NCBI GenBank assembly: GCA_963665815.1
Contig: OY762463.1
Location: 1,216,001 to 1,280,000, forward strand
Source of the DNA: Candidatus Cloacimonadales bacterium
GTDB taxonomy: Bacteria > Cloacimonadota > Cloacimonadia > Cloacimonadales > JAIOQZ01
Direction of reading: 5' to 3'
DNA length: 64,000 nucleotides
The notes under the pieces are model-generated. The model did not search any database. It saw nothing but the letters and a program-made list of their open reading frames with translations, and was not told where the DNA came from. Positions 1 to 64,000 of this stretch are shown piece after piece. Positions within the stretch are counted from its first letter, which is position 1; each line of letters opens with the position of its first letter. Position numbers and translations under genes: made by a program.

Positions 1-497
1 TCTCTGTGATAAGCAAGAGCAAGAAATTCGTCAACTGCTTTAGCACAACTATAGCTCCAGCGAGAGATATGTGTTGATCCGAGAATTCTGTCATCCTCTT
101 CTGAGAATGGAATTTTATCGCTTTTACCATAAATTTCTGATGTTGAAGTTATAAGCACTTTCTTCTTGTATTTATTTGCAAACTCTAAAACGTTTTCCGT
201 TCCGGTTATGTTTGTCTTAAGCGACATCAATGGGTTATCGATAATATATTTTACCCCCACAGCTGCAGCCAGATGGAATATCTGGTCAGACTGCATAACC
301 AACTTCTCAAGTATTTCTCTGTTCAGAACAGAATCAATGTGATAAGAAAAGTTTCTATTGTTTTTCAAGTGTGAAATATTTGTTAAGCTTCCCGTAGATA
401 AATTATCCAGTATTGTTACTTTATGTCCTGCTTCAAGAAGTGTATCTGCGAGATGAGAACCAATAAAACCAGCTCCTCCGGTTATTAATACTTTCAT
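1..497 (-). CDS. NAD-dependent epimerase/dehydratase (UDP-glucose 4-epimerase/UDP-glucuronate decarboxylase-like); partial, runs off the window
   Basis: Own translation from ATG at 497 (GGAG upstream): MKVLITGGAGFIGSHL...HLAAAVGV...STSEIYGK...WSYSCAKA, with GxxGxxG and YxxxK motifs. Confidence 0.9.
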   Translation of the reverse strand, partial: MKVLITGGAGFIGSHLADTLLEAGHKVTILDNLSTGSLTNISHLKNNRNFSYHIDSVLNREILEKLVMQSDQIFHLAAAVGVKYIIDNPLMSLKTNITGTENVLEFANKYKKKVLITSTSEIYGKSDKIPFSEEDDRILGSTHISRWSYSCAKAVDEFLALAYHR

Positions 498-618
498 ACA
501 TTCTCCAATTTAATATTTATCAACACAGGTCATATTTTGTTATATGACCTGTGTTTACAAGTTCTTCTCCAAGAAGAACGAAAACATGAAAACAACCATG
601 TTTGTCAATATTTCATTT

Positions 619-1263
619 TTAGAAACTAAATCCAACACCTCCGATTATACCAAATCCACCCATATCTACTTCATCCCATACGATACCTGTGTCGGTTTTT
701 TCTACATCTCTTTTCAACTTAGCTCCACTGAATAAAGCACGACCGAATAAGTGAGATTTTTCTCCCAGAGGATATTTTACTCCGGCAGTTATTCTATAAT
801 TGAATCCATGATAGAATTTTACGTCATCTACTTCACCTATCACATCTGCATCATTTTCTGCTGCCCTATAGACATTTTCCCAGAGAAGTCCCCAGCCTGC
901 TTCGAAGCTACCGCAGAAGTTCAATCTCGGATTTATTGGCAGCTCAAGAATAAGGGAAGCATTTACAGGAAAATAATATGTTTTAATATCTACAGATTTT
1001 TCTACTTTTATAACATCTACAATACCAGTAGGATCATCAGCTCCAAGTTCTTTTTCGTCATCATAATTCAGATAGAGCATATCAAACCCTGTTCCGAAAG
1101 TCAATTTACTGTCTATAAACTTTAACTGTCTTACTCCCCAGATAAATCCACCATCAGCGCTTGCAGGCTTAAAGAAACCCCCATGAAATGATGCGCCTTT
1201 TCCAGCACCGAAAACCGGTACAAGTATTGAAAGTAATGCAAGTACTACAATAACCTTTTTCAT
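619..1263 (-). CDS. Putative outer-membrane beta-barrel protein
   Basis: Signal peptide, amphipathic strands, C-terminal GVGFSF. Confidence 0.7.
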   Translation of the reverse strand: MKKVIVVLALLSILVPVFGAGKGASFHGGFFKPASADGGFIWGVRQLKFIDSKLTFGTGFDMLYLNYDDEKELGADDPTGIVDVIKVEKSVDIKTYYFPVNASLILELPINPRLNFCGSFEAGWGLLWENVYRAAENDADVIGEVDDVKFYHGFNYRITAGVKYPLGEKSHLFGRALFSGAKLKRDVEKTDTGIVWDEVDMGGFGIIGGVGFSF

Positions 1264-1272
1264 AACCTCTCC

Positions 1273-2193
1273 TTATTTATTAACTTGAAATGTTGTGTCA
1301 CCGTTTTTGAAATATCCAATAATCTGATTAACTGCTGCGACACCGGCGTTTACGTTAGCCTCAAGTGTTTGAGCTCCCATTTTCTTAGGAGTAAAATAAC
1401 ATCTTTCCGGATATTTCTCAAGCAGTTCATCTTTTATAACAGGTGCTATATCAGATACATATTTGAAATCTTCTCTCTCAGCCAGTACTTTAAGAAGATC
1501 AGCTTCGTTTACAACTTCTTTCCTGGCAGTATTTACTATTGTAGCTCCCGGTTTCATCTGCATCATTAAATCATAATTAATTGATTCTTTTGTTACCGGC
1601 AGGAATGGAAGGTGAAGAGAGATGTATTCGCATTTAGCATAAAGATCATTTATATCTGCTACAGGCTCAACATTATCTTTTTTCATTACTTCAGCATCAA
1701 CAAATGGATCAAATCCATATACTTTCATTCCAAAACCTTCTGCTATTCTTGCAACGTTCTTACCAACATTACCATATGCATGGATACCAATTGATTTTCC
1801 CAATAATTCTGAACCGGATTTGCCGTTAAACTGACCTCTTGCCATATAAACGAGCATACCTAAAACTAATTCTGCAACAGCGTTTGAGTTCTGTCCCGGT
1901 GTATTCATTACAACAACATTGTTCTTTGTTGCTGCTTCCAGATTGACGTTATCGTAACCGGCTCCGGCTCTGACAACTATTTTAAGGTTTTTTGCAGCTT
2001 CAATAACCTCAGGTGTAACCTTATCAGATCTGATAATGATTGCATCCACGTCTTTGACTGCATTTACAAAATCACTTTGCTCTGCATATTTCTCTAAAAG
2101 AACAAGTTCATGTTCTGTTCCTGCTACTATTTCTTTTATGTCTTTAACAGCTTTTGCTGCAAAAGGTTTTTGTGTGGCGACTAATATTTTCAT
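1273..2193 (-). CDS. serA: D-3-phosphoglycerate dehydrogenase (short type)
   Basis: VRAGAGYDNV, NTPGQNSNAVAEL, NTARKEVV. Start moved to MKILVAT (2193, GGAGG RBS); the longer ORF-track start lies inside a MITE. Confidence 0.85.
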   Translation of the reverse strand: MKILVATQKPFAAKAVKDIKEIVAGTEHELVLLEKYAEQSDFVNAVKDVDAIIIRSDKVTPEVIEAAKNLKIVVRAGAGYDNVNLEAATKNNVVVMNTPGQNSNAVAELVLGMLVYMARGQFNGKSGSELLGKSIGIHAYGNVGKNVARIAEGFGMKVYGFDPFVDAEVMKKDNVEPVADINDLYAKCEYISLHLPFLPVTKESINYDLMMQMKPGATIVNTARKEVVNEADLLKVLAEREDFKYVSDIAPVIKDELLEKYPERCYFTPKKMGAQTLEANVNAGVAAVNQIIGYFKNGDTTFQVNK

Positions 2194-2212
2194 TATTCCT
2201 CCAAAACTTTTT

Positions 2213-2327
2213 GAGATCTTTGCAAAATTGAAGTAGTTGACTCGATTTTTGAAATTCATCAAATTCAAAATCTCATCGATACTTTTTAAACCAGAGCTGC
2301 CTGATTTTGCTAATATGCAAAGCTCTC
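2213..2327. mobile_element. MITE-like element, copy 1
   Basis: Terminal IRs GAGATCTTTGCA...TGCAAAGCTCTC; internally similar to 42767-42898. Confidence 0.7.
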
Positions 2328-2434
2328 TTTTTTATTTACGTTTTTCTTAATTTTATTTGTTTAATGGTCAAGAAAAGTTTTCCTGAGATAACAATTTTCT
2401 GTATTCATATGATAAGAAATCTTATTAAAAGAGT

Positions 2435-3148
2435 CTATTTAAACCAGAGTTTACTGAGCTGCGGCAGCAATTCCCCCGCCTTCCCCTGATGAAATTCATT
2501 AAAAAAACCGAAATTATCAGGTTTATCAAGATTAACACCAATTGCATATCCTCCGGAATATCTCACATGCATCAAAAACTGAGCAGCCGGGTAAACAGAA
2601 CCGCTTGTTCCTACAACAAGCAGAATTTCTGTTTTTTCAAGTATTCTGTAGATTTCATCCATGCAATATGGAATTTCCCCGAACCACACAATATCCGGTC
2701 TTAAAACTCCTCCACATTTACATTCCGGGATCTCATCACTAAGATCAATGTCTTCCATTTTATATCTGGTATTACAATCAGTACAGAAACATCTATCCAG
2801 AGCTCCATGCATTTCAATAACTCTTTTGCATCCACTTCTTAAATGCAGACCATCAACATTCTGGGTTATTAGATTAAAGCCTTCACCAAGCTTTTCTTCG
2901 ACATCCTTTAATGTGCTATGAGCAGCGTTAGGCTGGGCTGACAAAGAGTCTTTATAACGATACTTATAGAATCTCCATACCATTTCGGGATTTCTCTCAA
3001 ATGCTTCAGGAGTAGCAACTTCTTCCATTCTGTGGTTTTCCCATAAACCATTATTACCTCTGAAAGTTGCAATACCGGATTCTGCACTTATTCCTGCTCC
3101 GGTCAGAACAGTCATACGGGCATTATCAGGAATTCTTATACTTCTCAT
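2435..3148 (-). CDS. cobB: NAD-dependent deacylase (sirtuin)
   Basis: GAGISAESGIATFRG, TQNVDGLH, HG, CxxC pairs, RPDIVWFGE, GTSGSVYPA. Confidence 0.95.
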   Translation of the reverse strand: MRSIRIPDNARMTVLTGAGISAESGIATFRGNNGLWENHRMEEVATPEAFERNPEMVWRFYKYRYKDSLSAQPNAAHSTLKDVEEKLGEGFNLITQNVDGLHLRSGCKRVIEMHGALDRCFCTDCNTRYKMEDIDLSDEIPECKCGGVLRPDIVWFGEIPYCMDEIYRILEKTEILLVVGTSGSVYPAAQFLMHVRYSGGYAIGVNLDKPDNFGFFNEFHQGKAGELLPQLSKLWFK

Positions 3149-3885
3149 AATCCCCTTTCCACAGGTTTTATCTTACTGAACTGCTGAACCGCTTCTATTT
3201 TTGAAGATGCAAATTCCAAGTATGGCCCTTCAAATACTTTTCTCCCATCATGAAGACATATCACTCTGTTTGCTGCCCTGTGCAGACAACGTAGATCATG
3301 TGTTATAACTATTGAAGTAATATCAAGCTCTTTCTGAAGACTTATAATCAAATCTGTAATATCGTCTGAAATAACAGGGTCAAGCCCTGTTGTAGGCTCG
3401 TCATATATAAGATACTTTGGATTCTGAATAATAGATCTCGCAAGTGCAACTCGTCTCTGCATACCACCACTTAACTCCGATGGCATTTTATTTAGAACAT
3501 CACTGAGTCCAACTCGCTCAAGAACAGCAGCTACCTGTTTCTTAAGTTCACTGTCGTTTTTCTTACCATGCTCTATCAATGGGAGTGCCACATTCTGGAA
3601 AACATTCAGATAATCAAGCAATGCGGAATTCTGAAAAACTATGGAAATTTTCTTCCTGATCTCAGTCATCTGTTTGTAAGACAAATCTGTTAAAAGTATA
3701 TTATCAAATATAATCTCACCTGAGCTTAAATCTATTAATCTTAGTAGACTCTTCATGAGAACACTTTTACCCGTTCCGCTTTTACCGACAATTGCAGTAA
3801 TGCAATTCTCTGGAATAACACAGGATATATTCTCAAGTACAGGGATGTTATCAAAACTTATGCTGACATTATTAAACTCTATCAT
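3145..3885 (-). CDS. ABC transporter ATP-binding protein, MlaF/Mkl-like
   Basis: GKSGTGKS, LSGGMQRRVALAR, YDEPTTGLDP, ITHD. Confidence 0.85.
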   Translation of the reverse strand: MIEFNNVSISFDNIPVLENISCVIPENCITAIVGKSGTGKSVLMKSLLRLIDLSSGEIIFDNILLTDLSYKQMTEIRKKISIVFQNSALLDYLNVFQNVALPLIEHGKKNDSELKKQVAAVLERVGLSDVLNKMPSELSGGMQRRVALARSIIQNPKYLIYDEPTTGLDPVISDDITDLIISLQKELDITSIVITHDLRCLHRAANRVICLHDGRKVFEGPYLEFASSKIEAVQQFSKIKPVERGL

Positions 3886-4015
3886 AATTTAAACATCACA
3901 AAACTAAATTATTTTTGTCAATCCTATTTCCATTAAATTACTGACAGTCCTTATTGAAAAAGAAAAAAACTCAAATTTCTGCTTAATAATACGGGATAAA
4001 CGTCGAATATATAAT

Positions 4016-4070
4016 GAGAGCTTTGCATATAGCAAAGTCGAGTCAAATACTCCCATTAAGCAAAGATCTC
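4016..4070. mobile_element. MITE-like element, minimal copy 2
   Basis: GAGAGCTTTGCA...GCAAAGATCTC; the two halves match the reverse complement of the two ends of copy 1. Confidence 0.7.
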
Positions 4071-4100
4071 AATTATATAATCCAGGGAAAGGAAAATATT

Positions 4101-4535
4101 ATGAGTACGATGAAAGCTACTTCAGCAAAATCTGTCTCAGCAGAATACTATGGACAGTATCCGGAAAAGACAATTGACGTAAACAGCACAAATGAGGCAG
4201 CTGCCGACAGAAGAAAAGATCAGGACCTTCTGGGGAAATCATTAAAATGGTTTTCCATTGTCAGCTGGGCTATTACTTATGTGATTTTTCTCATTGTTGA
4301 TGAGGGAAACAAAATTGCAGGCAATTTCCTGTCTACTACAGCCACTCACAACTACAGATTTTCAGGAATAACAGAGCATTTACTATTTGGTCTGCTTGTT
4401 ATTGGACTGATTATAAGTGGAACAGGTATTATAATTAACTTTAAAAGAGCAAGACGCAAATCAGAGAAACTAAGATTCTCACTTGTTCTTCCAGGTCTGA
4501 TCTCGCTGACCGGACTGATATTCTTTTCTATTTGA
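4101..4535 (+). CDS. Small 3-TM membrane protein, paralog of 22619-22990
   Basis: Three hydrophobic segments and INFKRARRKSEK; start moved to MSTMK at 4101 (AGGA upstream). Confidence 0.7.
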   Translation: MSTMKATSAKSVSAEYYGQYPEKTIDVNSTNEAAADRRKDQDLLGKSLKWFSIVSWAITYVIFLIVDEGNKIAGNFLSTTATHNYRFSGITEHLLFGLLVIGLIISGTGIIINFKRARRKSEKLRFSLVLPGLISLTGLIFFSI

Positions 4536-5814
4536 TTAGAACACCATCCTTATAAAGAGATACAGGTATACCATTAATTATTTCGTCGGGATGTTTATCA
4601 TTTTCTCTGTAGATGCGAATGTAATGATCCGATAATGCCGTAGCTATTCCTGAGTCTGAATTCTCATACACTCCTGAAAGATATATCTGCTGATTCAGCA
4701 GCAATTCTTTATAGACTGTTGTCTTTTCTTCTGACAGTCTATGAAGAGTATTACTTCGATTTTTTTTATCATCTGAGCTTATCTGACCCTTCATTTTTTC
4801 TGCCAGAGTTCCCTTCCTTCTTGAATATGTAAATACATGCAGGTATGTGAACTTCAGTCCTCGTAAAAATGAAAGAGCTTTTTCAAACAGTTCTTCAGTT
4901 TCTCCTGGTAATCCCGCAATAATATCAATCCCAATTGCAGGGTTGTTGTAATACTGATTTAAATTCCTGATAACATTACTGAACAATTCAGTATTGTATT
5001 GCCTTCTCATCAATTTAAGAATCTCATCAGTTCCATTCTGAAGTGGAATATGAAAATGAGGAACAACTTTTTTTATCTTAGAAAGCCTTTTAATGAATTC
5101 CTCTGTAAAAAGCTGAGGTTCTATAGAACTTAACCGGATAAAATCAAGATCATCTATTCTGCTAATTTCCTCAATCAGATCTATCAGTTTATAGCGTTCA
5201 TTATCCGGATCATTATATAATCCAAGATTGATACCGCCAAGAACCACTTCTCTGTAGCCATTTTCTGTAAGCAGTTTTATCTGATTCAGTGCGTCCCCAG
5301 GTCTTCGTGATCGCGAATGCCCTCTGGCATATGGTATTGCACAATAAGCACAGTAGTAATCGCAACCATCCTGCACCTTAACAAAAGCCCGTGATTTTTC
5401 CAGCATTATACCTGTAGAATGCTCAGAGAAATTTTTCTGTTGCAGAATATCACAGAAACTAACACTCTCAGACTGTTTTACAAAATCTATAACTCTGTTT
5501 TTACTGTTATTGTCTATCACACAATCAACATCTCCCAAAGATAGAATCTCATCTCTGCTTCTCTGAGAATAACATCCTGTTACAATTACTTTCACATCAT
5601 GATTACGCTTTTTAACTTTCAGAGCCTTTCGCACAGCATTTCTGCTTTTGAAGTCTGTTCTGGCAGTCACAGTACAGGTATTAACCACATATACATCTGC
5701 CTGTTCTCTGAAACTGACAGGAGTATATCCTTGTTTCTTGAAATCCTCAGCAATACATGAAGATTCATATTGATTTATCTTACAGCCAAAAGTGGCAATT
5801 GCAATTTTTTTCAT
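4528..5814 (-). CDS. mtaB: tRNA t6A37 methylthiotransferase MtaB
   Basis: TFGCKINQYES, NTCTVT, KVQDGCDYYCAYCAIPYARGHSRSR, HVFTYSRRKGT. Confidence 0.9.
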   Translation of the reverse strand: MKKIAIATFGCKINQYESSCIAEDFKKQGYTPVSFREQADVYVVNTCTVTARTDFKSRNAVRKALKVKKRNHDVKVIVTGCYSQRSRDEILSLGDVDCVIDNNSKNRVIDFVKQSESVSFCDILQQKNFSEHSTGIMLEKSRAFVKVQDGCDYYCAYCAIPYARGHSRSRRPGDALNQIKLLTENGYREVVLGGINLGLYNDPDNERYKLIDLIEEISRIDDLDFIRLSSIEPQLFTEEFIKRLSKIKKVVPHFHIPLQNGTDEILKLMRRQYNTELFSNVIRNLNQYYNNPAIGIDIIAGLPGETEELFEKALSFLRGLKFTYLHVFTYSRRKGTLAEKMKGQISSDDKKNRSNTLHRLSEEKTTVYKELLLNQQIYLSGVYENSDSGIATALSDHYIRIYRENDKHPDEIINGIPVSLYKDGVLIK

Positions 5815-5881
5815 GTTTCCTCTTTGGAATCCAGTTTTGCTTATTCTTATTTTAGAGCAAGAAAAGTTTTGAAATAAATGA

Positions 5882-5977
5882 AAGAACTTAGCATAATTAA
5901 ATAGTCAACATCAACGCCACAGAATCATGTTTTATTATAAAGCTAATACATTGAACCATGTTTTTTGCTAAGTTTCT
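5882..5977. mobile_element. Possible diverged MITE-like element, copy 3
   Basis: IR AGAACTTAGCA...TGCTAAGTTTCT; shares TTAGCATAATT with copies 4 and 5; interior not obviously homologous. Confidence 0.4.
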
Positions 5978-6121
5978 ATTTTAGAATTTTAAGCATTGAA
6001 GAACTTTCTTTATTAAGTCATTAATATAACAGAGTCCATAAAGTCAGAACAGAATGAACTCACTAATATACAAAAACCTTATCATTTATGTCAATATTCA
6101 AACAGATGTGAAAGAAAAAAT

Positions 6122-6149
6122 TTGACATTCATCAAATACCTGCTATAAT
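6122..6149 (+). promoter_or_regulatory. sigma70-type promoter of ridA
   Basis: TTGACA-16 nt-TATAAT with extended TG at -15/-14. Confidence 0.7.
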
Positions 6150-6168
6150 GTAAAAAACAGATGGAGGA

Positions 6169-6543
6169 ATGATGAAAGCAATCCATGTTTCCAATGCACC
6201 AAATGCTATAGGTCCATATTCACAAGCAGTTTGTCACAAAGGAATGATGTTTGTATCCGGACAAATTGGTATTGATCCTAAATACAATAAACTTGAAGAA
6301 GGATTCGAAAGTCAGGTGGAAATGATTTTTTCAAATTTATCAAAGATTCTGGAGGCAAATTCGCTTTCATTAATTGATATTGTGAAAGTGTCCGTATTTA
6401 TTAAAGACCTTAGTAAATTTTCAATTCTGAATGAAATCTACGCTAAGTACATACATGAACCCTATCCTGCCAGAGAAGTAATAGAAGTCAGTCGTCTGCC
6501 TATGGATGCAGATGTAGAAATTTCTGTAATAGCAATGGGATAG
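6169..6543 (+). CDS. ridA: RidA/YjgF enamine deaminase
   Basis: APNAIGPYSQA, SGQIG, PAR, LPMDADVEI. Confidence 0.92.
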   Translation: MMKAIHVSNAPNAIGPYSQAVCHKGMMFVSGQIGIDPKYNKLEEGFESQVEMIFSNLSKILEANSLSLIDIVKVSVFIKDLSKFSILNEIYAKYIHEPYPAREVIEVSRLPMDADVEISVIAMG

Positions 6544-6585
6544 AAACATACATAATTTTTTTTAACCCACATAAATACTCTGCTC

Positions 6586-6615
6586 AAGGGAAGCTTACAG
6601 GCTTCCCTTTCTCTT
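6586..6615 (+). terminator. Intrinsic terminator after ridA
   Basis: Hairpin AAGGGAAGC-ttacag-GCTTCCCTT followed by a T-rich tract. Confidence 0.55.
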
Positions 6616-6778
6616 GTCCTCTTACTGTTTACATAATAAGAAACATGAACAATCAAGAAATCATTTGACTATTCTTTTTCAAAAACACTGATGGTTCTAT
6701 AATTATTTATGGAGTAATAGTTGCAACTGAGCAAAATGCAGATACATAAAAATCATCATTATACGGAGAATACTGAAA

Positions 6779-8227
6779 GTGCTGTTTAACTCTCTGGATT
6801 TCGGTATATTTCTCCCTGTAGTATTCATATTATACTGGTTTGTTTTTAACAAAAACCTTAGACTTCAGAATACTCTGATTGTAGTATCAAGCTACATATT
6901 TTACGGATGGTGGGACTGGAGATTTACATCTCTGATTTTGTTCAGTACAGTTGTTGATTATTTTGTGGGTTTACGTCTCAGAAACGAGAAAAGTACAGCA
7001 AAAAGGAAATTCCTACTTCTAACATCTATCATCATTAACCTTGGATTCCTCGGAATCTTCAAATATTATAATTTCTTTGCAGAAAACTTTGTGCAGGCTT
7101 TCACTCTACTGGGATTCAGCATAAAAAAAAGCTCTTTGAATATTATTCTACCAGTAGGAATCAGTTTCTATACATTTCAAACCCTCAGCTACACTATTGA
7201 TGTTTACAGAAAAAAACTAGAACCTACATCAGACTTTGTAGCATTTTCTGCATTTGTCAGCTTTTTCCCCCAACTCGTAGCCGGACCTATTGAAAGAGCC
7301 TCTCATCTTCTCCCTCAATTCTACAGAGAAAGAAAATTCTCGTATTATGAATCGGTAATAGGAATGAGACAGATTTTGTGGGGGCTTGTAAAAAAAATCG
7401 TTATCGCAGATAACTGCTCGGATCTGGCAAATTTCTGCTTTAATAATTCAGCAGACCTTCCGGGATCAACCTTGCTTCTCGGTTCAATCTTTTTTGCATT
7501 CCAGATTTTCGGAGACTTCTCAGGATATTCGGATATTGCCATAGGTACTGCCCGTTTATTCGGTTTTAAACTTATGAGAAACTTTGCATATCCTTATTTT
7601 TCAAGAGATATTTCAGAGTTCTGGCGAAGATGGCATATATCTCTTTCATCCTGGTTCAGAGACTATATATATATCCCTCTTGGTGGTAGCAGAATATCAA
7701 TGGCAGGAAAAATAAGAAATACGTTTATCATCTTTCTCGTCAGTGGATTCTGGCATGGTGCAAACTGGACTTTTATCATGTGGGGAGCGGTAAATGCTCT
7801 ATATTTCATGCCCCTGATGCTTTCCAGCCGAAACAGAAAATATATGGGTATTGTTGCTGAGGGAAAGCTGTTTCCGACATTTGGAGAAGCCTTCAGTATA
7901 ATATCAACATTCCTGCTGACCTGTCTTGCCTGGATTTTTTTCAGAGCGGAAAACCTCTCACATGCTTTCAGGTATCTGAGAGAGATTTTTTCTCCTTCAA
8001 TAATAATCAGACCCGTATTTAAAGGAATATCAAATGCAGGACTCGCCTTTGTACTTGTTGTAGTTTTTATCATAGTAGAATGGCTGGGAAGAGAAAACAG
8101 CTTTGCAATTGAAAAGTTGTTTGAAGAGAAACACCCGGTATTCAGATTTTTAATTTACTATATTCTTATTGCAGTAATCATCTGGACAGGTGGTTCACAG
8201 CAGGAATTCATTTATTTTCAGTTTTGA
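6779..8227 (+). CDS. MBOAT O-acyltransferase (AlgI/DltB family)
   Basis: LPVGISFYTFQ, FFPQLVAGPIER, DFSGYSDIAIG, FWRRWHISLS, SGFWHGANWTF, C-terminal FIYFQF. Confidence 0.92.
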   Translation: MLFNSLDFGIFLPVVFILYWFVFNKNLRLQNTLIVVSSYIFYGWWDWRFTSLILFSTVVDYFVGLRLRNEKSTAKRKFLLLTSIIINLGFLGIFKYYNFFAENFVQAFTLLGFSIKKSSLNIILPVGISFYTFQTLSYTIDVYRKKLEPTSDFVAFSAFVSFFPQLVAGPIERASHLLPQFYRERKFSYYESVIGMRQILWGLVKKIVIADNCSDLANFCFNNSADLPGSTLLLGSIFFAFQIFGDFSGYSDIAIGTARLFGFKLMRNFAYPYFSRDISEFWRRWHISLSSWFRDYIYIPLGGSRISMAGKIRNTFIIFLVSGFWHGANWTFIMWGAVNALYFMPLMLSSRNRKYMGIVAEGKLFPTFGEAFSIISTFLLTCLAWIFFRAENLSHAFRYLREIFSPSIIIRPVFKGISNAGLAFVLVVVFIIVEWLGRENSFAIEKLFEEKHPVFRFLIYYILIAVIIWTGGSQQEFIYFQF

Positions 8228-8229
8228 TT

Positions 8230-9087
8230 ATGAAGAAATTTTTCAGCAGACTTCTAATATTCCTTATTCCGATAATGCTTTTCATCATCGGAACACTTCT
8301 ATTTTATTACATGAGAAGACAAAGTGTTATCAAAGAAGCAGACAAAATTGCTCAGTATAGTATTGTTATCATGGGAGATTCCCAGATGCAGCGTCTGAAA
8401 TCGAACTTATTCCCGGATTGTTATAATTTTGCCGGTTCCGGTGAGCACTACTATTTCACTTACCAGAAACTGAATACTCTCCTGAAAAACAAAAATCATA
8501 GTATAAAAAAAATATTCCTTAATTGCGGTCCCCACGAATTCTCTCCAGCATACAGCAGAAAACTGGAATTCTCAGGCAATATGGGCAAAGCTGATTTGAA
8601 AAAACATCTCTATTTCATCAGCAGTTTCGATAACAACATATTGCATGTAAAAGATCTGGTGAGTTTCAAGATTATTGCCGATATATATTCAAAACCTGAC
8701 TGGGGTGGTGATTATTCTTCTACAGCTTCGAATCCGGATTCTTCAATAATTCACGCAATTTATAGAAAGCACTTTGACCGAAGTGAAAGAGAGCCTGAGT
8801 TTGCTGAAAAGCAGATTATATATCTTAAGAAAATCGTGTCTTTATGCCTTGACAGCAATATTGAACTGGTATTGATTTCCATGCCGTACCATTCAGATTA
8901 TTATGACATGATAGATCAGAAATATCTTCAATATTATAAGGATGTTATTAATAATGTGAATCAGGTTGAACTCATTAATCTGATGAATGCAGTTCCCGAT
9001 CCATCTTTGATGTCCGACGCAACTCACTTGAACGATGATGGAGTGGAGAAGATTGTGGATGAATACCTACTGAAAGAGGCAAAATAA
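8230..9087 (+). CDS. Membrane-anchored SGNH-like protein (AlgJ/DltD-like partner of the MBOAT)
   Basis: N-terminal TM, MGDSQ and DATH (DxxH) motifs, directly after the MBOAT. Confidence 0.65.
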   Translation: MKKFFSRLLIFLIPIMLFIIGTLLFYYMRRQSVIKEADKIAQYSIVIMGDSQMQRLKSNLFPDCYNFAGSGEHYYFTYQKLNTLLKNKNHSIKKIFLNCGPHEFSPAYSRKLEFSGNMGKADLKKHLYFISSFDNNILHVKDLVSFKIIADIYSKPDWGGDYSSTASNPDSSIIHAIYRKHFDRSEREPEFAEKQIIYLKKIVSLCLDSNIELVLISMPYHSDYYDMIDQKYLQYYKDVINNVNQVELINLMNAVPDPSLMSDATHLNDDGVEKIVDEYLLKEAK

Positions 9088-9184
9088 TTCTCTGCTTCAG
9101 TTTCTATATACAAGAAAATTTTTCCTCACTTACATGATATTTTCGGATAATTCTCACTAATAAGACCATATCAGCATAAAATCT

Positions 9185-9201
9185 TTGGCATTGGTATTGC
9201 A
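9185..9201 (+). promoter_or_regulatory. sigma54 (-24/-12) promoter upstream of flgB
   Basis: TTGGCATTGGTATTGCA: GG(9187-88)-N10-GC(9199-9200). Confidence 0.75.
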
Positions 9202-9223
9202 TATATAAATGTCGGAGGTTTCA

Positions 9224-9637
9224 ATGGTAACTGATATATTATTCGGTCGAAACAGTATTCCTGACATGGAAAAAGCACTTGATGCCTATTCAATGCGTCA
9301 GAAAGTAATAGCAAACAACATTGCTAACGTTAATACACCTTGTTTTAAGGCAAAACGTGTAGCATTTGAAGAAGAGTATGCTAAGCATCTCAAGAAAGCT
9401 TCCATAGGTTCTAAAACTACAGATTCATCACATATTCCACTTGGTATGCGCACTCTTGATAAAGTAACTCCAAGGGTTGAGGATGCTGCTACTTCAATGA
9501 ATGACAGTGGAATAAACAATGTAGATATCGATAAAGAAATGGCAGAACTCGCCAAAAATAATATTCGTTATGAAATGACAATTAATCTGCTGAAAAAGCG
9601 ATTCAAAAACCTTCAATCCAGTATAAAAGGCAGATAA
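9224..9637 (+). CDS. flgB: Flagellar basal-body rod protein FlgB
   Basis: RQKVIANNIANVNTP, NNVDIDKEMAELAKN; ATG at 9224 follows a GGAGG RBS. Confidence 0.93.
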   Translation: MVTDILFGRNSIPDMEKALDAYSMRQKVIANNIANVNTPCFKAKRVAFEEEYAKHLKKASIGSKTTDSSHIPLGMRTLDKVTPRVEDAATSMNDSGINNVDIDKEMAELAKNNIRYEMTINLLKKRFKNLQSSIKGR

Positions 9638-9648
9638 GGAAGTAAATT

Positions 9649-10146
9649 ATGATATCATCACTTTTTAACGCAATAGATATAGCCTCTTCCGGTATAGCTG
9701 TACAACGCACAAGAGTTAATACAATTTCTGAGAATATTGCTAATGCACAAACTACAAAAACCGATGATGGTTCACCATACAGAAGAAAAATCCCTGTTAT
9801 TCAGACAGGTGATCCAAATATGAAGTTTTCTGATATTTTCCATAAGAATCAGTTAAAAATGGAGCAGACAGAAAATACTCATATGGAAGACAAACCTTTT
9901 AAAGACCTTAAAAAATGTAATCTGACAGGTGTACATGTATCTGAAGTTGTCGAAGATCAATCACCTTATAAAATGGTGTATGACCCACATCATCCGGACG
10001 CAGATGACAAAGGTTATGTTGCAATGCCTAATGTAAACATTGTTCAGGAGATGACAGATCTGATTTCTGCAACAAGAACTTTCGAAGCAAATGTAACAAC
10101 CCTTAACAGCAGTAAGGACATGATTAGAAAAGCCCTTAAGATATAG
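9649..10146 (+). CDS. flgC: Flagellar basal-body rod protein FlgC
   Basis: ISENIANAQTT, PYRRK, YDPHHPDADDKGYVAMPNVNIVQEMTDLISATRTFEAN. Confidence 0.95.
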   Translation: MISSLFNAIDIASSGIAVQRTRVNTISENIANAQTTKTDDGSPYRRKIPVIQTGDPNMKFSDIFHKNQLKMEQTENTHMEDKPFKDLKKCNLTGVHVSEVVEDQSPYKMVYDPHHPDADDKGYVAMPNVNIVQEMTDLISATRTFEANVTTLNSSKDMIRKALKI

Positions 10147-10163
10147 GCTTATAAGAGGTTATA

Positions 10164-10469
10164 ATGGCTTTAAGAATATCAAATCACAATATTACAGCTA
10201 ATGATCTGTTGAAAGATTCCGCTCTCCAGAGATATGGGAAAATATCTCCGGAACAGAATAATAAAAAAAAGGTTGAAAATAATTCACCTTCAATAAATAA
10301 TTTACCAATAGTTAAATCAAGCGAATTGAGAACGTATATTTCAGCTGATGAGAGACACGTGCTGAATGAGATTTTTGGTAAAGATCCCAGAGCTGACCGA
10401 CCTGAAGGATTTGTTATGAAACAGGATCCTGCTTCCATGAAAGGTCTTCACATTGATATTCAGTATTAA
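10164..10469 (+). CDS. Hypothetical protein inside the flagellar cluster
   Basis: 101-aa ORF with AGAGG RBS, tightly packed between flgC and fliE; ends KGLHIDIQY. Confidence 0.7.
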   Translation: MALRISNHNITANDLLKDSALQRYGKISPEQNNKKKVENNSPSINNLPIVKSSELRTYISADERHVLNEIFGKDPRADRPEGFVMKQDPASMKGLHIDIQY

Positions 10470-10510
10470 ACTGATGAGGAATTTTACCGATAATAAGGTA
10501 AGGAGTTAAT

Positions 10511-10822
10511 ATGTCTGACCCAAGAATTACAGCTATTCAGCAAATGAATCAATTGAAAGACATTGCGAAAAGTAAAGATAGCATACAGCAGAAAAAACCC
10601 GAAGTATCCTTTAAGGATATGATGAAGCAATATCTTAATGAAGCTAATGAACAGCAGCTTGAAGCAGATGAAAACATACAGAAGATAATTGCAGGTGAAG
10701 ATGTTGATCCTCATGACGTAATGATTGCTGCTGAAAAAGCAAACCTCAGTTTTGATTTAATTATGGAAATCAGAAACAAGATGCTGGAAGCATACAAAGA
10801 AGTTATCAAATCACCTGTTTAA
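10511..10822 (+). CDS. fliE: Flagellar hook-basal body protein FliE
   Basis: SFKDMM, HDVMIAAEKANLSFDLIMEIRNKMLEAYKEV. Confidence 0.93.
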   Translation: MSDPRITAIQQMNQLKDIAKSKDSIQQKKPEVSFKDMMKQYLNEANEQQLEADENIQKIIAGEDVDPHDVMIAAEKANLSFDLIMEIRNKMLEAYKEVIKSPV

Positions 10823-10870
10823 TAAACATAAATGATTTACTTAATTTTCCGGTAATCTGAGAAAGAGAAT

Positions 10871-12463
10871 ATGCAGGATTTTATACAAGACTTTCGAGCA
10901 AAAATTGCTGAGATTTACGGCAGACTTGAGACCAGACAAAAAATTGTCCTTGGTGTACTGTTAATCGCCAGTTTCGCAGTTTTTATCTGGCTTATAAGCT
11001 GGAGTACAAAAGAAGAATATTCCCTTCTTTTTGGTAATATGGACCCTAAAGAAGCGAATGAAGCAATTAAGAAATTAGACGAACTGAATATTAAATACAA
11101 ACTGAGCAATGCTGGAAAATCAATACTGATACCTAAAGAGCTTGTATACTCAACCAGAATAAAACTCAGTTCGGAAGGAATTGCCAGCCAGACCGGAGTT
11201 GGATTCGAGATATTCGATAAACCTAATCTTGGAACAACAGAAGCTGTTCAGAAGCTTAACAGACAAAGAGCTCTTGAAGGTGAACTCCAGAGAACAATCA
11301 TGGCGATTGACGGAGTTGAATTTGTAAGAGTACACCTGCAGCTTCCGGAAGAAAAACTGTTTCAGGAAGATCAACAGGAGCCATCCGCTTCTGTTTTGAT
11401 TCAATCTAAAGGCAAACTTAATCAGAGACAGGTAGAGGGTATTACAAACCTTATAGCTTCTGCTGTGGAAGGTCTTGAAGTATCAGCTATTACAGTTACA
11501 GACAGAAATGGGAACATCCTCACAGAAAACTATGATGATTCTGTTTCAGGGTTATCCAGTTATCAGCTTAAACTCCAGAGACAGGTTGAAACAGATCTTA
11601 AGCATAAAGTTCAAACTATGATGGATAAACTCGTTGAACCTGGTAACTCAGAAATTAGAGTTTCTGCCGAATTGAACTTTGACAAAATAGAATCAACCAT
11701 GGAGAAATATGATCCGGACAGTAAAGTCACCAGATCTGAAGAAATCGAGAATGTTACTTCTGAAATGGCAGCAGACAGTATTTCCGAATCATCCGAACAT
11801 TTAATAACAAACTATGAAATCAACAGGACTGTTCAACATGTATTCAATTCTGTTGGAAATATAAAAAGACTTTCAGTCTCAGTTACAGTTAATCACAGAA
11901 TCGATTATAAAATTGTCGATGGTAAAGAGGTAAAAGAATATACTGAAAGAACAACTGAAGACCTTGAACAGATTGAATCTCTCGTAAGAACTGCTGTAGG
12001 ATTCTCAGCAGAACGAGGAGATGCAATTGTAGTAAACTCCCGTAGATTCGAAACAGCAAATTATGATAAGTGGAAAAGAGAGCAAAGCCAGGTTGAGACA
12101 AGAGGTGTAATGATGAAGATGGTTGAAACAGGAGTCATTCTTCTCATACTTGTGATACTTATTTTCACTCTTATCAGTCAGTTCAGAAAAGTATTCGCAC
12201 AACCTGCCGAAGCAGAAGAAAGCTCACTTCGACCAGTACTTGCACATGGAGATATTGATCAGGAAGGTTTCTATCCAGAAGGTGAAGAAGGCCTTCCAAT
12301 GGGCGAAGGTAAAATTTCATATACATTCAAGCCTATGAAAGACATTGAAATTGAACAGACAGAAACAATGGCTCTTCAAGAAGCAGTAAAAACCTTTATT
12401 CTGGAAAATCCGGAGACTGCAGTTAAACTGATTAAGAGCTGGATACTGGAAAGGAAATTTTAG
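10871..12463 (+). CDS. fliF: Flagellar MS-ring protein FliF
   Basis: Two TM helices, GFEIFD, RALEGELQRTI, ASAVEGL, IKRLSVSV, RGDAI, C-terminal NPETAVKLIKSW. Confidence 0.95.
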   Translation: MQDFIQDFRAKIAEIYGRLETRQKIVLGVLLIASFAVFIWLISWSTKEEYSLLFGNMDPKEANEAIKKLDELNIKYKLSNAGKSILIPKELVYSTRIKLSSEGIASQTGVGFEIFDKPNLGTTEAVQKLNRQRALEGELQRTIMAIDGVEFVRVHLQLPEEKLFQEDQQEPSASVLIQSKGKLNQRQVEGITNLIASAVEGLEVSAITVTDRNGNILTENYDDSVSGLSSYQLKLQRQVETDLKHKVQTMMDKLVEPGNSEIRVSAELNFDKIESTMEKYDPDSKVTRSEEIENVTSEMAADSISESSEHLITNYEINRTVQHVFNSVGNIKRLSVSVTVNHRIDYKIVDGKEVKEYTERTTEDLEQIESLVRTAVGFSAERGDAIVVNSRRFETANYDKWKREQSQVETRGVMMKMVETGVILLILVILIFTLISQFRKVFAQPAEAEESSLRPVLAHGDIDQEGFYPEGEEGLPMGEGKISYTFKPMKDIEIEQTETMALQEAVKTFILENPETAVKLIKSWILERKF

Positions 12464-12475
12464 ATTACCAATAAT

Positions 12476-13144
12476 ATGAGTAACTTTACATTAAAATCAC
12501 CTGTGCCTATTCGCAAAGCTGCACTCAGTTATGAAAATGGAGATAATCAGGATAAGAAAATCATGAATAACGATATACTAGATCATCTTCTGGAACAAAG
12601 AGAAAGAAAACTGAGACAGCAATACGAGTCCATACTGAAGCAGGAAACTGATAAAGCTTATCATAGAGGTTTCAATGATGGTAAGGATCAATCTCAAATT
12701 GTTTTGAATCAACAACTTCAACCCATACAAGACTTCGCAGCAAGAATTACTGAACAATTCAGGAATGAACTTGATTCCTTTTATGAAAAAGAGGAACAGC
12801 AAATTCTGGAGCTTATTCTGCATATTGCCCGTAAAGTTATACATACTGAAGTTTCATTAAATCCGGAAATTGTTCTGCATATTTTAAGATCAAGTCTTAA
12901 ACTGCTAAGCGACAGAAGAAACATTGTTATAAATGTGAATTCTGCTGAATGGTCAATTATAAAAGAAAACATGGAATCACTGGGACATGAATTTGATATT
13001 CCCGCTGATACTGAGATCAGAGGTACACAACACCTTGAAAAAGGAAGTGTCAGGATTGATACTGAATCAGGAACAATTGATTCCCGGATTTCTACTCAAA
13101 TTGACGAAATAACCAGAAAAATTCTGAAAGAATATAAAATCTGA
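12476..13144 (+). CDS. fliH: Flagellar export protein FliH/SctL
   Basis: AYHRGFNDG, IARKVIHTE, GSVRIDTESGTIDSRI; lies just before fliI. Confidence 0.85.
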   Translation: MSNFTLKSPVPIRKAALSYENGDNQDKKIMNNDILDHLLEQRERKLRQQYESILKQETDKAYHRGFNDGKDQSQIVLNQQLQPIQDFAARITEQFRNELDSFYEKEEQQILELILHIARKVIHTEVSLNPEIVLHILRSSLKLLSDRRNIVINVNSAEWSIIKENMESLGHEFDIPADTEIRGTQHLEKGSVRIDTESGTIDSRISTQIDEITRKILKEYKI

Positions 13145-13145
13145 A

Positions 13146-14459
13146 ATGTCTGTCCCAATTAACTTCTCAAAATATCATCAAATAATAGATAATGTGAATC
13201 CAATTAAGCAAAACGGTACTGTTTCACAAATTATCGGACTGATAGTAGAATCAATCGGACCTGCCGCCTCAATAGGAGATATCTGCTATATACACTCCAA
13301 TGATGGCAGAAAGCACATGACAGAGGTTGTAGGTTTCAAGAAAAACAAGACCTTGCTGATGCCCCTCAAAGAGCTATATGGTATTGCTCCCGGAAATCAG
13401 GTATCAACATTCAGAGAACCGTTTTCTGTTGCTACAGGGGATGAGCTTCTTGGAAGAGTGATCGATGGCCTGGGAAACCCTATAGACAGTGGTCCGGAAC
13501 TTAAACTGAAAGAACGTCGTTCCGTTTTCAGTCCTCCACCGAATCCACTTACAAGACAAAGGATAACTGAACCGCTTCAGCTCGGCATAAGATCAATTGA
13601 CGCATTGTTGACATGTGGAAAAGGTCAGAGAACAGGTATTTTTGCCGGCTCGGGTGTTGGTAAATCTGTTCTTCTCGGCATGATTGCCCGTAACACAAAA
13701 GCAGATATCAATGTTATTGCTCTGATTGGTGAGCGGGGACGTGAAGTAAGAGACTTTATTGAAAGCGATCTTGGAGAAGAAGGACTTAAACGATCAGTTG
13801 TTATTGTTGCAACATCAGATCAGGCTGCTCTTACAAGAGTCAAGGGAGCATTAGTAGCTACGACAATAGCCGAGTATTTCAGAGATAAAGGACTGAATGT
13901 TCTACTGATGATGGACTCCGTTACACGATATGCCATGGCACTAAGAGAAATAGGACTGGCAGTCGGTGAACCTCCAACAACAAAAGGATATACTCCATCT
14001 GTGTTTGCAAATCTCCCAAAACTGCTTGAGCGAGCTGGTACATCCGCAACAGGGACAATAACAGGGCTTTATACTGTGCTGGTAGAAGGTGGAGACATGG
14101 ATGAACCGATTGCCGATGCAGTACGTTCCATCCTTGACGGGCACATTCTGTTATCTCGTAAACTGGCATCAAAAGGACATTATCCGGCTGTAGAAATACT
14201 TGGATCAATATCTCGTGTGATGAATAGTGTCATTGAAAACGAACAGAAAACTGCAGCCCAGAAAATTATTGAGATAATGGCAACATATAAAGAAGCTGAA
14301 GATATCATCAATATTGGAGCATATTCATCAGGTTCCAACCCTAATATTGATTATGCTATTTCAAAAATAGAAAAAGTTAATAGATTTCTTAAGCAGCAGA
14401 TTGAAGAGAAGTCAGATTTTCAGACAACTCTTGATCAGCTAAAAGCAATAATAAAATAA
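13146..14459 (+). CDS. fliI: Flagellar export ATPase FliI
   Basis: FAGSGVGKS, IGERGREV, MDSVTRYAMA, GEPPTTKGYTPS, ILDGHI. Confidence 0.95.
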   Translation: MSVPINFSKYHQIIDNVNPIKQNGTVSQIIGLIVESIGPAASIGDICYIHSNDGRKHMTEVVGFKKNKTLLMPLKELYGIAPGNQVSTFREPFSVATGDELLGRVIDGLGNPIDSGPELKLKERRSVFSPPPNPLTRQRITEPLQLGIRSIDALLTCGKGQRTGIFAGSGVGKSVLLGMIARNTKADINVIALIGERGREVRDFIESDLGEEGLKRSVVIVATSDQAALTRVKGALVATTIAEYFRDKGLNVLLMMDSVTRYAMALREIGLAVGEPPTTKGYTPSVFANLPKLLERAGTSATGTITGLYTVLVEGGDMDEPIADAVRSILDGHILLSRKLASKGHYPAVEILGSISRVMNSVIENEQKTAAQKIIEIMATYKEAEDIINIGAYSSGSNPNIDYAISKIEKVNRFLKQQIEEKSDFQTTLDQLKAIIK

Positions 14460-14477
14460 ATTTTTATCAGGCAGACT

Positions 14478-15905
14478 ATGAAAAAATTCTTTATACTATT
14501 ACTACTCTTATATTTAACCATGCAATCATTTGCGTTGAACAACAATATTGCTAATCAATTTATCCAGAATTTAATTGATAACAAAAATAATTCAAAGTAT
14601 ATCGACAAATCTGTTCTTGAAAAGAGTTCTCGTCTTGGTATAAGATACCGGGATAACCCTAACAAATGCCTTATAGGTTATGATATTGAACCTGATGTTA
14701 AGGAACAACTCAAGAGAAAGAAACTCAACTACTCATACTGCATTACGGATATAGATTCTATTCATTCAAAACTTAACCTGACAATAACGGGAATAGATGC
14801 TGTTAAAACTTTTTACTTCAGAAATAATAAGTTTATATTCCCGCAGATGTATATTGCTCAAGAATGGACGAATCAAACTTCAGAGTATTTTAAGTTCAGT
14901 ATATATGAGCCTGAATATTTTAATGCTTATTCAAGAGCCAAACTGGATGAATTCGTAAACAGTCTGATTGAGATTTTCGATGTAGACTCGATAAAAGTCA
15001 ATAAATTGAAAGAGGAAAAAATAGATTACATCCTCTGTAGGGACAGTGATCAGATAGAAAAAATCACAGGGTATCCGGCAAGAGGTCAGTTTCTTATAGC
15101 TTCCGATGCCATAATTACCAGTTATAACTGTCACTACCATGAAATAGTACATTTCTTCATCAATTATGTGCTTGAGGAAAACAACCTGTATACTAATCCA
15201 TTCATTCTTGAAGGTCTTGCAGTAGCTCTGGGTGGAAGAGGAGGAAAAATCCCTGATGTTATTCTGGACATGGGCTATTACTTACAGAAGAAAGGGTTTT
15301 TGAACTATAAAGAAATTCAAACATTTAAGGGATTCTATGACAATAATGCATCTCTTTCATATCCTTTAGCCGGGCTGTATGTTAAATTCCTGCTGGAGCA
15401 CTTATCATTAGATGACTTTTTGAAACTATACAGAACCTCAGGGGCATCTCGATATAACTTAACAAAGTTGAATGTGAAACTGTTACCTGATGAAGCAGAA
15501 TGGACAGATTTCCTCGGTAAATACACTCAATACAGTAAAATTGAGCCTCATGATCCTGAAAACAATATCAAATCAAGTAAAACAGATACACTGATAATTA
15601 CAGATAATCAGGATTATTACTATTTCTGGGCTAAAAACAGCATAAACCTTTTTGGAGAATCTACAGGTAATGCAAAGAGTCGTTTGATAGATCAGGATTT
15701 TCCTGATCAAATCTATAATGGAGAAAATTACCTGCTGAAGATATTTGACAGTGAAATAAGTATTTATGATCTAAACACAAACAATCTGATAGCAAACTAT
15801 GTGAACAGCTTTGACACAACAGCAAAAGCAGTGTTCAATATTAATGGCTGGTACACATTCAAAGTTAAAAAATCCGTTCTCTCCAATATTAAACTCAATC
15901 AATAA
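14478..15905 (+). CDS. Secreted protein with a gluzincin-type metallopeptidase motif
   Basis: Signal peptide; HEIVH followed by EGLA. Confidence 0.6.
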   Translation: MKKFFILLLLLYLTMQSFALNNNIANQFIQNLIDNKNNSKYIDKSVLEKSSRLGIRYRDNPNKCLIGYDIEPDVKEQLKRKKLNYSYCITDIDSIHSKLNLTITGIDAVKTFYFRNNKFIFPQMYIAQEWTNQTSEYFKFSIYEPEYFNAYSRAKLDEFVNSLIEIFDVDSIKVNKLKEEKIDYILCRDSDQIEKITGYPARGQFLIASDAIITSYNCHYHEIVHFFINYVLEENNLYTNPFILEGLAVALGGRGGKIPDVILDMGYYLQKKGFLNYKEIQTFKGFYDNNASLSYPLAGLYVKFLLEHLSLDDFLKLYRTSGASRYNLTKLNVKLLPDEAEWTDFLGKYTQYSKIEPHDPENNIKSSKTDTLIITDNQDYYYFWAKNSINLFGESTGNAKSRLIDQDFPDQIYNGENYLLKIFDSEISIYDLNTNNLIANYVNSFDTTAKAVFNINGWYTFKVKKSVLSNIKLNQ

Positions 15906-15920
15906 TCACTGGATTACACA

Positions 15921-18524
15921 ATGATATACAAAGACAAAAACTACTCTATCCATGAAAGAGTTGAAGATTTGCTCTCAAGTATGACAATTGAAGAAAAATT
16001 CTGGCAGTTGTTTATGATTCCCGGAGATTTATCCGATGGAAAAGAGAAGTACAGACATGGAATATTTGGATTCCAGGTAGCAGCAAAAGGAAATACAACC
16101 AGTATTGCAGAACAGATACTTGATTACTCGGTCGGTTCTGCTGCAATAGATACTGCAGCACAAATCAATGAGATACAAAAATACTTCGTTGAGGAAACAA
16201 GACTTGGAATTCCGATTATACCTTTTGATGAAACACTTCACGGCTTAATCCGTAAAGGAGCAACTGCATTTCCTCAGTCAATTGCACTTGCTGCAAGCTG
16301 GAATACTGATCTGGTTAAGAATGTATCTCAGGCAATTGTAGATGAAACAAGAAGCAGGGGTATCCGACAATCTCTATCTCCTGTAATTAACATTGCGCGG
16401 GATGTCCGCTGGGGGCGAACTGAAGAAACATACGGTGAAGATCCATACCTCACAAAAGAAATGGCTCATGCTTATATATCGTCTTTTGAGCAGTCTGGAG
16501 TAATAACAACTCCCAAACACTTCATTGCCAATGTCGGTGATGGAGGGAGAGACAGTTATCCGATTCACTTTAATGAAAGACTTATGGAAGAAATCTATTT
16601 CCCTGCATTTAAAACATGTTTCGAGAAAGCCGGTGCAAGATCAGTAATGACTGCTTACAACTCATACGACGGAAGACAATGTACAGCTAATAGCTACTTG
16701 CTAAATGAAAAGCTTAAAAAAGAATGGGAGTTTGATGGTTTTGTTATTACAGATGCCGGAGCAATTGGTGGAGCATCAGTGTTGCACTTCACAGCAGATG
16801 GTTATGATGATGCTACAGCACAAGCTTTTAACAATGGTCTTGATGTTATCTTCCAGACATCCTACGATCACTATCCACTATTCATCAAAGCCTTTGAAGA
16901 TGGTCTAATCCCTGAAAAAGTTATTGATAACGCAGTAAAACGAGTTCTGAAAGCAAAATTTGAACTTGGATTGTTCGAGAATCCTTACGTTGAAGTTGAA
17001 AAAGCCAGAGACATCAATGGTTGTAAGAAACACAGAGAACTTGCCTATAAAGCTGCATGTGAATCAATTACACTATTGAAAAACGGCAATTCTATTTTGC
17101 CTTTATCCGAAAATTTTAAGAAAGTAGCAATTATTGGAAATGATGCTGTTGAAGCACGTCTGGGAGGTTACTCAGGTCCAGGAAACAATCCCATAAGTAT
17201 TCTTAATGGTATAAAAAGCAGGTTTAATCCCGATGTAGAAATCCGTTATGCTGATGGAGTTCCTCGAACCCATTCAAATTATGTTACAATCCCTACTAAC
17301 TGTCTGAGTCATTCTGACGAAGGAAAAGAAGCCCCCGGATTGATAGGAGAATATTTCAATAACATAGATATGAAAGGCAAACCTGAATTAGATAGAATAG
17401 ATAATCATATAGATTTTGGTTGGACACTATTCTCACCAGATCCTGACAAAATAAATTTCGATTTCTATTCTGCGAGATGGACTGGCATCTTAACACCTTC
17501 TGAATCCGGTACTTTCAATATTGGAGTTACAGGTGATGACGGATACAGACTATTTATAAATAATGTACTACTGATTGATAACTGGAAGAAACAGACTTTC
17601 AGGACAGTTACCGTACCTTATGAATTCTCAGCTAAACAAAAATATGACCTAAGGCTTGAGTTTTTTGAGTCGACAGGAAACGCCAGAATTAAATTGATCT
17701 GGGATTTGGGAATTGATTCAGGAACATCAACCAGAATTAATGAAGCTGTAAAAGCCGCATCAGATAGTGATATTGCAATAATTACAGCAGGAATTGAAGA
17801 AGGTGAATTCCGGGACAGAGCAATGCTGAATCTACCAGGTTATCAGGAAGAGCTTATAAACAAAGTTGCAGAAACAGGAACACCTGTTGTTGTTCTTATT
17901 GTCGGAGGAAGTGCCGTTACCATGAACAACTGGATCGATAATGTTGAAGGAATCCTGCATGTCTGGTATCCCGGTGAAGAAGGTGGTAATGCAATAGCAG
18001 ATACCATTCTTGGACATAATAATCCGGCAGGACGACTTCCAATAACATTCCCGATTTCTGAAGCCCAACTTCCATTGTATTATAACCATAAACCAACCGG
18101 TCGTGGAGATGATTACAACAACCTTACCGGCAAACCTTTATTTCCGTTTGGTTTTGGATTAAGCTTTACTTCTTTTAAATATTCTGATGCATCTTTGAAA
18201 AAAAATAAAATAGCTTCTGATGAAAATGTTACAATAACATTTAAAATCACAAACACTGGCGATTATGATGGTGATGAGGTTATACAATTGTATATCCGAG
18301 ATGTGTTGGCTTCTGTTGCTCAACCGATTATGCAGTTAAAAGGATTTCAGAGAATTCATTTGAAATCAGGGGAATCAAAAATTATTGAGTTTGTAATCAC
18401 TCCGGAAATGCTGTCAATTTTAGATGAAAGTCTGAATAGAGTTGTGGAACCGGGTGAATTCAGAATAATGATTGGAGCATCATCAAATGATATACGTTTA
18501 AGAGAGATTTTGACAGTAGAATAA
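15921..18524 (+). CDS. GH3 beta-glucosidase with PA14 insertion and Fn3-like C-terminus
   Basis: RDVRWGRTEETYGED, KHF, VITDAGA, GDDGYRLFI (PA14), DEVIQLYI. Confidence 0.92.
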   Translation: MIYKDKNYSIHERVEDLLSSMTIEEKFWQLFMIPGDLSDGKEKYRHGIFGFQVAAKGNTTSIAEQILDYSVGSAAIDTAAQINEIQKYFVEETRLGIPIIPFDETLHGLIRKGATAFPQSIALAASWNTDLVKNVSQAIVDETRSRGIRQSLSPVINIARDVRWGRTEETYGEDPYLTKEMAHAYISSFEQSGVITTPKHFIANVGDGGRDSYPIHFNERLMEEIYFPAFKTCFEKAGARSVMTAYNSYDGRQCTANSYLLNEKLKKEWEFDGFVITDAGAIGGASVLHFTADGYDDATAQAFNNGLDVIFQTSYDHYPLFIKAFEDGLIPEKVIDNAVKRVLKAKFELGLFENPYVEVEKARDINGCKKHRELAYKAACESITLLKNGNSILPLSENFKKVAIIGNDAVEARLGGYSGPGNNPISILNGIKSRFNPDVEIRYADGVPRTHSNYVTIPTNCLSHSDEGKEAPGLIGEYFNNIDMKGKPELDRIDNHIDFGWTLFSPDPDKINFDFYSARWTGILTPSESGTFNIGVTGDDGYRLFINNVLLIDNWKKQTFRTVTVPYEFSAKQKYDLRLEFFESTGNARIKLIWDLGIDSGTSTRINEAVKAASDSDIAIITAGIEEGEFRDRAMLNLPGYQEELINKVAETGTPVVVLIVGGSAVTMNNWIDNVEGILHVWYPGEEGGNAIADTILGHNNPAGRLPITFPISEAQLPLYYNHKPTGRGDDYNNLTGKPLFPFGFGLSFTSFKYSDASLKKNKIASDENVTITFKITNTGDYDGDEVIQLYIRDVLASVAQPIMQLKGFQRIHLKSGESKIIEFVITPEMLSILDESLNRVVEPGEFRIMIGASSNDIRLREILTVE

Positions 18525-18650
18525 ATCTAAGTCTCCTGATCGACATAGAGTTGACGCTATGTCTTTATGTTCATTAATTAATGCAGAGTCAATAGCGTAC
18601 TTACATCTATGATAGTGTTGCAAACTAAAAATCTACGTGTTTTCATTACG

Positions 18651-18682
18651 AAAAAAAGGCTGAAGATAATCTCAACAGCCTT
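18651..18682 (-). terminator. Intrinsic terminator after the DUF4438 gene
   Basis: AAGGCTG...CAGCCTT hairpin with an A-run (T-run on minus). Confidence 0.55.
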
Positions 18683-18701
18683 ATGTCTTTTATCAAAGAT
18701 A

Positions 18702-19583
18702 TTATCTGTAAATTCCTATTCCAAGTGCTTTACCAATATTTGCATTTTCATCAATTACCGGTTCAATGATTGGAGTCATTGAAGAAAGCAGAGTTGTTAC
18801 TCCAGGACCATGACCTGCATATTTACAATCACCATGAATAATAATACCTATTGTCACTGCACCTTCTCTCCAGCTTCTTCCGTAAACATTATCATGATTC
18901 ACAATTGCTACGAAATCACCGAATCTGAGATTCATAAGGTTATGTTTTTTCAGATATTCCTTGTCTGTTGTCATGATGTCATAGTCACCTGTTCCCATTG
19001 AAAGCGAACCAACTCCGGAACCCATAAGCTCTCCCGGTACAATTGCACTGACAGGAACCTGAAGTTTTCCGTCCTTTTCTTTGATGTTCATCTTCTGAAG
19101 AAGATCCGGATCAAGATTGTAAGCATGTACATCAGGATAATCAAGAAGTTTTAATCCCTGTCCCCAGCCTTTAATGAGGAACTTATCATCAAGAGTAAGC
19201 TCATCAAGGACATCCTGAGGAAAATCAATGATAATATGCTCAGCTCCACCATGGTGACCTGTTACAATACCAGTTTTGCCTTTCAGGTCTCCGGTTATAA
19301 CTTTAGCAGTATTACCAATACATGAATAATAGTGATATCCACGGTTCTTAGGGTTGTAAGAATCTTTCTGTTCTCTGATTGTAGATACACCAGGCTCGAT
19401 ATGATCGGATTCCCAACCATAAACGGAATCACCTATTTTGATGTTATAAACAATACCGCCAGTTCCTGGAACAGTAAATGGAACACCATTACTGTCTACA
19501 CCAAAACTACTGCGATATGCAGGAGCAGACACTGTTCCCTGTACGGACATCATTACAACTTTTTCGCTGTTTGTTCTCAGCAT
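18702..19583 (-). CDS. DUF4438 family protein
   Basis: MLRTN, PGTGGI, DHIEPGVS, GHHGGAEH, GDYDI, AGHGPGVT. Confidence 0.8.
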   Translation of the reverse strand: MLRTNSEKVVMMSVQGTVSAPAYRSSFGVDSNGVPFTVPGTGGIVYNIKIGDSVYGWESDHIEPGVSTIREQKDSYNPKNRGYHYYSCIGNTAKVITGDLKGKTGIVTGHHGGAEHIIIDFPQDVLDELTLDDKFLIKGWGQGLKLLDYPDVHAYNLDPDLLQKMNIKEKDGKLQVPVSAIVPGELMGSGVGSLSMGTGDYDIMTTDKEYLKKHNLMNLRFGDFVAIVNHDNVYGRSWREGAVTIGIIIHGDCKYAGHGPGVTTLLSSMTPIIEPVIDENANIGKALGIGIYR

Positions 19584-19883
19584 AACTAACCTCCGATACG
19601 TAATTTATCTTGTTAAATAATTATCTCTTTATCCAGATAAAATCAAAATATTATATTGGTGTCTTCTGTAAAGTTTAATCTTTGTCTGTCAGGGTGAAAC
19701 CATTTCAGATCTTTTACATAATTGTGAAATTTTAAGTTAGATTTTATGTAAGTAAGGTCAAAAACATATAATCTATTTCTACCTCAATTTGTATTTTCTA
19801 TAAGTATATTAAATACAACCAAGCTTGCCGAAATCTATCAACAGGCTGTTTCAGGTTTAAGTATACGATCCATTTTAATTGTT

Positions 19884-19939
19884 GAGATTTTAGCATAATT
19901 GGGATTTTTGACTCGATTGAGGTATTATTAAAAGCTCTC
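19884..19939. mobile_element. MITE-like element, minimal copy 4
   Basis: GAGATTTTAGCATAATTGGGATTTTTGACTCGA...AAAGCTCTC. Confidence 0.6.
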
Positions 19940-19945
19940 TTGTTC

Positions 19946-20219
19946 CTATTCGTATCTCAAAGCATCTATAGGATTCAGGTTTGCCGCCTTTCTCGCCGGA
20001 TAGTACCCGAAGAAAATTCCGACTGCTCCGGAAAAGCTGAATGCGGTAAGAATCACCAGAGGACTGAGTACCGTATACAATGGTGTGAATTTATCAATAA
20101 ACAAGCTTATAGCCACTGCCAGAGTAATCCCGATTATACCATCGGCCATTCATTTTCCAGTATGTATAAACGGCACCAACCAGAACTAGCATCACGAGCA
20201 TTGATATTATTTTTTTTAT
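19946..20219 (-). pseudogene. Remnant of a MacAB-type ABC efflux operon: adaptor-like N-terminus joined to a MacB/FtsX permease C-terminus
   Basis: C-terminal [24 protein letters not shown]; upstream, in another frame, GAGGA then ATA-KKIISMLVMLVLVGAVYTYWK. Confidence 0.7.
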
Positions 20220-20260
20220 TGTTCTTTCCTCAAGTATTCAAGCTCTAATGTCATTGTGAC

Positions 20261-20644
20261 TTATCTTCTGTTATCTCGTTTGCGAACATTGTGGAAAGCA
20301 TCTCTGCGTTTATCCTGCATCTTACTGAACTTCTTAATCTGCTCTTTATCGAGATGCTCAATTACTCTTTTATCATACTCACTTTTCTCTTCACGAAATT
20401 TCTTCAGAGCTTTAAATCGTTCATCCCGTGTAGCATTTTTTCCTGGTCTGTTCTTTTCCATAAAAGCTGTTCTTTCGAGAATTATCGGTCTGATATTTTT
20501 GATCTGTTCCTCAGATAGATCGAGTTCCTTTGTATAAGATTTCATTATCCAGTCAGTTCGTTTTACAACATCTTCGCTATAATCTTCTGCGAATGCTATT
20601 GAAAACATTAGTACAAGTACGATCAGGATTAAAACTTTCTTCAT
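20261..20644 (-). CDS. Small secreted helical protein, Spy/CpxP-like
   Basis: Signal peptide MKKVLIL (start 20644, AAGGAG RBS); LDLSEEQ and LDKEQIKKF motifs. Confidence 0.6.
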   Translation of the reverse strand: MKKVLILIVLVLMFSIAFAEDYSEDVVKRTDWIMKSYTKELDLSEEQIKNIRPIILERTAFMEKNRPGKNATRDERFKALKKFREEKSEYDKRVIEHLDKEQIKKFSKMQDKRRDAFHNVRKRDNRR

Positions 20645-20894
20645 GATAAACTCCTTTGTTTTTGTTGTTTTCAATTTGTAATACTCTACTATGAGTCTGA
20701 GTCTGCGAACTTTCCTGAGAATTTTAAATAAAATCCCAGTGCTGGCAGCTAAATCATTAAGGAGATTTGAATAACAGAAGGATATTTAGTCGCTAATTTG
20801 GTGGAAGTAGCAGCTATATGTTAAAGCGTTTTTATCAAAACAGGAATATCTGAAGAAAAAGATCTTGTTAGATTTAACAGAGCTACAAGCTCTT

Positions 20895-20920
20895 GTAGGA
20901 AACAATGATTATTGTTCTCT
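20895..20920 (+). repeat. REP-like palindrome 1 (GTAG-type)
   Basis: GTAGGAAACAATGATTATTGTTCTCT. Confidence 0.7.
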
Positions 20921-20993
20921 GTTTAGTTTCTGCTTGTAAGAAATACAGATTTCGTGAAGAATTCGCAGAATTATTCAGAAACTACGTTCGACT

Positions 20994-21551
20994 TTACACG
21001 CCTAAATTGACAAGAATATTCTCTCTTTGCTCTTTCTTCCAGTTTACCGGATTTTCATTTATATACGCTCTTATCTTTTCTAATGATTTCTGATTTCGTA
21101 CAATATGATCATAAAAGGATTTCTGCCATTGGAAATCTGGATAACCGTTTTCTCTCATGAATTTTGTCACTCCAATTTTAAAACCACGAATGATTGAAGA
21201 CAAAGATTTTGTTAGATATGATTGAACAACAGGTTCTTGTAGGGAACAATGATTATTGTTCCGTTTATAATCCTCACCTGCATTATCTATGAAAATTATT
21301 CCATGAATATGATTTGGCATGATAACAAAATCCCCCAAATTAACACATGGAAAGTGCTCTGGTATTTTAAGCCAGCAGTCTTTCGCATATAGCCCATGAG
21401 TATTCAATATCAATTTTTCGTTATGTATCACACTAAAATAATCAAATCTATCTTTTGTACACAATGTCACAAAGTAACATCCATTCGAAGAATAATCAAA
21501 ACGTTTTAGACGATTCAGTTTTCTTATGGGATATTGCTTTTTGCTGTCCAT
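20994..21551 (-). mobile_element. REP-associated tyrosine transposase (RAYT, HUH Y1)
   Basis: YFVTLCT, IMPNHIHGII, IIRGFK, WQKSFYDHIVRN, YINENP. Confidence 0.88.
21239..21264 (+). repeat. REP-like palindrome 2, inside the RAYT coding sequence
   Basis: GTAGGGAACAATGATTATTGTTCCGT. Confidence 0.75.
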
Positions 21552-21571
21552 GTTATTCTCACCCAATTTTT

Positions 21572-21597
21572 GCGGAACAATGATTATTGTTCCCTAC
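21572..21597 (-). repeat. REP-like palindrome 3, inverted, upstream of RAYT
   Basis: Minus strand reads GTAGGGAACAATAATCATTGTTCCGC. Confidence 0.75.
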
Positions 21598-21636
21598 GTT
21601 CGACGTTACACGTCGATATTGACAGGGATCTTTTCA

Positions 21637-22515
21637 TTACTTCTTCCTCTCACCAATTCTTATTTTGGTATACTTCATGTCTGTAACGTCAAGAACTTCA
21701 TTTCCATCACCAGAAATTCGCAGGTTATACTCGATTACTCCACCACCTCTGGTAAAAGAGACTATCAATTCTTTTGTCTTTATATCAAATACTCTAATTC
21801 TTCCTTTATAGCTGACAATAACCCTACCAGCCTGTTTGTTTGAGGGACAACCAGCACTTTTAATTGTCATAAGTTTTTTGCCCGTATCAACATCTACAAG
21901 ACTTCCTCCTTCACATACTAACATCGATCCATCTGCTGATCAGTATTTTGGAGAAAGGCTGCATCCTATTGACTCACTTGTTACTACACGTCCATCTTCG
22001 TATACCAGAGCAGAGCCAGAATCATCTGAAACCAAAAAGTATCCTGTATCCATTAGTTTCCAGTACTTCTGCTTTGGCTTTATATAATTGAATGTTTTAT
22101 AAGTGTATCCATCTCTTTTAATTACTATATCTCTAACTTTGTTATTCTCTAAAATATCTCCATAAGTCAAATATTTACCATACTTAGACCATCTCCACGC
22201 GAAATGAGTCCCCAGTTCAACCCTATTAATATTTGAGTCAAAGCTGGTTAAAGTTTGCCTGAATTCAGGATAATCAGGATTTGTACTAATTCTGATTGAA
22301 TGTAACTCAAAAAGTAGATCACCAGCACTGGTCTCCGTAGCCTGAGAAAGTTTGTACTCTCCAGTAAGTGGTTTATCAAAATACTTCTGTTTTAGAACAG
22401 TATAATTATGTGTTCCCTCTTTAGTTCTGTAGTTAAATCCACTGTCATACTCAATTTCCCCATTTAATAGTGCAACTATAAAGAAAGCTAATATGAAAAA
22501 TGTAATCTTCTTCAT
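21637..22515 (-). pseudogene. Secreted beta-propeller-like protein interrupted by an in-frame TGA at 21940-21942
   Basis: The two ORF-track ORFs are in frame: SLSPKY*SADGSMLV. Confidence 0.65.
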
Positions 22516-22618
22516 TATCTCATGCCTTAGATATCATATTTATTGCTTGTCAACTCATAAAAAATTTAATTTCGAGTACATTCAGAATGTGTGGAGAAGC
22601 GCATAAAAACTATGATTC

Positions 22619-22990
22619 CTACATCAACCCGGAAAACACATACAGAATTATTCCCATAACAGAAACAACAGCCATCAGAATCAGTGAAACACTGAATCGG
22701 TCGCTTTTTCTGCGAGCTCTTTTCTTGTTGATGATAAGCCCGATTACACTCACAATCAAGCCGAGAATCATAGTCAGGAACAAAACAAATGCCGTATCGG
22801 GGTTCCAGTCAGTATTCTTCTTCACATCATAAAAACGATCGAAAAATGTCACATTATCCGGTCTTGCCTTCTGATACAGAATCAGAGCAACAAACATTAT
22901 AGCCCAGCTTGCCATGGCAAACCAGCTTATCATTTTGAACCAGATATCTTTTCTGCGTCTTCTGTCTCTAAATCCTGATCTATGTTCCAT
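22619..22990 (-). CDS. Small 3-TM membrane protein, paralog of 4101-4535
   Basis: DRRRRKD..WF..ASWAI and INKKRARRKSDR. Confidence 0.75.
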   Translation of the reverse strand: MEHRSGFRDRRRRKDIWFKMISWFAMASWAIMFVALILYQKARPDNVTFFDRFYDVKKNTDWNPDTAFVLFLTMILGLIVSVIGLIINKKRARRKSDRFSVSLILMAVVSVMGIILYVFSGLM

Positions 22991-22995
22991 ACTGA

Positions 22996-25900
22996 CTAAA
23001 TCTTCCTTTCAATTTCTCTTCTTTTTTTACGAGACATAAAGTAGTACAGAATAGGCGTAACAGTCAACACAAAAATTGTTGAAGTCACCATTCCACCAAT
23101 CGTAGAAAATGCCAGCATCCTCCAGTAATCACCTGTTTCCATTTTCGTACTGAAAACCATTGGCATTAATCCGAGTATAGTTGTAAGGGATGTCATGATA
23201 ATTGGTGTAATCCTCTCTTTTGAAGCCTGGATCACAGCATGCAGCAGGTTTTTATATGAGTGATATTTAACAATATGCTGAACAAGTATTATGGAATTAT
23301 TTACAACAATTCCTGTAAGCAGGAGTAGTCCGACTCTCGCTGTTGGTTCAAACGCTGTATCAGTGATATAAAAAATCAATGCAATACCAATAAAAGCAAA
23401 TGGCAATGTCAGAATAATAATGAAAGGGTACAAAAAAGACTCAAATAATGAAGCAAGCACCATATATACAAGTATGATTGCAAATAGAAGAAGCATATTG
23501 ACCTGATTTTTATCTTCATCAAAGCTGGCATATCCCTGCTCTTTCTGAAACTTGAATCCTTCCGGTAAAGGATAGTTTTTTTTAACCCATTTTATAAAGC
23601 TTTGACTTTTTCTTCCGGATCCCCTGAAATCGAAGGATATGTTTCTTGTGTACATTTCATTGCTTCTGCTTATTGAAGGAAGTTTTTCCGTTTTCTCAAT
23701 TTCCGCTATTTCGGCAAGCTTGACAAAACCACCTGAGGAAACCGGAATTCTGAGTGATCTGAGATCTTCTATTGAGAACCTGTTATAGTTCTTGTCCTTT
23801 ATAAGAAATGAGTATGTCTTATCATTTATCTTCTTTGCAAAATTCTTGCTGTTCGAAGCTGCTTTTCCTGAAATATATCTGATAATCTCATATATATTCG
23901 TATTAAACTTAGCTATCATCTCTCTATTGAATTCTATTGTATATTCATAGAGTTTTCCACTGGAGTACCAACCTGTAGAATTAGGGTCGACATTAACAAC
24001 TCTTCTGGATGCTTTTTCGAGAAAAAGCCCGAAATGTTCTGCAACTTCTGTTAGCTGATCATACTCAAAACCGTTTATAGTAATTGTATGAGCACTCGAT
24101 GTTCCAAAACCGGTAGCTCCGAATGATGGTCCAAAACCGGATATCCTGATTCTGGAATTACCAAGATTAGTTGCAAAAGCCTTTAGTTTTTCACGTGTAA
24201 TCAAAGGATAAGAAGTCTGTTTTGTCTCTTCATCGAAATCAACTCGAATATAAGCATTTCTGTTCCTTACAGTTGTCTCATATGACACGATGCCTTCTGT
24301 TTTCTCCAACTGCTCTTCAAATTTCTCTGCCAGATAGTTTACCTGTTCAACCCGGGTTCCTACCGGTAACTCAATTCTGATAGCAATGTAGCTGTCATCA
24401 GGCCAGTTCCAGGTGTTACCTTTATAAACCTTTTCCTTGTAAATCCAGATTGAATAAGCAAGAAGTCCCAGTACGAGAACAATCCATATATACCTGAATT
24501 TAATGAGAAACTTCAGAACTTTCTGGTAAATTCTGATAAGTATGCTTTCACGCTTTATCTTTATTTTTTTGATTACTGAAGCAGAAGTATGTTTCATTAC
24601 AAAAGGTATGAATGTAAAAGCAACCAGTAATGAGCTGAGCAGCGAAAAGACTATTGCATAAACAAATGGCATATAGAATATCTTCATGTCTGCTTTGAGA
24701 TAAAGGAAAGGTCCAAACACAATTATTGTTGTGAATGTTGATGCTGCAAGCGACAATGATACTTCCTTCACTCCTTGAGTTATAGCAACATTCAAATTCT
24801 GTATCTTTCTATGCAGCCTGTTGATGTTTTCAAAAATCACAATTGAATTATCTACAATCATACCGAATCCGATAGTCAATCCGGCAAGCGACAGTGAATT
24901 TAAGCCTATCTTGAACACATATAGAGCAATTACTGCAAGTGATTCTGATATAAAGATAGATAATAATACGTATACTGAAGACTGAATTCTACGTAAAAAC
25001 AACAGAAGAACCACAAAAATAATCAGTATTGAATACGCACCTCTTTTGAACAGAATTACAAGTTCTTTTCTGATAATTTTTGATTCATCTTCAAGAAGTG
25101 ATATTGTAACGTCCTCTGGAAATGCCGATTCATTGTCTGCGATAAGTTCTTTTATTCTGTCTGACAAACTAAGTGTATTTGCTGTAGGCTCTTTACTTAT
25201 AGACAGCTTTACCTGCGGCAATCCGTTACATCTGGTATATGTAGAGTATTTGGAAAATCCCGCTTCAATATCCGCGATTTCAGATAGTTTACATGTTTCA
25301 CCGGAATTGAGAGTAATCATGAGATTTCGTATCTCATTGACAGATTCTATTCTGTCACTTAATTCGACAAAAAATTCCTTCTGTTCGAATTTTACACTAC
25401 CGGGTGTAAATCTGCTTCCAATACTGGAAACATTAGTAACAATAGTAGAAGGTGACACATCCACATTGTCATGAACCAAAATCTGTACTTGAGGATTTCG
25501 AGTTCCACTAATGTTAACACCTGCAACATCTTCTACAGCATAAATCTTGTTAAGAATCGCTCTATTAATGAATTCCTCAATCTCTTCAGGTTCGTATGGT
25601 CCGGAAAATCCATATCGCAGGAATTCCTTTTCTCTGAATTCTTCAGGAATATAATCACTTATTTCAGGGTTGACACCATCAGGCAGCATATCCTTTACTA
25701 ACTGAATTCTTTCATTTAGCAGGAACCTGACGTAATCCATATCTGCATCCCGAGCAAATTCCAGAGTAACAGATGAGTATTGAAAACCAGAGTAAGAATA
25801 CACATTAACTACATCAGGAATTGCTGCTGCAATCTCTTCAAGTATATAGGTTACATGCGATTCTACTTCTTCAGGTGACGCATCAAGCCAGGATGCTCTA

Positions 25901-26043
25901 ACGCTTAATCTTGGATAAGACAAATCCGGTTTCAGAGCTAGTGGAATGTTCAATACTGAAAACACAAAAAGAGCGATAATGACTAATAAAAGCATCACAA
26001 TCGTTACAGGTCTCTTAATTGCAAATTCAGGTAAACTCAGCAT
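22996..26043 (-). CDS. RND efflux permease (AcrB/MdtB-like)
   Basis: AIKRPVT, GMIVDNSIV, GIVVNNSI, RITPIIMT. Confidence 0.92.
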   Translation of the reverse strand: MLSLPEFAIKRPVTIVMLLLVIIALFVFSVLNIPLALKPDLSYPRLSVRASWLDASPEEVESHVTYILEEIAAAIPDVVNVYSYSGFQYSSVTLEFARDADMDYVRFLLNERIQLVKDMLPDGVNPEISDYIPEEFREKEFLRYGFSGPYEPEEIEEFINRAILNKIYAVEDVAGVNISGTRNPQVQILVHDNVDVSPSTIVTNVSSIGSRFTPGSVKFEQKEFFVELSDRIESVNEIRNLMITLNSGETCKLSEIADIEAGFSKYSTYTRCNGLPQVKLSISKEPTANTLSLSDRIKELIADNESAFPEDVTISLLEDESKIIRKELVILFKRGAYSILIIFVVLLLFLRRIQSSVYVLLSIFISESLAVIALYVFKIGLNSLSLAGLTIGFGMIVDNSIVIFENINRLHRKIQNLNVAITQGVKEVSLSLAASTFTTIIVFGPFLYLKADMKIFYMPFVYAIVFSLLSSLLVAFTFIPFVMKHTSASVIKKIKIKRESILIRIYQKVLKFLIKFRYIWIVLVLGLLAYSIWIYKEKVYKGNTWNWPDDSYIAIRIELPVGTRVEQVNYLAEKFEEQLEKTEGIVSYETTVRNRNAYIRVDFDEETKQTSYPLITREKLKAFATNLGNSRIRISGFGPSFGATGFGTSSAHTITINGFEYDQLTEVAEHFGLFLEKASRRVVNVDPNSTGWYSSGKLYEYTIEFNREMIAKFNTNIYEIIRYISGKAASNSKNFAKKINDKTYSFLIKDKNYNRFSIEDLRSLRIPVSSGGFVKLAEIAEIEKTEKLPSISRSNEMYTRNISFDFRGSGRKSQSFIKWVKKNYPLPEGFKFQKEQGYASFDEDKNQVNMLLLFAIILVYMVLASLFESFLYPFIIILTLPFAFIGIALIFYITDTAFEPTARVGLLLLTGIVVNNSIILVQHIVKYHSYKNLLHAVIQASKERITPIIMTSLTTILGLMPMVFSTKMETGDYWRMLAFSTIGGMVTSTIFVLTVTPILYYFMSRKKRREIERKI

Positions 26044-26054
26044 ATTTCTATCCG

Positions 26055-27104
26055 CTATATATCAGTAAGTCTCAGCTTACAGATTTCGTATTTTCCATTT
26101 TCGTTTTTCTTGAATCCGTAAATATCGTTGTTACTGAACATGATTTTCTCGTAAAAATCAACTCCAATCCTGCAATGACCAACTGCATTTCCATTACAAT
26201 GATACATATCGAAAAAGCGACCATCCTCATCCTGAGTCCTTACCCATAAATCAGTATCATGTCTGACACCAATAGATTCTATTGCATTGAAGTACATGTA
26301 TTCACCGTTAATTTCATTGCTGCTGACTGTCTGAAGAATATTACTTATATATCGTACATGTTTCACAGCATTTTTTATCTCTTCTTCAGTTCTCCTGACT
26401 CTTGAGTATTTTTTCTTAATTGTCCTCTCAAGTTCACCCTTGAAATTGTATTTTAGAATCTTGTATTCATCAATACTTCTCTCAACAATATAGACTCCAT
26501 CAGAACACACTTCAGAGATTAATGAACCGGTAAGATTGTAATTGTTCAGAGCTGAATAACTGCTGGATGATATTACATCTTCATTATTGAATCCTCTATC
26601 AACAAAGGAAACTTTGTTCTCAATTATTGATTCCTCTTCCAGAATAACAGGTTTGGCATAATTTATCAATTCTCTGTTTTCGATACTGTGCCTGCTGAAA
26701 ACTAAGTTTCCAAATGCAGAGCTAAATGTATCTTCAAGATTTCCACTCTCATTGAAATACAGAATCTCGTTTTTATAGCCATTAACTACAGCAAGAGAAT
26801 TTCTGACATGATCAACGAACATGCAGACAGGTCGATATTCTCCGTTTCCTTCAGAGTTATCAATAGTGAAAACCTGTTTACCAGTAAGATCATAACAGTA
26901 AATTATGTCCACAACAGGATCAAGAAACACAATTAAATCATTAAACAATAATGGATTATGAATATTCTCAAAAGTATCCTGCGATATCGCCTTCTCAACA
27001 ACAAGTCTATAGTTCGCAATATCTCTTTCGTGTTTTGCATTATCCGTGCAGGATACAAGCAATATAAAAGTTATCAGTAGAAGAAATTTCATAGCTGTCT
27101 TCAT
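26055..27104 (-). CDS. 6-bladed beta-propeller-like lipoprotein
   Basis: Lipobox LVSC (start 27104, GGAG RBS); repeated YDLTGK/FNESGN/YNFKGE blade motifs. Confidence 0.6.
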   Translation of the reverse strand: MKTAMKFLLLITFILLVSCTDNAKHERDIANYRLVVEKAISQDTFENIHNPLLFNDLIVFLDPVVDIIYCYDLTGKQVFTIDNSEGNGEYRPVCMFVDHVRNSLAVVNGYKNEILYFNESGNLEDTFSSAFGNLVFSRHSIENRELINYAKPVILEEESIIENKVSFVDRGFNNEDVISSSSYSALNNYNLTGSLISEVCSDGVYIVERSIDEYKILKYNFKGELERTIKKKYSRVRRTEEEIKNAVKHVRYISNILQTVSSNEINGEYMYFNAIESIGVRHDTDLWVRTQDEDGRFFDMYHCNGNAVGHCRIGVDFYEKIMFSNNDIYGFKKNENGKYEICKLRLTDI

Positions 27105-27114
27105 GAAGTCTCCG

Positions 27115-28368
27115 TTAGAATTTCCCCAGTATTGATTCATTCTTCATGTTCTGAACATCAATTAACTGCTTTAGATAAGTCTGTTTGACTCTTGCTAAAT
27201 CTGTTTTTGCTGAAGTAAGACTATTCAAGGCATTCTTTAGTTCTAAAAAATCCAGAATACCTTTTTCGAATTTCAGTTTTGCCAGAGCACTCTTCTTCTC
27301 CAGCAATTTGATTTTATCTTCCCTTATAATTATTTCTTTCACTGTTGCATTCAATAGATTAATCATGTCATTATATTTGTTTTGCTGTTCTACCAGCAGC
27401 TCATTATATTCAAGCTTCTTTCTTTTAAAAGCGTTCCGTTGTATCATGAAATTGAAAAAACGGGAAGGAATATCAGTAAAAGGAATACTCATGTATATTG
27501 CATATGAATCCTGATCGGGCTCATCTACAAAATCTCCTGAAAACTTGTATTTTCTGGATTTCGCTTTTCTGAAACTGTAAGAAACACTGATATCCGGAAC
27601 AAAATATGACACTGCCTGATAGTAACCAAGCTTTTCTGCTTTCTGACCAAGAACATTACTCTTCAGTTCATAAGTATCATCAATATTGATTCCATTTGAA
27701 TGAACAGAGTATTCCATAGCAGGCATAGTGAACTCATCATGAGGTCCAAGATGTAAACCGGTTACTTTGTTTAATTCTTCTAAAACGCTCGTTAACTCAT
27801 TCTCTAACCTGTTTAATTCCAGTTCCATATTCTTTTCTTCAATCTGTGCCGAAAGCAGATCAAGCTCACTCCATTTACCTGATGAAATTGCCGTTTGCAG
27901 AAATGCAACCTGAGTACTGTAATAGTTCAGAGTTGCATTGTATTGAGCAATCTCGGATTTTAACTGAACAACATCTGCATAATATTTAATGAGCTTTATA
28001 ACTTCTGCTTTGTATATTTTGTTTTTTTCAAGTTTATACTGTTTTAACTGGTTTCTGGTAATAAAATAGTTGAAAAAGCGGGAATCGTTAAGATCATAAC
28101 TAAGGTAAAAATCCGAAGATCTCTGATATCCACTCGTTGTCACATTATCATATGTATTTTCGATAAATCTTCTGCTGTATGAAAATGAAGGCAAAAGAGA
28201 AAATACACTGTTGTAATTCCTGTATTTATAATCTTTCAGAAGAAGCCTGTCTCTTTTCAAACTGAAGGAGTTATCTTTCATGCTTTTAACACATGCATCA
28301 ATAGTTATGCTATTTAAACTCACTGCAAATAATACAATTAGAAAACCTGTTAAAATTATTCTCTTCAT
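27115..28368 (-). CDS. TolC-family outer-membrane factor
   Basis: Signal peptide, LLPSFS/FVPDIS, SGKWSELDLL, KFEKGILDFLEL. Confidence 0.8.
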   Translation of the reverse strand: MKRIILTGFLIVLFAVSLNSITIDACVKSMKDNSFSLKRDRLLLKDYKYRNYNSVFSLLPSFSYSRRFIENTYDNVTTSGYQRSSDFYLSYDLNDSRFFNYFITRNQLKQYKLEKNKIYKAEVIKLIKYYADVVQLKSEIAQYNATLNYYSTQVAFLQTAISSGKWSELDLLSAQIEEKNMELELNRLENELTSVLEELNKVTGLHLGPHDEFTMPAMEYSVHSNGINIDDTYELKSNVLGQKAEKLGYYQAVSYFVPDISVSYSFRKAKSRKYKFSGDFVDEPDQDSYAIYMSIPFTDIPSRFFNFMIQRNAFKRKKLEYNELLVEQQNKYNDMINLLNATVKEIIIREDKIKLLEKKSALAKLKFEKGILDFLELKNALNSLTSAKTDLARVKQTYLKQLIDVQNMKNESILGKF

Positions 28369-28406
28369 TTCACATTATCCCTTGATAAACTCAAAATTCT
28401 TATACC

Positions 28407-29477
28407 TTATAAAGGCTTATATCGGATTATAGCCTGTTCTTCATTATCAACCATGTAGATAAAACCTTTGTCATTTATGTAAAGATTGTTAGCTGATCGA
28501 TGAACAGGATATTTTTTCTTTATTACACCGTCACTTCCGTATACTTCCAGATATGAAAACGGCATACCTTCTTTATAATCTGCCTTGTTAGAGTCTCCCC
28601 AGACTAATGTAAGCACATAGATGTTTCCATCAGGAGATATTTCCGCAGCAGATGTAACATAATCAAAATCTAGAAATGTGGTTTCCCTTCCATTATTCAT
28701 CCCTTTTTTAAAAGCAACATCCTTCACATCAAAATCTAATTTCCTTGTAATCCTTGAATGAAGTCTATCTTCTCTGAAAACATCAATTTTGTTTTCAGCA
28801 TAAAATGCACTGATCACAGCACCATCCCGTACTGCTACTTCCGAAAGATTCTTTACGAAAGATTCCATCATCTGATCCGTTTTCACAGGTTCACCGAATC
28901 TTTTTTTAATCTTAAGACTATCTGAAACAACGTACAGGTAATTCTCCGCATAATCTCCGAACATCATCCCCTGATTTGTTGCAACAAGATAATCTGTTCC
29001 GTATGAAAAGATGAAACCTCCCTGATAGAAAGGTGATTTCATTGATCTGACATATTCACCATTCTTAGTGATCTCCAGAAATTTCTCATTCTCAGAATCC
29101 GCAATTATAATATTACCTTTTTCTGTAAAACACATATTGTTAGGCAGATTTACTTCACCAGGTCCCATGCCTTTACTGCAAAGCTGTGATACAAAATTAC
29201 CGGAAAAATCATACTTGTACAAAGCAGAACCTTTTTTATCCAGAATGTACACATTTCCGTCTTCATCCTCAAGGACATCTACAATGCTCTGAAAGTATAT
29301 ACTATCTTCAGGAGAACTTTCAAAAACAACATCCTGCACAATCAGAGAACTGTCTTCTACAGGAATATCATAGTTATTAATATATAGAACACCATCTTTC
29401 TCAGAAACATCCGCATGTGGTTTGCTGCAAGCAAACAACATGAAAGATAGCGTAAGGATAATCAGTAAATATCTCAT
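28407..29477 (-). CDS. 6-bladed (NHL-like) beta-propeller lipoprotein
   Basis: Lipobox LFAC; DEDGNVYILD, KGMGPGEV, GNIIIADS. Confidence 0.7.
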   Translation of the reverse strand: MRYLLIILTLSFMLFACSKPHADVSEKDGVLYINNYDIPVEDSSLIVQDVVFESSPEDSIYFQSIVDVLEDEDGNVYILDKKGSALYKYDFSGNFVSQLCSKGMGPGEVNLPNNMCFTEKGNIIIADSENEKFLEITKNGEYVRSMKSPFYQGGFIFSYGTDYLVATNQGMMFGDYAENYLYVVSDSLKIKKRFGEPVKTDQMMESFVKNLSEVAVRDGAVISAFYAENKIDVFREDRLHSRITRKLDFDVKDVAFKKGMNNGRETTFLDFDYVTSAAEISPDGNIYVLTLVWGDSNKADYKEGMPFSYLEVYGSDGVIKKKYPVHRSANNLYINDKGFIYMVDNEEQAIIRYKPL

Positions 29478-32400
29478 GATTTACTCCTGCTGATAATTTT
29501 ATATAGAACCGGTGTAAGAATAAGCGTAAGCAGTGTTGCAGCAGTAATACCACCAATAACAGTGATTGCCATGGCAGACTGTAGTTCTGCCCCGCTTCCC
29601 ACACCTAATGCAAGTGGTAACAAACCGAAAACTGTTGTAAAAGTTGTCATAAGAATAGGTCTTAACCGGACTTTAGCTGCCTGAACAATCAGCTCTTTTA
29701 CATCTTTAACACTGTCCCGATTCTGATTGATATAGTCAACTAGCAGAATAGCATCGTTCACAATTATACCCGTCAGAATGATAGCTCCAAGAGAAGACAT
29801 CACACTGATTGCTGTATTTGTCAGAGCCAGCGATAAAGCAATCCCAATCAATCCCATAGGAACCACGAACATAATGATAAAAGGCAGCTTAAATGATTCA
29901 AACTGAGATGCAAGAATCATATAAACCAGCATTACAGCGAATATTAGAGCGTAGATAAGAGAATTCATAGATGAAGAAATCTCTTTATTAACTCCTTCTA
30001 CGGCAATTCTTATGTTATCTGATTCAGGCATCATATCAATAAATTCATTACACTTTTCAATAGCTTCAGAAAGATCGGTATCATAGTTAAAGCTTATCTG
30101 AAGTTTTTTATTCTGGTCCGCTCTGTGTATCTCAGCTAAAGTAGTCTTCTTTTTCACACTGACCAGTAATCTTAACGGAACAGATTTATCTCCATAATGA
30201 ACATATTGCTTGAGAAGATTCTCCAGATTTTTCTCATCCGCAAACTTAAGTACAATGTCTATTTTATCATTGTTTTCACTGAAATCTGATACTTTGGTTC
30301 CTGTAATATGTGAACGGACCAAGTTAGCTATCTGAGTTACAGGGATTTCATACAAAGCTGCATTCTCTCTGTTGATTCTCAGCTCGAAAACAGGTTTTTC
30401 GTTTTCATAATTAGTGCTGAAGTTATGAAATCCTTTCACGTCTATGAGTAGTTTCTTCATCTCCTCAGCCAGATACTTCTGTTTCTCCAGATCCTCACCA
30501 TAAATGTTCACCTGAAGCCCGGACGCCTCTATATGCAGAAACTGAGACAGGATATTCGAACCTTTCTCATAGGTTATTTCTCCCGGGAATTTTGATGTAA
30601 TCTTCTCAAGATCATTTATCACTTCTGAACTCACTGCATCCTGATGTATCTTTACTTTGATTTCGGCAATATTCTTTGTAATAGCCTCATCAAGATAATA
30701 TGTTAATTTGTCCTCACTTGATTTACCAACGGATGTAAACCAGCTCTCTATTCTGCTGTCATCCTTAAGAATAGTCTCTATTCTTTCAGTAATCTCTTTA
30801 GTATGCTCAATTGAGATCCCTGAATCAAGTTTTATCCGAATAGAAAACTCTGACTGTTCAAAATCTGGAAATAGTTCAAAGTCCAATCCTATAAGCAGCA
30901 GGAATGCACCTCCCAACAATGCCATAAAAATAAAAAGAACTATAAAGCTGTTGTTAAGTGCAGTTCTCAGCAGATTCTCATATTTATTCGTAAATGCTTT
31001 AAAAAATTGATTGAATCCAGCAACCATCTTCTTCAAAATATATTGATAAAGGAGCTTCAAAAGGAAGTAAATCATGATAAAAGGATATATCGGAATTTTG
31101 GCGATTATCAGCAAAATTTTCACTATTTTTGATCTTACTTTCTTCGTCTTCTCCCTGGGATTTCTTCTTAGAGACATAAGTAGAGGCAGCAGAGTAACAG
31201 ACACAAGCAGAGATGATAAAAGAGAAAATGAAACTGTCAATCCCTGCTGTCTGAACAAAGATGAAGCCACTCCTCTGACAAAAAGAATAGGTATGAACAC
31301 TGCAAGAGTAGTCAGAGTTGAAGCAGTAATTGCCAATCCGACTTCCTTTGTTCCAAGAAAACTCGCTTTTGCCCAGGATAGTCCCTTTTCTCTGTATCTA
31401 TGTATACTCTCAGATACTATTATGGAGTTATCTACAAGCATCCCGACCCCTAAAGCAATACCCGAAAGAGAGATAATATTCAGTGTTATTTTACTGAAGA
31501 ACATCATAATGAATGTAATCAGTATTGAGGTCGGAATAACAACAGCTATCTGTAACGGATTACTCAAATCCTCCAGAAAGAAAAACAGAACAATAAACGC
31601 CAGAATAGCACCGATTATAATTGCTTCCAGTACACTTTTGATTGAATCTTCAACAAACACTGACTGATCTGAAGCAATATGAAACTCAATATCCTCATAT
31701 TCACTTGATATTTTCTTTAATGTCTCTCGTACCAGTTCACATACCTGAACTGTATTTGCTCCGGATTCTTTTCTGATAAGTAATCCAAGAGTTCTGGACG
31801 AATTGAAACTTGTTATACTGAAATCATCTGAGTAGGAAAATGAAACATCTGCAATATCTCCTAAAAGCACAGCATTCCCTGAACCTGTATTGATAATCGG
31901 TATAGCCTTTATAGATTCCAAATCCTCAAATTCACCCTTCATACTTATGCTGAAACGGTAGTGCCCTTCTTTTATAGAACCACCCGGAGCACTAAAACTT
32001 GAATTACGGATAATAATTCCAACTGTTGTTGCGTTCAATCCGAAAATGTTAAGCTTATCTTCATCAACTGTGATTGATACTTCTCGATCAAGATCTCCGA
32101 TAATCTCTGCCGAAGCAACACCGTCAAGCTGCTGTAATCTTCTTTTTATCAGATTCTCAGATAGACGTTGAAGCTGAACTATACCTGCATTGCTCTTAAG
32201 CGAAACGGCTATATGCATGACAGGATCTTCTGAGGGATCAACCCGTGCAATATTGGGTCTCTCCATTTCGTCAGGTAAAATATATCTTATCCCGTCGAGC
32301 TTCTCCCTGAGATGCAGAGCAGCATAAGACATCTTTGTACCCCAGTTATACTTTATGGATACAATTGATACATTCTCACGTGACTCCGAATCTACACTTT

Positions 32401-32632
32401 TTACATTTTTTAGTGTTGATACCGTCTCTTCAACAACCTGAGTTACAAGACGTTCCACCTCTTCAGGCGATGCATCGGGATACGTGGAAATGACAGTCAA
32501 TTGAGGATATCCGATATCCGGTAGAAAGTCAATTGACAATTGCAGATATGAAACAATTCCCATGATAACAGTAAGAAGATAGAACATCATTATACTGATA
32601 GGACGTTTTATACTAATTTCAGTAATTTTCAT
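29474..32632 (-). CDS. RND efflux permease (AcrB/MdtB-like)
   Basis: SIKRP, GMLVDNSII, GIIVNDAILL, RLRPILMTT. Confidence 0.92.
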   Translation of the reverse strand: MKITEISIKRPISIMMFYLLTVIMGIVSYLQLSIDFLPDIGYPQLTVISTYPDASPEEVERLVTQVVEETVSTLKNVKSVDSESRENVSIVSIKYNWGTKMSYAALHLREKLDGIRYILPDEMERPNIARVDPSEDPVMHIAVSLKSNAGIVQLQRLSENLIKRRLQQLDGVASAEIIGDLDREVSITVDEDKLNIFGLNATTVGIIIRNSSFSAPGGSIKEGHYRFSISMKGEFEDLESIKAIPIINTGSGNAVLLGDIADVSFSYSDDFSITSFNSSRTLGLLIRKESGANTVQVCELVRETLKKISSEYEDIEFHIASDQSVFVEDSIKSVLEAIIIGAILAFIVLFFFLEDLSNPLQIAVVIPTSILITFIMMFFSKITLNIISLSGIALGVGMLVDNSIIVSESIHRYREKGLSWAKASFLGTKEVGLAITASTLTTLAVFIPILFVRGVASSLFRQQGLTVSFSLLSSLLVSVTLLPLLMSLRRNPREKTKKVRSKIVKILLIIAKIPIYPFIMIYFLLKLLYQYILKKMVAGFNQFFKAFTNKYENLLRTALNNSFIVLFIFMALLGGAFLLLIGLDFELFPDFEQSEFSIRIKLDSGISIEHTKEITERIETILKDDSRIESWFTSVGKSSEDKLTYYLDEAITKNIAEIKVKIHQDAVSSEVINDLEKITSKFPGEITYEKGSNILSQFLHIEASGLQVNIYGEDLEKQKYLAEEMKKLLIDVKGFHNFSTNYENEKPVFELRINRENAALYEIPVTQIANLVRSHITGTKVSDFSENNDKIDIVLKFADEKNLENLLKQYVHYGDKSVPLRLLVSVKKKTTLAEIHRADQNKKLQISFNYDTDLSEAIEKCNEFIDMMPESDNIRIAVEGVNKEISSSMNSLIYALIFAVMLVYMILASQFESFKLPFIIMFVVPMGLIGIALSLALTNTAISVMSSLGAIILTGIIVNDAILLVDYINQNRDSVKDVKELIVQAAKVRLRPILMTTFTTVFGLLPLALGVGSGAELQSAMAITVIGGITAATLLTLILTPVLYKIISRSKS

Positions 32633-32637
32633 AATTA

Positions 32638-33708
32638 TCAGAACTGCCTTGAGATTTCAGCAAAGGAAATAGTATCTGCTACACTGATATTGGCATCGTG
32701 TGACAATGAGAAGTTTCCTTCCACTATTATTTCCTGACCAGCCTCAACACCATCAAGAATCTCTGTAAAATACTCTGTTTTTACTCCCGGTTTCACATAC
32801 TGCCATTTAGCGAGTCCATCCTGAGCAGCAAATACAAGAGTTTTACCATCTCTCGAAAGTACTGCATCTCTATGAACAAAAACAACATTCTTATTGATTT
32901 TTCTGGCAATCTTCACATCTGCATACATGCCATGCTTAATTCTGCCATTGTTTTTGAGCTCAATTATAACTCTGCAGACTCTTGTTACTTCATTAACATC
33001 CGGAGAAATTGATTTAACTTTTCCCTCAAATACTTCTCCTGTAACTGCCGGAAATTTTATCTTGCAGTATGCCCCTTTTTTTATCTCATTCACTTCTGAT
33101 TCCAGAATATTGACTTCTACTCTCATTATTTCCATATCATAAAGTGAGTAAAGCTTTTGTCCTGCCGAAATTTCTTCACCGGCTTCTACAAATATTTCTG
33201 ATACAGTTCCTGAGAATGGAGCTTTCACGATAGCATGTTTTAAGTTGTTTTCCAGTTTTTCCCTGTACAGCATGGCTTCAGATAATCCTGTCTGCAACTT
33301 CAGATTCTCATTAGAGCTGTTCTGAGAAACAGTCTTCCACGCATCATATTCTGCTCTTGCTTTCTGCTCCTGAATCTGAGCTCCCCTTAAATCTAGCTCA
33401 AGATTATCCGATTTCAACTCAATAATTGTATCGTTCTCAGCACATCTATCATATTCATCAAAATTGATTTCTTTAATCTCTCCGCTAATCTGAGCATTGA
33501 CATCCAGACTCCTTCTGGCATATGTTACACCATTAGCAGTCAGATATTCTGTAAGATCACCTTGAACGGCTGGAGATACTGTAACTGGAACAGATATTTT
33601 GTAATTTGTGTCTGCCTTTTTAGCAGCGTCTTTCTTCTTTTTAAGGAATTTACACCCTGTGATAATCATTCCAAAAACTATTAAACAAATAATCAATCTT
33701 CTATTCAT
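32638..33708 (-). CDS. RND periplasmic adaptor (MFP), lipoprotein
   Basis: Lipobox ITGC, VKAPFSGTV, ISPDVNEVTR, HGMYADV; start MNRRL at 33708. Confidence 0.88.
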   Translation of the reverse strand: MNRRLIICLIVFGMIITGCKFLKKKKDAAKKADTNYKISVPVTVSPAVQGDLTEYLTANGVTYARRSLDVNAQISGEIKEINFDEYDRCAENDTIIELKSDNLELDLRGAQIQEQKARAEYDAWKTVSQNSSNENLKLQTGLSEAMLYREKLENNLKHAIVKAPFSGTVSEIFVEAGEEISAGQKLYSLYDMEIMRVEVNILESEVNEIKKGAYCKIKFPAVTGEVFEGKVKSISPDVNEVTRVCRVIIELKNNGRIKHGMYADVKIARKINKNVVFVHRDAVLSRDGKTLVFAAQDGLAKWQYVKPGVKTEYFTEILDGVEAGQEIIVEGNFSLSHDANISVADTISFAEISRQF

Positions 33709-33842
33709 AAAACTTCCTTTGTGAAAATCATTGAGATCAAAGCACATTTGTACTATATGATTTTTGTTCCCTCTAACCTTTATTTATATGCAACCTCACT
33801 ATTGACAACCTTTTTTTTGTTTTTTCTGTTGTTTCAAATCTC

Positions 33843-35582
33843 TTAATTATTCTGAACTTTCCTTTTCAACACATAATATCTAAGTAACGGACTGAATTCA
33901 CTGTCAGCCTTCTCTTTTATAAATTCTTCATTTGACTGCACTTCACTACTAAAATGATTCAGCAGTACTTGAGCATATCCTGAGAGAATCTCATTTTCAT
34001 GCTTCATATTTATTATTTGATTAATTTTCCCGTTTTGTCCGGATTCAAATGCCCAATACAATCCGTAAACTAAAAATACATCATCATTCTTTTCCTTAAA
34101 CAACCTTACACATTCACTCACAGCACTGTCTGCATAAGCATTATTATACAAAGTATACAATTCCCAGAATTTCCCTTTATTTTCCGGCTTTACATTCTTT
34201 ATAGCATTTGACAGCATCAAAAAATCATTAACACTCTCTCCCGAAGGATATGTTACTATCACTTCTGCAAGAATCGTATCTGCCTTTTCAGTTTCACCTT
34301 CCAGCAAAAACTTCTGAACTTCAAGAAAATTCAGTTCTATCTTCTGGGTATCATTAGAAGCATTAAGCTTTAACATGTTTTTCTGCTTTTCATAGTCTTC
34401 CATGGAACCATTAATTAGATAATGTTTCATAAGCTCCATTACAACCTGATTTCTCTGAAACATATTATTTGTCGATTTCAATGCAAAATTCAGATACTCA
34501 AGCATTTTAGAAAAATCGTGATTGAGGTTTCTTTCCAGTTCAGCAAGAATTACAGCAGTTTCAAATTTAAGGTTTTTCCTGCGTGTTCTATACTTTTTCT
34601 TCTGTAAGTCAGAGAACAGAAGATTCATATCATTATATGCTAATCTGAACTCTCCCCTGCTGATATCTACTCTGGCAATATCGAGCCTGATCTCTGCTTT
34701 TTCGACAAAACCGTTTATTGAGTCTAACAGATATACATATCCTTTTCTGGCAACTTCCCAGTTCTTAAGCTGCATCTGCTGGCGAATGAAATTATATATT
34801 TTATCGGCAGGAAGCTTTTTCACCTCTTTCAAAGCAGACTCATAATCATGCACATGATTGTATAACTCTGTCATAATATCAGCGGAAATCTCAGTTTTAA
34901 GCCTCCCGACTTCCTTTTCGATTGTTCTCATCTGAGTAATATCTGCATCCAGAACCATCCTCAGTAATCTCAGCATTGAATACCTCTGATTTCTGTTTTC
35001 TGAATATTTCAGTATTTCTTTAATTGCCTTTCCCGGTTTGTTTACATTCTGGTAAGCTGTTGCCAACTGAACAATATACAGCTTCGGATTCTCTCTGATT
35101 GCTCTGGTTTTCTCATATATTTTTATTGCAAACTCATCATCCTTATAAGCGGTAAACAACGATCCCATACTATTCGCCAGTCCCACCTTAAAATTACTTT
35201 TATTCAAAGCATATAGAGCAAGCTTTTCCGCACTGTCAACTTCACCTTTCTGAAGATACAGCCGAACCTGCATATCCGTTCTCTTATCTTCCGGGATAAC
35301 ATTTTTATGTTTATTTAAAACTTCTTCTGCTTCTACCAGTCTTGATGTTCTCATAAGAATATTGAACAATCTGTTGATCGCCATTATATCATTCGGATAA
35401 TCACTGAGCATATTCCTGTATATTTCTTCAGCAACATCATACTGCCCCTGAATCTCCATCTTCTGGGCACTGCTGAGCATCTTTGATCTCTTATTACTAC
35501 CTGAAGGCAGCCTTATCATATTTCCCTGAGCAGACAGCATTACAGGTATTAGTACAGCAATAAGATATATCAGCTTTCTCAT
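33843..35582 (-). CDS. Secreted TPR protein
   Basis: Signal peptide and multiple TPR-like helix pairs. Confidence 0.7.
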   Translation of the reverse strand: MRKLIYLIAVLIPVMLSAQGNMIRLPSGSNKRSKMLSSAQKMEIQGQYDVAEEIYRNMLSDYPNDIMAINRLFNILMRTSRLVEAEEVLNKHKNVIPEDKRTDMQVRLYLQKGEVDSAEKLALYALNKSNFKVGLANSMGSLFTAYKDDEFAIKIYEKTRAIRENPKLYIVQLATAYQNVNKPGKAIKEILKYSENRNQRYSMLRLLRMVLDADITQMRTIEKEVGRLKTEISADIMTELYNHVHDYESALKEVKKLPADKIYNFIRQQMQLKNWEVARKGYVYLLDSINGFVEKAEIRLDIARVDISRGEFRLAYNDMNLLFSDLQKKKYRTRRKNLKFETAVILAELERNLNHDFSKMLEYLNFALKSTNNMFQRNQVVMELMKHYLINGSMEDYEKQKNMLKLNASNDTQKIELNFLEVQKFLLEGETEKADTILAEVIVTYPSGESVNDFLMLSNAIKNVKPENKGKFWELYTLYNNAYADSAVSECVRLFKEKNDDVFLVYGLYWAFESGQNGKINQIINMKHENEILSGYAQVLLNHFSSEVQSNEEFIKEKADSEFSPLLRYYVLKRKVQNN

Positions 35583-38500
35583 TTGTCACCTCCTTGAGAT
35601 TCCTTATTCAATTGGCGAATATACTCCTGGATTACCTCCTGATATTCCTCGGGATAATCACTCAAATTCCTGTACAATTGTGCCTTCTGCTTCATTGAAT
35701 TGAATTTCTCAAGCACATGTTCCGGTACTGTCCAGTCTTTGTTCGATCTTTCAGCACGTCTCTTCTTAGATGTTTCTCTCTTGTTGATTGATTTCTGTAT
35801 ATCAAGCATTTTTGATACAATTTTGCTCTGTCTTTCGATTAGCTCTCTATCAACTTTTCGATATCTCATTTGACGTGAAATTTCTTCAAGTTCATCTATA
35901 AGCTGCTGCATTGCGTCAGCCTGTTTCTGAGCTTCCCCTTCAGTCTGCAGCATTCTTTTCATGTTCTCTGCCATTCTCTGTTCATTACCAGCCATTTCCT
36001 GAAGCTGCTTTCTCTGTTGTGAAGACATTCCGCTGTCAGATAACTGATCAAACAACTGCTGAGTCATCATATTCATTGTCATCTGTTCTGCACTCATTTT
36101 CTGCATTGACTGCATGAAGGACTGCATTGAACCGCTTCCTCCGCCAGATGACATACTTGCCTGCGACTGCATCAGATCATAAATCATTGTATTCAGTATT
36201 CCCTGAAGCTCAGGCAGATACTTGTTTATATTATACACTTTCGCATCATTGATATCTGTAAACATATTATGATACACTTCACTCAAACGGGCTACATCAG
36301 TAAAAAACTTCGGAGTAATGAACAATACCGATTGCGGTATGGAGTATAGTTTTTTTAGTGTAACCTCCACTCCTTCCTTGATAGCAATCTGTTCTTTCAC
36401 GATCTTAAACGGATCTCCGTCATATCTTTTAATATTATCCTCAAGTAATGTTGACAATAAAGTGAATCTCAATATCGAATCAGATATTACAGTTCCAATA
36501 TCCCCCATCTGTCCACCGGACATCATTGACTGCATCATCTTCAGATTTTCCTGCATCTGCTGCATCTGCTGCATAGCATTCTGCTGATTCTGCTTAGATT
36601 TCTGCATCTGATTATTCTTCATGTTCTCAGAACTCTTCTTCATCTCTTCATCAAGCTTATTTTCGTCCAGTTTCTGGAGTTCATCCTGCATTTTCTGCGA
36701 TAAACTGTCCTGCTCCGAGAATAAGTCTTCGGAGTCCTTCATCTGCTTTTCCAGACTCTTCAACTTTTCTCTAAGTTCTTCCTGACGCTTTGCCAGTTTG
36801 TTCTTATCTGCCCCTTCTTTTGTATCCTTCATCAGTTCCTGCTGCTGTTTCATCAGTTCTTCCAGCATTTTCTCGCTTTTCTGAAGGCTTTGCTCCTGTT
36901 TGAGCTGTTCAAGTAGTTCAAGAGTCTGATCCAGCTTCTTATTGTATTCTTCAATGCTGAATTTGAACTTTTCAAGAGATTTCAGAATGTCCTTTTTATT
37001 CATATCAAAGACATTTTCCTGCATCTTCCTCATTTCTTCCTGTAATTCATCAGTAAAAACTTCATCCATCATATCCTTGATCTTTTCCATTTTATCAAGA
37101 GTTTCTTTCTGCAACGATTCGTTCTGTTCATATTGATCAATTACTTTCTCATATTCCTTTGCAAGCTTCTTGATATTTTCAGCAATTTTCTGTTGTTCTT
37201 TGAGGACAGCCTCAAGCTCTTTCTTATCCTCCCATTCAGGATTTTCTTTCTTCATCAGCTTTCTACGCTGTTTTTCCAATTCATTCAGCATTTCCTCGGA
37301 TTCTTTCTTCTGATCTTCAAATGAATCTTTTAAATTATCCTCAGTTTTTTCAAGCTGTTGATATATCTCCTCAATTGACGGAACTCTTAACCTGTACTTA
37401 CGGCTCATACCTGTTTGCGGACTCGGTTTATTATCTTTGACTGTTATCCAGTATTCAAGTTCATCTCCCGGACCGAGATCAAGGCTTTGACCATCAAAAA
37501 GATAATCCGTATCATACGTTATACCTTGAATTTTACCCTGAATACTTCTCGAACCTTTTTTACCAAGATACCTGAAATGAAATTTCAGCGAATTAAGCCC
37601 GAAGTCATCGGACACAAGAAAGTGCATTCCAGCATACATATCACGAGACAATATTGTATCTCTTGCAGGATAAGTTATTTCCGCAACAGGAATCTCGTCT
37701 TTGATAACTTTTATATAATAGTCAATTCTCTGAGACTGATTCCCCAGAAAATCCATTATCCTGAAATAGTATGACGAGGATCTGTCAGCCTTAAACTCCA
37801 CTGAGAACCTTTTTGCTGCTATCCTCTCCATTTTGAGAATATCACCACCATTCCACATAATATCTGCTGACTGAAGATCATTATTCGCTTCAATTTCTAT
37901 TTGCACTTTCGTTCCTTCCGGAACATTAAAATTACCATCAGCATTTTTATATTCATCGTCATCGAGATGCATGTATTCAGGATACTTCATTTTAAGATTA
38001 ATGGATCTTATCACGGGTTTTTCATAAACATCCACACGGAAAGTATCTGAGATCCCATATTGGCTTCTAACGAAATACGAGAATGAATGATCTGAATCTT
38101 TCAATTCTATAAAACCATCAGTCATTGACGATTTCTTCCAGATTTCGGTCTCTTTTGTATACAATGAATACTCAGAAATTTCCATAGGATTAACAACTGT
38201 TATTTCAAGCTCATCACCCCGGAGGATTTCCACTGATCCGGGTAAAATCTGAATGTTCTCAACAACTTTATTCTCAGGTATCCTGTATCTTAATAACGTA
38301 TTGATAGAAGACTTGATATTGGCTGGAAAAATCATAAAATGAGTGGAGAAAACAATTATCATAACTAAAGCTGTCAGAAGTTGTTTTTCTATAGGACGTT
38401 TGAACAAAGAAAGAGTTTCTGAATGTTCATCTGCCTGTTCCAGAATCACCGATACAATTTGGTTTTCACCTTTCTCATGCATTAATTCAAGAGCATTCTG

Positions 38501-38812
38501 CATTGTATCTGATTTATCATTATTGTGAATATCAAGAATTCTGGCTGCCTGTATTTCTGAAACTACATTTGCTAAAGTTTTATATATAATAAATATGTAA
38601 ATAGACAGCATTATCAGCCAGACAGCAATATTTGACCAGTATGATACAATTGCATGGTTTTCTGGGATTATTGATTTTAGAATTACAGGAAAGGCAAATC
38701 CAATATTCAAATGAATCAGCATTAACAGAACAATACTTACAGCAGCATTAAGAACGATGTTATTATTCAGCTTTGACTGCTGTTTTTTTATCTTTATTTC
38801 AAACTTACGCAT
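35579..38812 (-). CDS. DUF4175-like membrane protein with Ig-like domains and a long Q/M/E-rich coiled coil
   Basis: Three N-terminal TM segments, YPEY, SDDFGL, DNKP, long coiled coil, PEEYQEVIQEY. Confidence 0.65.
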   Translation of the reverse strand: MRKFEIKIKKQQSKLNNNIVLNAAVSIVLLMLIHLNIGFAFPVILKSIIPENHAIVSYWSNIAVWLIMLSIYIFIIYKTLANVVSEIQAARILDIHNNDKSDTMQNALELMHEKGENQIVSVILEQADEHSETLSLFKRPIEKQLLTALVMIIVFSTHFMIFPANIKSSINTLLRYRIPENKVVENIQILPGSVEILRGDELEITVVNPMEISEYSLYTKETEIWKKSSMTDGFIELKDSDHSFSYFVRSQYGISDTFRVDVYEKPVIRSINLKMKYPEYMHLDDDEYKNADGNFNVPEGTKVQIEIEANNDLQSADIMWNGGDILKMERIAAKRFSVEFKADRSSSYYFRIMDFLGNQSQRIDYYIKVIKDEIPVAEITYPARDTILSRDMYAGMHFLVSDDFGLNSLKFHFRYLGKKGSRSIQGKIQGITYDTDYLFDGQSLDLGPGDELEYWITVKDNKPSPQTGMSRKYRLRVPSIEEIYQQLEKTEDNLKDSFEDQKKESEEMLNELEKQRRKLMKKENPEWEDKKELEAVLKEQQKIAENIKKLAKEYEKVIDQYEQNESLQKETLDKMEKIKDMMDEVFTDELQEEMRKMQENVFDMNKKDILKSLEKFKFSIEEYNKKLDQTLELLEQLKQEQSLQKSEKMLEELMKQQQELMKDTKEGADKNKLAKRQEELREKLKSLEKQMKDSEDLFSEQDSLSQKMQDELQKLDENKLDEEMKKSSENMKNNQMQKSKQNQQNAMQQMQQMQENLKMMQSMMSGGQMGDIGTVISDSILRFTLLSTLLEDNIKRYDGDPFKIVKEQIAIKEGVEVTLKKLYSIPQSVLFITPKFFTDVARLSEVYHNMFTDINDAKVYNINKYLPELQGILNTMIYDLMQSQASMSSGGGSGSMQSFMQSMQKMSAEQMTMNMMTQQLFDQLSDSGMSSQQRKQLQEMAGNEQRMAENMKRMLQTEGEAQKQADAMQQLIDELEEISRQMRYRKVDRELIERQSKIVSKMLDIQKSINKRETSKKRRAERSNKDWTVPEHVLEKFNSMKQKAQLYRNLSDYPEEYQEVIQEYIRQLNKESQGGDK

Positions 38813-39704
38813 TAACTTTACTATTCTCCCAGTTCATACTTTGAGATATGTTGTTTTCCCTCAGGTAACCGAAAAGACTGTTCATCCAATGTTTCTTTGA
38901 TCCGGGGAAAGGATTTAAAGCTATCCCGTTTTTCATTACATTTGATGTAAAACACCTCGTAATGTAGATATCCGGCCTCATTATTTTTACGCATTCTGCC
39001 AGAATTTCTATATATTGCTCCAAATCCGGAATTTCTTTCTCAACTCCAAGTTTAGCAAGAGGAGTATCCTTATATATAACTAAATTATGGAATTTTATTT
39101 CATGCAGGAATTCAACGGTGTTCAAATATTCCATACTATCTTTTATATCATCTGCACTTTCACCAGGTATTCCGACAATCAGATGTGCTCCAATATTTAT
39201 TTTATACCTGCACAATAAGTCCATAACACTACGTATATCATCAACGCTATGATTACGATTAAGAAAACTCAGGCTTTTCTCATGGATACTCTGAACACCA
39301 ATCTCAACAGTTGTTCTCTTCTTTAATTCTTTCAATCTTTTAACAATTGATTCAGAAAGAAAATCCGGACGAGTTGAAATCACAATTTCGACAATAGCAG
39401 GATGTTCATCTGCCACTTTGAAGCATTCCATCAAATCATCTTCATTACCATATGTGGAAGTCTCAGATTGGAAATACGCAATGAATCGACCTTTTCTTCC
39501 GGCAATATGTCTGGTAATCTGTTCTCCAACAGATTCTACCTGAGATTCTTCCCGCTCAAATGTATCCGGAAGACAGAAGACACACCCGCCTTTCTCTCTG
39601 TTAGGGCATATTCTGTTTATTCTAAGCCCGATTCTGTTTATTTTCTCGTTGTACTCTTTTTTTACATAAAGAGAATACATGTTAAGATATTTTGTTATAT
39701 CCAT
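38805..39704 (-). CDS. TIGR01212 (YhcC-like) radical SAM protein
   Basis: CPNREKGGCVFC, AYFQSETSTY, STRPD, EIGVQS, IKFHNL. Confidence 0.85.
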   Translation of the reverse strand: MDITKYLNMYSLYVKKEYNEKINRIGLRINRICPNREKGGCVFCLPDTFEREESQVESVGEQITRHIAGRKGRFIAYFQSETSTYGNEDDLMECFKVADEHPAIVEIVISTRPDFLSESIVKRLKELKKRTTVEIGVQSIHEKSLSFLNRNHSVDDIRSVMDLLCRYKINIGAHLIVGIPGESADDIKDSMEYLNTVEFLHEIKFHNLVIYKDTPLAKLGVEKEIPDLEQYIEILAECVKIMRPDIYITRCFTSNVMKNGIALNPFPGSKKHWMNSLFGYLRENNISQSMNWENSKVNA

Positions 39705-39821
39705 TATATAAAAACCTTGTAAGCATGTGATAAAAGAAGCGATTAATTGTCAATGAATGATTATTTTCCTGTTACTTCACTGTATAATAAATTTTTGTAG
39801 TGCAAAAGAAAACACCTGTTA

Positions 39822-39905
39822 TAGACCTTAGCATAATTGGTGTAATTGACTCAATTTTCGAATTCATCAAATCCTGATCTGCAATAGCAGACTCCGTTAT
39901 GCAAT
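39822..39905. mobile_element. MITE-like element, copy 5 (right end degenerate)
   Basis: TAGACCTTAGCATAATTGGTGTAATTGACTCAATTTTCGAATTCATCAAAT matches the left part of copy 1. Confidence 0.6.
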
Positions 39906-39953
39906 AAAAAAACTTGACTTTCTGAAGTGCAAAAGAAATTTAAAGTCAGTTAT

Positions 39954-40029
39954 GGGGCATTAGCTCAGCTGGGAGAGCGCATGACTGGCAGTCATGAGGT
40001 CAGCGGTTCGATCCCGCTATGCTCCACCA
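39954..40029 (+). tRNA. tRNA-Ala(GGC)
   Basis: 76-nt cloverleaf, anticodon arm CATGA-CTGGCAG-TCATG, GGTTCGATCC, G3:U70, encoded CCA. Confidence 0.97.
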
Positions 40030-40131
40030 TAACTTTTAACTGTTTATTTAATGTAGAAAATTACGTATCTGTTATTTCTGAATTTTCATATGCTACACTA
40101 TAATCATTTTCAACTACCAGGTGGAGACGTT

Positions 40132-41355
40132 ATGTATCACATAAACATATTGCACGATAAAGACTTTGATGATTTCTTCAGGATTTTTTCCAATGCTTAT
40201 CCTCAGTTAAAACCTTCTGTAAAAATATGGGAAAAGAAATTTCCTTCAATGATTGATGAAAATTTACCAGTCCGTCTGTATGGTGCTTTTGATGATAAGA
40301 ATCTGCTTGGTATATTTACAATACATGACTTCTCCATGAATTTTAGAAATGTTCCGCTAAAAAGTTCAGGTATAGGCTCAATAGCAATTGACCTGCTGCA
40401 TAAAAAAGAAAAAGTATGTAAATTCATTATTGAGTACTTTCTTGAATACTGTAAAATAACAGGAAAAATGTTTGCTCAATTGTATCCATTTGAACCGGGA
40501 TTTTACTTCAAGATGGGATTTGGATATGGCAGTCAGATTTTCGCTTTTTCTCCGGACACAAAATCCTTGAAATTCCGAGGAAATAAATCCAGCCTGAGAC
40601 ATCTCACACTGAAAGACCTTGATGATGTTATGAGTTACTATAATAAACTACAGAAAGTTAAACATGGGCTTCTCTCCAGATCACAAAACGAATACACGGA
40701 ATATCTTTTCAGACCTGGGCATATTGCTTTAGGTTATTATGAGAACAATGAAATGAAAGGCTACATGTTTTTCCGCTTAAAGCAGACATGGGAGAACAGA
40801 GAATTACATCTGGTTGAAATGCAGTATGATTGCAGTGAAGTACTTCATACATTCCTCTACTTCCTCAATAGTCAATCTGATCAGGTTGACAATGTATTTA
40901 TGTATACTTTTGACCAGGATTTATACCATCTACTGGCAAGCCCAAGAAGTAAAAACAGTACTCTATTCTATCCTATTTACCATAAAACTGCTGATTGCGG
41001 TGTTGGATTGATGTACCGATGTACTAATATAATAAAAGCTCTTGAGATTGTCCTGACAAAAAGCAATATGAATGCAATAGAAGAATGCAAAATGAGGATA
41101 TCTGATAATTTTCTTAATAAAGAAACATTTGTTAATATTGATTTTAATGATAAAAGAGTACAGGAAATTGAAAAATCAGGAGAATACGATCTGGACATAC
41201 CAATTCAAACATTTTCGTCATTAATTGTGGGATCCCTGAAATTCCTGTCAGCCAGGAAATTAGGACTTATAAAATGCAGCGATAAAGAAAAAATCCAGCT
41301 GCTTAACGGGCTTTTCAGTACCGAAAGACAGCCGGAATGTTATAATATTTTCTGA
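40132..41355 (+). CDS. Eis-like GNAT acetyltransferase
   Basis: GIGSIAIDLLHKKE, LYPFEPGFYFKMGFGY, SCP2-like C-terminus; start at 40132 after GGAG. Confidence 0.85.
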   Translation: MYHINILHDKDFDDFFRIFSNAYPQLKPSVKIWEKKFPSMIDENLPVRLYGAFDDKNLLGIFTIHDFSMNFRNVPLKSSGIGSIAIDLLHKKEKVCKFIIEYFLEYCKITGKMFAQLYPFEPGFYFKMGFGYGSQIFAFSPDTKSLKFRGNKSSLRHLTLKDLDDVMSYYNKLQKVKHGLLSRSQNEYTEYLFRPGHIALGYYENNEMKGYMFFRLKQTWENRELHLVEMQYDCSEVLHTFLYFLNSQSDQVDNVFMYTFDQDLYHLLASPRSKNSTLFYPIYHKTADCGVGLMYRCTNIIKALEIVLTKSNMNAIEECKMRISDNFLNKETFVNIDFNDKRVQEIEKSGEYDLDIPIQTFSSLIVGSLKFLSARKLGLIKCSDKEKIQLLNGLFSTERQPECYNIF

Positions 41356-42153
41356 TTATTTCTCTTTGTCTTTAATCTCAAACAACTTCAGATTTTCAAC
41401 ATACATATTGAACCTTTCATCTGAACTAAGCTTTTTACTGTAATCTATCAGCGCTTTCTTCCAGGAACCATGCATACTGTTCGGTATGATTATATATTCC
41501 TTTCCGAATTTATCTCTATTTTTATCAATCTCTCCATAACGCTCTTCTTTTGTTCTGGCACCATTGAAATCAGCAAAATCAAAAATATTGTCTCCAACAA
41601 GCATAATAATATTGTGAGTTTCAGAAACAATATCTCTTCGGGCCTGCTTCTTCCCTCTGCCCTCTCTAAGCAGAATATGATCTTCCGAAACATCAGGGAA
41701 ACCGAATTTCTGCAAGTTTCTCAGTGTACCATCTATCTGACCCACATTTCTGTTTGAAATGTAAAACACATTGATTCCTTTCTTATAAGCATAATTGAGG
41801 AACTCAACACTTCCTGGAACAGGTTCGGCAATTGCATAGTCAATCCATGCATTGAAATCATCAGGATACTTCAGTTTTCTTCTTATATTCAAAGCGTTAT
41901 ATGGTGAGTTCTGAAGAACTGTTTCATCAATATCTACAACAATCGCTGAATTCGGTTTGATCTCTTCTAAATTATCAATGTAATCCTTAGCCGTATTATA
42001 TGCCTGGTAACAGCAAGCTCTGTATTCTGCAGAAGTCTGATGCCACAAAACAGCCATAAGGTACTTTTCTTCATTCAACTCAATTCTTTCCGCAGATAGA
42101 AATGTAATAGCCGATAACAACAGAATCAGAATAAGCTTACTTCTCATTATCAC
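41356..42153 (-). CDS. Class C acid phosphatase / 5'-nucleotidase e(P4) family (HAD)
   Basis: VDIDETVL, YISNR, GDNIFDF, PNSMHGSW. Confidence 0.88.
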   Translation of the reverse strand: MIMRSKLILILLLSAITFLSAERIELNEEKYLMAVLWHQTSAEYRACCYQAYNTAKDYIDNLEEIKPNSAIVVDIDETVLQNSPYNALNIRRKLKYPDDFNAWIDYAIAEPVPGSVEFLNYAYKKGINVFYISNRNVGQIDGTLRNLQKFGFPDVSEDHILLREGRGKKQARRDIVSETHNIIMLVGDNIFDFADFNGARTKEERYGEIDKNRDKFGKEYIIIPNSMHGSWKKALIDYSKKLSSDERFNMYVENLKLFEIKDKEK

Positions 42154-42700
42154 TATCTCCTTTGAAGTTCTTATATAAATCCTCCGGCAGAAGGTCCATC
42201 AAAATCTCATCATATTTTTTTCCAAACCTGACTAATGCTTCACGTCTGATTCCAACTATCTTGAAACCGGTTTTCTCATAACATTTTACGGCACCTTTAT
42301 TATACGAGTATACTTCCAGCATTATATTATGCATATTCAAATATTTAAATGCATAATCAGCGAGTAATTTCAGAGCTTCCGAACCATATCCTTTGTTCCA
42401 CATTGACTTGTCACCAATGAATATTCCAATTTCACAATTCTGGTTTCTCTGGTCCAAATTGTGTAATCCACAACTTCCAATCAATTTATCAGTTGCTATA
42501 TCAATTATACCATACATGTGTTTCTTACTGATCTTCTCAAGGATATTTTTCTCATCATGCAATGTTAGTGTTGAATCGGATATGTTGAGAGTTCGAAACA
42601 CATCCTCATCATTCAGCCAGATGCAATACTGTTCAGCATCATCTAATGAGACAGGAGAAAGATAACACTTTTCTCCTATCATTTTTCTGTAATATTTCAT
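42137..42700 (-). CDS. RimJ/RimL-type GNAT acetyltransferase
   Basis: EIGIFIG, WNKGYGSEA, NKGAVKCYEKTGF; start MKYYRK after GGAG. Confidence 0.88.
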   Translation of the reverse strand: MKYYRKMIGEKCYLSPVSLDDAEQYCIWLNDEDVFRTLNISDSTLTLHDEKNILEKISKKHMYGIIDIATDKLIGSCGLHNLDQRNQNCEIGIFIGDKSMWNKGYGSEALKLLADYAFKYLNMHNIMLEVYSYNKGAVKCYEKTGFKIVGIRREALVRFGKKYDEILMDLLPEDLYKNFKGDSDNEK

Positions 42701-42766
42701 ATTCTTCTCCAATACAGTTTTAAGCCCCTCGAACTCCACTGTCTATACCGGTTGATTTTTGAAAAT

Positions 42767-42898
42767 GAGATATTTGCATAATAGCAAAATTAATCTACTT
42801 TTGGAAATAATTTCGATGAGACTTTTTTAATCCGTCATATAAGCTGAGTCTTATGAATTCTAAAACCGAATTAACAACACCAATTTTGCAAATATCTC
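42767..42898. mobile_element. MITE-like element, copy 6 (longest; opposite orientation to copy 1)
   Basis: Perfect 12-bp TIR GAGATATTTGCA/TGCAAATATCTC; reverse complement aligns along copy 1. Confidence 0.75.
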
Positions 42899-43532
42899 AA
42901 TTCTTTTAACATCAAACTGCCTTCAATAGTCAATTTTTTTCTCAATATTCCTTGAAACATTATTTTCCCTTAACTCAAAAACATTTAAAAAACAGAACCA
43001 CAATAATGCATGCTTATAGAGACTCTGAACTTGTTGCAGTTTCTGAGAACAATAAGAAGAAGTTGCTATAACCGACTAATGAATACTGGTATCAAACCAT
43101 GTTCAACAAGAAGGATTTTCTCATATCACTTCAACAGAAAAGATTATTCTTATTGCTGCAGGACTACAGATCCAAAGAAAACAGTCCCAGTTACAAGATT
43201 AAGAAATCTGCTCTGACAAATAAAGAAAAAGAAACAATTTTGCATAATGGTAAAAATAATCCTCTATACAAACTGAAAATAACATTAACTGTCTTAAGCT
43301 CTAAAATATTGAGAGCTGATTTCTGGTGTAAATCTGAAAATTACATGCTTTTCAAGTTCATTATAAAAAAAAGGTGGTCTGGGTACCGAACCGACAATTA
43401 CAACATTTGTAAAAGAATACACCCCAGAATAGTACAACATATCTTATTATTTACACTCTTAATATTTTATTCTTTTGACTATTATAGAAAAATGTTTATA
43501 TTGTCATTGAATACTGTAATAGAGGAAAAATA

Positions 43533-45497
43533 ATGTTGATATATTTCTTAAGTGAAAATATTCATTTAGTCAATAGTGCGAATTCTTGGAAATCTGACAA
43601 TGCAGACGTAGTATTGGAAGCTGTACCTAATATAGGTAATCTGGTTAAAAGAGTTAAAAGCAGCAGTCCGAATATCATTGTTGTTGATGTATCAAAATCC
43701 AGGCAGTCATATGATTTGATCAGTAATTTCAGAATATTATCGGGAATACCTGTTTTCTGTGTATCCAAGAATCCGGATATCGAAATAGCTGTTAATTGTT
43801 TAAAATCAGGAGCATTGGACTATGTCGTTTACGAAAACTCCACAATTCAGCAGGTAATTGATAAAATTGCAGACACATGTGAAAAGGAATATGATAACTG
43901 TTATCTCGAAACTCACATCCAGACTGTAAGAAAACTTAGAAGAGAAAAGCAGCAGAAAAGTGTTATCCTCCAGCGTTCACCTATCATATATTTTTACTGG
44001 AATCCATTCGATAATAACAGTCTGAAGCATATTACAGAGAGTGTAAGTTTTCTTGGTTACACACAGGAAGAATTTCTGACAGGTGAAACAAAGCTTTCCG
44101 ACCTGCTTTTCCAGAAAGATATGGACAATATTATGGATCTGATTGCGCAATTTGACGGTTCAGAAGATAGCCATACATACACATTGGAAATCAGAGTAAA
44201 GAAAAAAGACGGAACTCTACATTGGGTTGAAGACAGAACGACTGTACTGAAAATGGAAGATGGAAGCATTAACTGCTATACCATACTTCTAGATATCGAA
44301 TCATATAAACAGACAGTAATTGCTTTGAAGGAAAGTGAAGAAAAATTTAAACAGGCCCATAAAATGGAAGCAATAGGAAGATTAGCTGGTGGAATTGCCC
44401 ATGATTTCAATAATCTCCTGACTACTATTCTCGGCTATTCCGATCTTGCTTTGATGACAGCCGACTCTCCCAAAGAACTAGAAAATGCCATTAATGAGAT
44501 AAAGAAATCCGGTGAAAGAGCTGCATCACTGACTCATCAGTTACTTGCATTCAGCAGAAAGCAGATAATGAAATTCCAGGATGTGGATTTAAATAAACTG
44601 ATACTTAATTTGAGTAAAATGCTTAAAAGACTAATAGGCGAAGACATTCTTTTCCAAACTAGTTTAAAAGCTAATCTTAAACCGGTTTATGCAGACAATT
44701 CTCAGTTGGAACAAGTAATCATGAACCTTGTTGTAAACGCAAGAGATGCTATGCCAAAGGGTGGTTCAATCATCATTTCTACAAAGTCTGTAAGAGTTAC
44801 GGAAAACTCCAAAACAATCAGAGATGTTGAAGTAATTCCCGGACAATACATTGAGCTGTCAGTTTCTGATGATGGATGCGGTATGCACCCAGATATGACA
44901 GTTCTGATATTCGAACCTTTTTTCACAACAAAGGAGCAAGGCAAAGGCACCGGTCTCGGACTGTCTACAGTTTACGGTATTGTGAAGCAGACAGGTGGAT
45001 ATATCTGGGTTGACAGCAATATAGGAGAAGGTACAACATTCAAAATTTTACTTCCGACAAGCAAAAACTCAAGCTCACTTGATGAGGAAAACTGCATAAA
45101 TGAAAAGCCCTCAGGAGGAAATGAAACTATTCTGGTTGTTGAAGATGAGGAAACCTTAAGAATTCTGACTGTAAAAATTCTTGAAAAAATAGGATACAAT
45201 GTATATTCAGAGAAAAGTGGTAATGATGCTTTGAAATTCATAAAGGAGACAAATGGTGACCCTAAGATTGACTTAATCATTACTGATGTTGTAATGCCGG
45301 GAATGAATGGCTTTGAACTGGCTCAACACGCTCTTAACATCCTCCCTGAATTGAAACTCATTTATTTTTCTGGATATACAGACAGTATTATTGAGGATCA
45401 CGGGATATTTCAGAGCAGCGAGAATTTCCTCGCAAAACCATTCACAACTATGGAACTTTCGACATTAGTTCGCAGTGTGTTGGATTCCCAGGATTAA
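43533..45497 (+). CDS. Hybrid histidine kinase (REC-PAS-HisKA-HATPase-REC), cytoplasmic
   Basis: GIAHDFNNLL, NLVVNARDAM, DDGCGM, GKGTGLGL, VVEDE, TDVVMPGMNG, KPF. Confidence 0.92.
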   Translation: MLIYFLSENIHLVNSANSWKSDNADVVLEAVPNIGNLVKRVKSSSPNIIVVDVSKSRQSYDLISNFRILSGIPVFCVSKNPDIEIAVNCLKSGALDYVVYENSTIQQVIDKIADTCEKEYDNCYLETHIQTVRKLRREKQQKSVILQRSPIIYFYWNPFDNNSLKHITESVSFLGYTQEEFLTGETKLSDLLFQKDMDNIMDLIAQFDGSEDSHTYTLEIRVKKKDGTLHWVEDRTTVLKMEDGSINCYTILLDIESYKQTVIALKESEEKFKQAHKMEAIGRLAGGIAHDFNNLLTTILGYSDLALMTADSPKELENAINEIKKSGERAASLTHQLLAFSRKQIMKFQDVDLNKLILNLSKMLKRLIGEDILFQTSLKANLKPVYADNSQLEQVIMNLVVNARDAMPKGGSIIISTKSVRVTENSKTIRDVEVIPGQYIELSVSDDGCGMHPDMTVLIFEPFFTTKEQGKGTGLGLSTVYGIVKQTGGYIWVDSNIGEGTTFKILLPTSKNSSSLDEENCINEKPSGGNETILVVEDEETLRILTVKILEKIGYNVYSEKSGNDALKFIKETNGDPKIDLIITDVVMPGMNGFELAQHALNILPELKLIYFSGYTDSIIEDHGIFQSSENFLAKPFTTMELSTLVRSVLDSQD

Positions 45498-45627
45498 GTT
45501 GTCTCCAAAGCATGTATATACAATGTTCAGTTAACTGATTTACTTTAGAAAAAAAGACAAATTTTCATAGACAAATATTGATAATCCCTCATAAATTGCA
45601 AAAATAATATCCACAGGATTTAATGGG

Positions 45628-46500
45628 ATGAAATCAAACTTAGCTGAAAAGCAGACAAAACTTGACGCACTGCTTGAAAACGTTAACAGTTCTTATATTT
45701 CTACAATAAAAAGTAACATCAGTAAAATATTCAGAGTATTCAGTGATCCTGATGCTACTGCAACCGAATTAAAAGATGTCATTGAGAATGACCCACCTCT
45801 GTATGCGAAAGTTCTAAAGTATGCGAATTCCGCATATTATGGTTCACGAAGAGAAATTTCAGAGATTAAGCAGGCAATAATCTGTCTTGGATTTAACACA
45901 GTAAAGGAGCTTGCATTAACCCAGAAAGTATGTTCTATCTTTGAAAAAGATGAGAAGAATGAAAATTTTTCACTATTAGATTTATGGAAACACAGTATCT
46001 CTGTAGCGATCTGTGGACGGTTGTTGTACAGGAGAGAATTCAGAGAAAAAAGTGATCTGATCTATACCGCAGGAATACTCCACGACATCGGAATAATCAT
46101 TGAGGATCAATTCCGTCATGACTTGTTCAATACTATTATTGAAGAAGCTAACAGAACAAATGAAGACACAATAGATATTGAAAACAGAATTTTAGGATTT
46201 AATCACTCAGAAATTGGTAGAGCTATAGCAGAAGACTGGGAATTCCCCACGGAATTATGCAATGCTATTGGGGCTCACCACTATTACAGTAACGAGTCCA
46301 GTTTGTTATGTAAAGTTCTCGCAATTTCCGAGTATATATGCCAGTCTGAGGACATAGGCTTCTGTGACACACCTTATATAGATGAAGAGCTTTATAATTC
46401 ATATGTCACAGAATTAGAAATAGAAAAAGAAGCTATAGAATTAATCAAAGAAAAACTCATGCTTGAGTTAAACAGAATGGAAGAACAGGGATGGTTCTAA
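45628..46500 (+). CDS. HDOD-domain protein
   Basis: DPPLYAKVLKYANSAYY, AIICLG, WKHS, AGILHDIG, GFNHSEIG, HH. Confidence 0.9.
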   Translation: MKSNLAEKQTKLDALLENVNSSYISTIKSNISKIFRVFSDPDATATELKDVIENDPPLYAKVLKYANSAYYGSRREISEIKQAIICLGFNTVKELALTQKVCSIFEKDEKNENFSLLDLWKHSISVAICGRLLYRREFREKSDLIYTAGILHDIGIIIEDQFRHDLFNTIIEEANRTNEDTIDIENRILGFNHSEIGRAIAEDWEFPTELCNAIGAHHYYSNESSLLCKVLAISEYICQSEDIGFCDTPYIDEELYNSYVTELEIEKEAIELIKEKLMLELNRMEEQGWF

Positions 46501-46503
46501 TTA

Positions 46504-47862
46504 ATGAATTCTGAGATTAAAAGAAAGAACAAACAGATCGAAGAGCTTAAAGAGCGAATAAAGTATCTGGAAATTGAAAACAGACATATAAAAAATGACT
46601 ATGCTCTTATGAAAGAAGATTATAGTCATGCTTCTGACAAGTACATGGAGATTCTACATGACTTTGAGAAATCAAACTCTGAGTTGCGACAGAAGAATAA
46701 TTTAATATCTGAACAGAATAAAGAGATTAAACAGAGGAATATCCAGAACAGCATTCAAAAAGAACAATTAGCAAGACAGAATAATTTCCTGCAAACTCTT
46801 TTGGACAGTATCCCTAATCCGGTATATTATAAGGATATGGATAACAGATATCTGGGCTGTAATGAAGCATTCTGTAAGTTAGTGAATCTCAGTTTTTCCG
46901 AAATTATCAGTCAGAACGAAATTGTTCAAAACTCAAACCTCTCTCATAAAGCCTTTGATGATTCTGCTCCTGACCTCCAATTAGGTAACTCCCCTAAACG
47001 ATTTGAATTTAAATTAACTTTGCAGGATGTAACAAGAAATATTGTTATCAACAAAGCTGTTTTCAAGGATATTAACAGGGAAAATGCAGGTTTAATAGCT
47101 GTAATTACAGATATAACCAAACTCAAAGAAATTGAAAACGAATTGAAAGAATCTCAGATTAAATTACAAAGAGCAATGAAGTCAAAAGACAAGTTTTTCT
47201 CAACAGTAACTCATGATCTGAAAAATCTTCTTACAATCCTATTTATGTCCTGTGATGCTATTGAAAACTCAGATCTTAATCTTAATCAGGAACAGCAGAC
47301 CAGAATTGTAAAAAAAGCAGCAAGAGGATTCAGGCAGTTCCACGAAACTCTGAATAATCTGCTTAACTGGGCAAAATCTCAAACCGGCCGTATTCCTTAT
47401 GAGCCGGAAACAATAGATCTCAAAAAAGTTACGGAAAATTGTGTATCTCTTCTGGAACCTTTTGTGAAAGAGAAATCAATCAATCTTATCACAGAAGTAG
47501 AAAATAGCTGTATAGCTTTTGCTGACAGGTCAATGCTTCATTCAGTACTTACAAACCTATTGACGAATGCTGTCAAATTTACTAACGCTGATGGAATTGT
47601 AAAGTTAGCAGCTCTTACTGAAGGTAACACTTGCATTATAACCGTTCAGGATAATGGTGTAGGTATGAGTAAAGATGACCAGGCAAGATTATTCAATATT
47701 GACGAAAACTTCACACGTAAAGGCACAAAGAATGAACCGGGAACAGGCCTCGGTCTGATTATATGTAAAGAATTTATCGAAATCAACAGGGGTTCTCTAC
47801 ATCTTAGTAGTGAACTAAATAAGGGAAGCACATTTGAAATACATTTACCTACAATAATTTAA
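46504..47862 (+). CDS. PAS-domain histidine kinase with N-terminal coiled coil
   Basis: LDSIPNPVYYKD, THDLKN, NLLTNAVKF, DNGVGM, GTGLGL. Confidence 0.9.
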   Translation: MNSEIKRKNKQIEELKERIKYLEIENRHIKNDYALMKEDYSHASDKYMEILHDFEKSNSELRQKNNLISEQNKEIKQRNIQNSIQKEQLARQNNFLQTLLDSIPNPVYYKDMDNRYLGCNEAFCKLVNLSFSEIISQNEIVQNSNLSHKAFDDSAPDLQLGNSPKRFEFKLTLQDVTRNIVINKAVFKDINRENAGLIAVITDITKLKEIENELKESQIKLQRAMKSKDKFFSTVTHDLKNLLTILFMSCDAIENSDLNLNQEQQTRIVKKAARGFRQFHETLNNLLNWAKSQTGRIPYEPETIDLKKVTENCVSLLEPFVKEKSINLITEVENSCIAFADRSMLHSVLTNLLTNAVKFTNADGIVKLAALTEGNTCIITVQDNGVGMSKDDQARLFNIDENFTRKGTKNEPGTGLGLIICKEFIEINRGSLHLSSELNKGSTFEIHLPTII

Positions 47863-47871
47863 GCAGGAATA

Positions 47872-49437
47872 ATGAGTATTGAAACCAGAATCAAGAATTT
47901 ACTGTTAAATCACAGGAAAAGCTATGCATCACTGGTAACAATGTACTTCTTACTGTTTTCAGTAGTCTCCTTTTCTATCTTAAGTATTGTATGGATAATC
48001 AGTGACTTCATTTCCCTGAAAAAAGATTTATTAAGATTCAAATCAGAATATATAGAAAATCAGAAGAAGCATGTCAAATTGCAGACAAATCATGCTGTAA
48101 GAATAATAGAGAACTTTAAAAACGATTATATCAAGAAAGCCGAAAACAATACTATCCATCATGCAATGACTCTTGATAAAATCTTCAGTACTATCGCTAA
48201 AAACAGAATTTCAAAAGGAAACAGACAGTTTCAGGTTCTATCTGAAGTGGCAAATGACTATGTCTCAAAAAAACCTCTGCTAAACATATCACTTTACCAG
48301 CCTGCATCCGGGAAGATTTACTCAAATTATCAAAATCAGAATCAGTCTCAAAGAAATAATCAATATATAAAGACTGTATTGGACAGCTTTCTCACAGACA
48401 ATGAAGACAGAATGAGCAAATCAATTGAGATCCCTATTGATCAACCGAAATCAAAAGAATTATTTTATGTTCTCTATAATTCCGATACATCAACATATAT
48501 TCTGATCAGCGAAATTCTATCCCACAGAAAACAGGAAGTTCAACAGGAAGTCCTCAAAGAAATCCAGAAAATCTCTTTTGATGAAAGTGGATATATCTTC
48601 GTTAACACATATGATGGAGATGCTCTGATTACTAATGGGAAGTTGAATAATACACAAGTCAATCTATGGAATCTTGTAGATTCAGATAACAATAAAGTAA
48701 TTCAGATGGAAAGAGAAGCTGCAGCAAAACCTGACGGAGATTTCATTCAATACACATGGAAAAAGCCTGGAGGAGAGAATCCTATACCGAAGATGTCATA
48801 CATCAAAGGTATTGATGACTGGGAATGGATGCTTGGTGCAGGTTTCTATCTCGATAATGTAAATGAAGTAGTAAAGAAACAGAGAAATGCAACAATTAAA
48901 TCAATTATCAGAGAAGTGATGATTGTTCTGATAGTTCTGTTATTGTTACTCTTGCTTATATTCTATTTTTCAAGATATCTGACAAAAATGACCAAAATAA
49001 ACTTCCAGATACTGAACAATTTTTTCCAGATTGCAGCTAAAGAAGCAACTTTAATAAACGAGGACATGCTTCATTTTTCTGAATTTAAAGATTTGGCCTC
49101 TGCAGTCAACTCCATGATTATTGAGAGACAACATTACGAACAGGAAAAAGCCGAGTTTGAAAGAAAATCATCAGCCCTGGCAATGGCAGTTACTGCCAGC
49201 CACGAGATTAATCAACCCTTGATGATTCTTTCCGGTAACATAGAACTGCTTCAATTATCTTTGAGAAACGAAAACCTGACACAAAAGCAAAGACAACATC
49301 TGGAAATGATTTACAAAGCGTTAGCAAGAATCCAGTCAATTCTAAGCATGTTCAAAGAATCTAATTCAGTAAGATTTGAGAACTACAGTGATGGTACCGA
49401 CATGGCTATTCTTGACAAAAGTAAAGAACTTCTTTAG
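47872..49437 (+). CDS. Membrane Cache-domain sensor with HisKA but no HATPase domain
   Basis: Two TM helices, GYIFV..YTWKKPG..WEWMLGAGFYLD (Cache_2-like), SHEINQPL; ends about 75 aa after the His. Confidence 0.8.
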   Translation: MSIETRIKNLLLNHRKSYASLVTMYFLLFSVVSFSILSIVWIISDFISLKKDLLRFKSEYIENQKKHVKLQTNHAVRIIENFKNDYIKKAENNTIHHAMTLDKIFSTIAKNRISKGNRQFQVLSEVANDYVSKKPLLNISLYQPASGKIYSNYQNQNQSQRNNQYIKTVLDSFLTDNEDRMSKSIEIPIDQPKSKELFYVLYNSDTSTYILISEILSHRKQEVQQEVLKEIQKISFDESGYIFVNTYDGDALITNGKLNNTQVNLWNLVDSDNNKVIQMEREAAAKPDGDFIQYTWKKPGGENPIPKMSYIKGIDDWEWMLGAGFYLDNVNEVVKKQRNATIKSIIREVMIVLIVLLLLLLLIFYFSRYLTKMTKINFQILNNFFQIAAKEATLINEDMLHFSEFKDLASAVNSMIIERQHYEQEKAEFERKSSALAMAVTASHEINQPLMILSGNIELLQLSLRNENLTQKQRQHLEMIYKALARIQSILSMFKESNSVRFENYSDGTDMAILDKSKELL

Positions 49438-49542
49438 GTTTCAAATATACAATACTTCTTCTCAGGCATTATCCTGTAATGTAAAATCCATTCGGATTAC
49501 CTGATACAACAATAAAAAACTTCATTTATAGAATAAATTATA

Positions 49543-49570
49543 TTGACAATATAAAGTATTAAATTATTAT
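49543..49570 (+). promoter_or_regulatory. Possible sigma70 promoter of the 49698-57032 operon
   Basis: TTGACA-16 nt-TATTAT, but the context is very AT-rich. Confidence 0.35.
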
Positions 49571-49697
49571 CTTAATATATTTTGTATAGATTTGTAATTA
49601 TTTGTCTTTAATAATATTGGCATTATATTTTTTTTGTCGTATAATATAATTAGTAATAATAAAGTGTTTCTAAAATCACATTTTCTGGGAGCAATAG

Positions 49698-52600
49698 ATG
49701 AAATATTTATCAATATTTACTTTGATTCTACTCTGTGCATCTTTTCTGAACTCTGCACCTCTCGAGATATTTGATTGTAATCCCGATACAACAGGAGTTG
49801 AAAATGTATCAACATTATCAAACATTACATTTCATATCAGGGATACAGATCCAAATGGTGGAGTAAATGAAAACTCCATAATAGTGCAAATTCAGGATGA
49901 GATTTATTCTCATACAAGTGCAAACAGCCAATACATCCACTTCATTCCTGTGAACGATCTGGAGTATTATATCGTTATTGACCCTGCAACAAACTTTGCA
50001 TATGGAGATACAGTAAGTGTATCTATTGATGCTTCAGATGTAAATGGTGTTCTGATGCCAACATTTGAATACAGCTACAGATGTATTGTCGATAACCTTC
50101 CACCATACTCTATCGCCAGTAATCCTACTGCAAGGCAACTGCAAGTACCTGTGGACACACCTATTCAGTTTCGTGTCAGAGATATGGAGATGGGGGTTGA
50201 TATTTCAACCGTAACTGCTACAGTAAGGTATCAGAATAACTCTGTTACTTATGGCAGTAATGATACTCAGAACTTTCAGTTCTCGGGAACTCTGGATAAC
50301 TTCCTCTGCCAAGTCAATATGCCGGATGCTTTTGATTTTGGTGATTCAGTTAATGTTGTAATTAATGCGGAAGACCTTGCTGGCAATCAAATGATTCCTT
50401 ATACATACTGGTTTATCTGTTTTATTGATAACGTCCCACCTTATACTGGGGAATACACTCCGGATATTAATTCAATTGACAATCCGGTAAATACAAATGT
50501 TTCATTTAATGTTTATGATCAACATTCAGGAATTGATTTAAATGAACTAAGAATTAAAATTAATGATAACTACTATACACATGTCAGTACTTCTGTAAGT
50601 GTCAATCCTTTGATTGGAGATAATGGCTATCAGGTTATTATCAATCCTATCAATAGCTTTGCCTTTAATGATCTGATTGATGTTACAATCTGGGCTAAAG
50701 ATACTCATGGCAATGAAATGGACTCTGTAGCCTATCAATTTCAGACAATAGCAGACGACACTCCACCTTATACAGGAGACTGGATTCCGGGCAATAACGC
50801 TCAAAACGTACCTTTGAGCACAAACATTCAATTCAACGTTTATGACCTTATTGCAGGCGTCAATCCGAACTCAGTTGTTGTAACAGTTAATAATGACACA
50901 ACTTATACTGTTACAAGCACAGGTGTAAGCTATGTCCAGATTCCAAACGGATATCGATTTACGATAAACCCAACAGTAAACTTTGATTATAACGAGCTTG
51001 TACAAATTGAAATTCAGGCAACGGATAATAACAATAACGTTATGATTCCTTATGATTATTCATTCAGAACAATTCCTGATTCCAATGATCCTCCTATCTT
51101 ACAGCTTCCTGACACATTCTTTGTTAATGAAGATGACAGTCTGGTTGTTGATTTCGATGTTTATACACATGACCCTGATGGGGATGCTCTTGTTATAACA
51201 GTTAACCAGACACCTGTTCATCCAAATATTAATGTCACAATTAATAATAATATGGTAACGTTCAAACCATCCTTCATGAACTGGATTGGTACTGAAAACG
51301 TTGGTTTTACAATTAATGATGGACGAGACAATACAACTGGAACTGTCAGTATTACTGTGCTTCCGGTTAATGACAGACCAGTCATAGTTCTTCCTGATGA
51401 ATTTGTGTTTAATGAAAATGATAATTATCAGATAAACTTCGCTCAATATATTCAAGATGTTGATAACAGCATTGGAGACTTTCAGTTGAACGCCAGCGGA
51501 AACTCAGATATTCATGTATCAATATCTAATACTGTTGTTACATTCTCTGCTGATCCTTACTGGTTTGGTCAGGAAGCGATCACTTTCACTGTATTTGACG
51601 ATGATACAAGGCTTAGTTCATCAGATACAGTACTTGTTAGAGTTGTAAATATTGTTGAAGAGCCTATGATTGATGGACCTTCAAGTATTACCCTTACAGA
51701 AGATACAGCTCAGACATTTGATTTTTCCTATTACATTACAAATAATGATAATATCCCTATAACCCTGACCCAGTCAAACGCTAATGAATTTACTGTAGAT
51801 GTTTCAATAAACGGATATCAGGTTACATTCACTCCGGCTGCCGATTATCAGGGAACAAGAACAATAAGATTTAACTTACTGGACAGCAACAGCAACATAC
51901 TTGATTATGATGATATTGATATTATCGTTACACCTGTTAATGATCCTGTAAGACTTAATCCTGCTTTCCAGAGCTATTTTGAGTTTACTCAAGGATCATC
52001 TCTGAATCTTGATTTCAGTAATCTTATTATGAATCCTGATGAGATTCCATATGAAATGGAACTCTCTGTTGCAGGAAACGAAAACATCATTGTTAATATC
52101 GACAGTCTTATGGTGAATATTTCTGCATCTGAAACTTGGTCTGGTCAGGAAAGGCTTACATTTACAATAGTCGGTGACGAAATAAACGGTACTGATCACT
52201 GGGAATTCGATAAAGAAATTGATATCAAAGTTATCACAACAGTTCAAATAAATCCGTCTTTCAATGATTACTTCACATTCACAGAAGGAACCACCTTCAG
52301 AACAAGTTTTGCCGGCATGGTTACAAATGCTGAGAACTATGCTCTGGAACTCACCTATACGGGAAATTCCTTTATTCAAGTTGATATTGATAGTCTGGAT
52401 GTTTCTTTCTCAGCCCCGGATAAATGGGTTGGAGAAGAGGATATCACATTCAAAATTGCAGGTACTGACCTGAACAGCAGAGCAGACTGGGAATTTGAAA
52501 AAGTAATAAGAATTACTGTTGAACCTGCAGCTGAGAATCTTGGTGAAAAAGTTGAACTACAATACAGGTCAATAACAAGAAATAATGGAAATCAATCCGA

Positions 52601-52826
52601 TATTTACATATATACAGAAGTTGACATTTCGAAGATAAAAGGTAAAATTCTTTCCAGAAGAGGAAAAGTCATTAAAGATTTGAACATTCAAACCCTTGGT
52701 GACAGAAAAGTAACAAACTGGAATACTACAGATAATGATAATAATCTTGTTGATGGTGGTTTCTATATCTACCAGTTCAAAATTGACGACAAGATTTATC
52801 AGGGTAGTATAATTGTAGTAAGGTAA
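49698..52826 (+). CDS. Large secreted repeat protein (4 SbsA/Big_5-like Ig repeats, about 5 cadherin/tandem-95-like repeats) with a type-B-like T9SS CTD
   Basis: Signal peptide; repeats DxxPPY...I.F.V.D...GV; NDPP/NDRP/NDPV repeats; C-terminus ITRNNGNQSD...ILSRRGKVI...WNTTD...GGFYIYQ...GSIIVVR. Confidence 0.75.
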   Translation: MKYLSIFTLILLCASFLNSAPLEIFDCNPDTTGVENVSTLSNITFHIRDTDPNGGVNENSIIVQIQDEIYSHTSANSQYIHFIPVNDLEYYIVIDPATNFAYGDTVSVSIDASDVNGVLMPTFEYSYRCIVDNLPPYSIASNPTARQLQVPVDTPIQFRVRDMEMGVDISTVTATVRYQNNSVTYGSNDTQNFQFSGTLDNFLCQVNMPDAFDFGDSVNVVINAEDLAGNQMIPYTYWFICFIDNVPPYTGEYTPDINSIDNPVNTNVSFNVYDQHSGIDLNELRIKINDNYYTHVSTSVSVNPLIGDNGYQVIINPINSFAFNDLIDVTIWAKDTHGNEMDSVAYQFQTIADDTPPYTGDWIPGNNAQNVPLSTNIQFNVYDLIAGVNPNSVVVTVNNDTTYTVTSTGVSYVQIPNGYRFTINPTVNFDYNELVQIEIQATDNNNNVMIPYDYSFRTIPDSNDPPILQLPDTFFVNEDDSLVVDFDVYTHDPDGDALVITVNQTPVHPNINVTINNNMVTFKPSFMNWIGTENVGFTINDGRDNTTGTVSITVLPVNDRPVIVLPDEFVFNENDNYQINFAQYIQDVDNSIGDFQLNASGNSDIHVSISNTVVTFSADPYWFGQEAITFTVFDDDTRLSSSDTVLVRVVNIVEEPMIDGPSSITLTEDTAQTFDFSYYITNNDNIPITLTQSNANEFTVDVSINGYQVTFTPAADYQGTRTIRFNLLDSNSNILDYDDIDIIVTPVNDPVRLNPAFQSYFEFTQGSSLNLDFSNLIMNPDEIPYEMELSVAGNENIIVNIDSLMVNISASETWSGQERLTFTIVGDEINGTDHWEFDKEIDIKVITTVQINPSFNDYFTFTEGTTFRTSFAGMVTNAENYALELTYTGNSFIQVDIDSLDVSFSAPDKWVGEEDITFKIAGTDLNSRADWEFEKVIRITVEPAAENLGEKVELQYRSITRNNGNQSDIYIYTEVDISKIKGKILSRRGKVIKDLNIQTLGDRKVTNWNTTDNDNNLVDGGFYIYQFKIDDKIYQGSIIVVR

Positions 52827-52830
52827 GGTT

Positions 52831-54291
52831 ATGAACATGAAAAATATACTCGTTTTAATACTACTTGTTTCCCTTTCACTTTTGTTCTCTCATGAATTCG
52901 GAGAGCACGGAGGAGTTCGTAATGCAGCAATGGGCGAAACCGGAATTTCTAACAGTACTGACGTTTCAGGTGCTCAATGGAATCCTGCATTAATCAGCAG
53001 CCTGAAACACTATCAGTTTGTCACTGACTTAAGACAATCCTCAGTCCAGTTAGATAATGATGATATTTACCATAACTTCCTTTTCCTCGGAATTCCTGTT
53101 GAGAATATTGGTACTTTCTCTGTCAGTGGAGGTCTTTTCAATTCTGATGAGTATGAGAATGCCGAATTAAGTTTGAATTACGGAAGAAGCCTTGGAGATA
53201 AATGGGCAGTTGGATTAACTGTTGTAAATTACTATGTAAACTACTCAGGAATATCTGAAACATCATCCGCTCTTGATCTTGGTCTGGGTGCACTTTATCA
53301 TCCTACCGAATATTTCACACTTGGTTTATCAACCAGAAATTTGCTTAGACCGGATGTTGCCGTAGACTCACGTAATGAAGACAAATTGCCTATGCTTGCT
53401 GGTTTAGGAGCAACTTTCCATGCTAACAATCTGATAATCACAACTGATTTTGAATATCAGGACATGCTGAATACAGATGATGAAATCAGGCTTGGACTTG
53501 GTGCGGAATACTCCATATATGATAACCTCGCAATTCGAACAGGTTTCAACAATAACTTCTTTACAGCCGGTTTCGGAGTAAAGATGTATACAAAAAACTG
53601 GTTTGCCAATCCTGACAGGACTAACGACCTGTATAACGTAAATACAGCTTCAATATCTCTTGATTATTCTGCAAGGTTCCCCATTTTCTTTAGTGGTGGA
53701 AATGACCTTATAAGCTTTGAAAATGAAGCTGAAACAGAATATGGAGATCACTTTATTGGGATTACGGTTGACTTTGGTACAGACACAGTTAACAAAGATC
53801 AGCTTGCATATTACTTCCCTGAAAAGTATGGAAGAAGATTCGGTGTTGCAGATACTGTTTTCATCGAAAAAGTTGTTAAAGACACAATCTATCAGGACAG
53901 AACAATAATTGATACTGTTGCTGTTTATGAAAAAATTGTGGATCAGGAGCTTTTACAGGAAAGACTGGAAGAACAACTTGAGATTGTAAAAGTAAAAGAA
54001 TATGACAGTATTAACAGAGCATCTGTTGATCACCTTGTTAATGCTTTACGTTACTACTACAATGCTGAATACAAGAAATCAATTGCAGAATGTGAAAAAT
54101 CAATTGATATCGCTCCTAGATTGTCATTGTCATACATTATTCTCGGATCCATATACTATAAAATGGGAGATAGTGAACTTGCATTTGACTACTGGGAAAA
54201 AGCAAAGAAAGTATATTCGAAAAATGAAGAATTAAATAAAGTTTTAGAAAACATTTATAATGGAATTGAAGATTTCATTCCACAATATTAG
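52831..54291 (+). CDS. PorV/PorP-SprF-like outer-membrane beta-barrel with C-terminal coiled coil and TPR
   Basis: Signal peptide, GVRNAAMG..D...WNPA, LDLGLG, RNLLRPD, LGAEY..LAIRTG; C-terminal TPR pair. Confidence 0.7.
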   Translation: MNMKNILVLILLVSLSLLFSHEFGEHGGVRNAAMGETGISNSTDVSGAQWNPALISSLKHYQFVTDLRQSSVQLDNDDIYHNFLFLGIPVENIGTFSVSGGLFNSDEYENAELSLNYGRSLGDKWAVGLTVVNYYVNYSGISETSSALDLGLGALYHPTEYFTLGLSTRNLLRPDVAVDSRNEDKLPMLAGLGATFHANNLIITTDFEYQDMLNTDDEIRLGLGAEYSIYDNLAIRTGFNNNFFTAGFGVKMYTKNWFANPDRTNDLYNVNTASISLDYSARFPIFFSGGNDLISFENEAETEYGDHFIGITVDFGTDTVNKDQLAYYFPEKYGRRFGVADTVFIEKVVKDTIYQDRTIIDTVAVYEKIVDQELLQERLEEQLEIVKVKEYDSINRASVDHLVNALRYYYNAEYKKSIAECEKSIDIAPRLSLSYIILGSIYYKMGDSELAFDYWEKAKKVYSKNEELNKVLENIYNGIEDFIPQY

Positions 54292-54305
54292 AAAAAGGAT
54301 TTAAC

Positions 54306-55691
54306 ATGAAAAGATCATTCATCATCGTTATGTTTTTGTTTTCCTTCGTTGTTCTGCTAGCCCAGAATTACGATACGGTATATCAGATTGATGCTGAAAA
54401 AAGCCTGGCAGAGCGTATCGAAAAGGTTATTGAACCGATTGCCGGTAAAACAGTCGTAATTGTTGATCTTGAATTAAGATATCCGCCAGAGGGACTTGTA
54501 CCGTTCGGAATGGAACTCGATAAAAAATCTAGTCTTCCGGGAATTCCCGTTGCAAAATCCAAGGGTGTTTTAACTCCAAACATTGCAGATCAACCTACAT
54601 TTCCTACGATTGTAACCAAAAAGAAGATCATAATTTATGCAGACCAGAATCTTTCAGCAGACAGGGAAGCATATATTGCAGAAAATGTTGCCAAATGGTT
54701 TGCTCTTAATCTTCTTGAAAACGATGTTTTAGAGATTCGAAAAGAGTTAGATCTTACAGGTAGCTCAAAAGGGAACTTTTTTACTTCCCCTATCTTCTAT
54801 TTCATTATATTCCTGCTATTGTTGATAGTCTTCTTTGTTATTGCCCTGTTCCATGTAAACAGAATGGCAGAATCAATGAGACATGTTAATATTACAGGTA
54901 TCGACAGTCTTATCAGAATTATGAGTTCAATGCAGACAAAATTTGAGACAATGAGTAACGCTGTTTCAGGACTGGACTATTCTTCCAAGGAACCATTACC
55001 TATACAGGTTATGGAAAAACGTGAAGATGTATACGACGAATCTATGGACTTCCACTTCATTGAAAAACTTTCAATGCCGGAATTTGTCCATCTTATAAAA
55101 GATGAAACTGCAGACAGTGCAGCATTTATCTTGTCTAATCTTTCTACGAATTTTGCCAGAAACTTCTTCCAGGAATACCTTGGCAATTCTGCTGAGATAA
55201 TCAAACACATGACAACCTCAGTAAAACAATCCAAGAAAGATGTTCAGGAACTGAGAGCTAAACTCTATGACCGATTCAAACTTATTGTTGAAGAAAGTCA
55301 GGTTAGATTTGAAGGAGCATCAACTCTTATCAAGGTTACTAATTCACTTCCTACCGGATACAGTTCAGACTTCTATAAACTCATCCAGAAAGCTGATGGA
55401 AAAGCAGCATCTGACATCAGAGATAAAGTGTTCCTGCTTGAAGATGTTGAAAAACTGGATGATAATGTAATTGATCAGATAATTAAGCAATCAGATCATA
55501 ACCTGTTAGTCAAATTCCTTCTCAGTGTAGATGAAAGTCTTCTTCAAAAATTCTTCCAGAATATGTCTGAAAGAAATATCCTGATTGTCAAAGAGGATAT
55601 GGAAGTACTTGGACCTCTATCTTCCGATGACAAAGAAAAGACTAAGAACAGCATGTTAGCAATGATCAGATCAATGCTCAAATACAAATAA
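54306..55691 (+). CDS. Chimeric rotor-like protein: signal peptide, FliF-RBM3-like domain, one TM helix, FliG middle and C-terminal domains
   Basis: FliG-C: AASDIRDKVFLLEDVEKLDD..KFFQNMSER..KEDMEVLGPL. FliG-M: FHFIEKL..LIKDETADSAAFILSNL. N-terminal part resembles RBM3 of the FliF in this window. Confidence 0.75.
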   Translation: MKRSFIIVMFLFSFVVLLAQNYDTVYQIDAEKSLAERIEKVIEPIAGKTVVIVDLELRYPPEGLVPFGMELDKKSSLPGIPVAKSKGVLTPNIADQPTFPTIVTKKKIIIYADQNLSADREAYIAENVAKWFALNLLENDVLEIRKELDLTGSSKGNFFTSPIFYFIIFLLLLIVFFVIALFHVNRMAESMRHVNITGIDSLIRIMSSMQTKFETMSNAVSGLDYSSKEPLPIQVMEKREDVYDESMDFHFIEKLSMPEFVHLIKDETADSAAFILSNLSTNFARNFFQEYLGNSAEIIKHMTTSVKQSKKDVQELRAKLYDRFKLIVEESQVRFEGASTLIKVTNSLPTGYSSDFYKLIQKADGKAASDIRDKVFLLEDVEKLDDNVIDQIIKQSDHNLLVKFLLSVDESLLQKFFQNMSERNILIVKEDMEVLGPLSSDDKEKTKNSMLAMIRSMLKYK

Positions 55692-55701
55692 GGAAAATGT
55701 T

Positions 55702-56439
55702 ATGAAGATTAGCACAATATTAGGTATCATAATCGGGTTTGGAATAATCTTATATGCAGTATATCTTGAAGACGCAATCCAGTATTTTCTGAATCCTCAG
55801 GCAATATTGATTGTTGGCGTTGGAACATTTGCAGCTGTACTGATTTCATTTTCCTCAAGTGCAATCATAGATGCAATCTTTGCATTCTTCGCTATTTTTA
55901 CAAGCTCAGGACTTTCACCCAAAAAAGTCATTGAGATTATTGTGAATCTCGGAAAAGAAGCAAGAACAAACAGCTATGAAAGCCTTTTACTCAGTAGACA
56001 TGTCAAGAATCTTGGAATGCTTGAAAGAGGAATAAGATTACTAAATGAAGATGTTACATCTGATAAAATTGAAACTATCCTCACCAGAGAAAGTAAAGCA
56101 CTATCAGACAGAAACAGAACGGCTGAAAGAGTCTTCAGACTTGCCAGTACATTCTCACCACTATTTGGTATGATCGGAACTGTTATCGGGATGGTTATAA
56201 TGATTAATAAATCATCCAATCCGGATGATCTTCCCAAAGCAATGGGAATAGCTCTGTTATCCACTCTTTACGGACTTATCCTGTCTGGTCTTGTTTTCAA
56301 ACCTATTGCAAGTAAGATTAGAGATAATAACCATACTAATAACAAAGTTAACGACATTATCATCGAAGGTGTTCTGTCAATTCAGAATGGCGAGAATTCT
56401 CAGCTTACAAAAGAAAAACTTGAAACATATTTACATTAG
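55702..56439 (+). CDS. motA: Stator protein MotA/PomA family
   Basis: Four TM helices, AILIVGVGT, EAR, SPLFGMIGTVIG, ALLSTLYG, PIASKI, EGVLSIQNGEN. Confidence 0.88.
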   Translation: MKISTILGIIIGFGIILYAVYLEDAIQYFLNPQAILIVGVGTFAAVLISFSSSAIIDAIFAFFAIFTSSGLSPKKVIEIIVNLGKEARTNSYESLLLSRHVKNLGMLERGIRLLNEDVTSDKIETILTRESKALSDRNRTAERVFRLASTFSPLFGMIGTVIGMVIMINKSSNPDDLPKAMGIALLSTLYGLILSGLVFKPIASKIRDNNHTNNKVNDIIIEGVLSIQNGENSQLTKEKLETYLH

Positions 56440-56447
56440 AGTTTATC

Positions 56448-57032
56448 ATGAGTAATAAAGTAATAAATTTTAAGGGAATTAAAAGATTTACTCAGCAGGA
56501 TACGACTGATGAGGAAAATTGGGTTGATGTAATGGTTTCCTTTGCAAGCCTGATGCTGATTCTTGTTGTATTTTACATGTTCTTTCAATCATATCAAAAA
56601 TTATATGATGAGGGGAAAATTGAAAATGCTGTATATTCTCAAGATTCCACTCGATATGTTTTTACTTTGAAGAATGCCGAATATTTCAAGAGTTACAGCA
56701 GTTCTTTTACCGCAAATGCCGAAACAGATCTGATTCAACTTGGAAAGATGCTTAATTCAAAGATTGAAAATCAAAAAAGAAAATGGCAGATCAGAATTGA
56801 AGGACATACTGATGATATTCCGTTCAGTGACAGTAATTATTCTTCAAACCTGGATCTGAGTGCTGCAAGAGCATCGGCTATTGCGAATTTCTTTATTTCA
56901 AAAGGTTATTTTCATCCGGATCAGCTTCAAGTAGCAGGATATGGAGACTTAAAACCTATGGTACCAAATGTAAGTGATGAGAACAGAATATCAAATAGAA
57001 GAGTAAATATTATTTTGTATAAAGTACATTAA
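56448..57032 (+). CDS. motB: Short MotB-like stator protein with OmpA-type peptidoglycan-binding domain; canonical Asp absent
   Basis: TM WVDVMVSFASLMLILVVF; IEGHTDDIP, SNLDLSAARA, GYGDLKP, NRRVNI. Confidence 0.8.
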   Translation: MSNKVINFKGIKRFTQQDTTDEENWVDVMVSFASLMLILVVFYMFFQSYQKLYDEGKIENAVYSQDSTRYVFTLKNAEYFKSYSSSFTANAETDLIQLGKMLNSKIENQKRKWQIRIEGHTDDIPFSDSNYSSNLDLSAARASAIANFFISKGYFHPDQLQVAGYGDLKPMVPNVSDENRISNRRVNIILYKVH

Positions 57033-57052
57033 TATACAATCTTAAACATATG

Positions 57053-57085
57053 AGACCTGTTGTTTTACAATGGGTCTTTTTTTTT
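57053..57085 (+). terminator. Intrinsic terminator closing the 49698-57032 operon
   Basis: AGACCTGTTGT-ttt-ACAATGGGTCT followed by a T-run. Confidence 0.7.
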
Positions 57086-57306
57086 CAAAATCCCTTCATC
57101 CCTTTACTGATGTCCATTTTCACTATTAGATGATTAGTCTTCATTAAGAAAACAACCCGACTACTATACTTTCAAATAATACATATCAACAATTGAATAT
57201 TGATTATTGAAATTAATTGTTGACTTACTCTGTATATATATCAATATTATGAACACAGATATTTCATTATAATAGAAATATCAAAACACTAAACAAGGAG
57301 AAAAGT

Positions 57307-60300
57307 ATGCGAAGACAATTAATATTAGCTTTATTGCTTTTATTCGCAGTTTCCATTTTTGCACAGACCTCAGGAGGTCCTGACGCTTACGGATACTCAT
57401 GGATTAACAGTAATGATGCTAATGGTCCTTCTTTCACCTGGATCACTCCGGATACAGTGAACGCAACACAAGTAACTACTTTCACGGACGATTCAATGGT
57501 AGGTCCATTCACAATTGGTTTTAACTTTCCATTTTACGATCAAACAAAGACAGACTTTTATTTAAGTTCAAACGGATTTATTTCCTTTACAGGAGACACA
57601 AACAGTCTCACAAACTACACAATCCCTACACCAGGCATCCCTAATGACTTTATTGCATGGTTCTGGGATGACATGGACCCTGTAAGCACTACAGCCCCAG
57701 CTAACAATGCTCGTGTTTATTACGAAAATATAACTTACAGTGGTACTAACGCGCTTCTAATCACATACCTGAATTATCATGAATACTCAGGAGAAGGAAC
57801 AGGATACGTTGATGCACAAGTTATCCTGAGAGACAATGGTCAAATCATCATGCAATACGATTCATTCAATGGTGGTATTGTTTTAAACGAAGCTACAATT
57901 GGCATCGAAAACTCTGATGGAACTATCGGTCTTGAATACTGCTTTGATGACTCAACATTAATTTCAAATCAACTTGCCATAAAATATTACACAATTGAAG
58001 ATGGCTATCCTGAATTTGCACAAAACCCTAATCCAGCCTCAGGATCAACAGGTATTCTCGTTAATGGAACATTAACATGGGATTTCGGTGCAGATACTGA
58101 TACTTATGATTTATGGTTCGGACCTGCAGGAAATATGACTCAGGTTGTAACCGGTGCCACAGCAGGAGCTACAGGCTCATACACATATAGTGGACTTAAT
58201 ACTCTTTCCAGCTACGAATGGAGAGTCGATACTCATAATACTGCTGTTAGACTTTCTACAATCGGAGCAGTATGGACTTTCGAAACTCAGTGTGGTACAA
58301 TTACTACATTCCCATGGAGTGAAGATTTTGAAGGAGCACAGCTTCCTTCATGCTGGGTAGAAGATATTAATAACATTACTCCATGGTCTTTTGGTACATC
58401 TACTCCATCCTCTCCTACCGGTCCTTCATCTGGAGACCATACAAGTGGTTCAGGATATTTCATGTATACAGAAGCATCTGGAAGCCTCAATCAAGTTTTC
58501 AAAGTGACATCCCCAATATTTGATGCATCTGCTTTAACATCACCAGTTCTTGAATTCTGGTATCATATGTACGGGCAATCAATGGGAACTCTTCAAGTTA
58601 ACATTTTAGAACCGGCTACCGCTACATTACACTCAGATGTTATTACTCCTGTATCAGGAGATCAGGGAGATGTATGGAACAACGCAAGTGTAGATTTAAC
58701 ACCTTACACAGGTGAATTCCAGATTGAATTCATCGGAACAACAGGAGATGACTACTACAGTGACATCTGTATTGATGATGTAGGTATTTATGATAATGTT
58801 ACAACACCTGCATGTAACGCACTGAATACACCGGCTGATATGGCTATTGACATTATTGAAGCTGGAACACTGACTTGGAGTGGATCACAAGGTGCAACAG
58901 GCTATAAAGTTTCTCTTGGTACAGATAACCCTCCAACAAACATCGAAGATGGTCTTGATGTTGGAGCAGCTTTTTCTTATGACTTCTCAGGATTAACTTT
59001 CGGAACAACTTACTACTGGATGGTAACTCCTTACAATACAAACGGTGAATCTACAGGATGTCCTGTAAGATCATTCACTGTAAGAGCTGATCCAACCATA
59101 TCTACTTTCCCATGGACTGAAGATTTCAGCGTATGGCCACTACAAGACTGGGTTTTTGCAGGATCAAGACTGTGGGCAGAAGATTCAGGATCAGGATCTG
59201 CTTACTGTAATTTCTGGGGTTGGAGCGATGGTGAAGCTCATATGGTTACTCCTCCAATAGCCCTCCCTGCTACAGGTTCTTACAGCTTTGGTTTCAACTG
59301 GTCTCACTTATACAGCACTACATATCCTACAGACTCAGCGGCAGTATTAGTTTCTACTGATGGAGTTAACTGGAACATGGAATGGACTCTTGGTGGAACT
59401 AACTTCGATTCAAACGATGGAGCTGCGAACACTGCTCCAGGTACATTTACTTATGCTGAATTCAATCTTGACAGTTATCTTGGACAAACGATATACATTG
59501 ATGTAGTAGGTTACACAGGCTATGGTCCTAACTTCTACGTTGATAATGCTACTGTTTTCAGCGTTTCAACACCTCCTGGATGCTCAACAGCTGATACTCC
59601 TGCTGATGGTGCTAATGAAATTATCGAAATGGGCACACTCAGATGGAATACTACTGGAGGAACAACCGGTTATAAACTCTTCTTTGGGTCAGATAACCCA
59701 CCTACAAACATTGAAAATGGAACAGATCTTGGTAACGTGCAAACTTACGACTTCTCAGGACTTGCATTCAATACTACTTACTACTGGACTGTAGTACCTT
59801 ATAACACTAATGGTGATGCTACAGGATGCCCTGTATGGTCATTCACAACAAGACCTGATCCAACAGTTACTAACTTCCCATGGACAGAAGATTTCTCATC
59901 ATTCCCACTTGAGCCACGTGGCTGGAGCTATGGTGGTACTCAGCAATGGGCTGAAGATGCAGGTTCAGGAAGTATATTCGCAAACTTCTGGAGCTGGAGC
60001 ACTGGTAATGCTGAATTATACTCACCACCAATCGCATTAACAGGAAACGCAGACCTTCTTTTCAAATGGTCACACACATTCAATACTTCATATCCGGATG
60101 ATGCTTTTGAAGTGTCAGTATCAACAGATCAATCAAACTGGACTGTTGTATGGTCAATTCAGGATTCTCTGTTTGAATCTAATGATGGTGCTCAAAGTAC
60201 AGCTCCTGGTACTTTTGTTCAGGAAACCGTAAATATTGATGCATATAGTGGTCAGACAATCTATCTTAAGTTTGATGGTATTTCAGGATACGGTCCTAAC

Positions 60301-62037
60301 CTATACCTTGATGATGTTGGAGTTAATATTACAACACCACCAGACGATGATCTTACAGTTATTACAGTTATTGGTAACACAACTCCAATGGTTGGATCAC
60401 CTTCAGATTATACAATTTCCGTAAGAAATAATGGTCTTAACACACAATCAACTTATGATGTAAAACTTATGCTTGCTCCTGATACCGAACTCGGAACTAT
60501 TGCAGGTACTACAATTGCACATGATCAGATTAATGATTATGTTATCACCTGGATTCCTCAAGCAGGAATGGAAGGAAATCAGAATATCTTCGGTAAAGTT
60601 GTTCTTGCCGGTGACGAAGGTCCTGGTAATGATGCTTCTGCACCACTTCCAGTCAACGTTCAAGCATCACAAACAGGTATTCAGGGCTATGTACGTGACA
60701 TTAACGGCAACCCACTGTTTAACGCTCAAGTACTGATTGAAGAACTCCAGTCTGTTCAATATACAGGTAATAATGGATTCTATCAATTCCTTAATGTTCC
60801 TGTTGAAACATATACAGTAACTGCAAGTTTGACAAATTATGATAACAATACACAAACTAATGTCGTAGTAACTCAGGACAACCTTACTGACGTAAACTTC
60901 ACAATGACTCAGGGTGCAATCCTCATGGGTACTGTTTACGATCATGCTAATGTTGAAGTTGCCGGAGCTCTTGTTGAAATCGAACAACTTGCTATTACAA
61001 CAACAACAGATGCACAAGGTAACTACACATTTGTACAGGTTACACCGGGAACATATACTGTTAATGCAACTAAAGATGGTTATATTGATCAAACTGAATC
61101 TAACGTAGTTATAGCTGCGGATGCAACTGTTGATCTTGATATTATTCTTAACGAATATGGTCATTTCACAGTTAATATAACAACAAACCTCAGTTCACCA
61201 ACCGGTGCAATTGTTGAACTTACTGACGGAACAAACACATATACTGAAACATCAGATGATACCGGTGTTGTTCTTCTCAACGAGGTTCTTCCGGGAACAT
61301 ACAATCTTACAGCTTCACTTCCGGACTGTAACATTCACGAACAACAGAATATTGTTATTGTAAATGGTGACAATACTCCTGTTGATGTTACTCTTGATGA
61401 AATCCTTATTGCTCCAACAAACATTCAATGGCTTAACAATGATCGTATTCTTGTTTGGCAGCATGGTGACAGAATTTATGGAACCAGAGCAGATGGTGAA
61501 ACAGCACTTGTTGAAGGATCATCTTATGTTGAAAGAGATTCTGATAATGAAGAAGACGAACGTGCATTCATGTATTTCAGAGTTGAAATTGATATTATTA
61601 ATCAAACAACATCAGATACATTCTTCACAGTGACAGGATTTAACATTGGAGAACAACTTACTGCTACAATCACAGCAGTATATGAAACAGGTACCGCAGC
61701 AGCTCCAGATTTTGATTTCACATTTGAAGAAGTTGCAAACGATCCTGATGATGTAAATCTTGTTACAGAACTTAAAGGTAACTATCCTAACCCATTCAAT
61801 CCTACTACACACATTGAATTCTCACTTAAGAAAGCCGGAAACGTAGAACTTGCTATCTACAATATCAACGGACAGAAAGTAAGAACACTTGTAAGTGAAG
61901 AAATGGAAGCAGATAACCATAAGGTTACCTGGAATGGTAAAGATGACAGAGGAAACTCAGTTTCAAGTGGAACATATTTCTACAGACTGCAAACCTCTGA
62001 AACAACACAAACTAAGAAAATGCTGATGCTGAAGTAA
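57307..62037 (+). CDS. Large secreted multidomain protein (nidogen-like, Fn3, MAM, 2x Fn3+jelly-roll, CARDB-like, 3x carboxypeptidase-regulatory-like) with type-A/FlgD-Ig CTD
   Basis: Signal peptide; GGPDAYGY, IAWFWDD; MAM TGPSSGDHTSGSGYFMYTEAS..FWYHMYG; C-terminal NYPNPFNP..IYNINGQKV..WNGKD..SSGTYFY..TKKMLMLK. Confidence 0.85.
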   Translation: MRRQLILALLLLFAVSIFAQTSGGPDAYGYSWINSNDANGPSFTWITPDTVNATQVTTFTDDSMVGPFTIGFNFPFYDQTKTDFYLSSNGFISFTGDTNSLTNYTIPTPGIPNDFIAWFWDDMDPVSTTAPANNARVYYENITYSGTNALLITYLNYHEYSGEGTGYVDAQVILRDNGQIIMQYDSFNGGIVLNEATIGIENSDGTIGLEYCFDDSTLISNQLAIKYYTIEDGYPEFAQNPNPASGSTGILVNGTLTWDFGADTDTYDLWFGPAGNMTQVVTGATAGATGSYTYSGLNTLSSYEWRVDTHNTAVRLSTIGAVWTFETQCGTITTFPWSEDFEGAQLPSCWVEDINNITPWSFGTSTPSSPTGPSSGDHTSGSGYFMYTEASGSLNQVFKVTSPIFDASALTSPVLEFWYHMYGQSMGTLQVNILEPATATLHSDVITPVSGDQGDVWNNASVDLTPYTGEFQIEFIGTTGDDYYSDICIDDVGIYDNVTTPACNALNTPADMAIDIIEAGTLTWSGSQGATGYKVSLGTDNPPTNIEDGLDVGAAFSYDFSGLTFGTTYYWMVTPYNTNGESTGCPVRSFTVRADPTISTFPWTEDFSVWPLQDWVFAGSRLWAEDSGSGSAYCNFWGWSDGEAHMVTPPIALPATGSYSFGFNWSHLYSTTYPTDSAAVLVSTDGVNWNMEWTLGGTNFDSNDGAANTAPGTFTYAEFNLDSYLGQTIYIDVVGYTGYGPNFYVDNATVFSVSTPPGCSTADTPADGANEIIEMGTLRWNTTGGTTGYKLFFGSDNPPTNIENGTDLGNVQTYDFSGLAFNTTYYWTVVPYNTNGDATGCPVWSFTTRPDPTVTNFPWTEDFSSFPLEPRGWSYGGTQQWAEDAGSGSIFANFWSWSTGNAELYSPPIALTGNADLLFKWSHTFNTSYPDDAFEVSVSTDQSNWTVVWSIQDSLFESNDGAQSTAPGTFVQETVNIDAYSGQTIYLKFDGISGYGPNLYLDDVGVNITTPPDDDLTVITVIGNTTPMVGSPSDYTISVRNNGLNTQSTYDVKLMLAPDTELGTIAGTTIAHDQINDYVITWIPQAGMEGNQNIFGKVVLAGDEGPGNDASAPLPVNVQASQTGIQGYVRDINGNPLFNAQVLIEELQSVQYTGNNGFYQFLNVPVETYTVTASLTNYDNNTQTNVVVTQDNLTDVNFTMTQGAILMGTVYDHANVEVAGALVEIEQLAITTTTDAQGNYTFVQVTPGTYTVNATKDGYIDQTESNVVIAADATVDLDIILNEYGHFTVNITTNLSSPTGAIVELTDGTNTYTETSDDTGVVLLNEVLPGTYNLTASLPDCNIHEQQNIVIVNGDNTPVDVTLDEILIAPTNIQWLNNDRILVWQHGDRIYGTRADGETALVEGSSYVERDSDNEEDERAFMYFRVEIDIINQTTSDTFFTVTGFNIGEQLTATITAVYETGTAAAPDFDFTFEEVANDPDDVNLVTELKGNYPNPFNPTTHIEFSLKKAGNVELAIYNINGQKVRTLVSEEMEADNHKVTWNGKDDRGNSVSSGTYFYRLQTSETTQTKKMLMLK
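58801..60336 (+). repeat. Tandem intragenic duplication of about 256 aa (Fn3 + jelly-roll module)
   Basis: TPAD..GTL.W..GYK..G.DNPPTNIE.G.D.G..YDFSGL..DPT..FPWTEDFS..SNDGA..TAPGTF..GYGPN occurs twice. Confidence 0.8.
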
Positions 62038-62109
62038 TTCAATATCTGCTGCTTTACACCTTCCAAATGGTTTTTAGACCTATGGAGTGGTAGTAAAATA
62101 AATCTCTTC

Positions 62110-62140
62110 AACAGCCTCTCATTCGAGAGGCTGTTTTTTT
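62110..62140 (+). terminator. Intrinsic terminator
   Basis: AACAGCCTCTC-attc-GAGAGGCTGTT followed by a T-run. Confidence 0.85.
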
Positions 62141-62181
62141 GTTTTAGGGGAATTGAGTTATTGGGGAAAATCGTAGAAACG

Positions 62182-62671
62182 GGTACCGTCCCCTTTAATT
62201 TGTCTGATTTGACAAGAAATAGAAAAGAACCTCCAATAGTAAAAAAAGATCCAAAAGGAGGTTCTTATGAAATTGACAACAAGTCAATTGAGTCTTGTGT
62301 TAGACACTGCAATTGTCGAACACGGGCTAAACATGTATTGGAAACAATACTAAACTGTCTGATGAAATTAGAACGGACAGAATTTTTCCGGCAAACAAAA
62401 TTTACATATCTGAATTATGATTACAGAATAAGAAGTATGATATACAACCAGTTGGATAGAAAACATGGATAAACAGTTCAGAAGAGTGCTGAAAATAAGA
62501 AACTCAATGCCTTCTGATGAATCTGCCTTGCTTCTCATTAGTAAAATAGCACTGGATAAGGTAGAAAAATATTTACAATATCCATTGCATACCTATAAAT
62601 TTGACGATAATATTATGAAATATTTTATATACTATTGATGAGGTTCTAGACAAACTTAGTTGGACCGTCCC
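62182..62671 (+). mobile_element. Internally deleted, frameshifted IS256-family element
   Basis: 24-bp imperfect TIRs (62182-62205, 62648-62671; 17/24 match). N-terminal MKLTTSQLS..VLETILNCLMKLERTEFF joined to C-terminal FTYLNYDYRIRSMIY/TTSWIE..FRRVLK..MPSDESALLL. Confidence 0.75.
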
Positions 62672-62807
62672 ACTTCTCTACATAGAAGAAGTACTTCTTT
62701 AGCTACACAATCTGTGATGTTTAAACATCACTTCAAAAATATTATTGCATTATGGTCAAAGAGACTAAAGAATTTCTTGATTTCATTGAAGTATACATGA
62801 TTTAGAC

Positions 62808-62841
62808 AAAAAAAAGGCTGATGCGTTAACATCAGCCTTTT
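62808..62841 (-). terminator. Intrinsic, possibly bidirectional, terminator
   Basis: AAAAGGCTGATG-cgttaa-CATCAGCCTTTT. Confidence 0.75.
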
Positions 62842-62862
62842 ATAATATATTATGTGTTATTT

Positions 62863-64000
62863 TTATTCATCGTAGTCATTTACATGATAAAGCATAATTG
62901 AGTTAAAATCATCGAATGATCTGTTATAGATTTTAATCTCAGAAAGTGTTCCATGGAAATTACTGTAATTGTAACTACCAAATGCAAGAGGGCTGGCAAA
63001 TGGCTGTCCCATACCGATTGAAACATGATTTACAATATCCCATTGCATTTCATCCGAAACGAGGTAATAGTAATCAAATCCATCATATGTCGCACCATTA
63101 TTAGAAATCCATACTTTACGTGCACCACCAGCTTCAATACTTACAACAACAAGGTGCCACTCATTATCATTATATCCTGTTCCCCATTTACCGGTAATCA
63201 TTTCATTTCTATATCGAGGTATACTGTCTTGTTCACTAATAGTAATGTTATATAAGTTATCTGCATAAATTAAAGCACCTTCTTCGTTGATACCCAGCAT
63301 GTGATGGAAAACATCATGCCCTAAATTAGTATCAACTGTAGAATCAGAGCAAACTGAATAAATCACGGTAACTTCGTCTTCACCTTCAGGCCTCCAGTCA
63401 GTTTTAAACCATACTGCAAAGGTTACATCATCTTGTCCAACTGTTAAGGAACTTAAATGAGACTGAGCACCAGCCATCACAGCATAAGATGCATTATGTT
63501 CATCAGTCATAATATCATTTGAAAGTGCAGCACCTGGTGTTCCAAATCTATCTTCTTTGTCAGTTTCAATATCATTTGACATGAACCCGAGAGAATCACT
63601 TAAGATATCTTCAAGCTGATTATTCTGTACAACATAATCTGCCATTAAACCTTCTACAGGAGTATTTCCTATCGGGAAGTAACTACTCCAGCCAAACTCC
63701 CCATTATCATCTTCAATTTTAATAAGATAGTAAAGGCTGTTATGCCAATCATCATCAAACACAATATTCATTGATCCGTCAGGAACGTCACCACTTCTGC
63801 CAAGAACTACAGGTTCAGCATACAGACCTTCATACAAATAAATTGTAATACTGTCTGAAGCGTTTTCCCATCTTACTTCTGCTGGTTCTTCACGAAGAAA
63901 TACTGATGAACCGGTAGGCATTGTTATAAATATTTCAGGTTGTTTATCCTGAACCATAACGTATTCGGAGTATCCATAGTCCTGTGTACCATTTGTTGAT
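62863..64000 (-). CDS. Secreted-type protein with Ig-like and LamG/concanavalin-A-like domains; 5' part outside the window
   Basis: Frame stays open to the window end; DRFG, TFAVWFK, NDNEWHLVVV, FHGTLSEIKIYNR. Confidence 0.7.
   Translation of the reverse strand, partial: STNGTQDYGYSEYVMVQDKQPEIFITMPTGSSVFLREEPAEVRWENASDSITIYLYEGLYAEPVVLGRSGDVPDGSMNIVFDDDWHNSLYYLIKIEDDNGEFGWSSYFPIGNTPVEGLMADYVVQNNQLEDILSDSLGFMSNDIETDKEDRFGTPGAALSNDIMTDEHNASYAVMAGAQSHLSSLTVGQDDVTFAVWFKTDWRPEGEDEVTVIYSVCSDSTVDTNLGHDVFHHMLGINEEGALIYADNLYNITISEQDSIPRYRNEMITGKWGTGYNDNEWHLVVVSIEAGGARKVWISNNGATYDGFDYYYLVSDEMQWDIVNHVSIGMGQPFASPLAFGSYNYSNFHGTLSEIKIYNRSFDDFNSIMLYHVNDYDE

Follow-up and report, generated by a model that had tools for sequence, protein, structure and literature searches.

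A five-gene operon in the genome of a flagellated Cloacimonadales bacterium probably encodes a self-contained envelope machine with a flagellar-motor core. As read from its sequence, it would be a flagellum-independent rotor–stator module that acts through a TPR/barrel protein on a protein of the cell surface. Relatives without flagella keep the operon as well, and it therefore has the look of an envelope machine, driven by ions, that has not been described so far; a literature search returned no description of such a FliF–FliG/MotAB/barrel/adhesin operon. To our knowledge, FliG and MotAB are known as a working pair only in flagella.

Conserved and selected FliG–MotAB in bacteria without the other flagellar genes that we searched for would show that the torque core is reusable for another purpose. 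The operon would offer a simple stator–rotor model (one rotor protein, no switch and no export gate), and it bears on the origin of the flagellar motor. The Cloacimonadota version also hints at the output: the TPR, the motor's constant partner, here forms one protein with a PorV-like barrel beside a T9SS-tagged surface protein, and this arrangement makes the idea that the motor acts on the surface protein directly testable.

The operon and its stator genes

The window analysed here is the whole stretch of 64,000 nucleotides of contig OY762463.1. The predicted operon consists of five co-oriented open reading frames (ORFs) at positions 49698–57032 of its + strand, with intergenic gaps of 4, 14, 10 and 8 nt (Table 1). 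An earlier note on this DNA had described five co-oriented genes, spaced by 4–14 nt and closed by a terminator, and the ORF coordinates and the hairpin bear this out; it was also right that genes for rod, hook, filament, export and switch are absent from the unit. As a whole, promoter-like sites number 48 compared with 36.3 (sd 6.2) in shuffled sequences, which is not a clear enrichment. All five operon genes are under strong purifying selection (dN/dS of 0.028–0.042 between two species of the host genus).

Table 1 Features of the operon, with positions in the window
Feature	Positions	Strand	Remarks
Two candidate promoters, sigma-70-like	49543–49570 and 49617–49645	+	Each 11/12 consensus positions, 5' of the first gene; the consensus may not be that of the host phylum
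Ig/cadherin-repeat surface protein with signal peptide	49698–52826	+	1042 aa
T9SS-type C-terminal sorting domain of the adhesin, about 88 residues	52560–52823	+	Conserved among 13 homologues
PorV/FadL-like barrel–TPR protein	52831–54291	+	486 aa
FliF(RBM3-like)–TM–FliG(M+C) chimera	54306–55691	+	461 aa
PomA/MotP-type MotA	55702–56439	+	245 aa
MotB-type subunit, one TM and OmpA-like peptidoglycan-binding domain	56448–57032	+	194 aa
Intrinsic-terminator-like hairpin and T-run	57052–57085	+	12-pair stem (57052–57078), then T-run; best such site of the region

Homology shows the last two genes to encode a predicted ion-driven stator of the PomAB type (5:2) with an anchor in the peptidoglycan. MotA matches the PomA/MotP models of NCBIfam over its full length at about 152 bits, which is below their equivalog cut-offs of 341–394, and aligns to residues 1–242 of PomA (8brd; 118 bits). 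It is a full-length four-TM protein with the cytoplasmic torque-generating region, keeps the equivalent of R88 and both conserved prolines, and is 29% identical to the flagellar MotA of the host genome. In 20 operon MotAs, the position of PomA R88 is Arg in 14 and basic in 17; the equivalent of PomA E96 is not conserved, which we count against the explanation that we favour. MotB matches Pfam OmpA at 60.4 bits and can be aligned with MotB, MotS and PomB in their C-terminal domains. These model and domain matches confirm the identities proposed earlier for both subunits.

Pfam MotB_plug, which matches the flagellar MotB of the host genome, found no match in the operon MotB. The position of the channel Asp (PomB D24 and Escherichia coli MotB D32) is occupied by Ser36, and by Ser in the congener as well; a third genome of the same family, f1 (G121), has Asn there, and the remaining 18 aligned operon MotBs all carry Asp. 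Seven residues before Ser36, an Asp is conserved. Owing to the replacement of the channel Asp, the stator of the host genus may deviate from canonical ion conduction, which also counts against the favoured explanation.

The FliF–FliG chimera

The third gene encodes a single-pass membrane protein with a signal peptide (residues 1–20), a periplasmic domain (22–150), a TM helix (162–186), a disordered stretch (187–243) and FliG middle and C-terminal domains (M+C; 248–458). By homology, its FliG C-terminal domain is shown to be a predicted match for the cytoplasmic face of the stator. Pfam FliG_C scores 68.8 bits (cut-off of 23.3) and matches 19/19 members of the chimera family. The match to TIGR00207 covers positions 97–320 (85.5 bits against an equivalog cut-off of 226.7), residues 248–458 align with residues 109–320 of Aquifex FliG, and a structure search (Foldseek, VIA) matched the chimera to FliG M+C (8umx_B; E = 1.4e-9, Z 14.6). 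The torque-helix Arg (R423) and acidic pair (E430 and D431) are conserved in all 19 chimeras. Pfam FliG_M matches 7 of them, and in the copy in the window the fold and the alignment do span the middle domain.

No chimera out of the 19 has the EHPQ motif, which can be seen in the FliGs of Aquifex and of the host genome; the position reads ETAD in the chimera of the window. We take EHPQ(R) in the FliG middle domain to be the FliM-binding site; that the chimeras have lost it agrees with the lack of switch genes in the operon. The chimera has no FliG_N region, to which the C-terminal tail of FliF binds, either: what precedes its middle domain is the periplasmic domain, the TM helix and the disordered linker.

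The periplasmic domain is shown by homology, on a predicted structure, to resemble the ring-building RBM3/collar domain of FliF. In this model (mean pLDDT of 73.5, built from 19 sequences), residues 17–151 match the RBM3/collar of Salmonella FliF (residues 228–438) with a VIA Z of 12.6–12.9, an rmsd of 1.9–2.8 Å over 93–100 residues and a Foldseek E of about 1e-4, and score lower against SpoIIIAG (Z 10.0) and PrgK (Z 8.8). Pfam YscJ_FliF_C matches 0/19 Cloacimonadota chimeras, and an hhalign comparison with the FliF of the host genome was not significant (probability of 1.5%, E = 0.033); the FliF link of these chimeras therefore depends on the model and on transitive matches. Distant proteins of the same architecture (P0044, P0132, P0146, P0049, P0068 and P0103) have YscJ_FliF_C ahead of FliG_M/C, and the N-terminal domain of the window chimera matches the first four. 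YscJ_FliF (RBM1/RBM2) gave no match in the chimera, the periplasmic part of which is about 130 residues long with a single RBM-like fold, and which lacks the N-terminal TM helix of FliF. The FliG_C match and the RBM3/collar match thus uphold the composition given in the earlier note, including the FliF-like periplasmic domain.

The fused FliF–FliG protein is spread over multiple phyla. A quick IQ-TREE analysis of FliG M+C sequences (146 rows) places the chimeras of the Cloacimonadota type together on one side of a branch (SH-aLRT support of 97%), and the FliG of the host genome is nested within the canonical FliGs.

The barrel–TPR protein and the surface protein

The second gene does encode the barrel and TPR protein that had been proposed, as matches to PorV_fam, PorP_SprF and TPR attest. 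The barrel spans about residues 60–321, followed by a low-confidence 'DTV..EKV' repeat linker (335–394) and the TPR domain (396–476, with the TPR model match at 395–470). NCBIfam PorV_fam scores 73.5 bits (E = 2.1e-20), under its cut-off of 90, and Pfam PorP_SprF scores 22.3 bits, at its cut-off of 22.3; the PorV equivalog model reaches 28.6 (cut-off of 250), PorQ 27.1 (220) and TIGR03519 PorP 22.2 (90.55). The best Foldseek matches, 8gl6_F (E = 1.3e-10) and 6h3i_F, come from T9SS translocon complexes of solved structure, with FadL close after. The TPR domain is homologous to a separate TPR protein in the operon of family f14 (hhalign probability of 95.9%), and such a separate, lipoprotein-like TPR protein is also found at loci L050 and L055. 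On these matches, the TPR is the constant partner of the predicted motor.

The surface protein contains Big_5, Big_9 and Cadherin_4/5 domains. Its own C terminus gives only sub-threshold matches (FlgD_ig, E = 0.008; CHU_C, E = 0.025). Across 13 adhesin homologues, the C-terminal domain (CTD) is conserved and the passenger part is variable; the CTD matches CHU_C in 11/13, the PorU C-terminal region in 9/13, TIGR04183 (type A) in 7/13 and TIGR04131 (type B) in 3/13. Judged by these profile matches, which are clear only with the homologues pooled, the CTD is of T9SS type and not clearly of type B. The earlier description of it as type-B-like accordingly stands for T9SS and falls for type B, given the few TIGR04131 matches and the weak signal of the copy in the window.

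Distribution, linkage and independence from the flagellum

We surveyed 232 Cloacimonadota species genomes, using a search for FlhA (FHIPEP) as a proxy for the flagellum. The chimera is present in 49 genomes, a count that we read off the match table. FlhA was found in 24 of the 232 genomes, but in only 3 of the 49 chimera carriers, and the 46 carriers without FlhA also have no canonical FliG match. Families f6 (FlhA in 0/12 genomes, chimera in 9) and f12 (FlhA in 0/62, chimera in 34) include carriers without FlhA that are single-contig genomes, 96–100% complete.

The host genome is itself flagellated and has its own canonical FliF (window positions 10871–12463), a FliG with N, M and C domains, and a flgE–motA–motB–fliL–fliM cluster. 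Given this separate canonical set and the presence of FlhA in so few carriers, the operon is not part of the flagellum. The unit is thus independent of it, as had been claimed, and the chimera and MotAB are not the sole fliG and motAB of a flagellar regulon. The window also holds flgB, flgC, fliF, fliH and fliI at 9209–14459, around 35 kb upstream of the operon, which the earlier note did not mention. In this cluster, no fliG stands between fliF and fliH, where it is usually found.

At 20 loci, which we chose to span five families, chimera, motA and motB are contiguous throughout; the adhesin is present at 16 and the barrel at 16, and the full five-gene order was found at 12. The barrel–TPR protein occurs in 41/232 genomes, 38 of which also carry the chimera; the other 3 are 72–86% complete. 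Of the 38 co-carriers, 26 have the barrel–TPR gene immediately next to that of the chimera and a further 9 have it at a distance of ≤7 kb (35 in total). No barrel–TPR match was obtained in 11 of the 49 chimera carriers, some of which have a separate TPR lipoprotein instead, and the adhesin module is therefore exchangeable. The association of the adhesin and barrel pair with the motor genes consequently holds as co-occurrence and not as a universal rule. None of the three outcomes by which the earlier note would have been refuted was observed.

Proposed action and alternatives

In the explanation that we favour, the chimera would assemble into a membrane ring that is turned or pushed by the stator. 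The family-specific TPR, fused in this operon by the repeat linker to the PorV-like barrel, would pass the output on to the outer membrane, and the barrel would hold the T9SS-type CTD of the Ig/cadherin-repeat protein, the product of the first gene. The machine may move or rotate the surface protein, or supply the energy to deliver, anchor or release it. The unit has neither a rod nor any other shaft to carry torque across the peptidoglycan, which counts against this explanation. We propose only tentatively that the operon encodes a stand-alone rotary engine, in which a chimera ring spun by MotAB drives, by way of the TPR and repeat linker at the tail of the barrel, rotation or lateral transport of the T9SS-tagged adhesin on the cell surface; if true, bacteria without flagella would have a mode of surface motility or adhesin actuation that is new. 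The module may also be an extant sister of the ancestral core of the flagellar motor, one that predates the type III export apparatus or stands apart from it.

The likeness to the flagellar motor core lies in the FliG M+C region with its torque-helix Arg and acidic pair, the putative FliF RBM3-like domain followed by a TM helix, the full-length PomA-type MotA with the R88 equivalent and both prolines, and the MotB with one TM helix and an OmpA-like domain. Unlike that core, the operon has FliF and FliG parts in one polypeptide, without RBM1/RBM2, FliG_N or EHPQ; it lacks the export gate, rod, hook, filament and FliM/N, and most of its carriers lack FlhA; its partners are an outer-membrane barrel–TPR protein and a CTD surface protein; and the MotB channel Asp is Ser in the host genus. 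With the T9SS and gliding machinery of Bacteroidota (GldLM, SprA, PorV and SprB/SprF) it shares a predicted ion-driven motor pair of 5:2 type beside a T9SS-CTD surface protein and an adjacent, cognate putative barrel of the PorV/PorP superfamily, and SprA homologues are present in Cloacimonadota. However, its motor pairs MotAB with a partner of FliG type in place of GldL/GldM, and its barrel, unlike PorV and SprF, carries a TPR domain and scores below the curated PorV, PorQ and PorP cut-offs. In Salmonella, SiiAB is reported to form a MotAB-like proton channel in the SPI4 type I secretion system, which secretes the giant adhesin SiiE (bioRxiv 10.1101/641415). It too is a MotAB-like pair encoded together with a large Ig-repeat adhesin, to which it is linked in function; it differs in serving type I secretion, without a FliG-like or FliF-like partner or a PorV-like barrel.

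By analogy with PorLM/GldLM or SiiAB–SiiE, the unit might be a dedicated secretion or anchoring energiser without movement, in which the stator and chimera would draw on ion-motive force so that, through the PorV-like barrel, the cognate CTD protein is exported, attached to the surface or released. We regard this possibility as doubtful; it is a sub-case of the favoured explanation with a different output. The T9SS sorting domain of the adhesin, the resemblance of the barrel to T9SS translocon chains, the presence of SprA_N in 205/232 genomes of the phylum (including the host) and the reported attachment of SiiAB to an adhesin secretion system (bioRxiv 10.1101/641415) all fit such a role. Models of GldL and GldM matched nothing in the host genome, but nor did they in control genomes, which leaves this point without a positive control. 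SprA is, however, also present in families without the operon (f3, 89/98), and the operon is therefore not the general T9SS motor; moreover, its FliG torque domain and RBM3-like ring domain suggest a rotor, for which a simple energy transducer would have no use.

An energy transducer like Tol–Pal or TonB, serving outer-membrane maintenance or uptake through a FadL-like barrel with the Ig-repeat protein as a mere neighbour, seems improbable. The barrel resembles FadL/TodX and PorV about equally, some carriers are without the adhesin, and Tol–Pal clusters likewise include a TPR protein, CpoB/YbgF. Against this, NCBIfam groups the barrel with PorV/PorQ, the adhesin adjoins the barrel at 16/20 loci, its conserved CTD and variable passenger form the pattern of cargo and receptor, and the FliG-type torque residues are conserved.

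Very improbable, and largely refuted by the distribution across genomes, is the reading of the operon as an accessory of the flagellum (an alternative set of rotor or stator parts, or a flagellar leftover, that works only within the flagellum): the flagellated host, the flagellar genes in the window, the position of fliG and the lost channel Asp of f1 operon MotBs would suit it, but 46/49 carriers gave neither FlhA in the FHIPEP search nor a canonical FliG match, the host genome encodes a full canonical FliG and, in a flagellar cluster, motAB elsewhere, the chimera is without FliG_N and EHPQ, and purifying selection acts strongly on all five genes.

Composition of the five-gene unit

Five co-oriented open reading frames, separated in order by 4, 14, 10 and 8 nt, make up the unit. 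Their products agree in domain content with the earlier note: an Ig/cadherin-repeat adhesin, a PorV-type barrel with a tetratricopeptide repeat domain (barrel–TPR), a FliG chimera, MotA and a MotB with an OmpA-type domain. No other flagellar gene lies inside the unit. By pattern match only, the first gene is preceded by two promoter-like sites (11 of 12 positions matched in each), and the site in the region that most resembles a terminator (57052–57078; a 12-pair stem and a T-run) follows motB. A search of sequencing runs gave three that contain the stretch, all from a single study and none of RNA.

Genes of the five-gene operon, with positions in the window
Gene	Position	Strand	Product length (aa)
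adhesin	49698–52826	+	1042
barrel–TPR	52831–54291	+	486
chimera	54306–55691	+	461
motA	55702–56439	+	245
motB	56448–57032	+	194

Directly upstream (window 43533–49437) are genes for a CckA-like hybrid kinase, an HDOD protein, a PAS kinase and a double-Cache kinase. The last has a weak PorY-like match (33 bits); a Cache kinase at this position is common only to the window and its congener.

The chimera scores 68.8 bits against FliG_C and matches positions 97–320 of the TIGR00207 model; its residues 248–458 align with residues 109–320 of Aquifex FliG. An AlphaFold2 model built with 19 homologues as input (mean pLDDT 73.5, around 90 over the FliG part) shows an N-terminal signal helix, an alpha-beta periplasmic domain (residues 22–150), a transmembrane helix (162–186), a disordered stretch (187–243) and a helical C-terminal half. 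Foldseek pairs the C-terminal half with the middle and C-terminal (M+C) domains of FliG (8umx_B, E = 1.4e-9) and the periplasmic domain with FliF at its RBM3/S-ring region (8z4g_1, target TM-score 0.53, E = 9.5e-5). In VIA, model residues 17–151 superimpose on residues 228–438 of Salmonella FliF (Z 12.6–12.9, rmsd 1.9–2.8 Å over 93–100 residues), with lower scores for SpoIIIAG (Z 10.0), PrgK (8.8) and EscJ (8.2).

At the sequence level, the link of the Cloacimonadota chimera to FliF is indirect. None of 19 Cloacimonadota chimeras matches Pfam YscJ_FliF_C, and an hhalign comparison of the chimera alignment with the FliF of the same genome is not significant (probability 1.5%). Six distant proteins of the same architecture (P0044, P0132, P0146, P0049, P0068 and P0103) carry YscJ_FliF_C ahead of FliG_M and FliG_C, and the N-terminal domain of the window chimera matches the first four of these. 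A representative-cluster search with the chimera returned 166 clusters at E ≤ 1e-10, of which 34 reach E ≤ 1e-30. In the ESM Atlas, the nearest clusters come from Cloacimonadota, Elusimicrobiota, Bdellovibrionota, Bacteroidota and Thermodesulfobacteriota, and those from Elusimicrobiota have FliG_C, FliG_M and YscJ_FliF_C.

The torque-helix arginine and the acidic pair that follows it are retained in all 19 chimeras, and none of them has the middle-domain EHPQ motif, the FliM-binding site, which is present both in Aquifex FliG and in the FliG of the window genome. The chimera has no FliG_N domain.

MotA gives full-length matches to the PomA and MotP models (approximately 152 bits). Its alignment with Vibrio PomA (8brd, 118 bits) runs from end to end and shows both prolines and the R88 position of PomA to be retained. 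Of 20 operon MotA proteins, 14 have Arg and 3 have Lys at the R88 position, and the PomA E96 position is not conserved. MotB has a single transmembrane helix ahead of its OmpA-type domain. A ‘PYADLM’ motif lies in this helix in 18 of the 20 operon MotB proteins aligned, and its Asp aligns with the channel Asp of Bacillus subtilis MotB and of PomB. By homology, the unit combines a PomAB-type stator and a membrane-tethered FliG torque domain with a periplasmic domain that appears to resemble RBM3 of FliF.

The window MotB itself has Ser at the channel position (residue 36, ‘SFASLM’), as does that of its congener, and a third genome of the same flagellated family (f1) has Asn. The proteins that lack the channel Asp are those of the window and of loci L038 and L010; all 18 other aligned operon MotB proteins have it. 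Seven residues upstream, an Asp is still present. The substitution lowers our confidence in this copy as a canonical ion-driven stator.

Separation from the flagellum

The earlier note had placed this machinery outside the flagellum, and the distribution of the chimera bears this out. Among 232 Cloacimonadota species genomes, 75 yielded a match at E ≤ 1e-5. In 49 of these the match was a chimera proper (N-terminal domain covered, or E ≤ 1e-35): 34 in family f12, 9 in f6, 3 in f1, 2 in f17 and 1 in f15. The remainder comprised 20 genomes with canonical FliG only and 6, all from f14, with a longer relative. FlhA (FHIPEP), the marker of a flagellum, occurs in 24 of the 232 genomes, and 46 of the 49 chimera carriers are without it; the three exceptions are the window genome, its congener and G121. 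Neither f6 (0/12) nor f12 (0/62) has FlhA, and both families include single-contig genomes that are 96–100% complete. A Cloacimonadota genome paper reports flagellar genes in five genomes.

The window genome is flagellated and encodes a separate, canonical set: FliF (window 10871–12463), a FliG that has all three domains (N, M and C), and a flgE–motA–motB–fliL–fliM cluster. The M+C part of the chimera shares 24% identity with the resident FliG, and the operon and flagellar MotA proteins of this genome share 29%. In a quick maximum-likelihood tree of FliG M+C (146 rows), chimeras of the Cloacimonadota type are split off by a branch that has 97% SH-aLRT support, and the resident FliG is nested among canonical FliGs. 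Given the separate canonical proteins, the low identities and the split in the tree, the operon is, judged from its sequence, neither the flagellar rotor and stator of its host nor a recent copy of them. The 24% identity and the placement of the two proteins on separate sides of the tree rule out an origin of the chimera by recent duplication of the host fliG. Decay is likewise ruled out: within the genus, dN/dS is 0.03–0.04 (0.028–0.042 across all five genes), indicative of strong purifying selection, at dS values of 0.9–2.0 that are near saturation.

Between the operon and the flagellar genes elsewhere in the window (flgB, flgC, fliF, fliH and fliI at 9209–14459) lie genes for glycosidases, efflux pumps and sensor kinases. 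In that flagellar cluster there is a gap between flgC and fliF, and fliF and fliH are not separated by a fliG. The canonical fliG (C1:3189903–3190943) is 1.9 Mb away, beside a prolyl oligopeptidase gene. Directly 3′ of this fliG is a 168-aa open reading frame (C1:3190957–3191463; L062:4958–5464) with FliG_C (82 bits) followed by a partial FliG_M, a small, circularly arranged FliG-like protein.

Conservation of the gene order

We fetched 20 operon loci, selected among the best matches so as to cover five families; they are not a random sample. Chimera, motA and motB are contiguous in all 20 (21 copies), adhesin and barrel homologues are each present in 16, and the complete co-oriented five-gene order is found in 12. 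The arrangement on which the earlier note had built its proposal is therefore conserved beyond the window. In three f6 loci the adhesin–barrel pair is divergent from chimera–motAB, in one locus the adhesin lies 3′ of motB, and another locus ends at the barrel. Adhesin and barrel are both missing from three loci, two of which (L050 and L055) encode a TPR/YfiO-like protein of 371–419 aa after motB. L050 (8001–16487, from G144) has two tandem chimera–motA–motB copies, each followed by a TPR/YfiO-like protein, and neither adhesin nor barrel.

Co-occurrence of the upstream barrel gene with the motor genes, which the note had also supposed, holds across the phylum. The barrel–TPR protein was identified in 41 genomes, after exclusion of six barrel-only matches on short open reading frames as plain PorV paralogues, and 38 of the 41 also carry the chimera; the other three are 72–86% complete. 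In 26 of these 38 genomes the barrel–TPR gene directly adjoins that of the chimera; in 9 it is divergent and within 7 kb, and in the other 3 it is on a different contig or the assembly is fragmented. Eleven chimera carriers have no barrel–TPR match.

[quoted passage not shown] The two f14 loci fetched (L060:4643–9897 of G208 and L061:6926–12219 of G204) encode, in order, a chimera-like protein of 664–676 aa, a protein of 381–408 aa, a TPR protein of 220–227 aa, MotA and MotB. The TPR protein is homologous to the terminal TPR of the window barrel (hhalign probability 95.9%, E = 5.8e-9). We considered the 408-aa protein as a PorV-like candidate and rejected it, as it has no detectable likeness.

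Surface partners and a possible mechanism

The barrel scores 73.5 bits (E = 2.1e-20) against NF033709 (PorV/PorQ family), below the cut-off of 90, and 22.3 bits, at the cut-off, against Pfam PorP_SprF. Its model (pLDDT 72.7, pTM 0.60) comprises a barrel (residues ~60–321), a low-confidence repeat linker (335–394) and a C-terminal TPR domain (396–476). In Foldseek, the barrel is closest to chain F of each of two T9SS translocon complexes of solved structure, 8gl6 (E = 1.3e-10) and 6h3i, with FadL close behind. A homologue at L039 (4053–5987) has a several-fold expansion of the linker motif ‘DTV..EKV..DT’: the linker VDTVFVEKVRVDTLIKEVTVFDTVTIVEKEIEER is repeated several times and the protein reaches 645 aa instead of about 480. 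The length of this putative periplasmic tether therefore seems to be variable.

The adhesin carries Big_5, Big_9 and cadherin-like repeats. Its last ~85 residues are conserved across homologues, and the passenger varies from about 630 to 2040 residues. The earlier note had described this C-terminal domain as type-B-like. A T9SS-type domain is supported across the homologues, with Pfam CHU_C matched by 11 and the PorU C-terminal region by 9 of 13 C termini scanned singly, but the type B model TIGR04131 matches only 3 of the 13 (type A, TIGR04183, matches 7), and the copy in the window adhesin is sub-threshold.

SprA_N is present in 205 of the 232 genomes, including 89 of 98 in f3, a family without the operon, so the operon is not the general T9SS motor of the phylum. 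The window genome has no match to GldL (TIGR03513), GldM (TIGR03517) or GldM_1st (PF12081), and the control genomes also have none over the cut-off.

We postulate that the stator would turn a ring of the chimera, on which a TPR protein, its always-present partner, may dock. In the window version the TPR would be tied to the PorV-like barrel, which may grip the C-terminal domain of the neighbouring surface protein. The output could be movement of this protein, or its energised delivery or release, and torque would have to cross the cell wall without a rod. In searches of the openly accessible literature, we found no description of a FliF–FliG/MotAB unit outside flagella. The available text of a paper on MotAB evolution (PMC12505986) separates flagellar from generic stators and mentions no such FliF–FliG partner.

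Downstream of the operon, behind an intergenic region of its own, is a gene (window 57307–62037) whose 1576-aa product carries repeats of the MAM and CarboxypepD_reg families and a clear T9SS sorting domain of type A.

Follow-up and report, generated by a model that had tools for sequence, protein, structure and literature searches.

Does the torque-generating core of the flagellar motor occur in bacteria as a machine apart from the flagellum? The question arises from an open reading frame of 461 aa at 54306..55691 (+) of a 64-kb window, the whole stretch of DNA analysed here, whose product begins with a signal-peptide-like N-terminus and continues with a periplasmic domain, a single strong transmembrane (TM) helix and the FliG-M and FliG-C domains. 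We propose that this rotor-like protein is probably a natural, non-flagellar fusion in which FliF RBM3, its collar insert shortened, is joined to the second membrane helix of FliF and to FliG-M/FliG-C, and that it serves as rotor-like counterpart to a PomA-like MotA/MotB pair, a dedicated stator whose genes follow immediately downstream. This reading builds on domain architecture, on matches in fold, on a gene set that is conserved, on an occurrence mainly without flagellar export genes, and on purifying selection. The strongest competing account, which we judge rather unlikely, is a non-rotary energy-transducing or anchoring module: single chains or small oligomers would act in the manner of TonB/TolA, with MotA/MotB (ion-dead in this genome) gripping FliG-C and the RBM-like domain passing a pull or signal to a PorV-like/TPR protein, or the whole set would be a static envelope tether for an adhesin. 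In the literature covered, with most subscription journals outside its scope, no natural non-flagellar RBM3–FliG protein was found described, only engineered FliF–FliG fusions and flagellar FliG paralogues.

Domain architecture of the rotor-like protein

The original prediction had assigned this protein a signal-like N-terminus, a short-insert RBM3-like domain, one TM segment and FliG-M plus FliG-C, and had held FliG-N, RBM1 and RBM2 to be missing; sequence, profile and fold searches agree on both counts. The first 19 residues (54306..54362, +) comprise MKR, a 16-residue uncharged stretch and a putative cleavage point between A and QN, so that on this heuristic reading the N-terminus is signal-peptide-like, with predicted cleavage. 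The same short pattern, basic and then hydrophobic and ending in A-Q or S-Q, is common to 37 full-length relatives.

The periplasmic FliF-RBM3-like domain (aa 20–160; 54363..54785, +) is supported by a structural model (pLDDT 76), Foldseek, a structural aligner (VIA), PDB profile matches and hhalign. Over aa 22–148 the models give the order alpha (22–46), beta (50–58), insert (59–101), beta (102–113), alpha (118–131) and beta (141–148), a predicted RBM3 fold with an insert between its first two strands. The 43-aa insert, modelled with low confidence, sits where FliF has its beta-collar, which in Salmonella FliF is 111 aa long (PMC11739650). It contains the motif SLPGIP, which family members and distant relatives alike retain. 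All 17 Foldseek matches of the domain model at E ≤ 0.001 are FliF RBM3/S-ring structures, and SpoIIIAG appears in the same list at rank 19, followed by PrgK at ranks 20–21; an N-terminal domain with no ring-building-motif fold, the alternative entertained at the outset, is not what these searches return. The independent aligner, run against 48,161 PDB chains, likewise places FliF RBM3 in the top three positions (Z 12.4, 12.4 and 10.9; rmsd 2.7–2.9 Å over 92–97 residues). Salmonella FliF residues 231..438 are matched with Z 12.4 and an rmsd of 2.7 Å over 97 residues, with SpoIIIAG (Z 9.8), PrgK (8.4) and EscJ (8.3) ranked lower. RBM-type folds are also found in proteins not known to rotate (SpoIIIAG, SpoIIIAH, PrgK and EscJ; Z 7.6–9.8), a circumstance that favours the non-rotary account, but the best folds are specifically those of FliF RBM3, at least 2.6 Z units above other RBM proteins, and the insert occupies the collar position.

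At the level of sequence, a profile of 32 family domains retrieves two sequences only from the PDB, both of them FliF (E 0.0062 and 0.36), aligned at the start and end of RBM3. In this alignment a P-I-x-G motif is kept, and V41 and I45 of the rotor-like protein align with I252 and I256 of Salmonella FliF, described as subunit-interface residues (PMC11739650). Compared by hhalign, the 32-sequence N-domain profile matches two relatives, at residues 37–189 of P0140 (probability 95.9%, E 5e-9) and residues 35–197 of P0079 (probability 92.4%, E 5e-7), and the matched stretches pass Pfam YscJ_FliF_C (PF08345) with 36.1 and 34.8 bits, respectively, against a cut-off of 23.8. The same Pfam model gives no match at E ≤ 1 to the rotor-like protein of the window and is found in only one of the 32 family N-domains (E 0.025); hhalign of the N-domain profile with the single FliF sequence of the window yields no meaningful match (probability 0.2%, to the RBM2 region). 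For PF01514 (YscJ_FliF), which covers RBM1/RBM2, the rotor-like protein shows no match, and only 19 residues stand ahead of its RBM3-like domain; the true FliF of the window scores 202.6 bits with this model. The ring is something that we infer, a point in favour of the non-rotary account, against which stands the report that RBM3 alone builds rings in Salmonella (PMC11739650). In oligomer prediction, four copies of the N-domain scored 0.36, 0.31 and 0.34, where the mark is 0.42 and controls lie at 0.00–0.01.

The single TM helix (aa 163–181; 54792..54848, +) has a mean Kyte-Doolittle value of 3.39 and is modelled as a helix spanning 162–192. It is followed by a cytoplasmic linker (aa 184–246; 54855..55043, +), which has no family match and a pLDDT below 50 over 183–246, and which stands in place of the FliF tail and FliG-N.

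FliG-M and FliG-C occupy aa 247–461, which with the stop codon correspond to 55044..55691 (+), as judged from Pfam, TIGR00207 and PDB sequence and fold matches. Pfam FliG_C (PF01706) scores 68.8 bits over aa 360–457 against a cut-off of 23.3, and T. maritima FliG-C superimposes on the model with a TM-score of 0.85 and an rmsd of 1.5 Å. Positions 97–320 of TIGR00207 (fliG) align to aa 234–457 (E 4e-24), the whole-protein score of 85.5 bits being below the equivalog cut-off of 226.7. Pfam FliG_M by itself reaches 13.5 bits, below its cut-off of 25; FliG-M is nevertheless present, as seen from the continuous alignment to positions 97–320 of TIGR00207 and to residues 111–320 of Aquifex FliG, and from Foldseek with the whole-protein model, in which the 13 best matches are all FliG M+C. 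The PDB sequence matches of the C-terminal half are without exception (11 of 11) FliG or FliF–FliG fusion chains. A better fit of this half to MgtE_N or other ARM-like folds had been considered beforehand; no MgtE_N match is found at E ≤ 1.

FliG-N, the domain that binds the FliF tail, gives no Pfam match in the rotor-like protein, and the TIGR00207 alignment begins at position 97 of 338. The EHPQ(R) motif, part of the FliM-binding surface of FliG, is likewise absent, K-D-E-T-A-D aligning with N-E-H-P-Q-T of Aquifex FliG. The torque helix reads GPLSSDDKEKTK. Its charges are not those of E. coli FliG (R281 and D288/D289 in the numbering of PMC12505986): aligned with FliG of Salmonella and of T. 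maritima, the protein has Ser at the R281 position and Thr/Lys at 288/289, with acidic residues instead lying 4–5 positions past the GP.

Stator pair and candidate envelope partners

The rotor-like gene is the third in a tight unit of five, which encodes an Ig-like surface protein, a PorV-like barrel with TPR, the rotor-like protein, a PomA-like MotA and MotB. The original prediction did not include this context, with MotA/MotB directly downstream and the PorV-like/TPR and Ig-like genes directly upstream.

Gaps of 10 and 8 bp separate the rotor-like gene from motA and motA from motB. The 245-aa MotA (55702..56439, +) is a MotA/PomA-type stator A subunit by Pfam MotA_ExbB (PF01618, 61.3 bits); the NCBIfam PomA/MotP models give ~152 bits, below their cut-offs (152 versus 341). 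The protein aligns end to end with Vibrio PomA (1–242 to 1–244, E 3e-33) and is of the four-TM MotA_ExbB channel type with a large cytoplasmic loop. The position of PomA R88 is Arg here and R, K or H across the family, and the acidic positions E96, E97 and E99 are not kept in the alignment of this MotA to Vibrio PomA. The non-rotary account gains from the loss of the canonical rotor–stator charge pairs, but it is at odds with a stator that is of flagellar PomA type over its full length.

The 194-aa MotB-type B subunit (56448..57032, +) was identified by Pfam and PDB matches and has one TM helix and an OmpA-like peptidoglycan-binding domain, which scores 60.4 bits with PF00691 and whose best PDB matches are the C-domains of MotB, MotS and PomB. 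Among 17 related loci, MotA follows the rotor-like gene in 18 of 18 modules and the MotB query is matched after MotA in 17 of 18; at locus L052 the product of the gene past motA is 140 aa long and shares the PYADLM membrane segment but has no OmpA region.

At the position of the MotB channel aspartate (D32 in E. coli) the protein of the window has Ser, its segment reading SFASLM against P-Y/F-x-D-L/M-M in 33 of 36 family MotBs. The aspartate is replaced here and in the two carrier genomes closest to this one, by Asn in the case of G121, which belongs to a sister genus. This substitution had gone unmentioned in the original prediction. Loss of the MotB channel aspartate abolishes stator function in E. 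coli. For this particular genome, therefore, the earlier suggestion that the ring receives torque is weakened; judged from the sequence, the module here may work without canonical ion flow or may use a conserved aspartate six residues upstream. Pfam MotB_plug finds no match in the MotB of the window or of its congener; those of L047 and L043 pass it with 33.6 and 29.2 bits, respectively, against a cut-off of 24.

Purifying selection on each of the five genes is strong, with dN/dS values of 0.028–0.042 between this genome and its congener, figures that are approximate at a dS of ~1–2. That selection is strong in a lineage from which the MotB aspartate is gone fits a role without ion flow, as the non-rotary account would have it, but in the family at large the aspartate is kept (33 of 36) and the MotBs tested from such members pass MotB_plug.

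Upstream of the rotor-like gene, the unit opens with two promoter-like sites at 49543..49645 (+), pattern matches from a consensus scan with 11 of 12 positions matched in each. The first gene (49698..52826, +) encodes a surface protein of 1042 aa with a signal-like N-terminus and, by Pfam, Big_5, Big_9 and cadherin-like repeats; its C-terminal ~90 aa are conserved in related loci. The second gene, 4 bp further on (52831..54291, +), encodes a 486-aa outer-membrane PorV/PorQ-like beta-barrel (~aa 29–280) with C-terminal TPR (~aa 410–470), assigned by Pfam and NCBIfam: NF033709 (PorV_fam) gives 73.5 bits, below its cut-off of 90, PorP_SprF falls exactly at its cut-off (22.3 versus 22.3), and TPR_2 is found. 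In 9 related loci a homologue of the surface protein immediately precedes the PorV-like gene, and in 4 others it is found nearby; the PorV-like/TPR and Ig-like genes together directly precede the rotor-like gene in 9 of 17 related loci, and a further 4 have them at a short distance. Of the four loci without PorV-like/Ig-like genes, three (L047, L048 and L050) have a TPR protein of 371–379 aa with a signal-like N-terminus after motB; in the fourth, L053, no TPR gene was identified. It is gene order that suggests a link of the rotor-like protein to the PorV-like protein and the adhesin.

A terminator-like hairpin, a pattern match with a 12-pair stem and then a T run, lies 20 bp past motB (57052..57088, +). 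Three sequencing runs of unrecorded library type, all from one study, contain the stretch, and no run listed as RNA does. Beyond the hairpin is a gene for a neighbouring surface protein of 1576 aa (57307..62037, +) with a T9SS type A sorting domain (TIGR04183, 40.8 bits versus a cut-off of 23). It is uncertain whether this protein is linked to the cassette; a full-length homologue at the same position was seen in one locus only, L051 of the same genus.

Distribution, flagellar genes and ancestry

The full-length rotor-like protein occurs in intact frames in 49 of 232 genomes of the phylum, spread over several families. FlhA is found in 24 of the 232, and the two coincide only in G000, G119 and G121; FlhA and a canonical-type FliG are both missing from 46 of the 49 carriers. 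Nine carriers of one family (f6) in which neither is matched are 96–100% complete. The claim that such a ring would house no type III export gate draws support from these 46 genomes and from the absence of RBM2, which surrounds the export gate in FliF (PMC11739650).

The genome in hand carries both a flagellar system and the rotor-like cassette. The window also contains flgB, flgC, fliF, fliH and fliI, at a distance of 42 kb from the rotor-like gene, and fliG is absent from its usual place between fliF and fliH. An ordinary FliG is encoded in the genome ~1.9 Mb away, at C1:3189951 (373 bits, above the TIGR00207 cut-off). This separate canonical FliG adds to what the original prediction had described.

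The rotor-like protein might be read as an auxiliary or alternative component of the flagellar motor in this flagellated genome, forming an extra ring or a second, conditional rotor/stator set. The flagellar genes 42 kb off, the presence of FlhA and canonical FliG in the genome and the lack of fliG between fliF and fliH would suit such a part, and paralogous FliG proteins occur in spirochaetes. We nonetheless consider it improbable: nearly all carriers (46 of 49) lack FlhA and canonical-type FliG, the protein itself is without FliG-N and EHPQ, and a full canonical FliG is encoded elsewhere in the genome. Nor does the gene stand beside flagellar genes at any of the 17 related loci, where it is always accompanied by motA and a motB-like gene and mostly by envelope genes. 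A decaying, functionless remnant of flagellar genes is very improbable. The MotB aspartate lost in this lineage and the divergent FliG motifs would fit decay; against it stand frames kept intact in 49 genomes from several families, a dN/dS of ~0.03–0.04 for all five genes and a conserved gene order.

In a FastTree phylogeny of 145 FliG-MC domains, 40 core-family entries form one clade with a support of 99, and the genome's own FliG falls among canonical FliGs; the tree is unrooted, and its entries come from the best 150 matches of a profile built from the family, so that sampling is biased. Within these bounds the tree rules out a recent duplicate of the genome's own FliG. Relatives bear names from Omnitrophota, Electryoneota and Margulisiibacteriota. 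Because the FliG domains of the family are not nested inside canonical FliG in this unrooted tree, the family could, on a more doubtful reading, be a surviving relative of a pre-flagellar rotor and not a derivative.

SprA is present in 212 of the 232 phylum genomes and in 48 of the 49 carriers, the exception, G132, being 61% complete. A role of the cassette as the general T9SS motor of the phylum is ruled out by these counts (SprA in 212 of 232 genomes, the cassette in 49). Models of GldM, GldL and GldN found no match in the genome, a result to be read with that of control genomes, which were likewise below the cut-offs (for two of the models, with nothing at all).

Proposed mechanism and comparison with known systems

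If the rotor-like protein is the fusion proposed here, its signal peptide would first be removed, and neighbouring periplasmic RBM3 domains would join laterally to form a ring on the periplasmic side of the inner membrane, holding a matching FliG-MC ring beneath the membrane. Peptidoglycan-anchored units of MotA5B2 type would then push on the FliG-C domains, and the whole ring would turn in the membrane. There is no rod, export gate or FliM/FliN, and the output would therefore pass through the periplasmic face of the ring; from there, energy would presumably flow outward to the TPR domain of the PorV-like barrel in the outer membrane and on to the large Ig-like surface protein, an adhesin that would be moved, loaded or tensioned.

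A bolder and more doubtful extension is that of a stand-alone ion-driven rotary motor reduced to the flagellar torque core (RBM3 ring, FliG-MC and PomA-type stator), with no axle, export apparatus or switch, whose rotation would be passed through the periplasmic TPR to the PorV-like barrel to move or load giant surface adhesins, and which would be widespread in uncultured phyla. If true, it would join the flagellum and the GldLM/T9SS gliding motor as a third type of surface motor in bacteria. The FliG–MotA interface is usually seen as exclusive to the flagellum, and one survey treats flagellar-type stators as a single flagellar clade (PMC12505986); a conserved rotor–stator pair without flagellar export genes would show the torque pair working in another machine. 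It would also give structural and single-molecule studies a minimal rotor made of one protein, and provide a concrete object for the origin of the flagellar motor, namely whether its rotor–stator core once stood alone, without the type III export apparatus. The present lineage is also a natural experiment, with a cassette beside a true flagellum that is still constrained after loss of the MotB aspartate.

Among known systems, the top of the flagellar rotor (FliF MS-ring, of about 33–34 subunits, plus FliG) shares with the rotor-like protein the succession of periplasmic RBM3, TM helix, FliG-M and FliG-C, in folds, order and topology, and flagellar MotAB/PomAB shares the PomA-like stator with a peptidoglycan-binding B subunit, here encoded alongside the rotor-like gene. 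Unlike the flagellar rotor, the protein is one polypeptide, without RBM1, RBM2, the FliF tail or FliG-N. A signal-peptide-like N-terminus replaces TM1 of FliF, and the collar insert is 43 rather than 111 aa; the EHPQ motif is lacking, no FliM/FliN, rod or export genes accompany the cassette, and most of the genomes carrying it lack FlhA. FliF ring motifs and FliG are also joined on a single chain in engineered Salmonella and Vibrio FliF–FliG fusions, which assemble into rings as described in PMC6079021, PMC11481574 and PMC10941966. The fusions of those papers are laboratory constructs of full-length FliF and FliG within a flagellar system, whereas the rotor-like protein is natural, non-flagellar and short of two thirds of FliF and of the FliG N-domain. 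SpoIIIAG and PrgK/EscJ have the RBM fold, in SpoIIIAG also with an insert in the motif, but they score lower than FliF RBM3 and are neither fused to FliG nor paired with MotAB. The T9SS/gliding motor (GldLM with PorV and adhesins) resembles the cassette in bringing together an ion-driven inner-membrane motor, a barrel of the PorV family and a large surface protein; the motor parts of the cassette, in contrast, are of flagellar type (MotA/PomA and FliG) and not GldL/GldM.

Architecture of the fusion protein

The rotor-like gene (54306–55691, + strand) encodes 461 residues. The most plausible reading is a naturally occurring FliF(RBM3-TM2)–FliG(MC) fusion that works with a dedicated flagellar-type stator in a non-flagellar machine. 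Its N-terminus (MKR, 16 uncharged residues, then A|QN) is signal-like, with cleavage predicted by a heuristic reading, and by the same kind of inspection this short signal-like pattern is common to 37 full-length relatives. Residues 163–181 form one strong hydrophobic segment (Kyte-Doolittle mean 3.39). The original prediction assigned the C-terminal half to FliG-M plus FliG-C, and the searches agree: residues 234–457 align with TIGR00207 positions 97–320 (E 4e-24), the Pfam FliG_C model gives 68.8 bits (cut-off 23.3), each of the 11 PDB sequence matches is a FliG or FliF-FliG fusion chain, and a Foldseek search with the model of the entire protein has FliG middle-plus-C-terminal structures as its best 13 hits, with FliF RBM3 entries next. 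The alternative considered for this half, MgtE_N, gives no match at E ≤ 1 in the family-model search. FliG-N is missing, as had also been proposed, its place being taken by a linker of low model confidence (residues 184–246), and the EHPQ motif of FliG-M is changed to DETAD.

The periplasmic domain of the window's copy was modelled with a mean pLDDT of 76 (core elements >87) as helix, strand, insert, strand, helix, strand, the insert being 43 low-confidence residues at the position of the FliF collar. All 17 Foldseek hits of this domain at E ≤ 0.001 are FliF RBM3/S-ring structures, followed by SpoIIIAG and PrgK. A second structural aligner, independent of Foldseek, was run with the model against 48,161 chains, its background being about Z 7–8. 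Its three top-ranking chains are all FliF RBM3 (Z 12.4, 12.4 and 10.9; rmsd 2.7–2.9 Å over 92–97 residues) and superpose the domain on Salmonella FliF residues 231..438; SpoIIIAG (Z 9.8) and PrgK/EscJ (Z 8.4 and 8.3) rank below. A profile of 32 periplasmic domains of the family, taken from genomes of the same phylum, finds only two sequences across the entire PDB, both FliF (E 0.0062 and 0.36) and covering the start and end of RBM3. The Pfam FliF model does not match the window's own domain and matches just one of the 32 relatives, at E 0.025. In hhalign, the profile aligns with two more distant relatives, P0140 (E 5e-9) and P0079 (E 5e-7), in regions that Pfam recognises as YscJ_FliF_C and that precede FliG_M and FliG_C. 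The parallel originally drawn to the FliF encoded in this window is therefore right in substance; direct hhalign comparison with that single FliF sequence found nothing.

The gene row and its counterparts in related loci

The rotor-like gene is the third of five tightly packed genes (49698–57032, + strand; intergenic gaps of 4, 14, 10 and 8 bp). It follows genes for an Ig-like/cadherin-like surface protein (1042 residues) and a PorV/PorQ-like barrel with a C-terminal TPR region (486 residues), and precedes those for a MotA of 245 residues, which matches Vibrio PomA over the full length (E 3e-33), and a MotB of 194 residues with an OmpA-like domain (56448–57032). Pattern matching places promoter-like sites before the first gene and a hairpin of 12 pairs with a T run 3' of motB; a separate unit beyond the hairpin encodes a protein of 1576 residues that bears a T9SS type A sorting domain. 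The idea that the row encodes the phylum's general T9SS motor was rejected: SprA occurs in 212 of 232 genomes, the cassette in 49. Elsewhere in this genome, at C1:1903919-1909495, there is another PorV-like barrel (75.5 bits), ~5 kb away from a further gene of the MotA/ExbB family (95.3 bits).

Seventeen of 18 fetched loci carry the rotor-like family, and one (L047) holds two modules, giving 18 modules in total. MotA directly follows the rotor-like gene in every module, and 17 modules also contain a match to the MotB query. In the remaining one, at L052 (G223:C22, 9579-10001), the gene after motA encodes a 140-residue MotB-like protein with the same membrane segment, PYADLM, and no OmpA region, its short C-terminus appearing LysM-like by eye and unlike OmpA. 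The PorV-like/TPR and Ig-like genes lie directly upstream in nine of the 17 loci, nearby on the other strand in four, and are absent from four. Three of these last (L047, L048 and L050) have a TPR protein of 371–379 residues with a signal-like N-terminus after motB; the fourth, L053, yielded no TPR gene. A periplasmic TPR element therefore recurs as a partner of the rotor-like gene (16 of 17 loci: 13 with PorV-like/TPR genes and three with a separate TPR gene). The two tandem modules of L047 (G144:C42, 8086-16572) are complete, each with rotor-like gene, motA, motB and TPR gene.

Distribution and the wider family

The rotor-like protein profile, run on 232 genomes of the phylum, finds a full-length match in 49, including nine carriers of family f6 that are 96–100% complete, and a FliG-type match alone in 20. 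The nearest named relative (51% identity) is labelled Candidatus Cloacimonetes. FlhA occurs in 24 genomes. The full-length protein and FlhA occur together in only three genomes, namely the present one, its congener (G119) and G121; 46 of the 49 carriers are therefore without FlhA, and none of these 46 has a canonical-type FliG match. Two of the 20 FliG-type-only genomes, G205 and G206, encode a FliF_C-FliG fusion that is longer (659 residues) and adjoins a TPR lipoprotein, MotA and MotB. In G205, a small complete genome (1.6 Mb) of the same class that lacks both FlhA and SprA, this locus (L054, G205:C1, 5471-10702) comprises the YscJ_FliF_C + FliG_M + FliG_C protein, a 394-residue protein of no known family, the TPR lipoprotein, MotA, and a MotB with a plug region.

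The present genome also encodes an ordinary FliG (373 bits; at C1:3189951), ~1.9 Mb from the window. Next to it, within C1:3189951-3191442, comes an open frame of 174 residues in which a FliG_C-like piece (63.7 bits) precedes a FliG_M-like one (30.5 bits). Within the window, a flagellar row at 9209-14459 reads flgB, flgC, a gap, fliF, fliH and fliI and lacks fliG between fliF and fliH; right after fliI, in the expected place of fliJ, lies an ORF of 475 residues (14478-15905, +) with no Pfam or NCBIfam match.

Among 1.84 billion representative proteins, 58 match at E ≤ 1e-30, ~40 of them along the whole profile or the greater part of it. Many longer relatives (430–800 residues) have the identical domain order, often with a C-terminal TPR region added. 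A few relatives are labelled at source 'FliG C-terminal domain-containing protein' (Candidatus Omnitrophota, Candidatus Electryonea clarkiae, Candidatus Margulisiibacteriota), others 'flagellar motor switch protein FliG'. In one match, P0072 (996 residues), FliM is joined to five DUF4116 repeats, FliG_M and two FliG_C stretches. In an unrooted FastTree of 145 FliG-MC domains, sampled with a bias towards the family's best hits, the 40 core-family sequences cluster in a single clade (support 99), the ordinary FliG of this genome groups with the canonical FliGs, and several separate clades contain the longer fusions.

Proposed function and known systems

The domain layout, the matching folds, the gene set, its distribution and the purifying selection were observed; ring formation, rotation and the output path are inferred. 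Most likely, the RBM3 domains would hold the proteins together as a ring, MotA/MotB acting on FliG-C would turn it, and output on the periplasmic side would pass through the TPR/PorV-like protein to the surface adhesin. At the rotor–stator interface, the torque helix carries Ser at the E. coli R281 position and Thr/Lys at 288/289, with an acidic pair 4–5 residues past 'GP' family-wide. In MotA, the PomA R88 position is Arg (R/K/H across the family), and the acidic E96/E97/E99 positions are not conserved. Loss of both members of the E98–R281 pair may reflect co-evolution.

The main rival to a rotating ring is a non-rotary transducer or tether, strengthened in this particular lineage by the missing MotB aspartate. 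The canonical residue (P-Y/F-x-D-L/M-M) is kept in 33 of 36 family MotBs, and both Asp-bearing members tested pass Pfam MotB_plug. The position is Ser in the window and its congener (L010/L051), whose MotBs both fail MotB_plug, and Asn in G121 (L011); these three are exactly the carriers with flagellar genes. Six residues upstream, this lineage and most of the family retain an Asp. An accessory role in the flagellum is unlikely in a family whose carriers mostly do not encode FlhA. Gene decay is likewise unlikely: between this genome and G119, the five genes show dN/dS of 0.028–0.042 (approximate, dS about 1–2), indicating strong purifying selection despite loss of the MotB aspartate.

The literature searched describes no natural, non-flagellar RBM3-FliG protein of this type. 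A recent survey places flagellar-type stators in one flagellar clade, with FliG only as a flagellar partner (PMC12505986). The closest known systems to the proposed rotor are the flagellar MS-ring/FliG/stator core and engineered FliF-FliG fusions, which are reported to form rings (PMC6079021, PMC11481574, PMC10941966).
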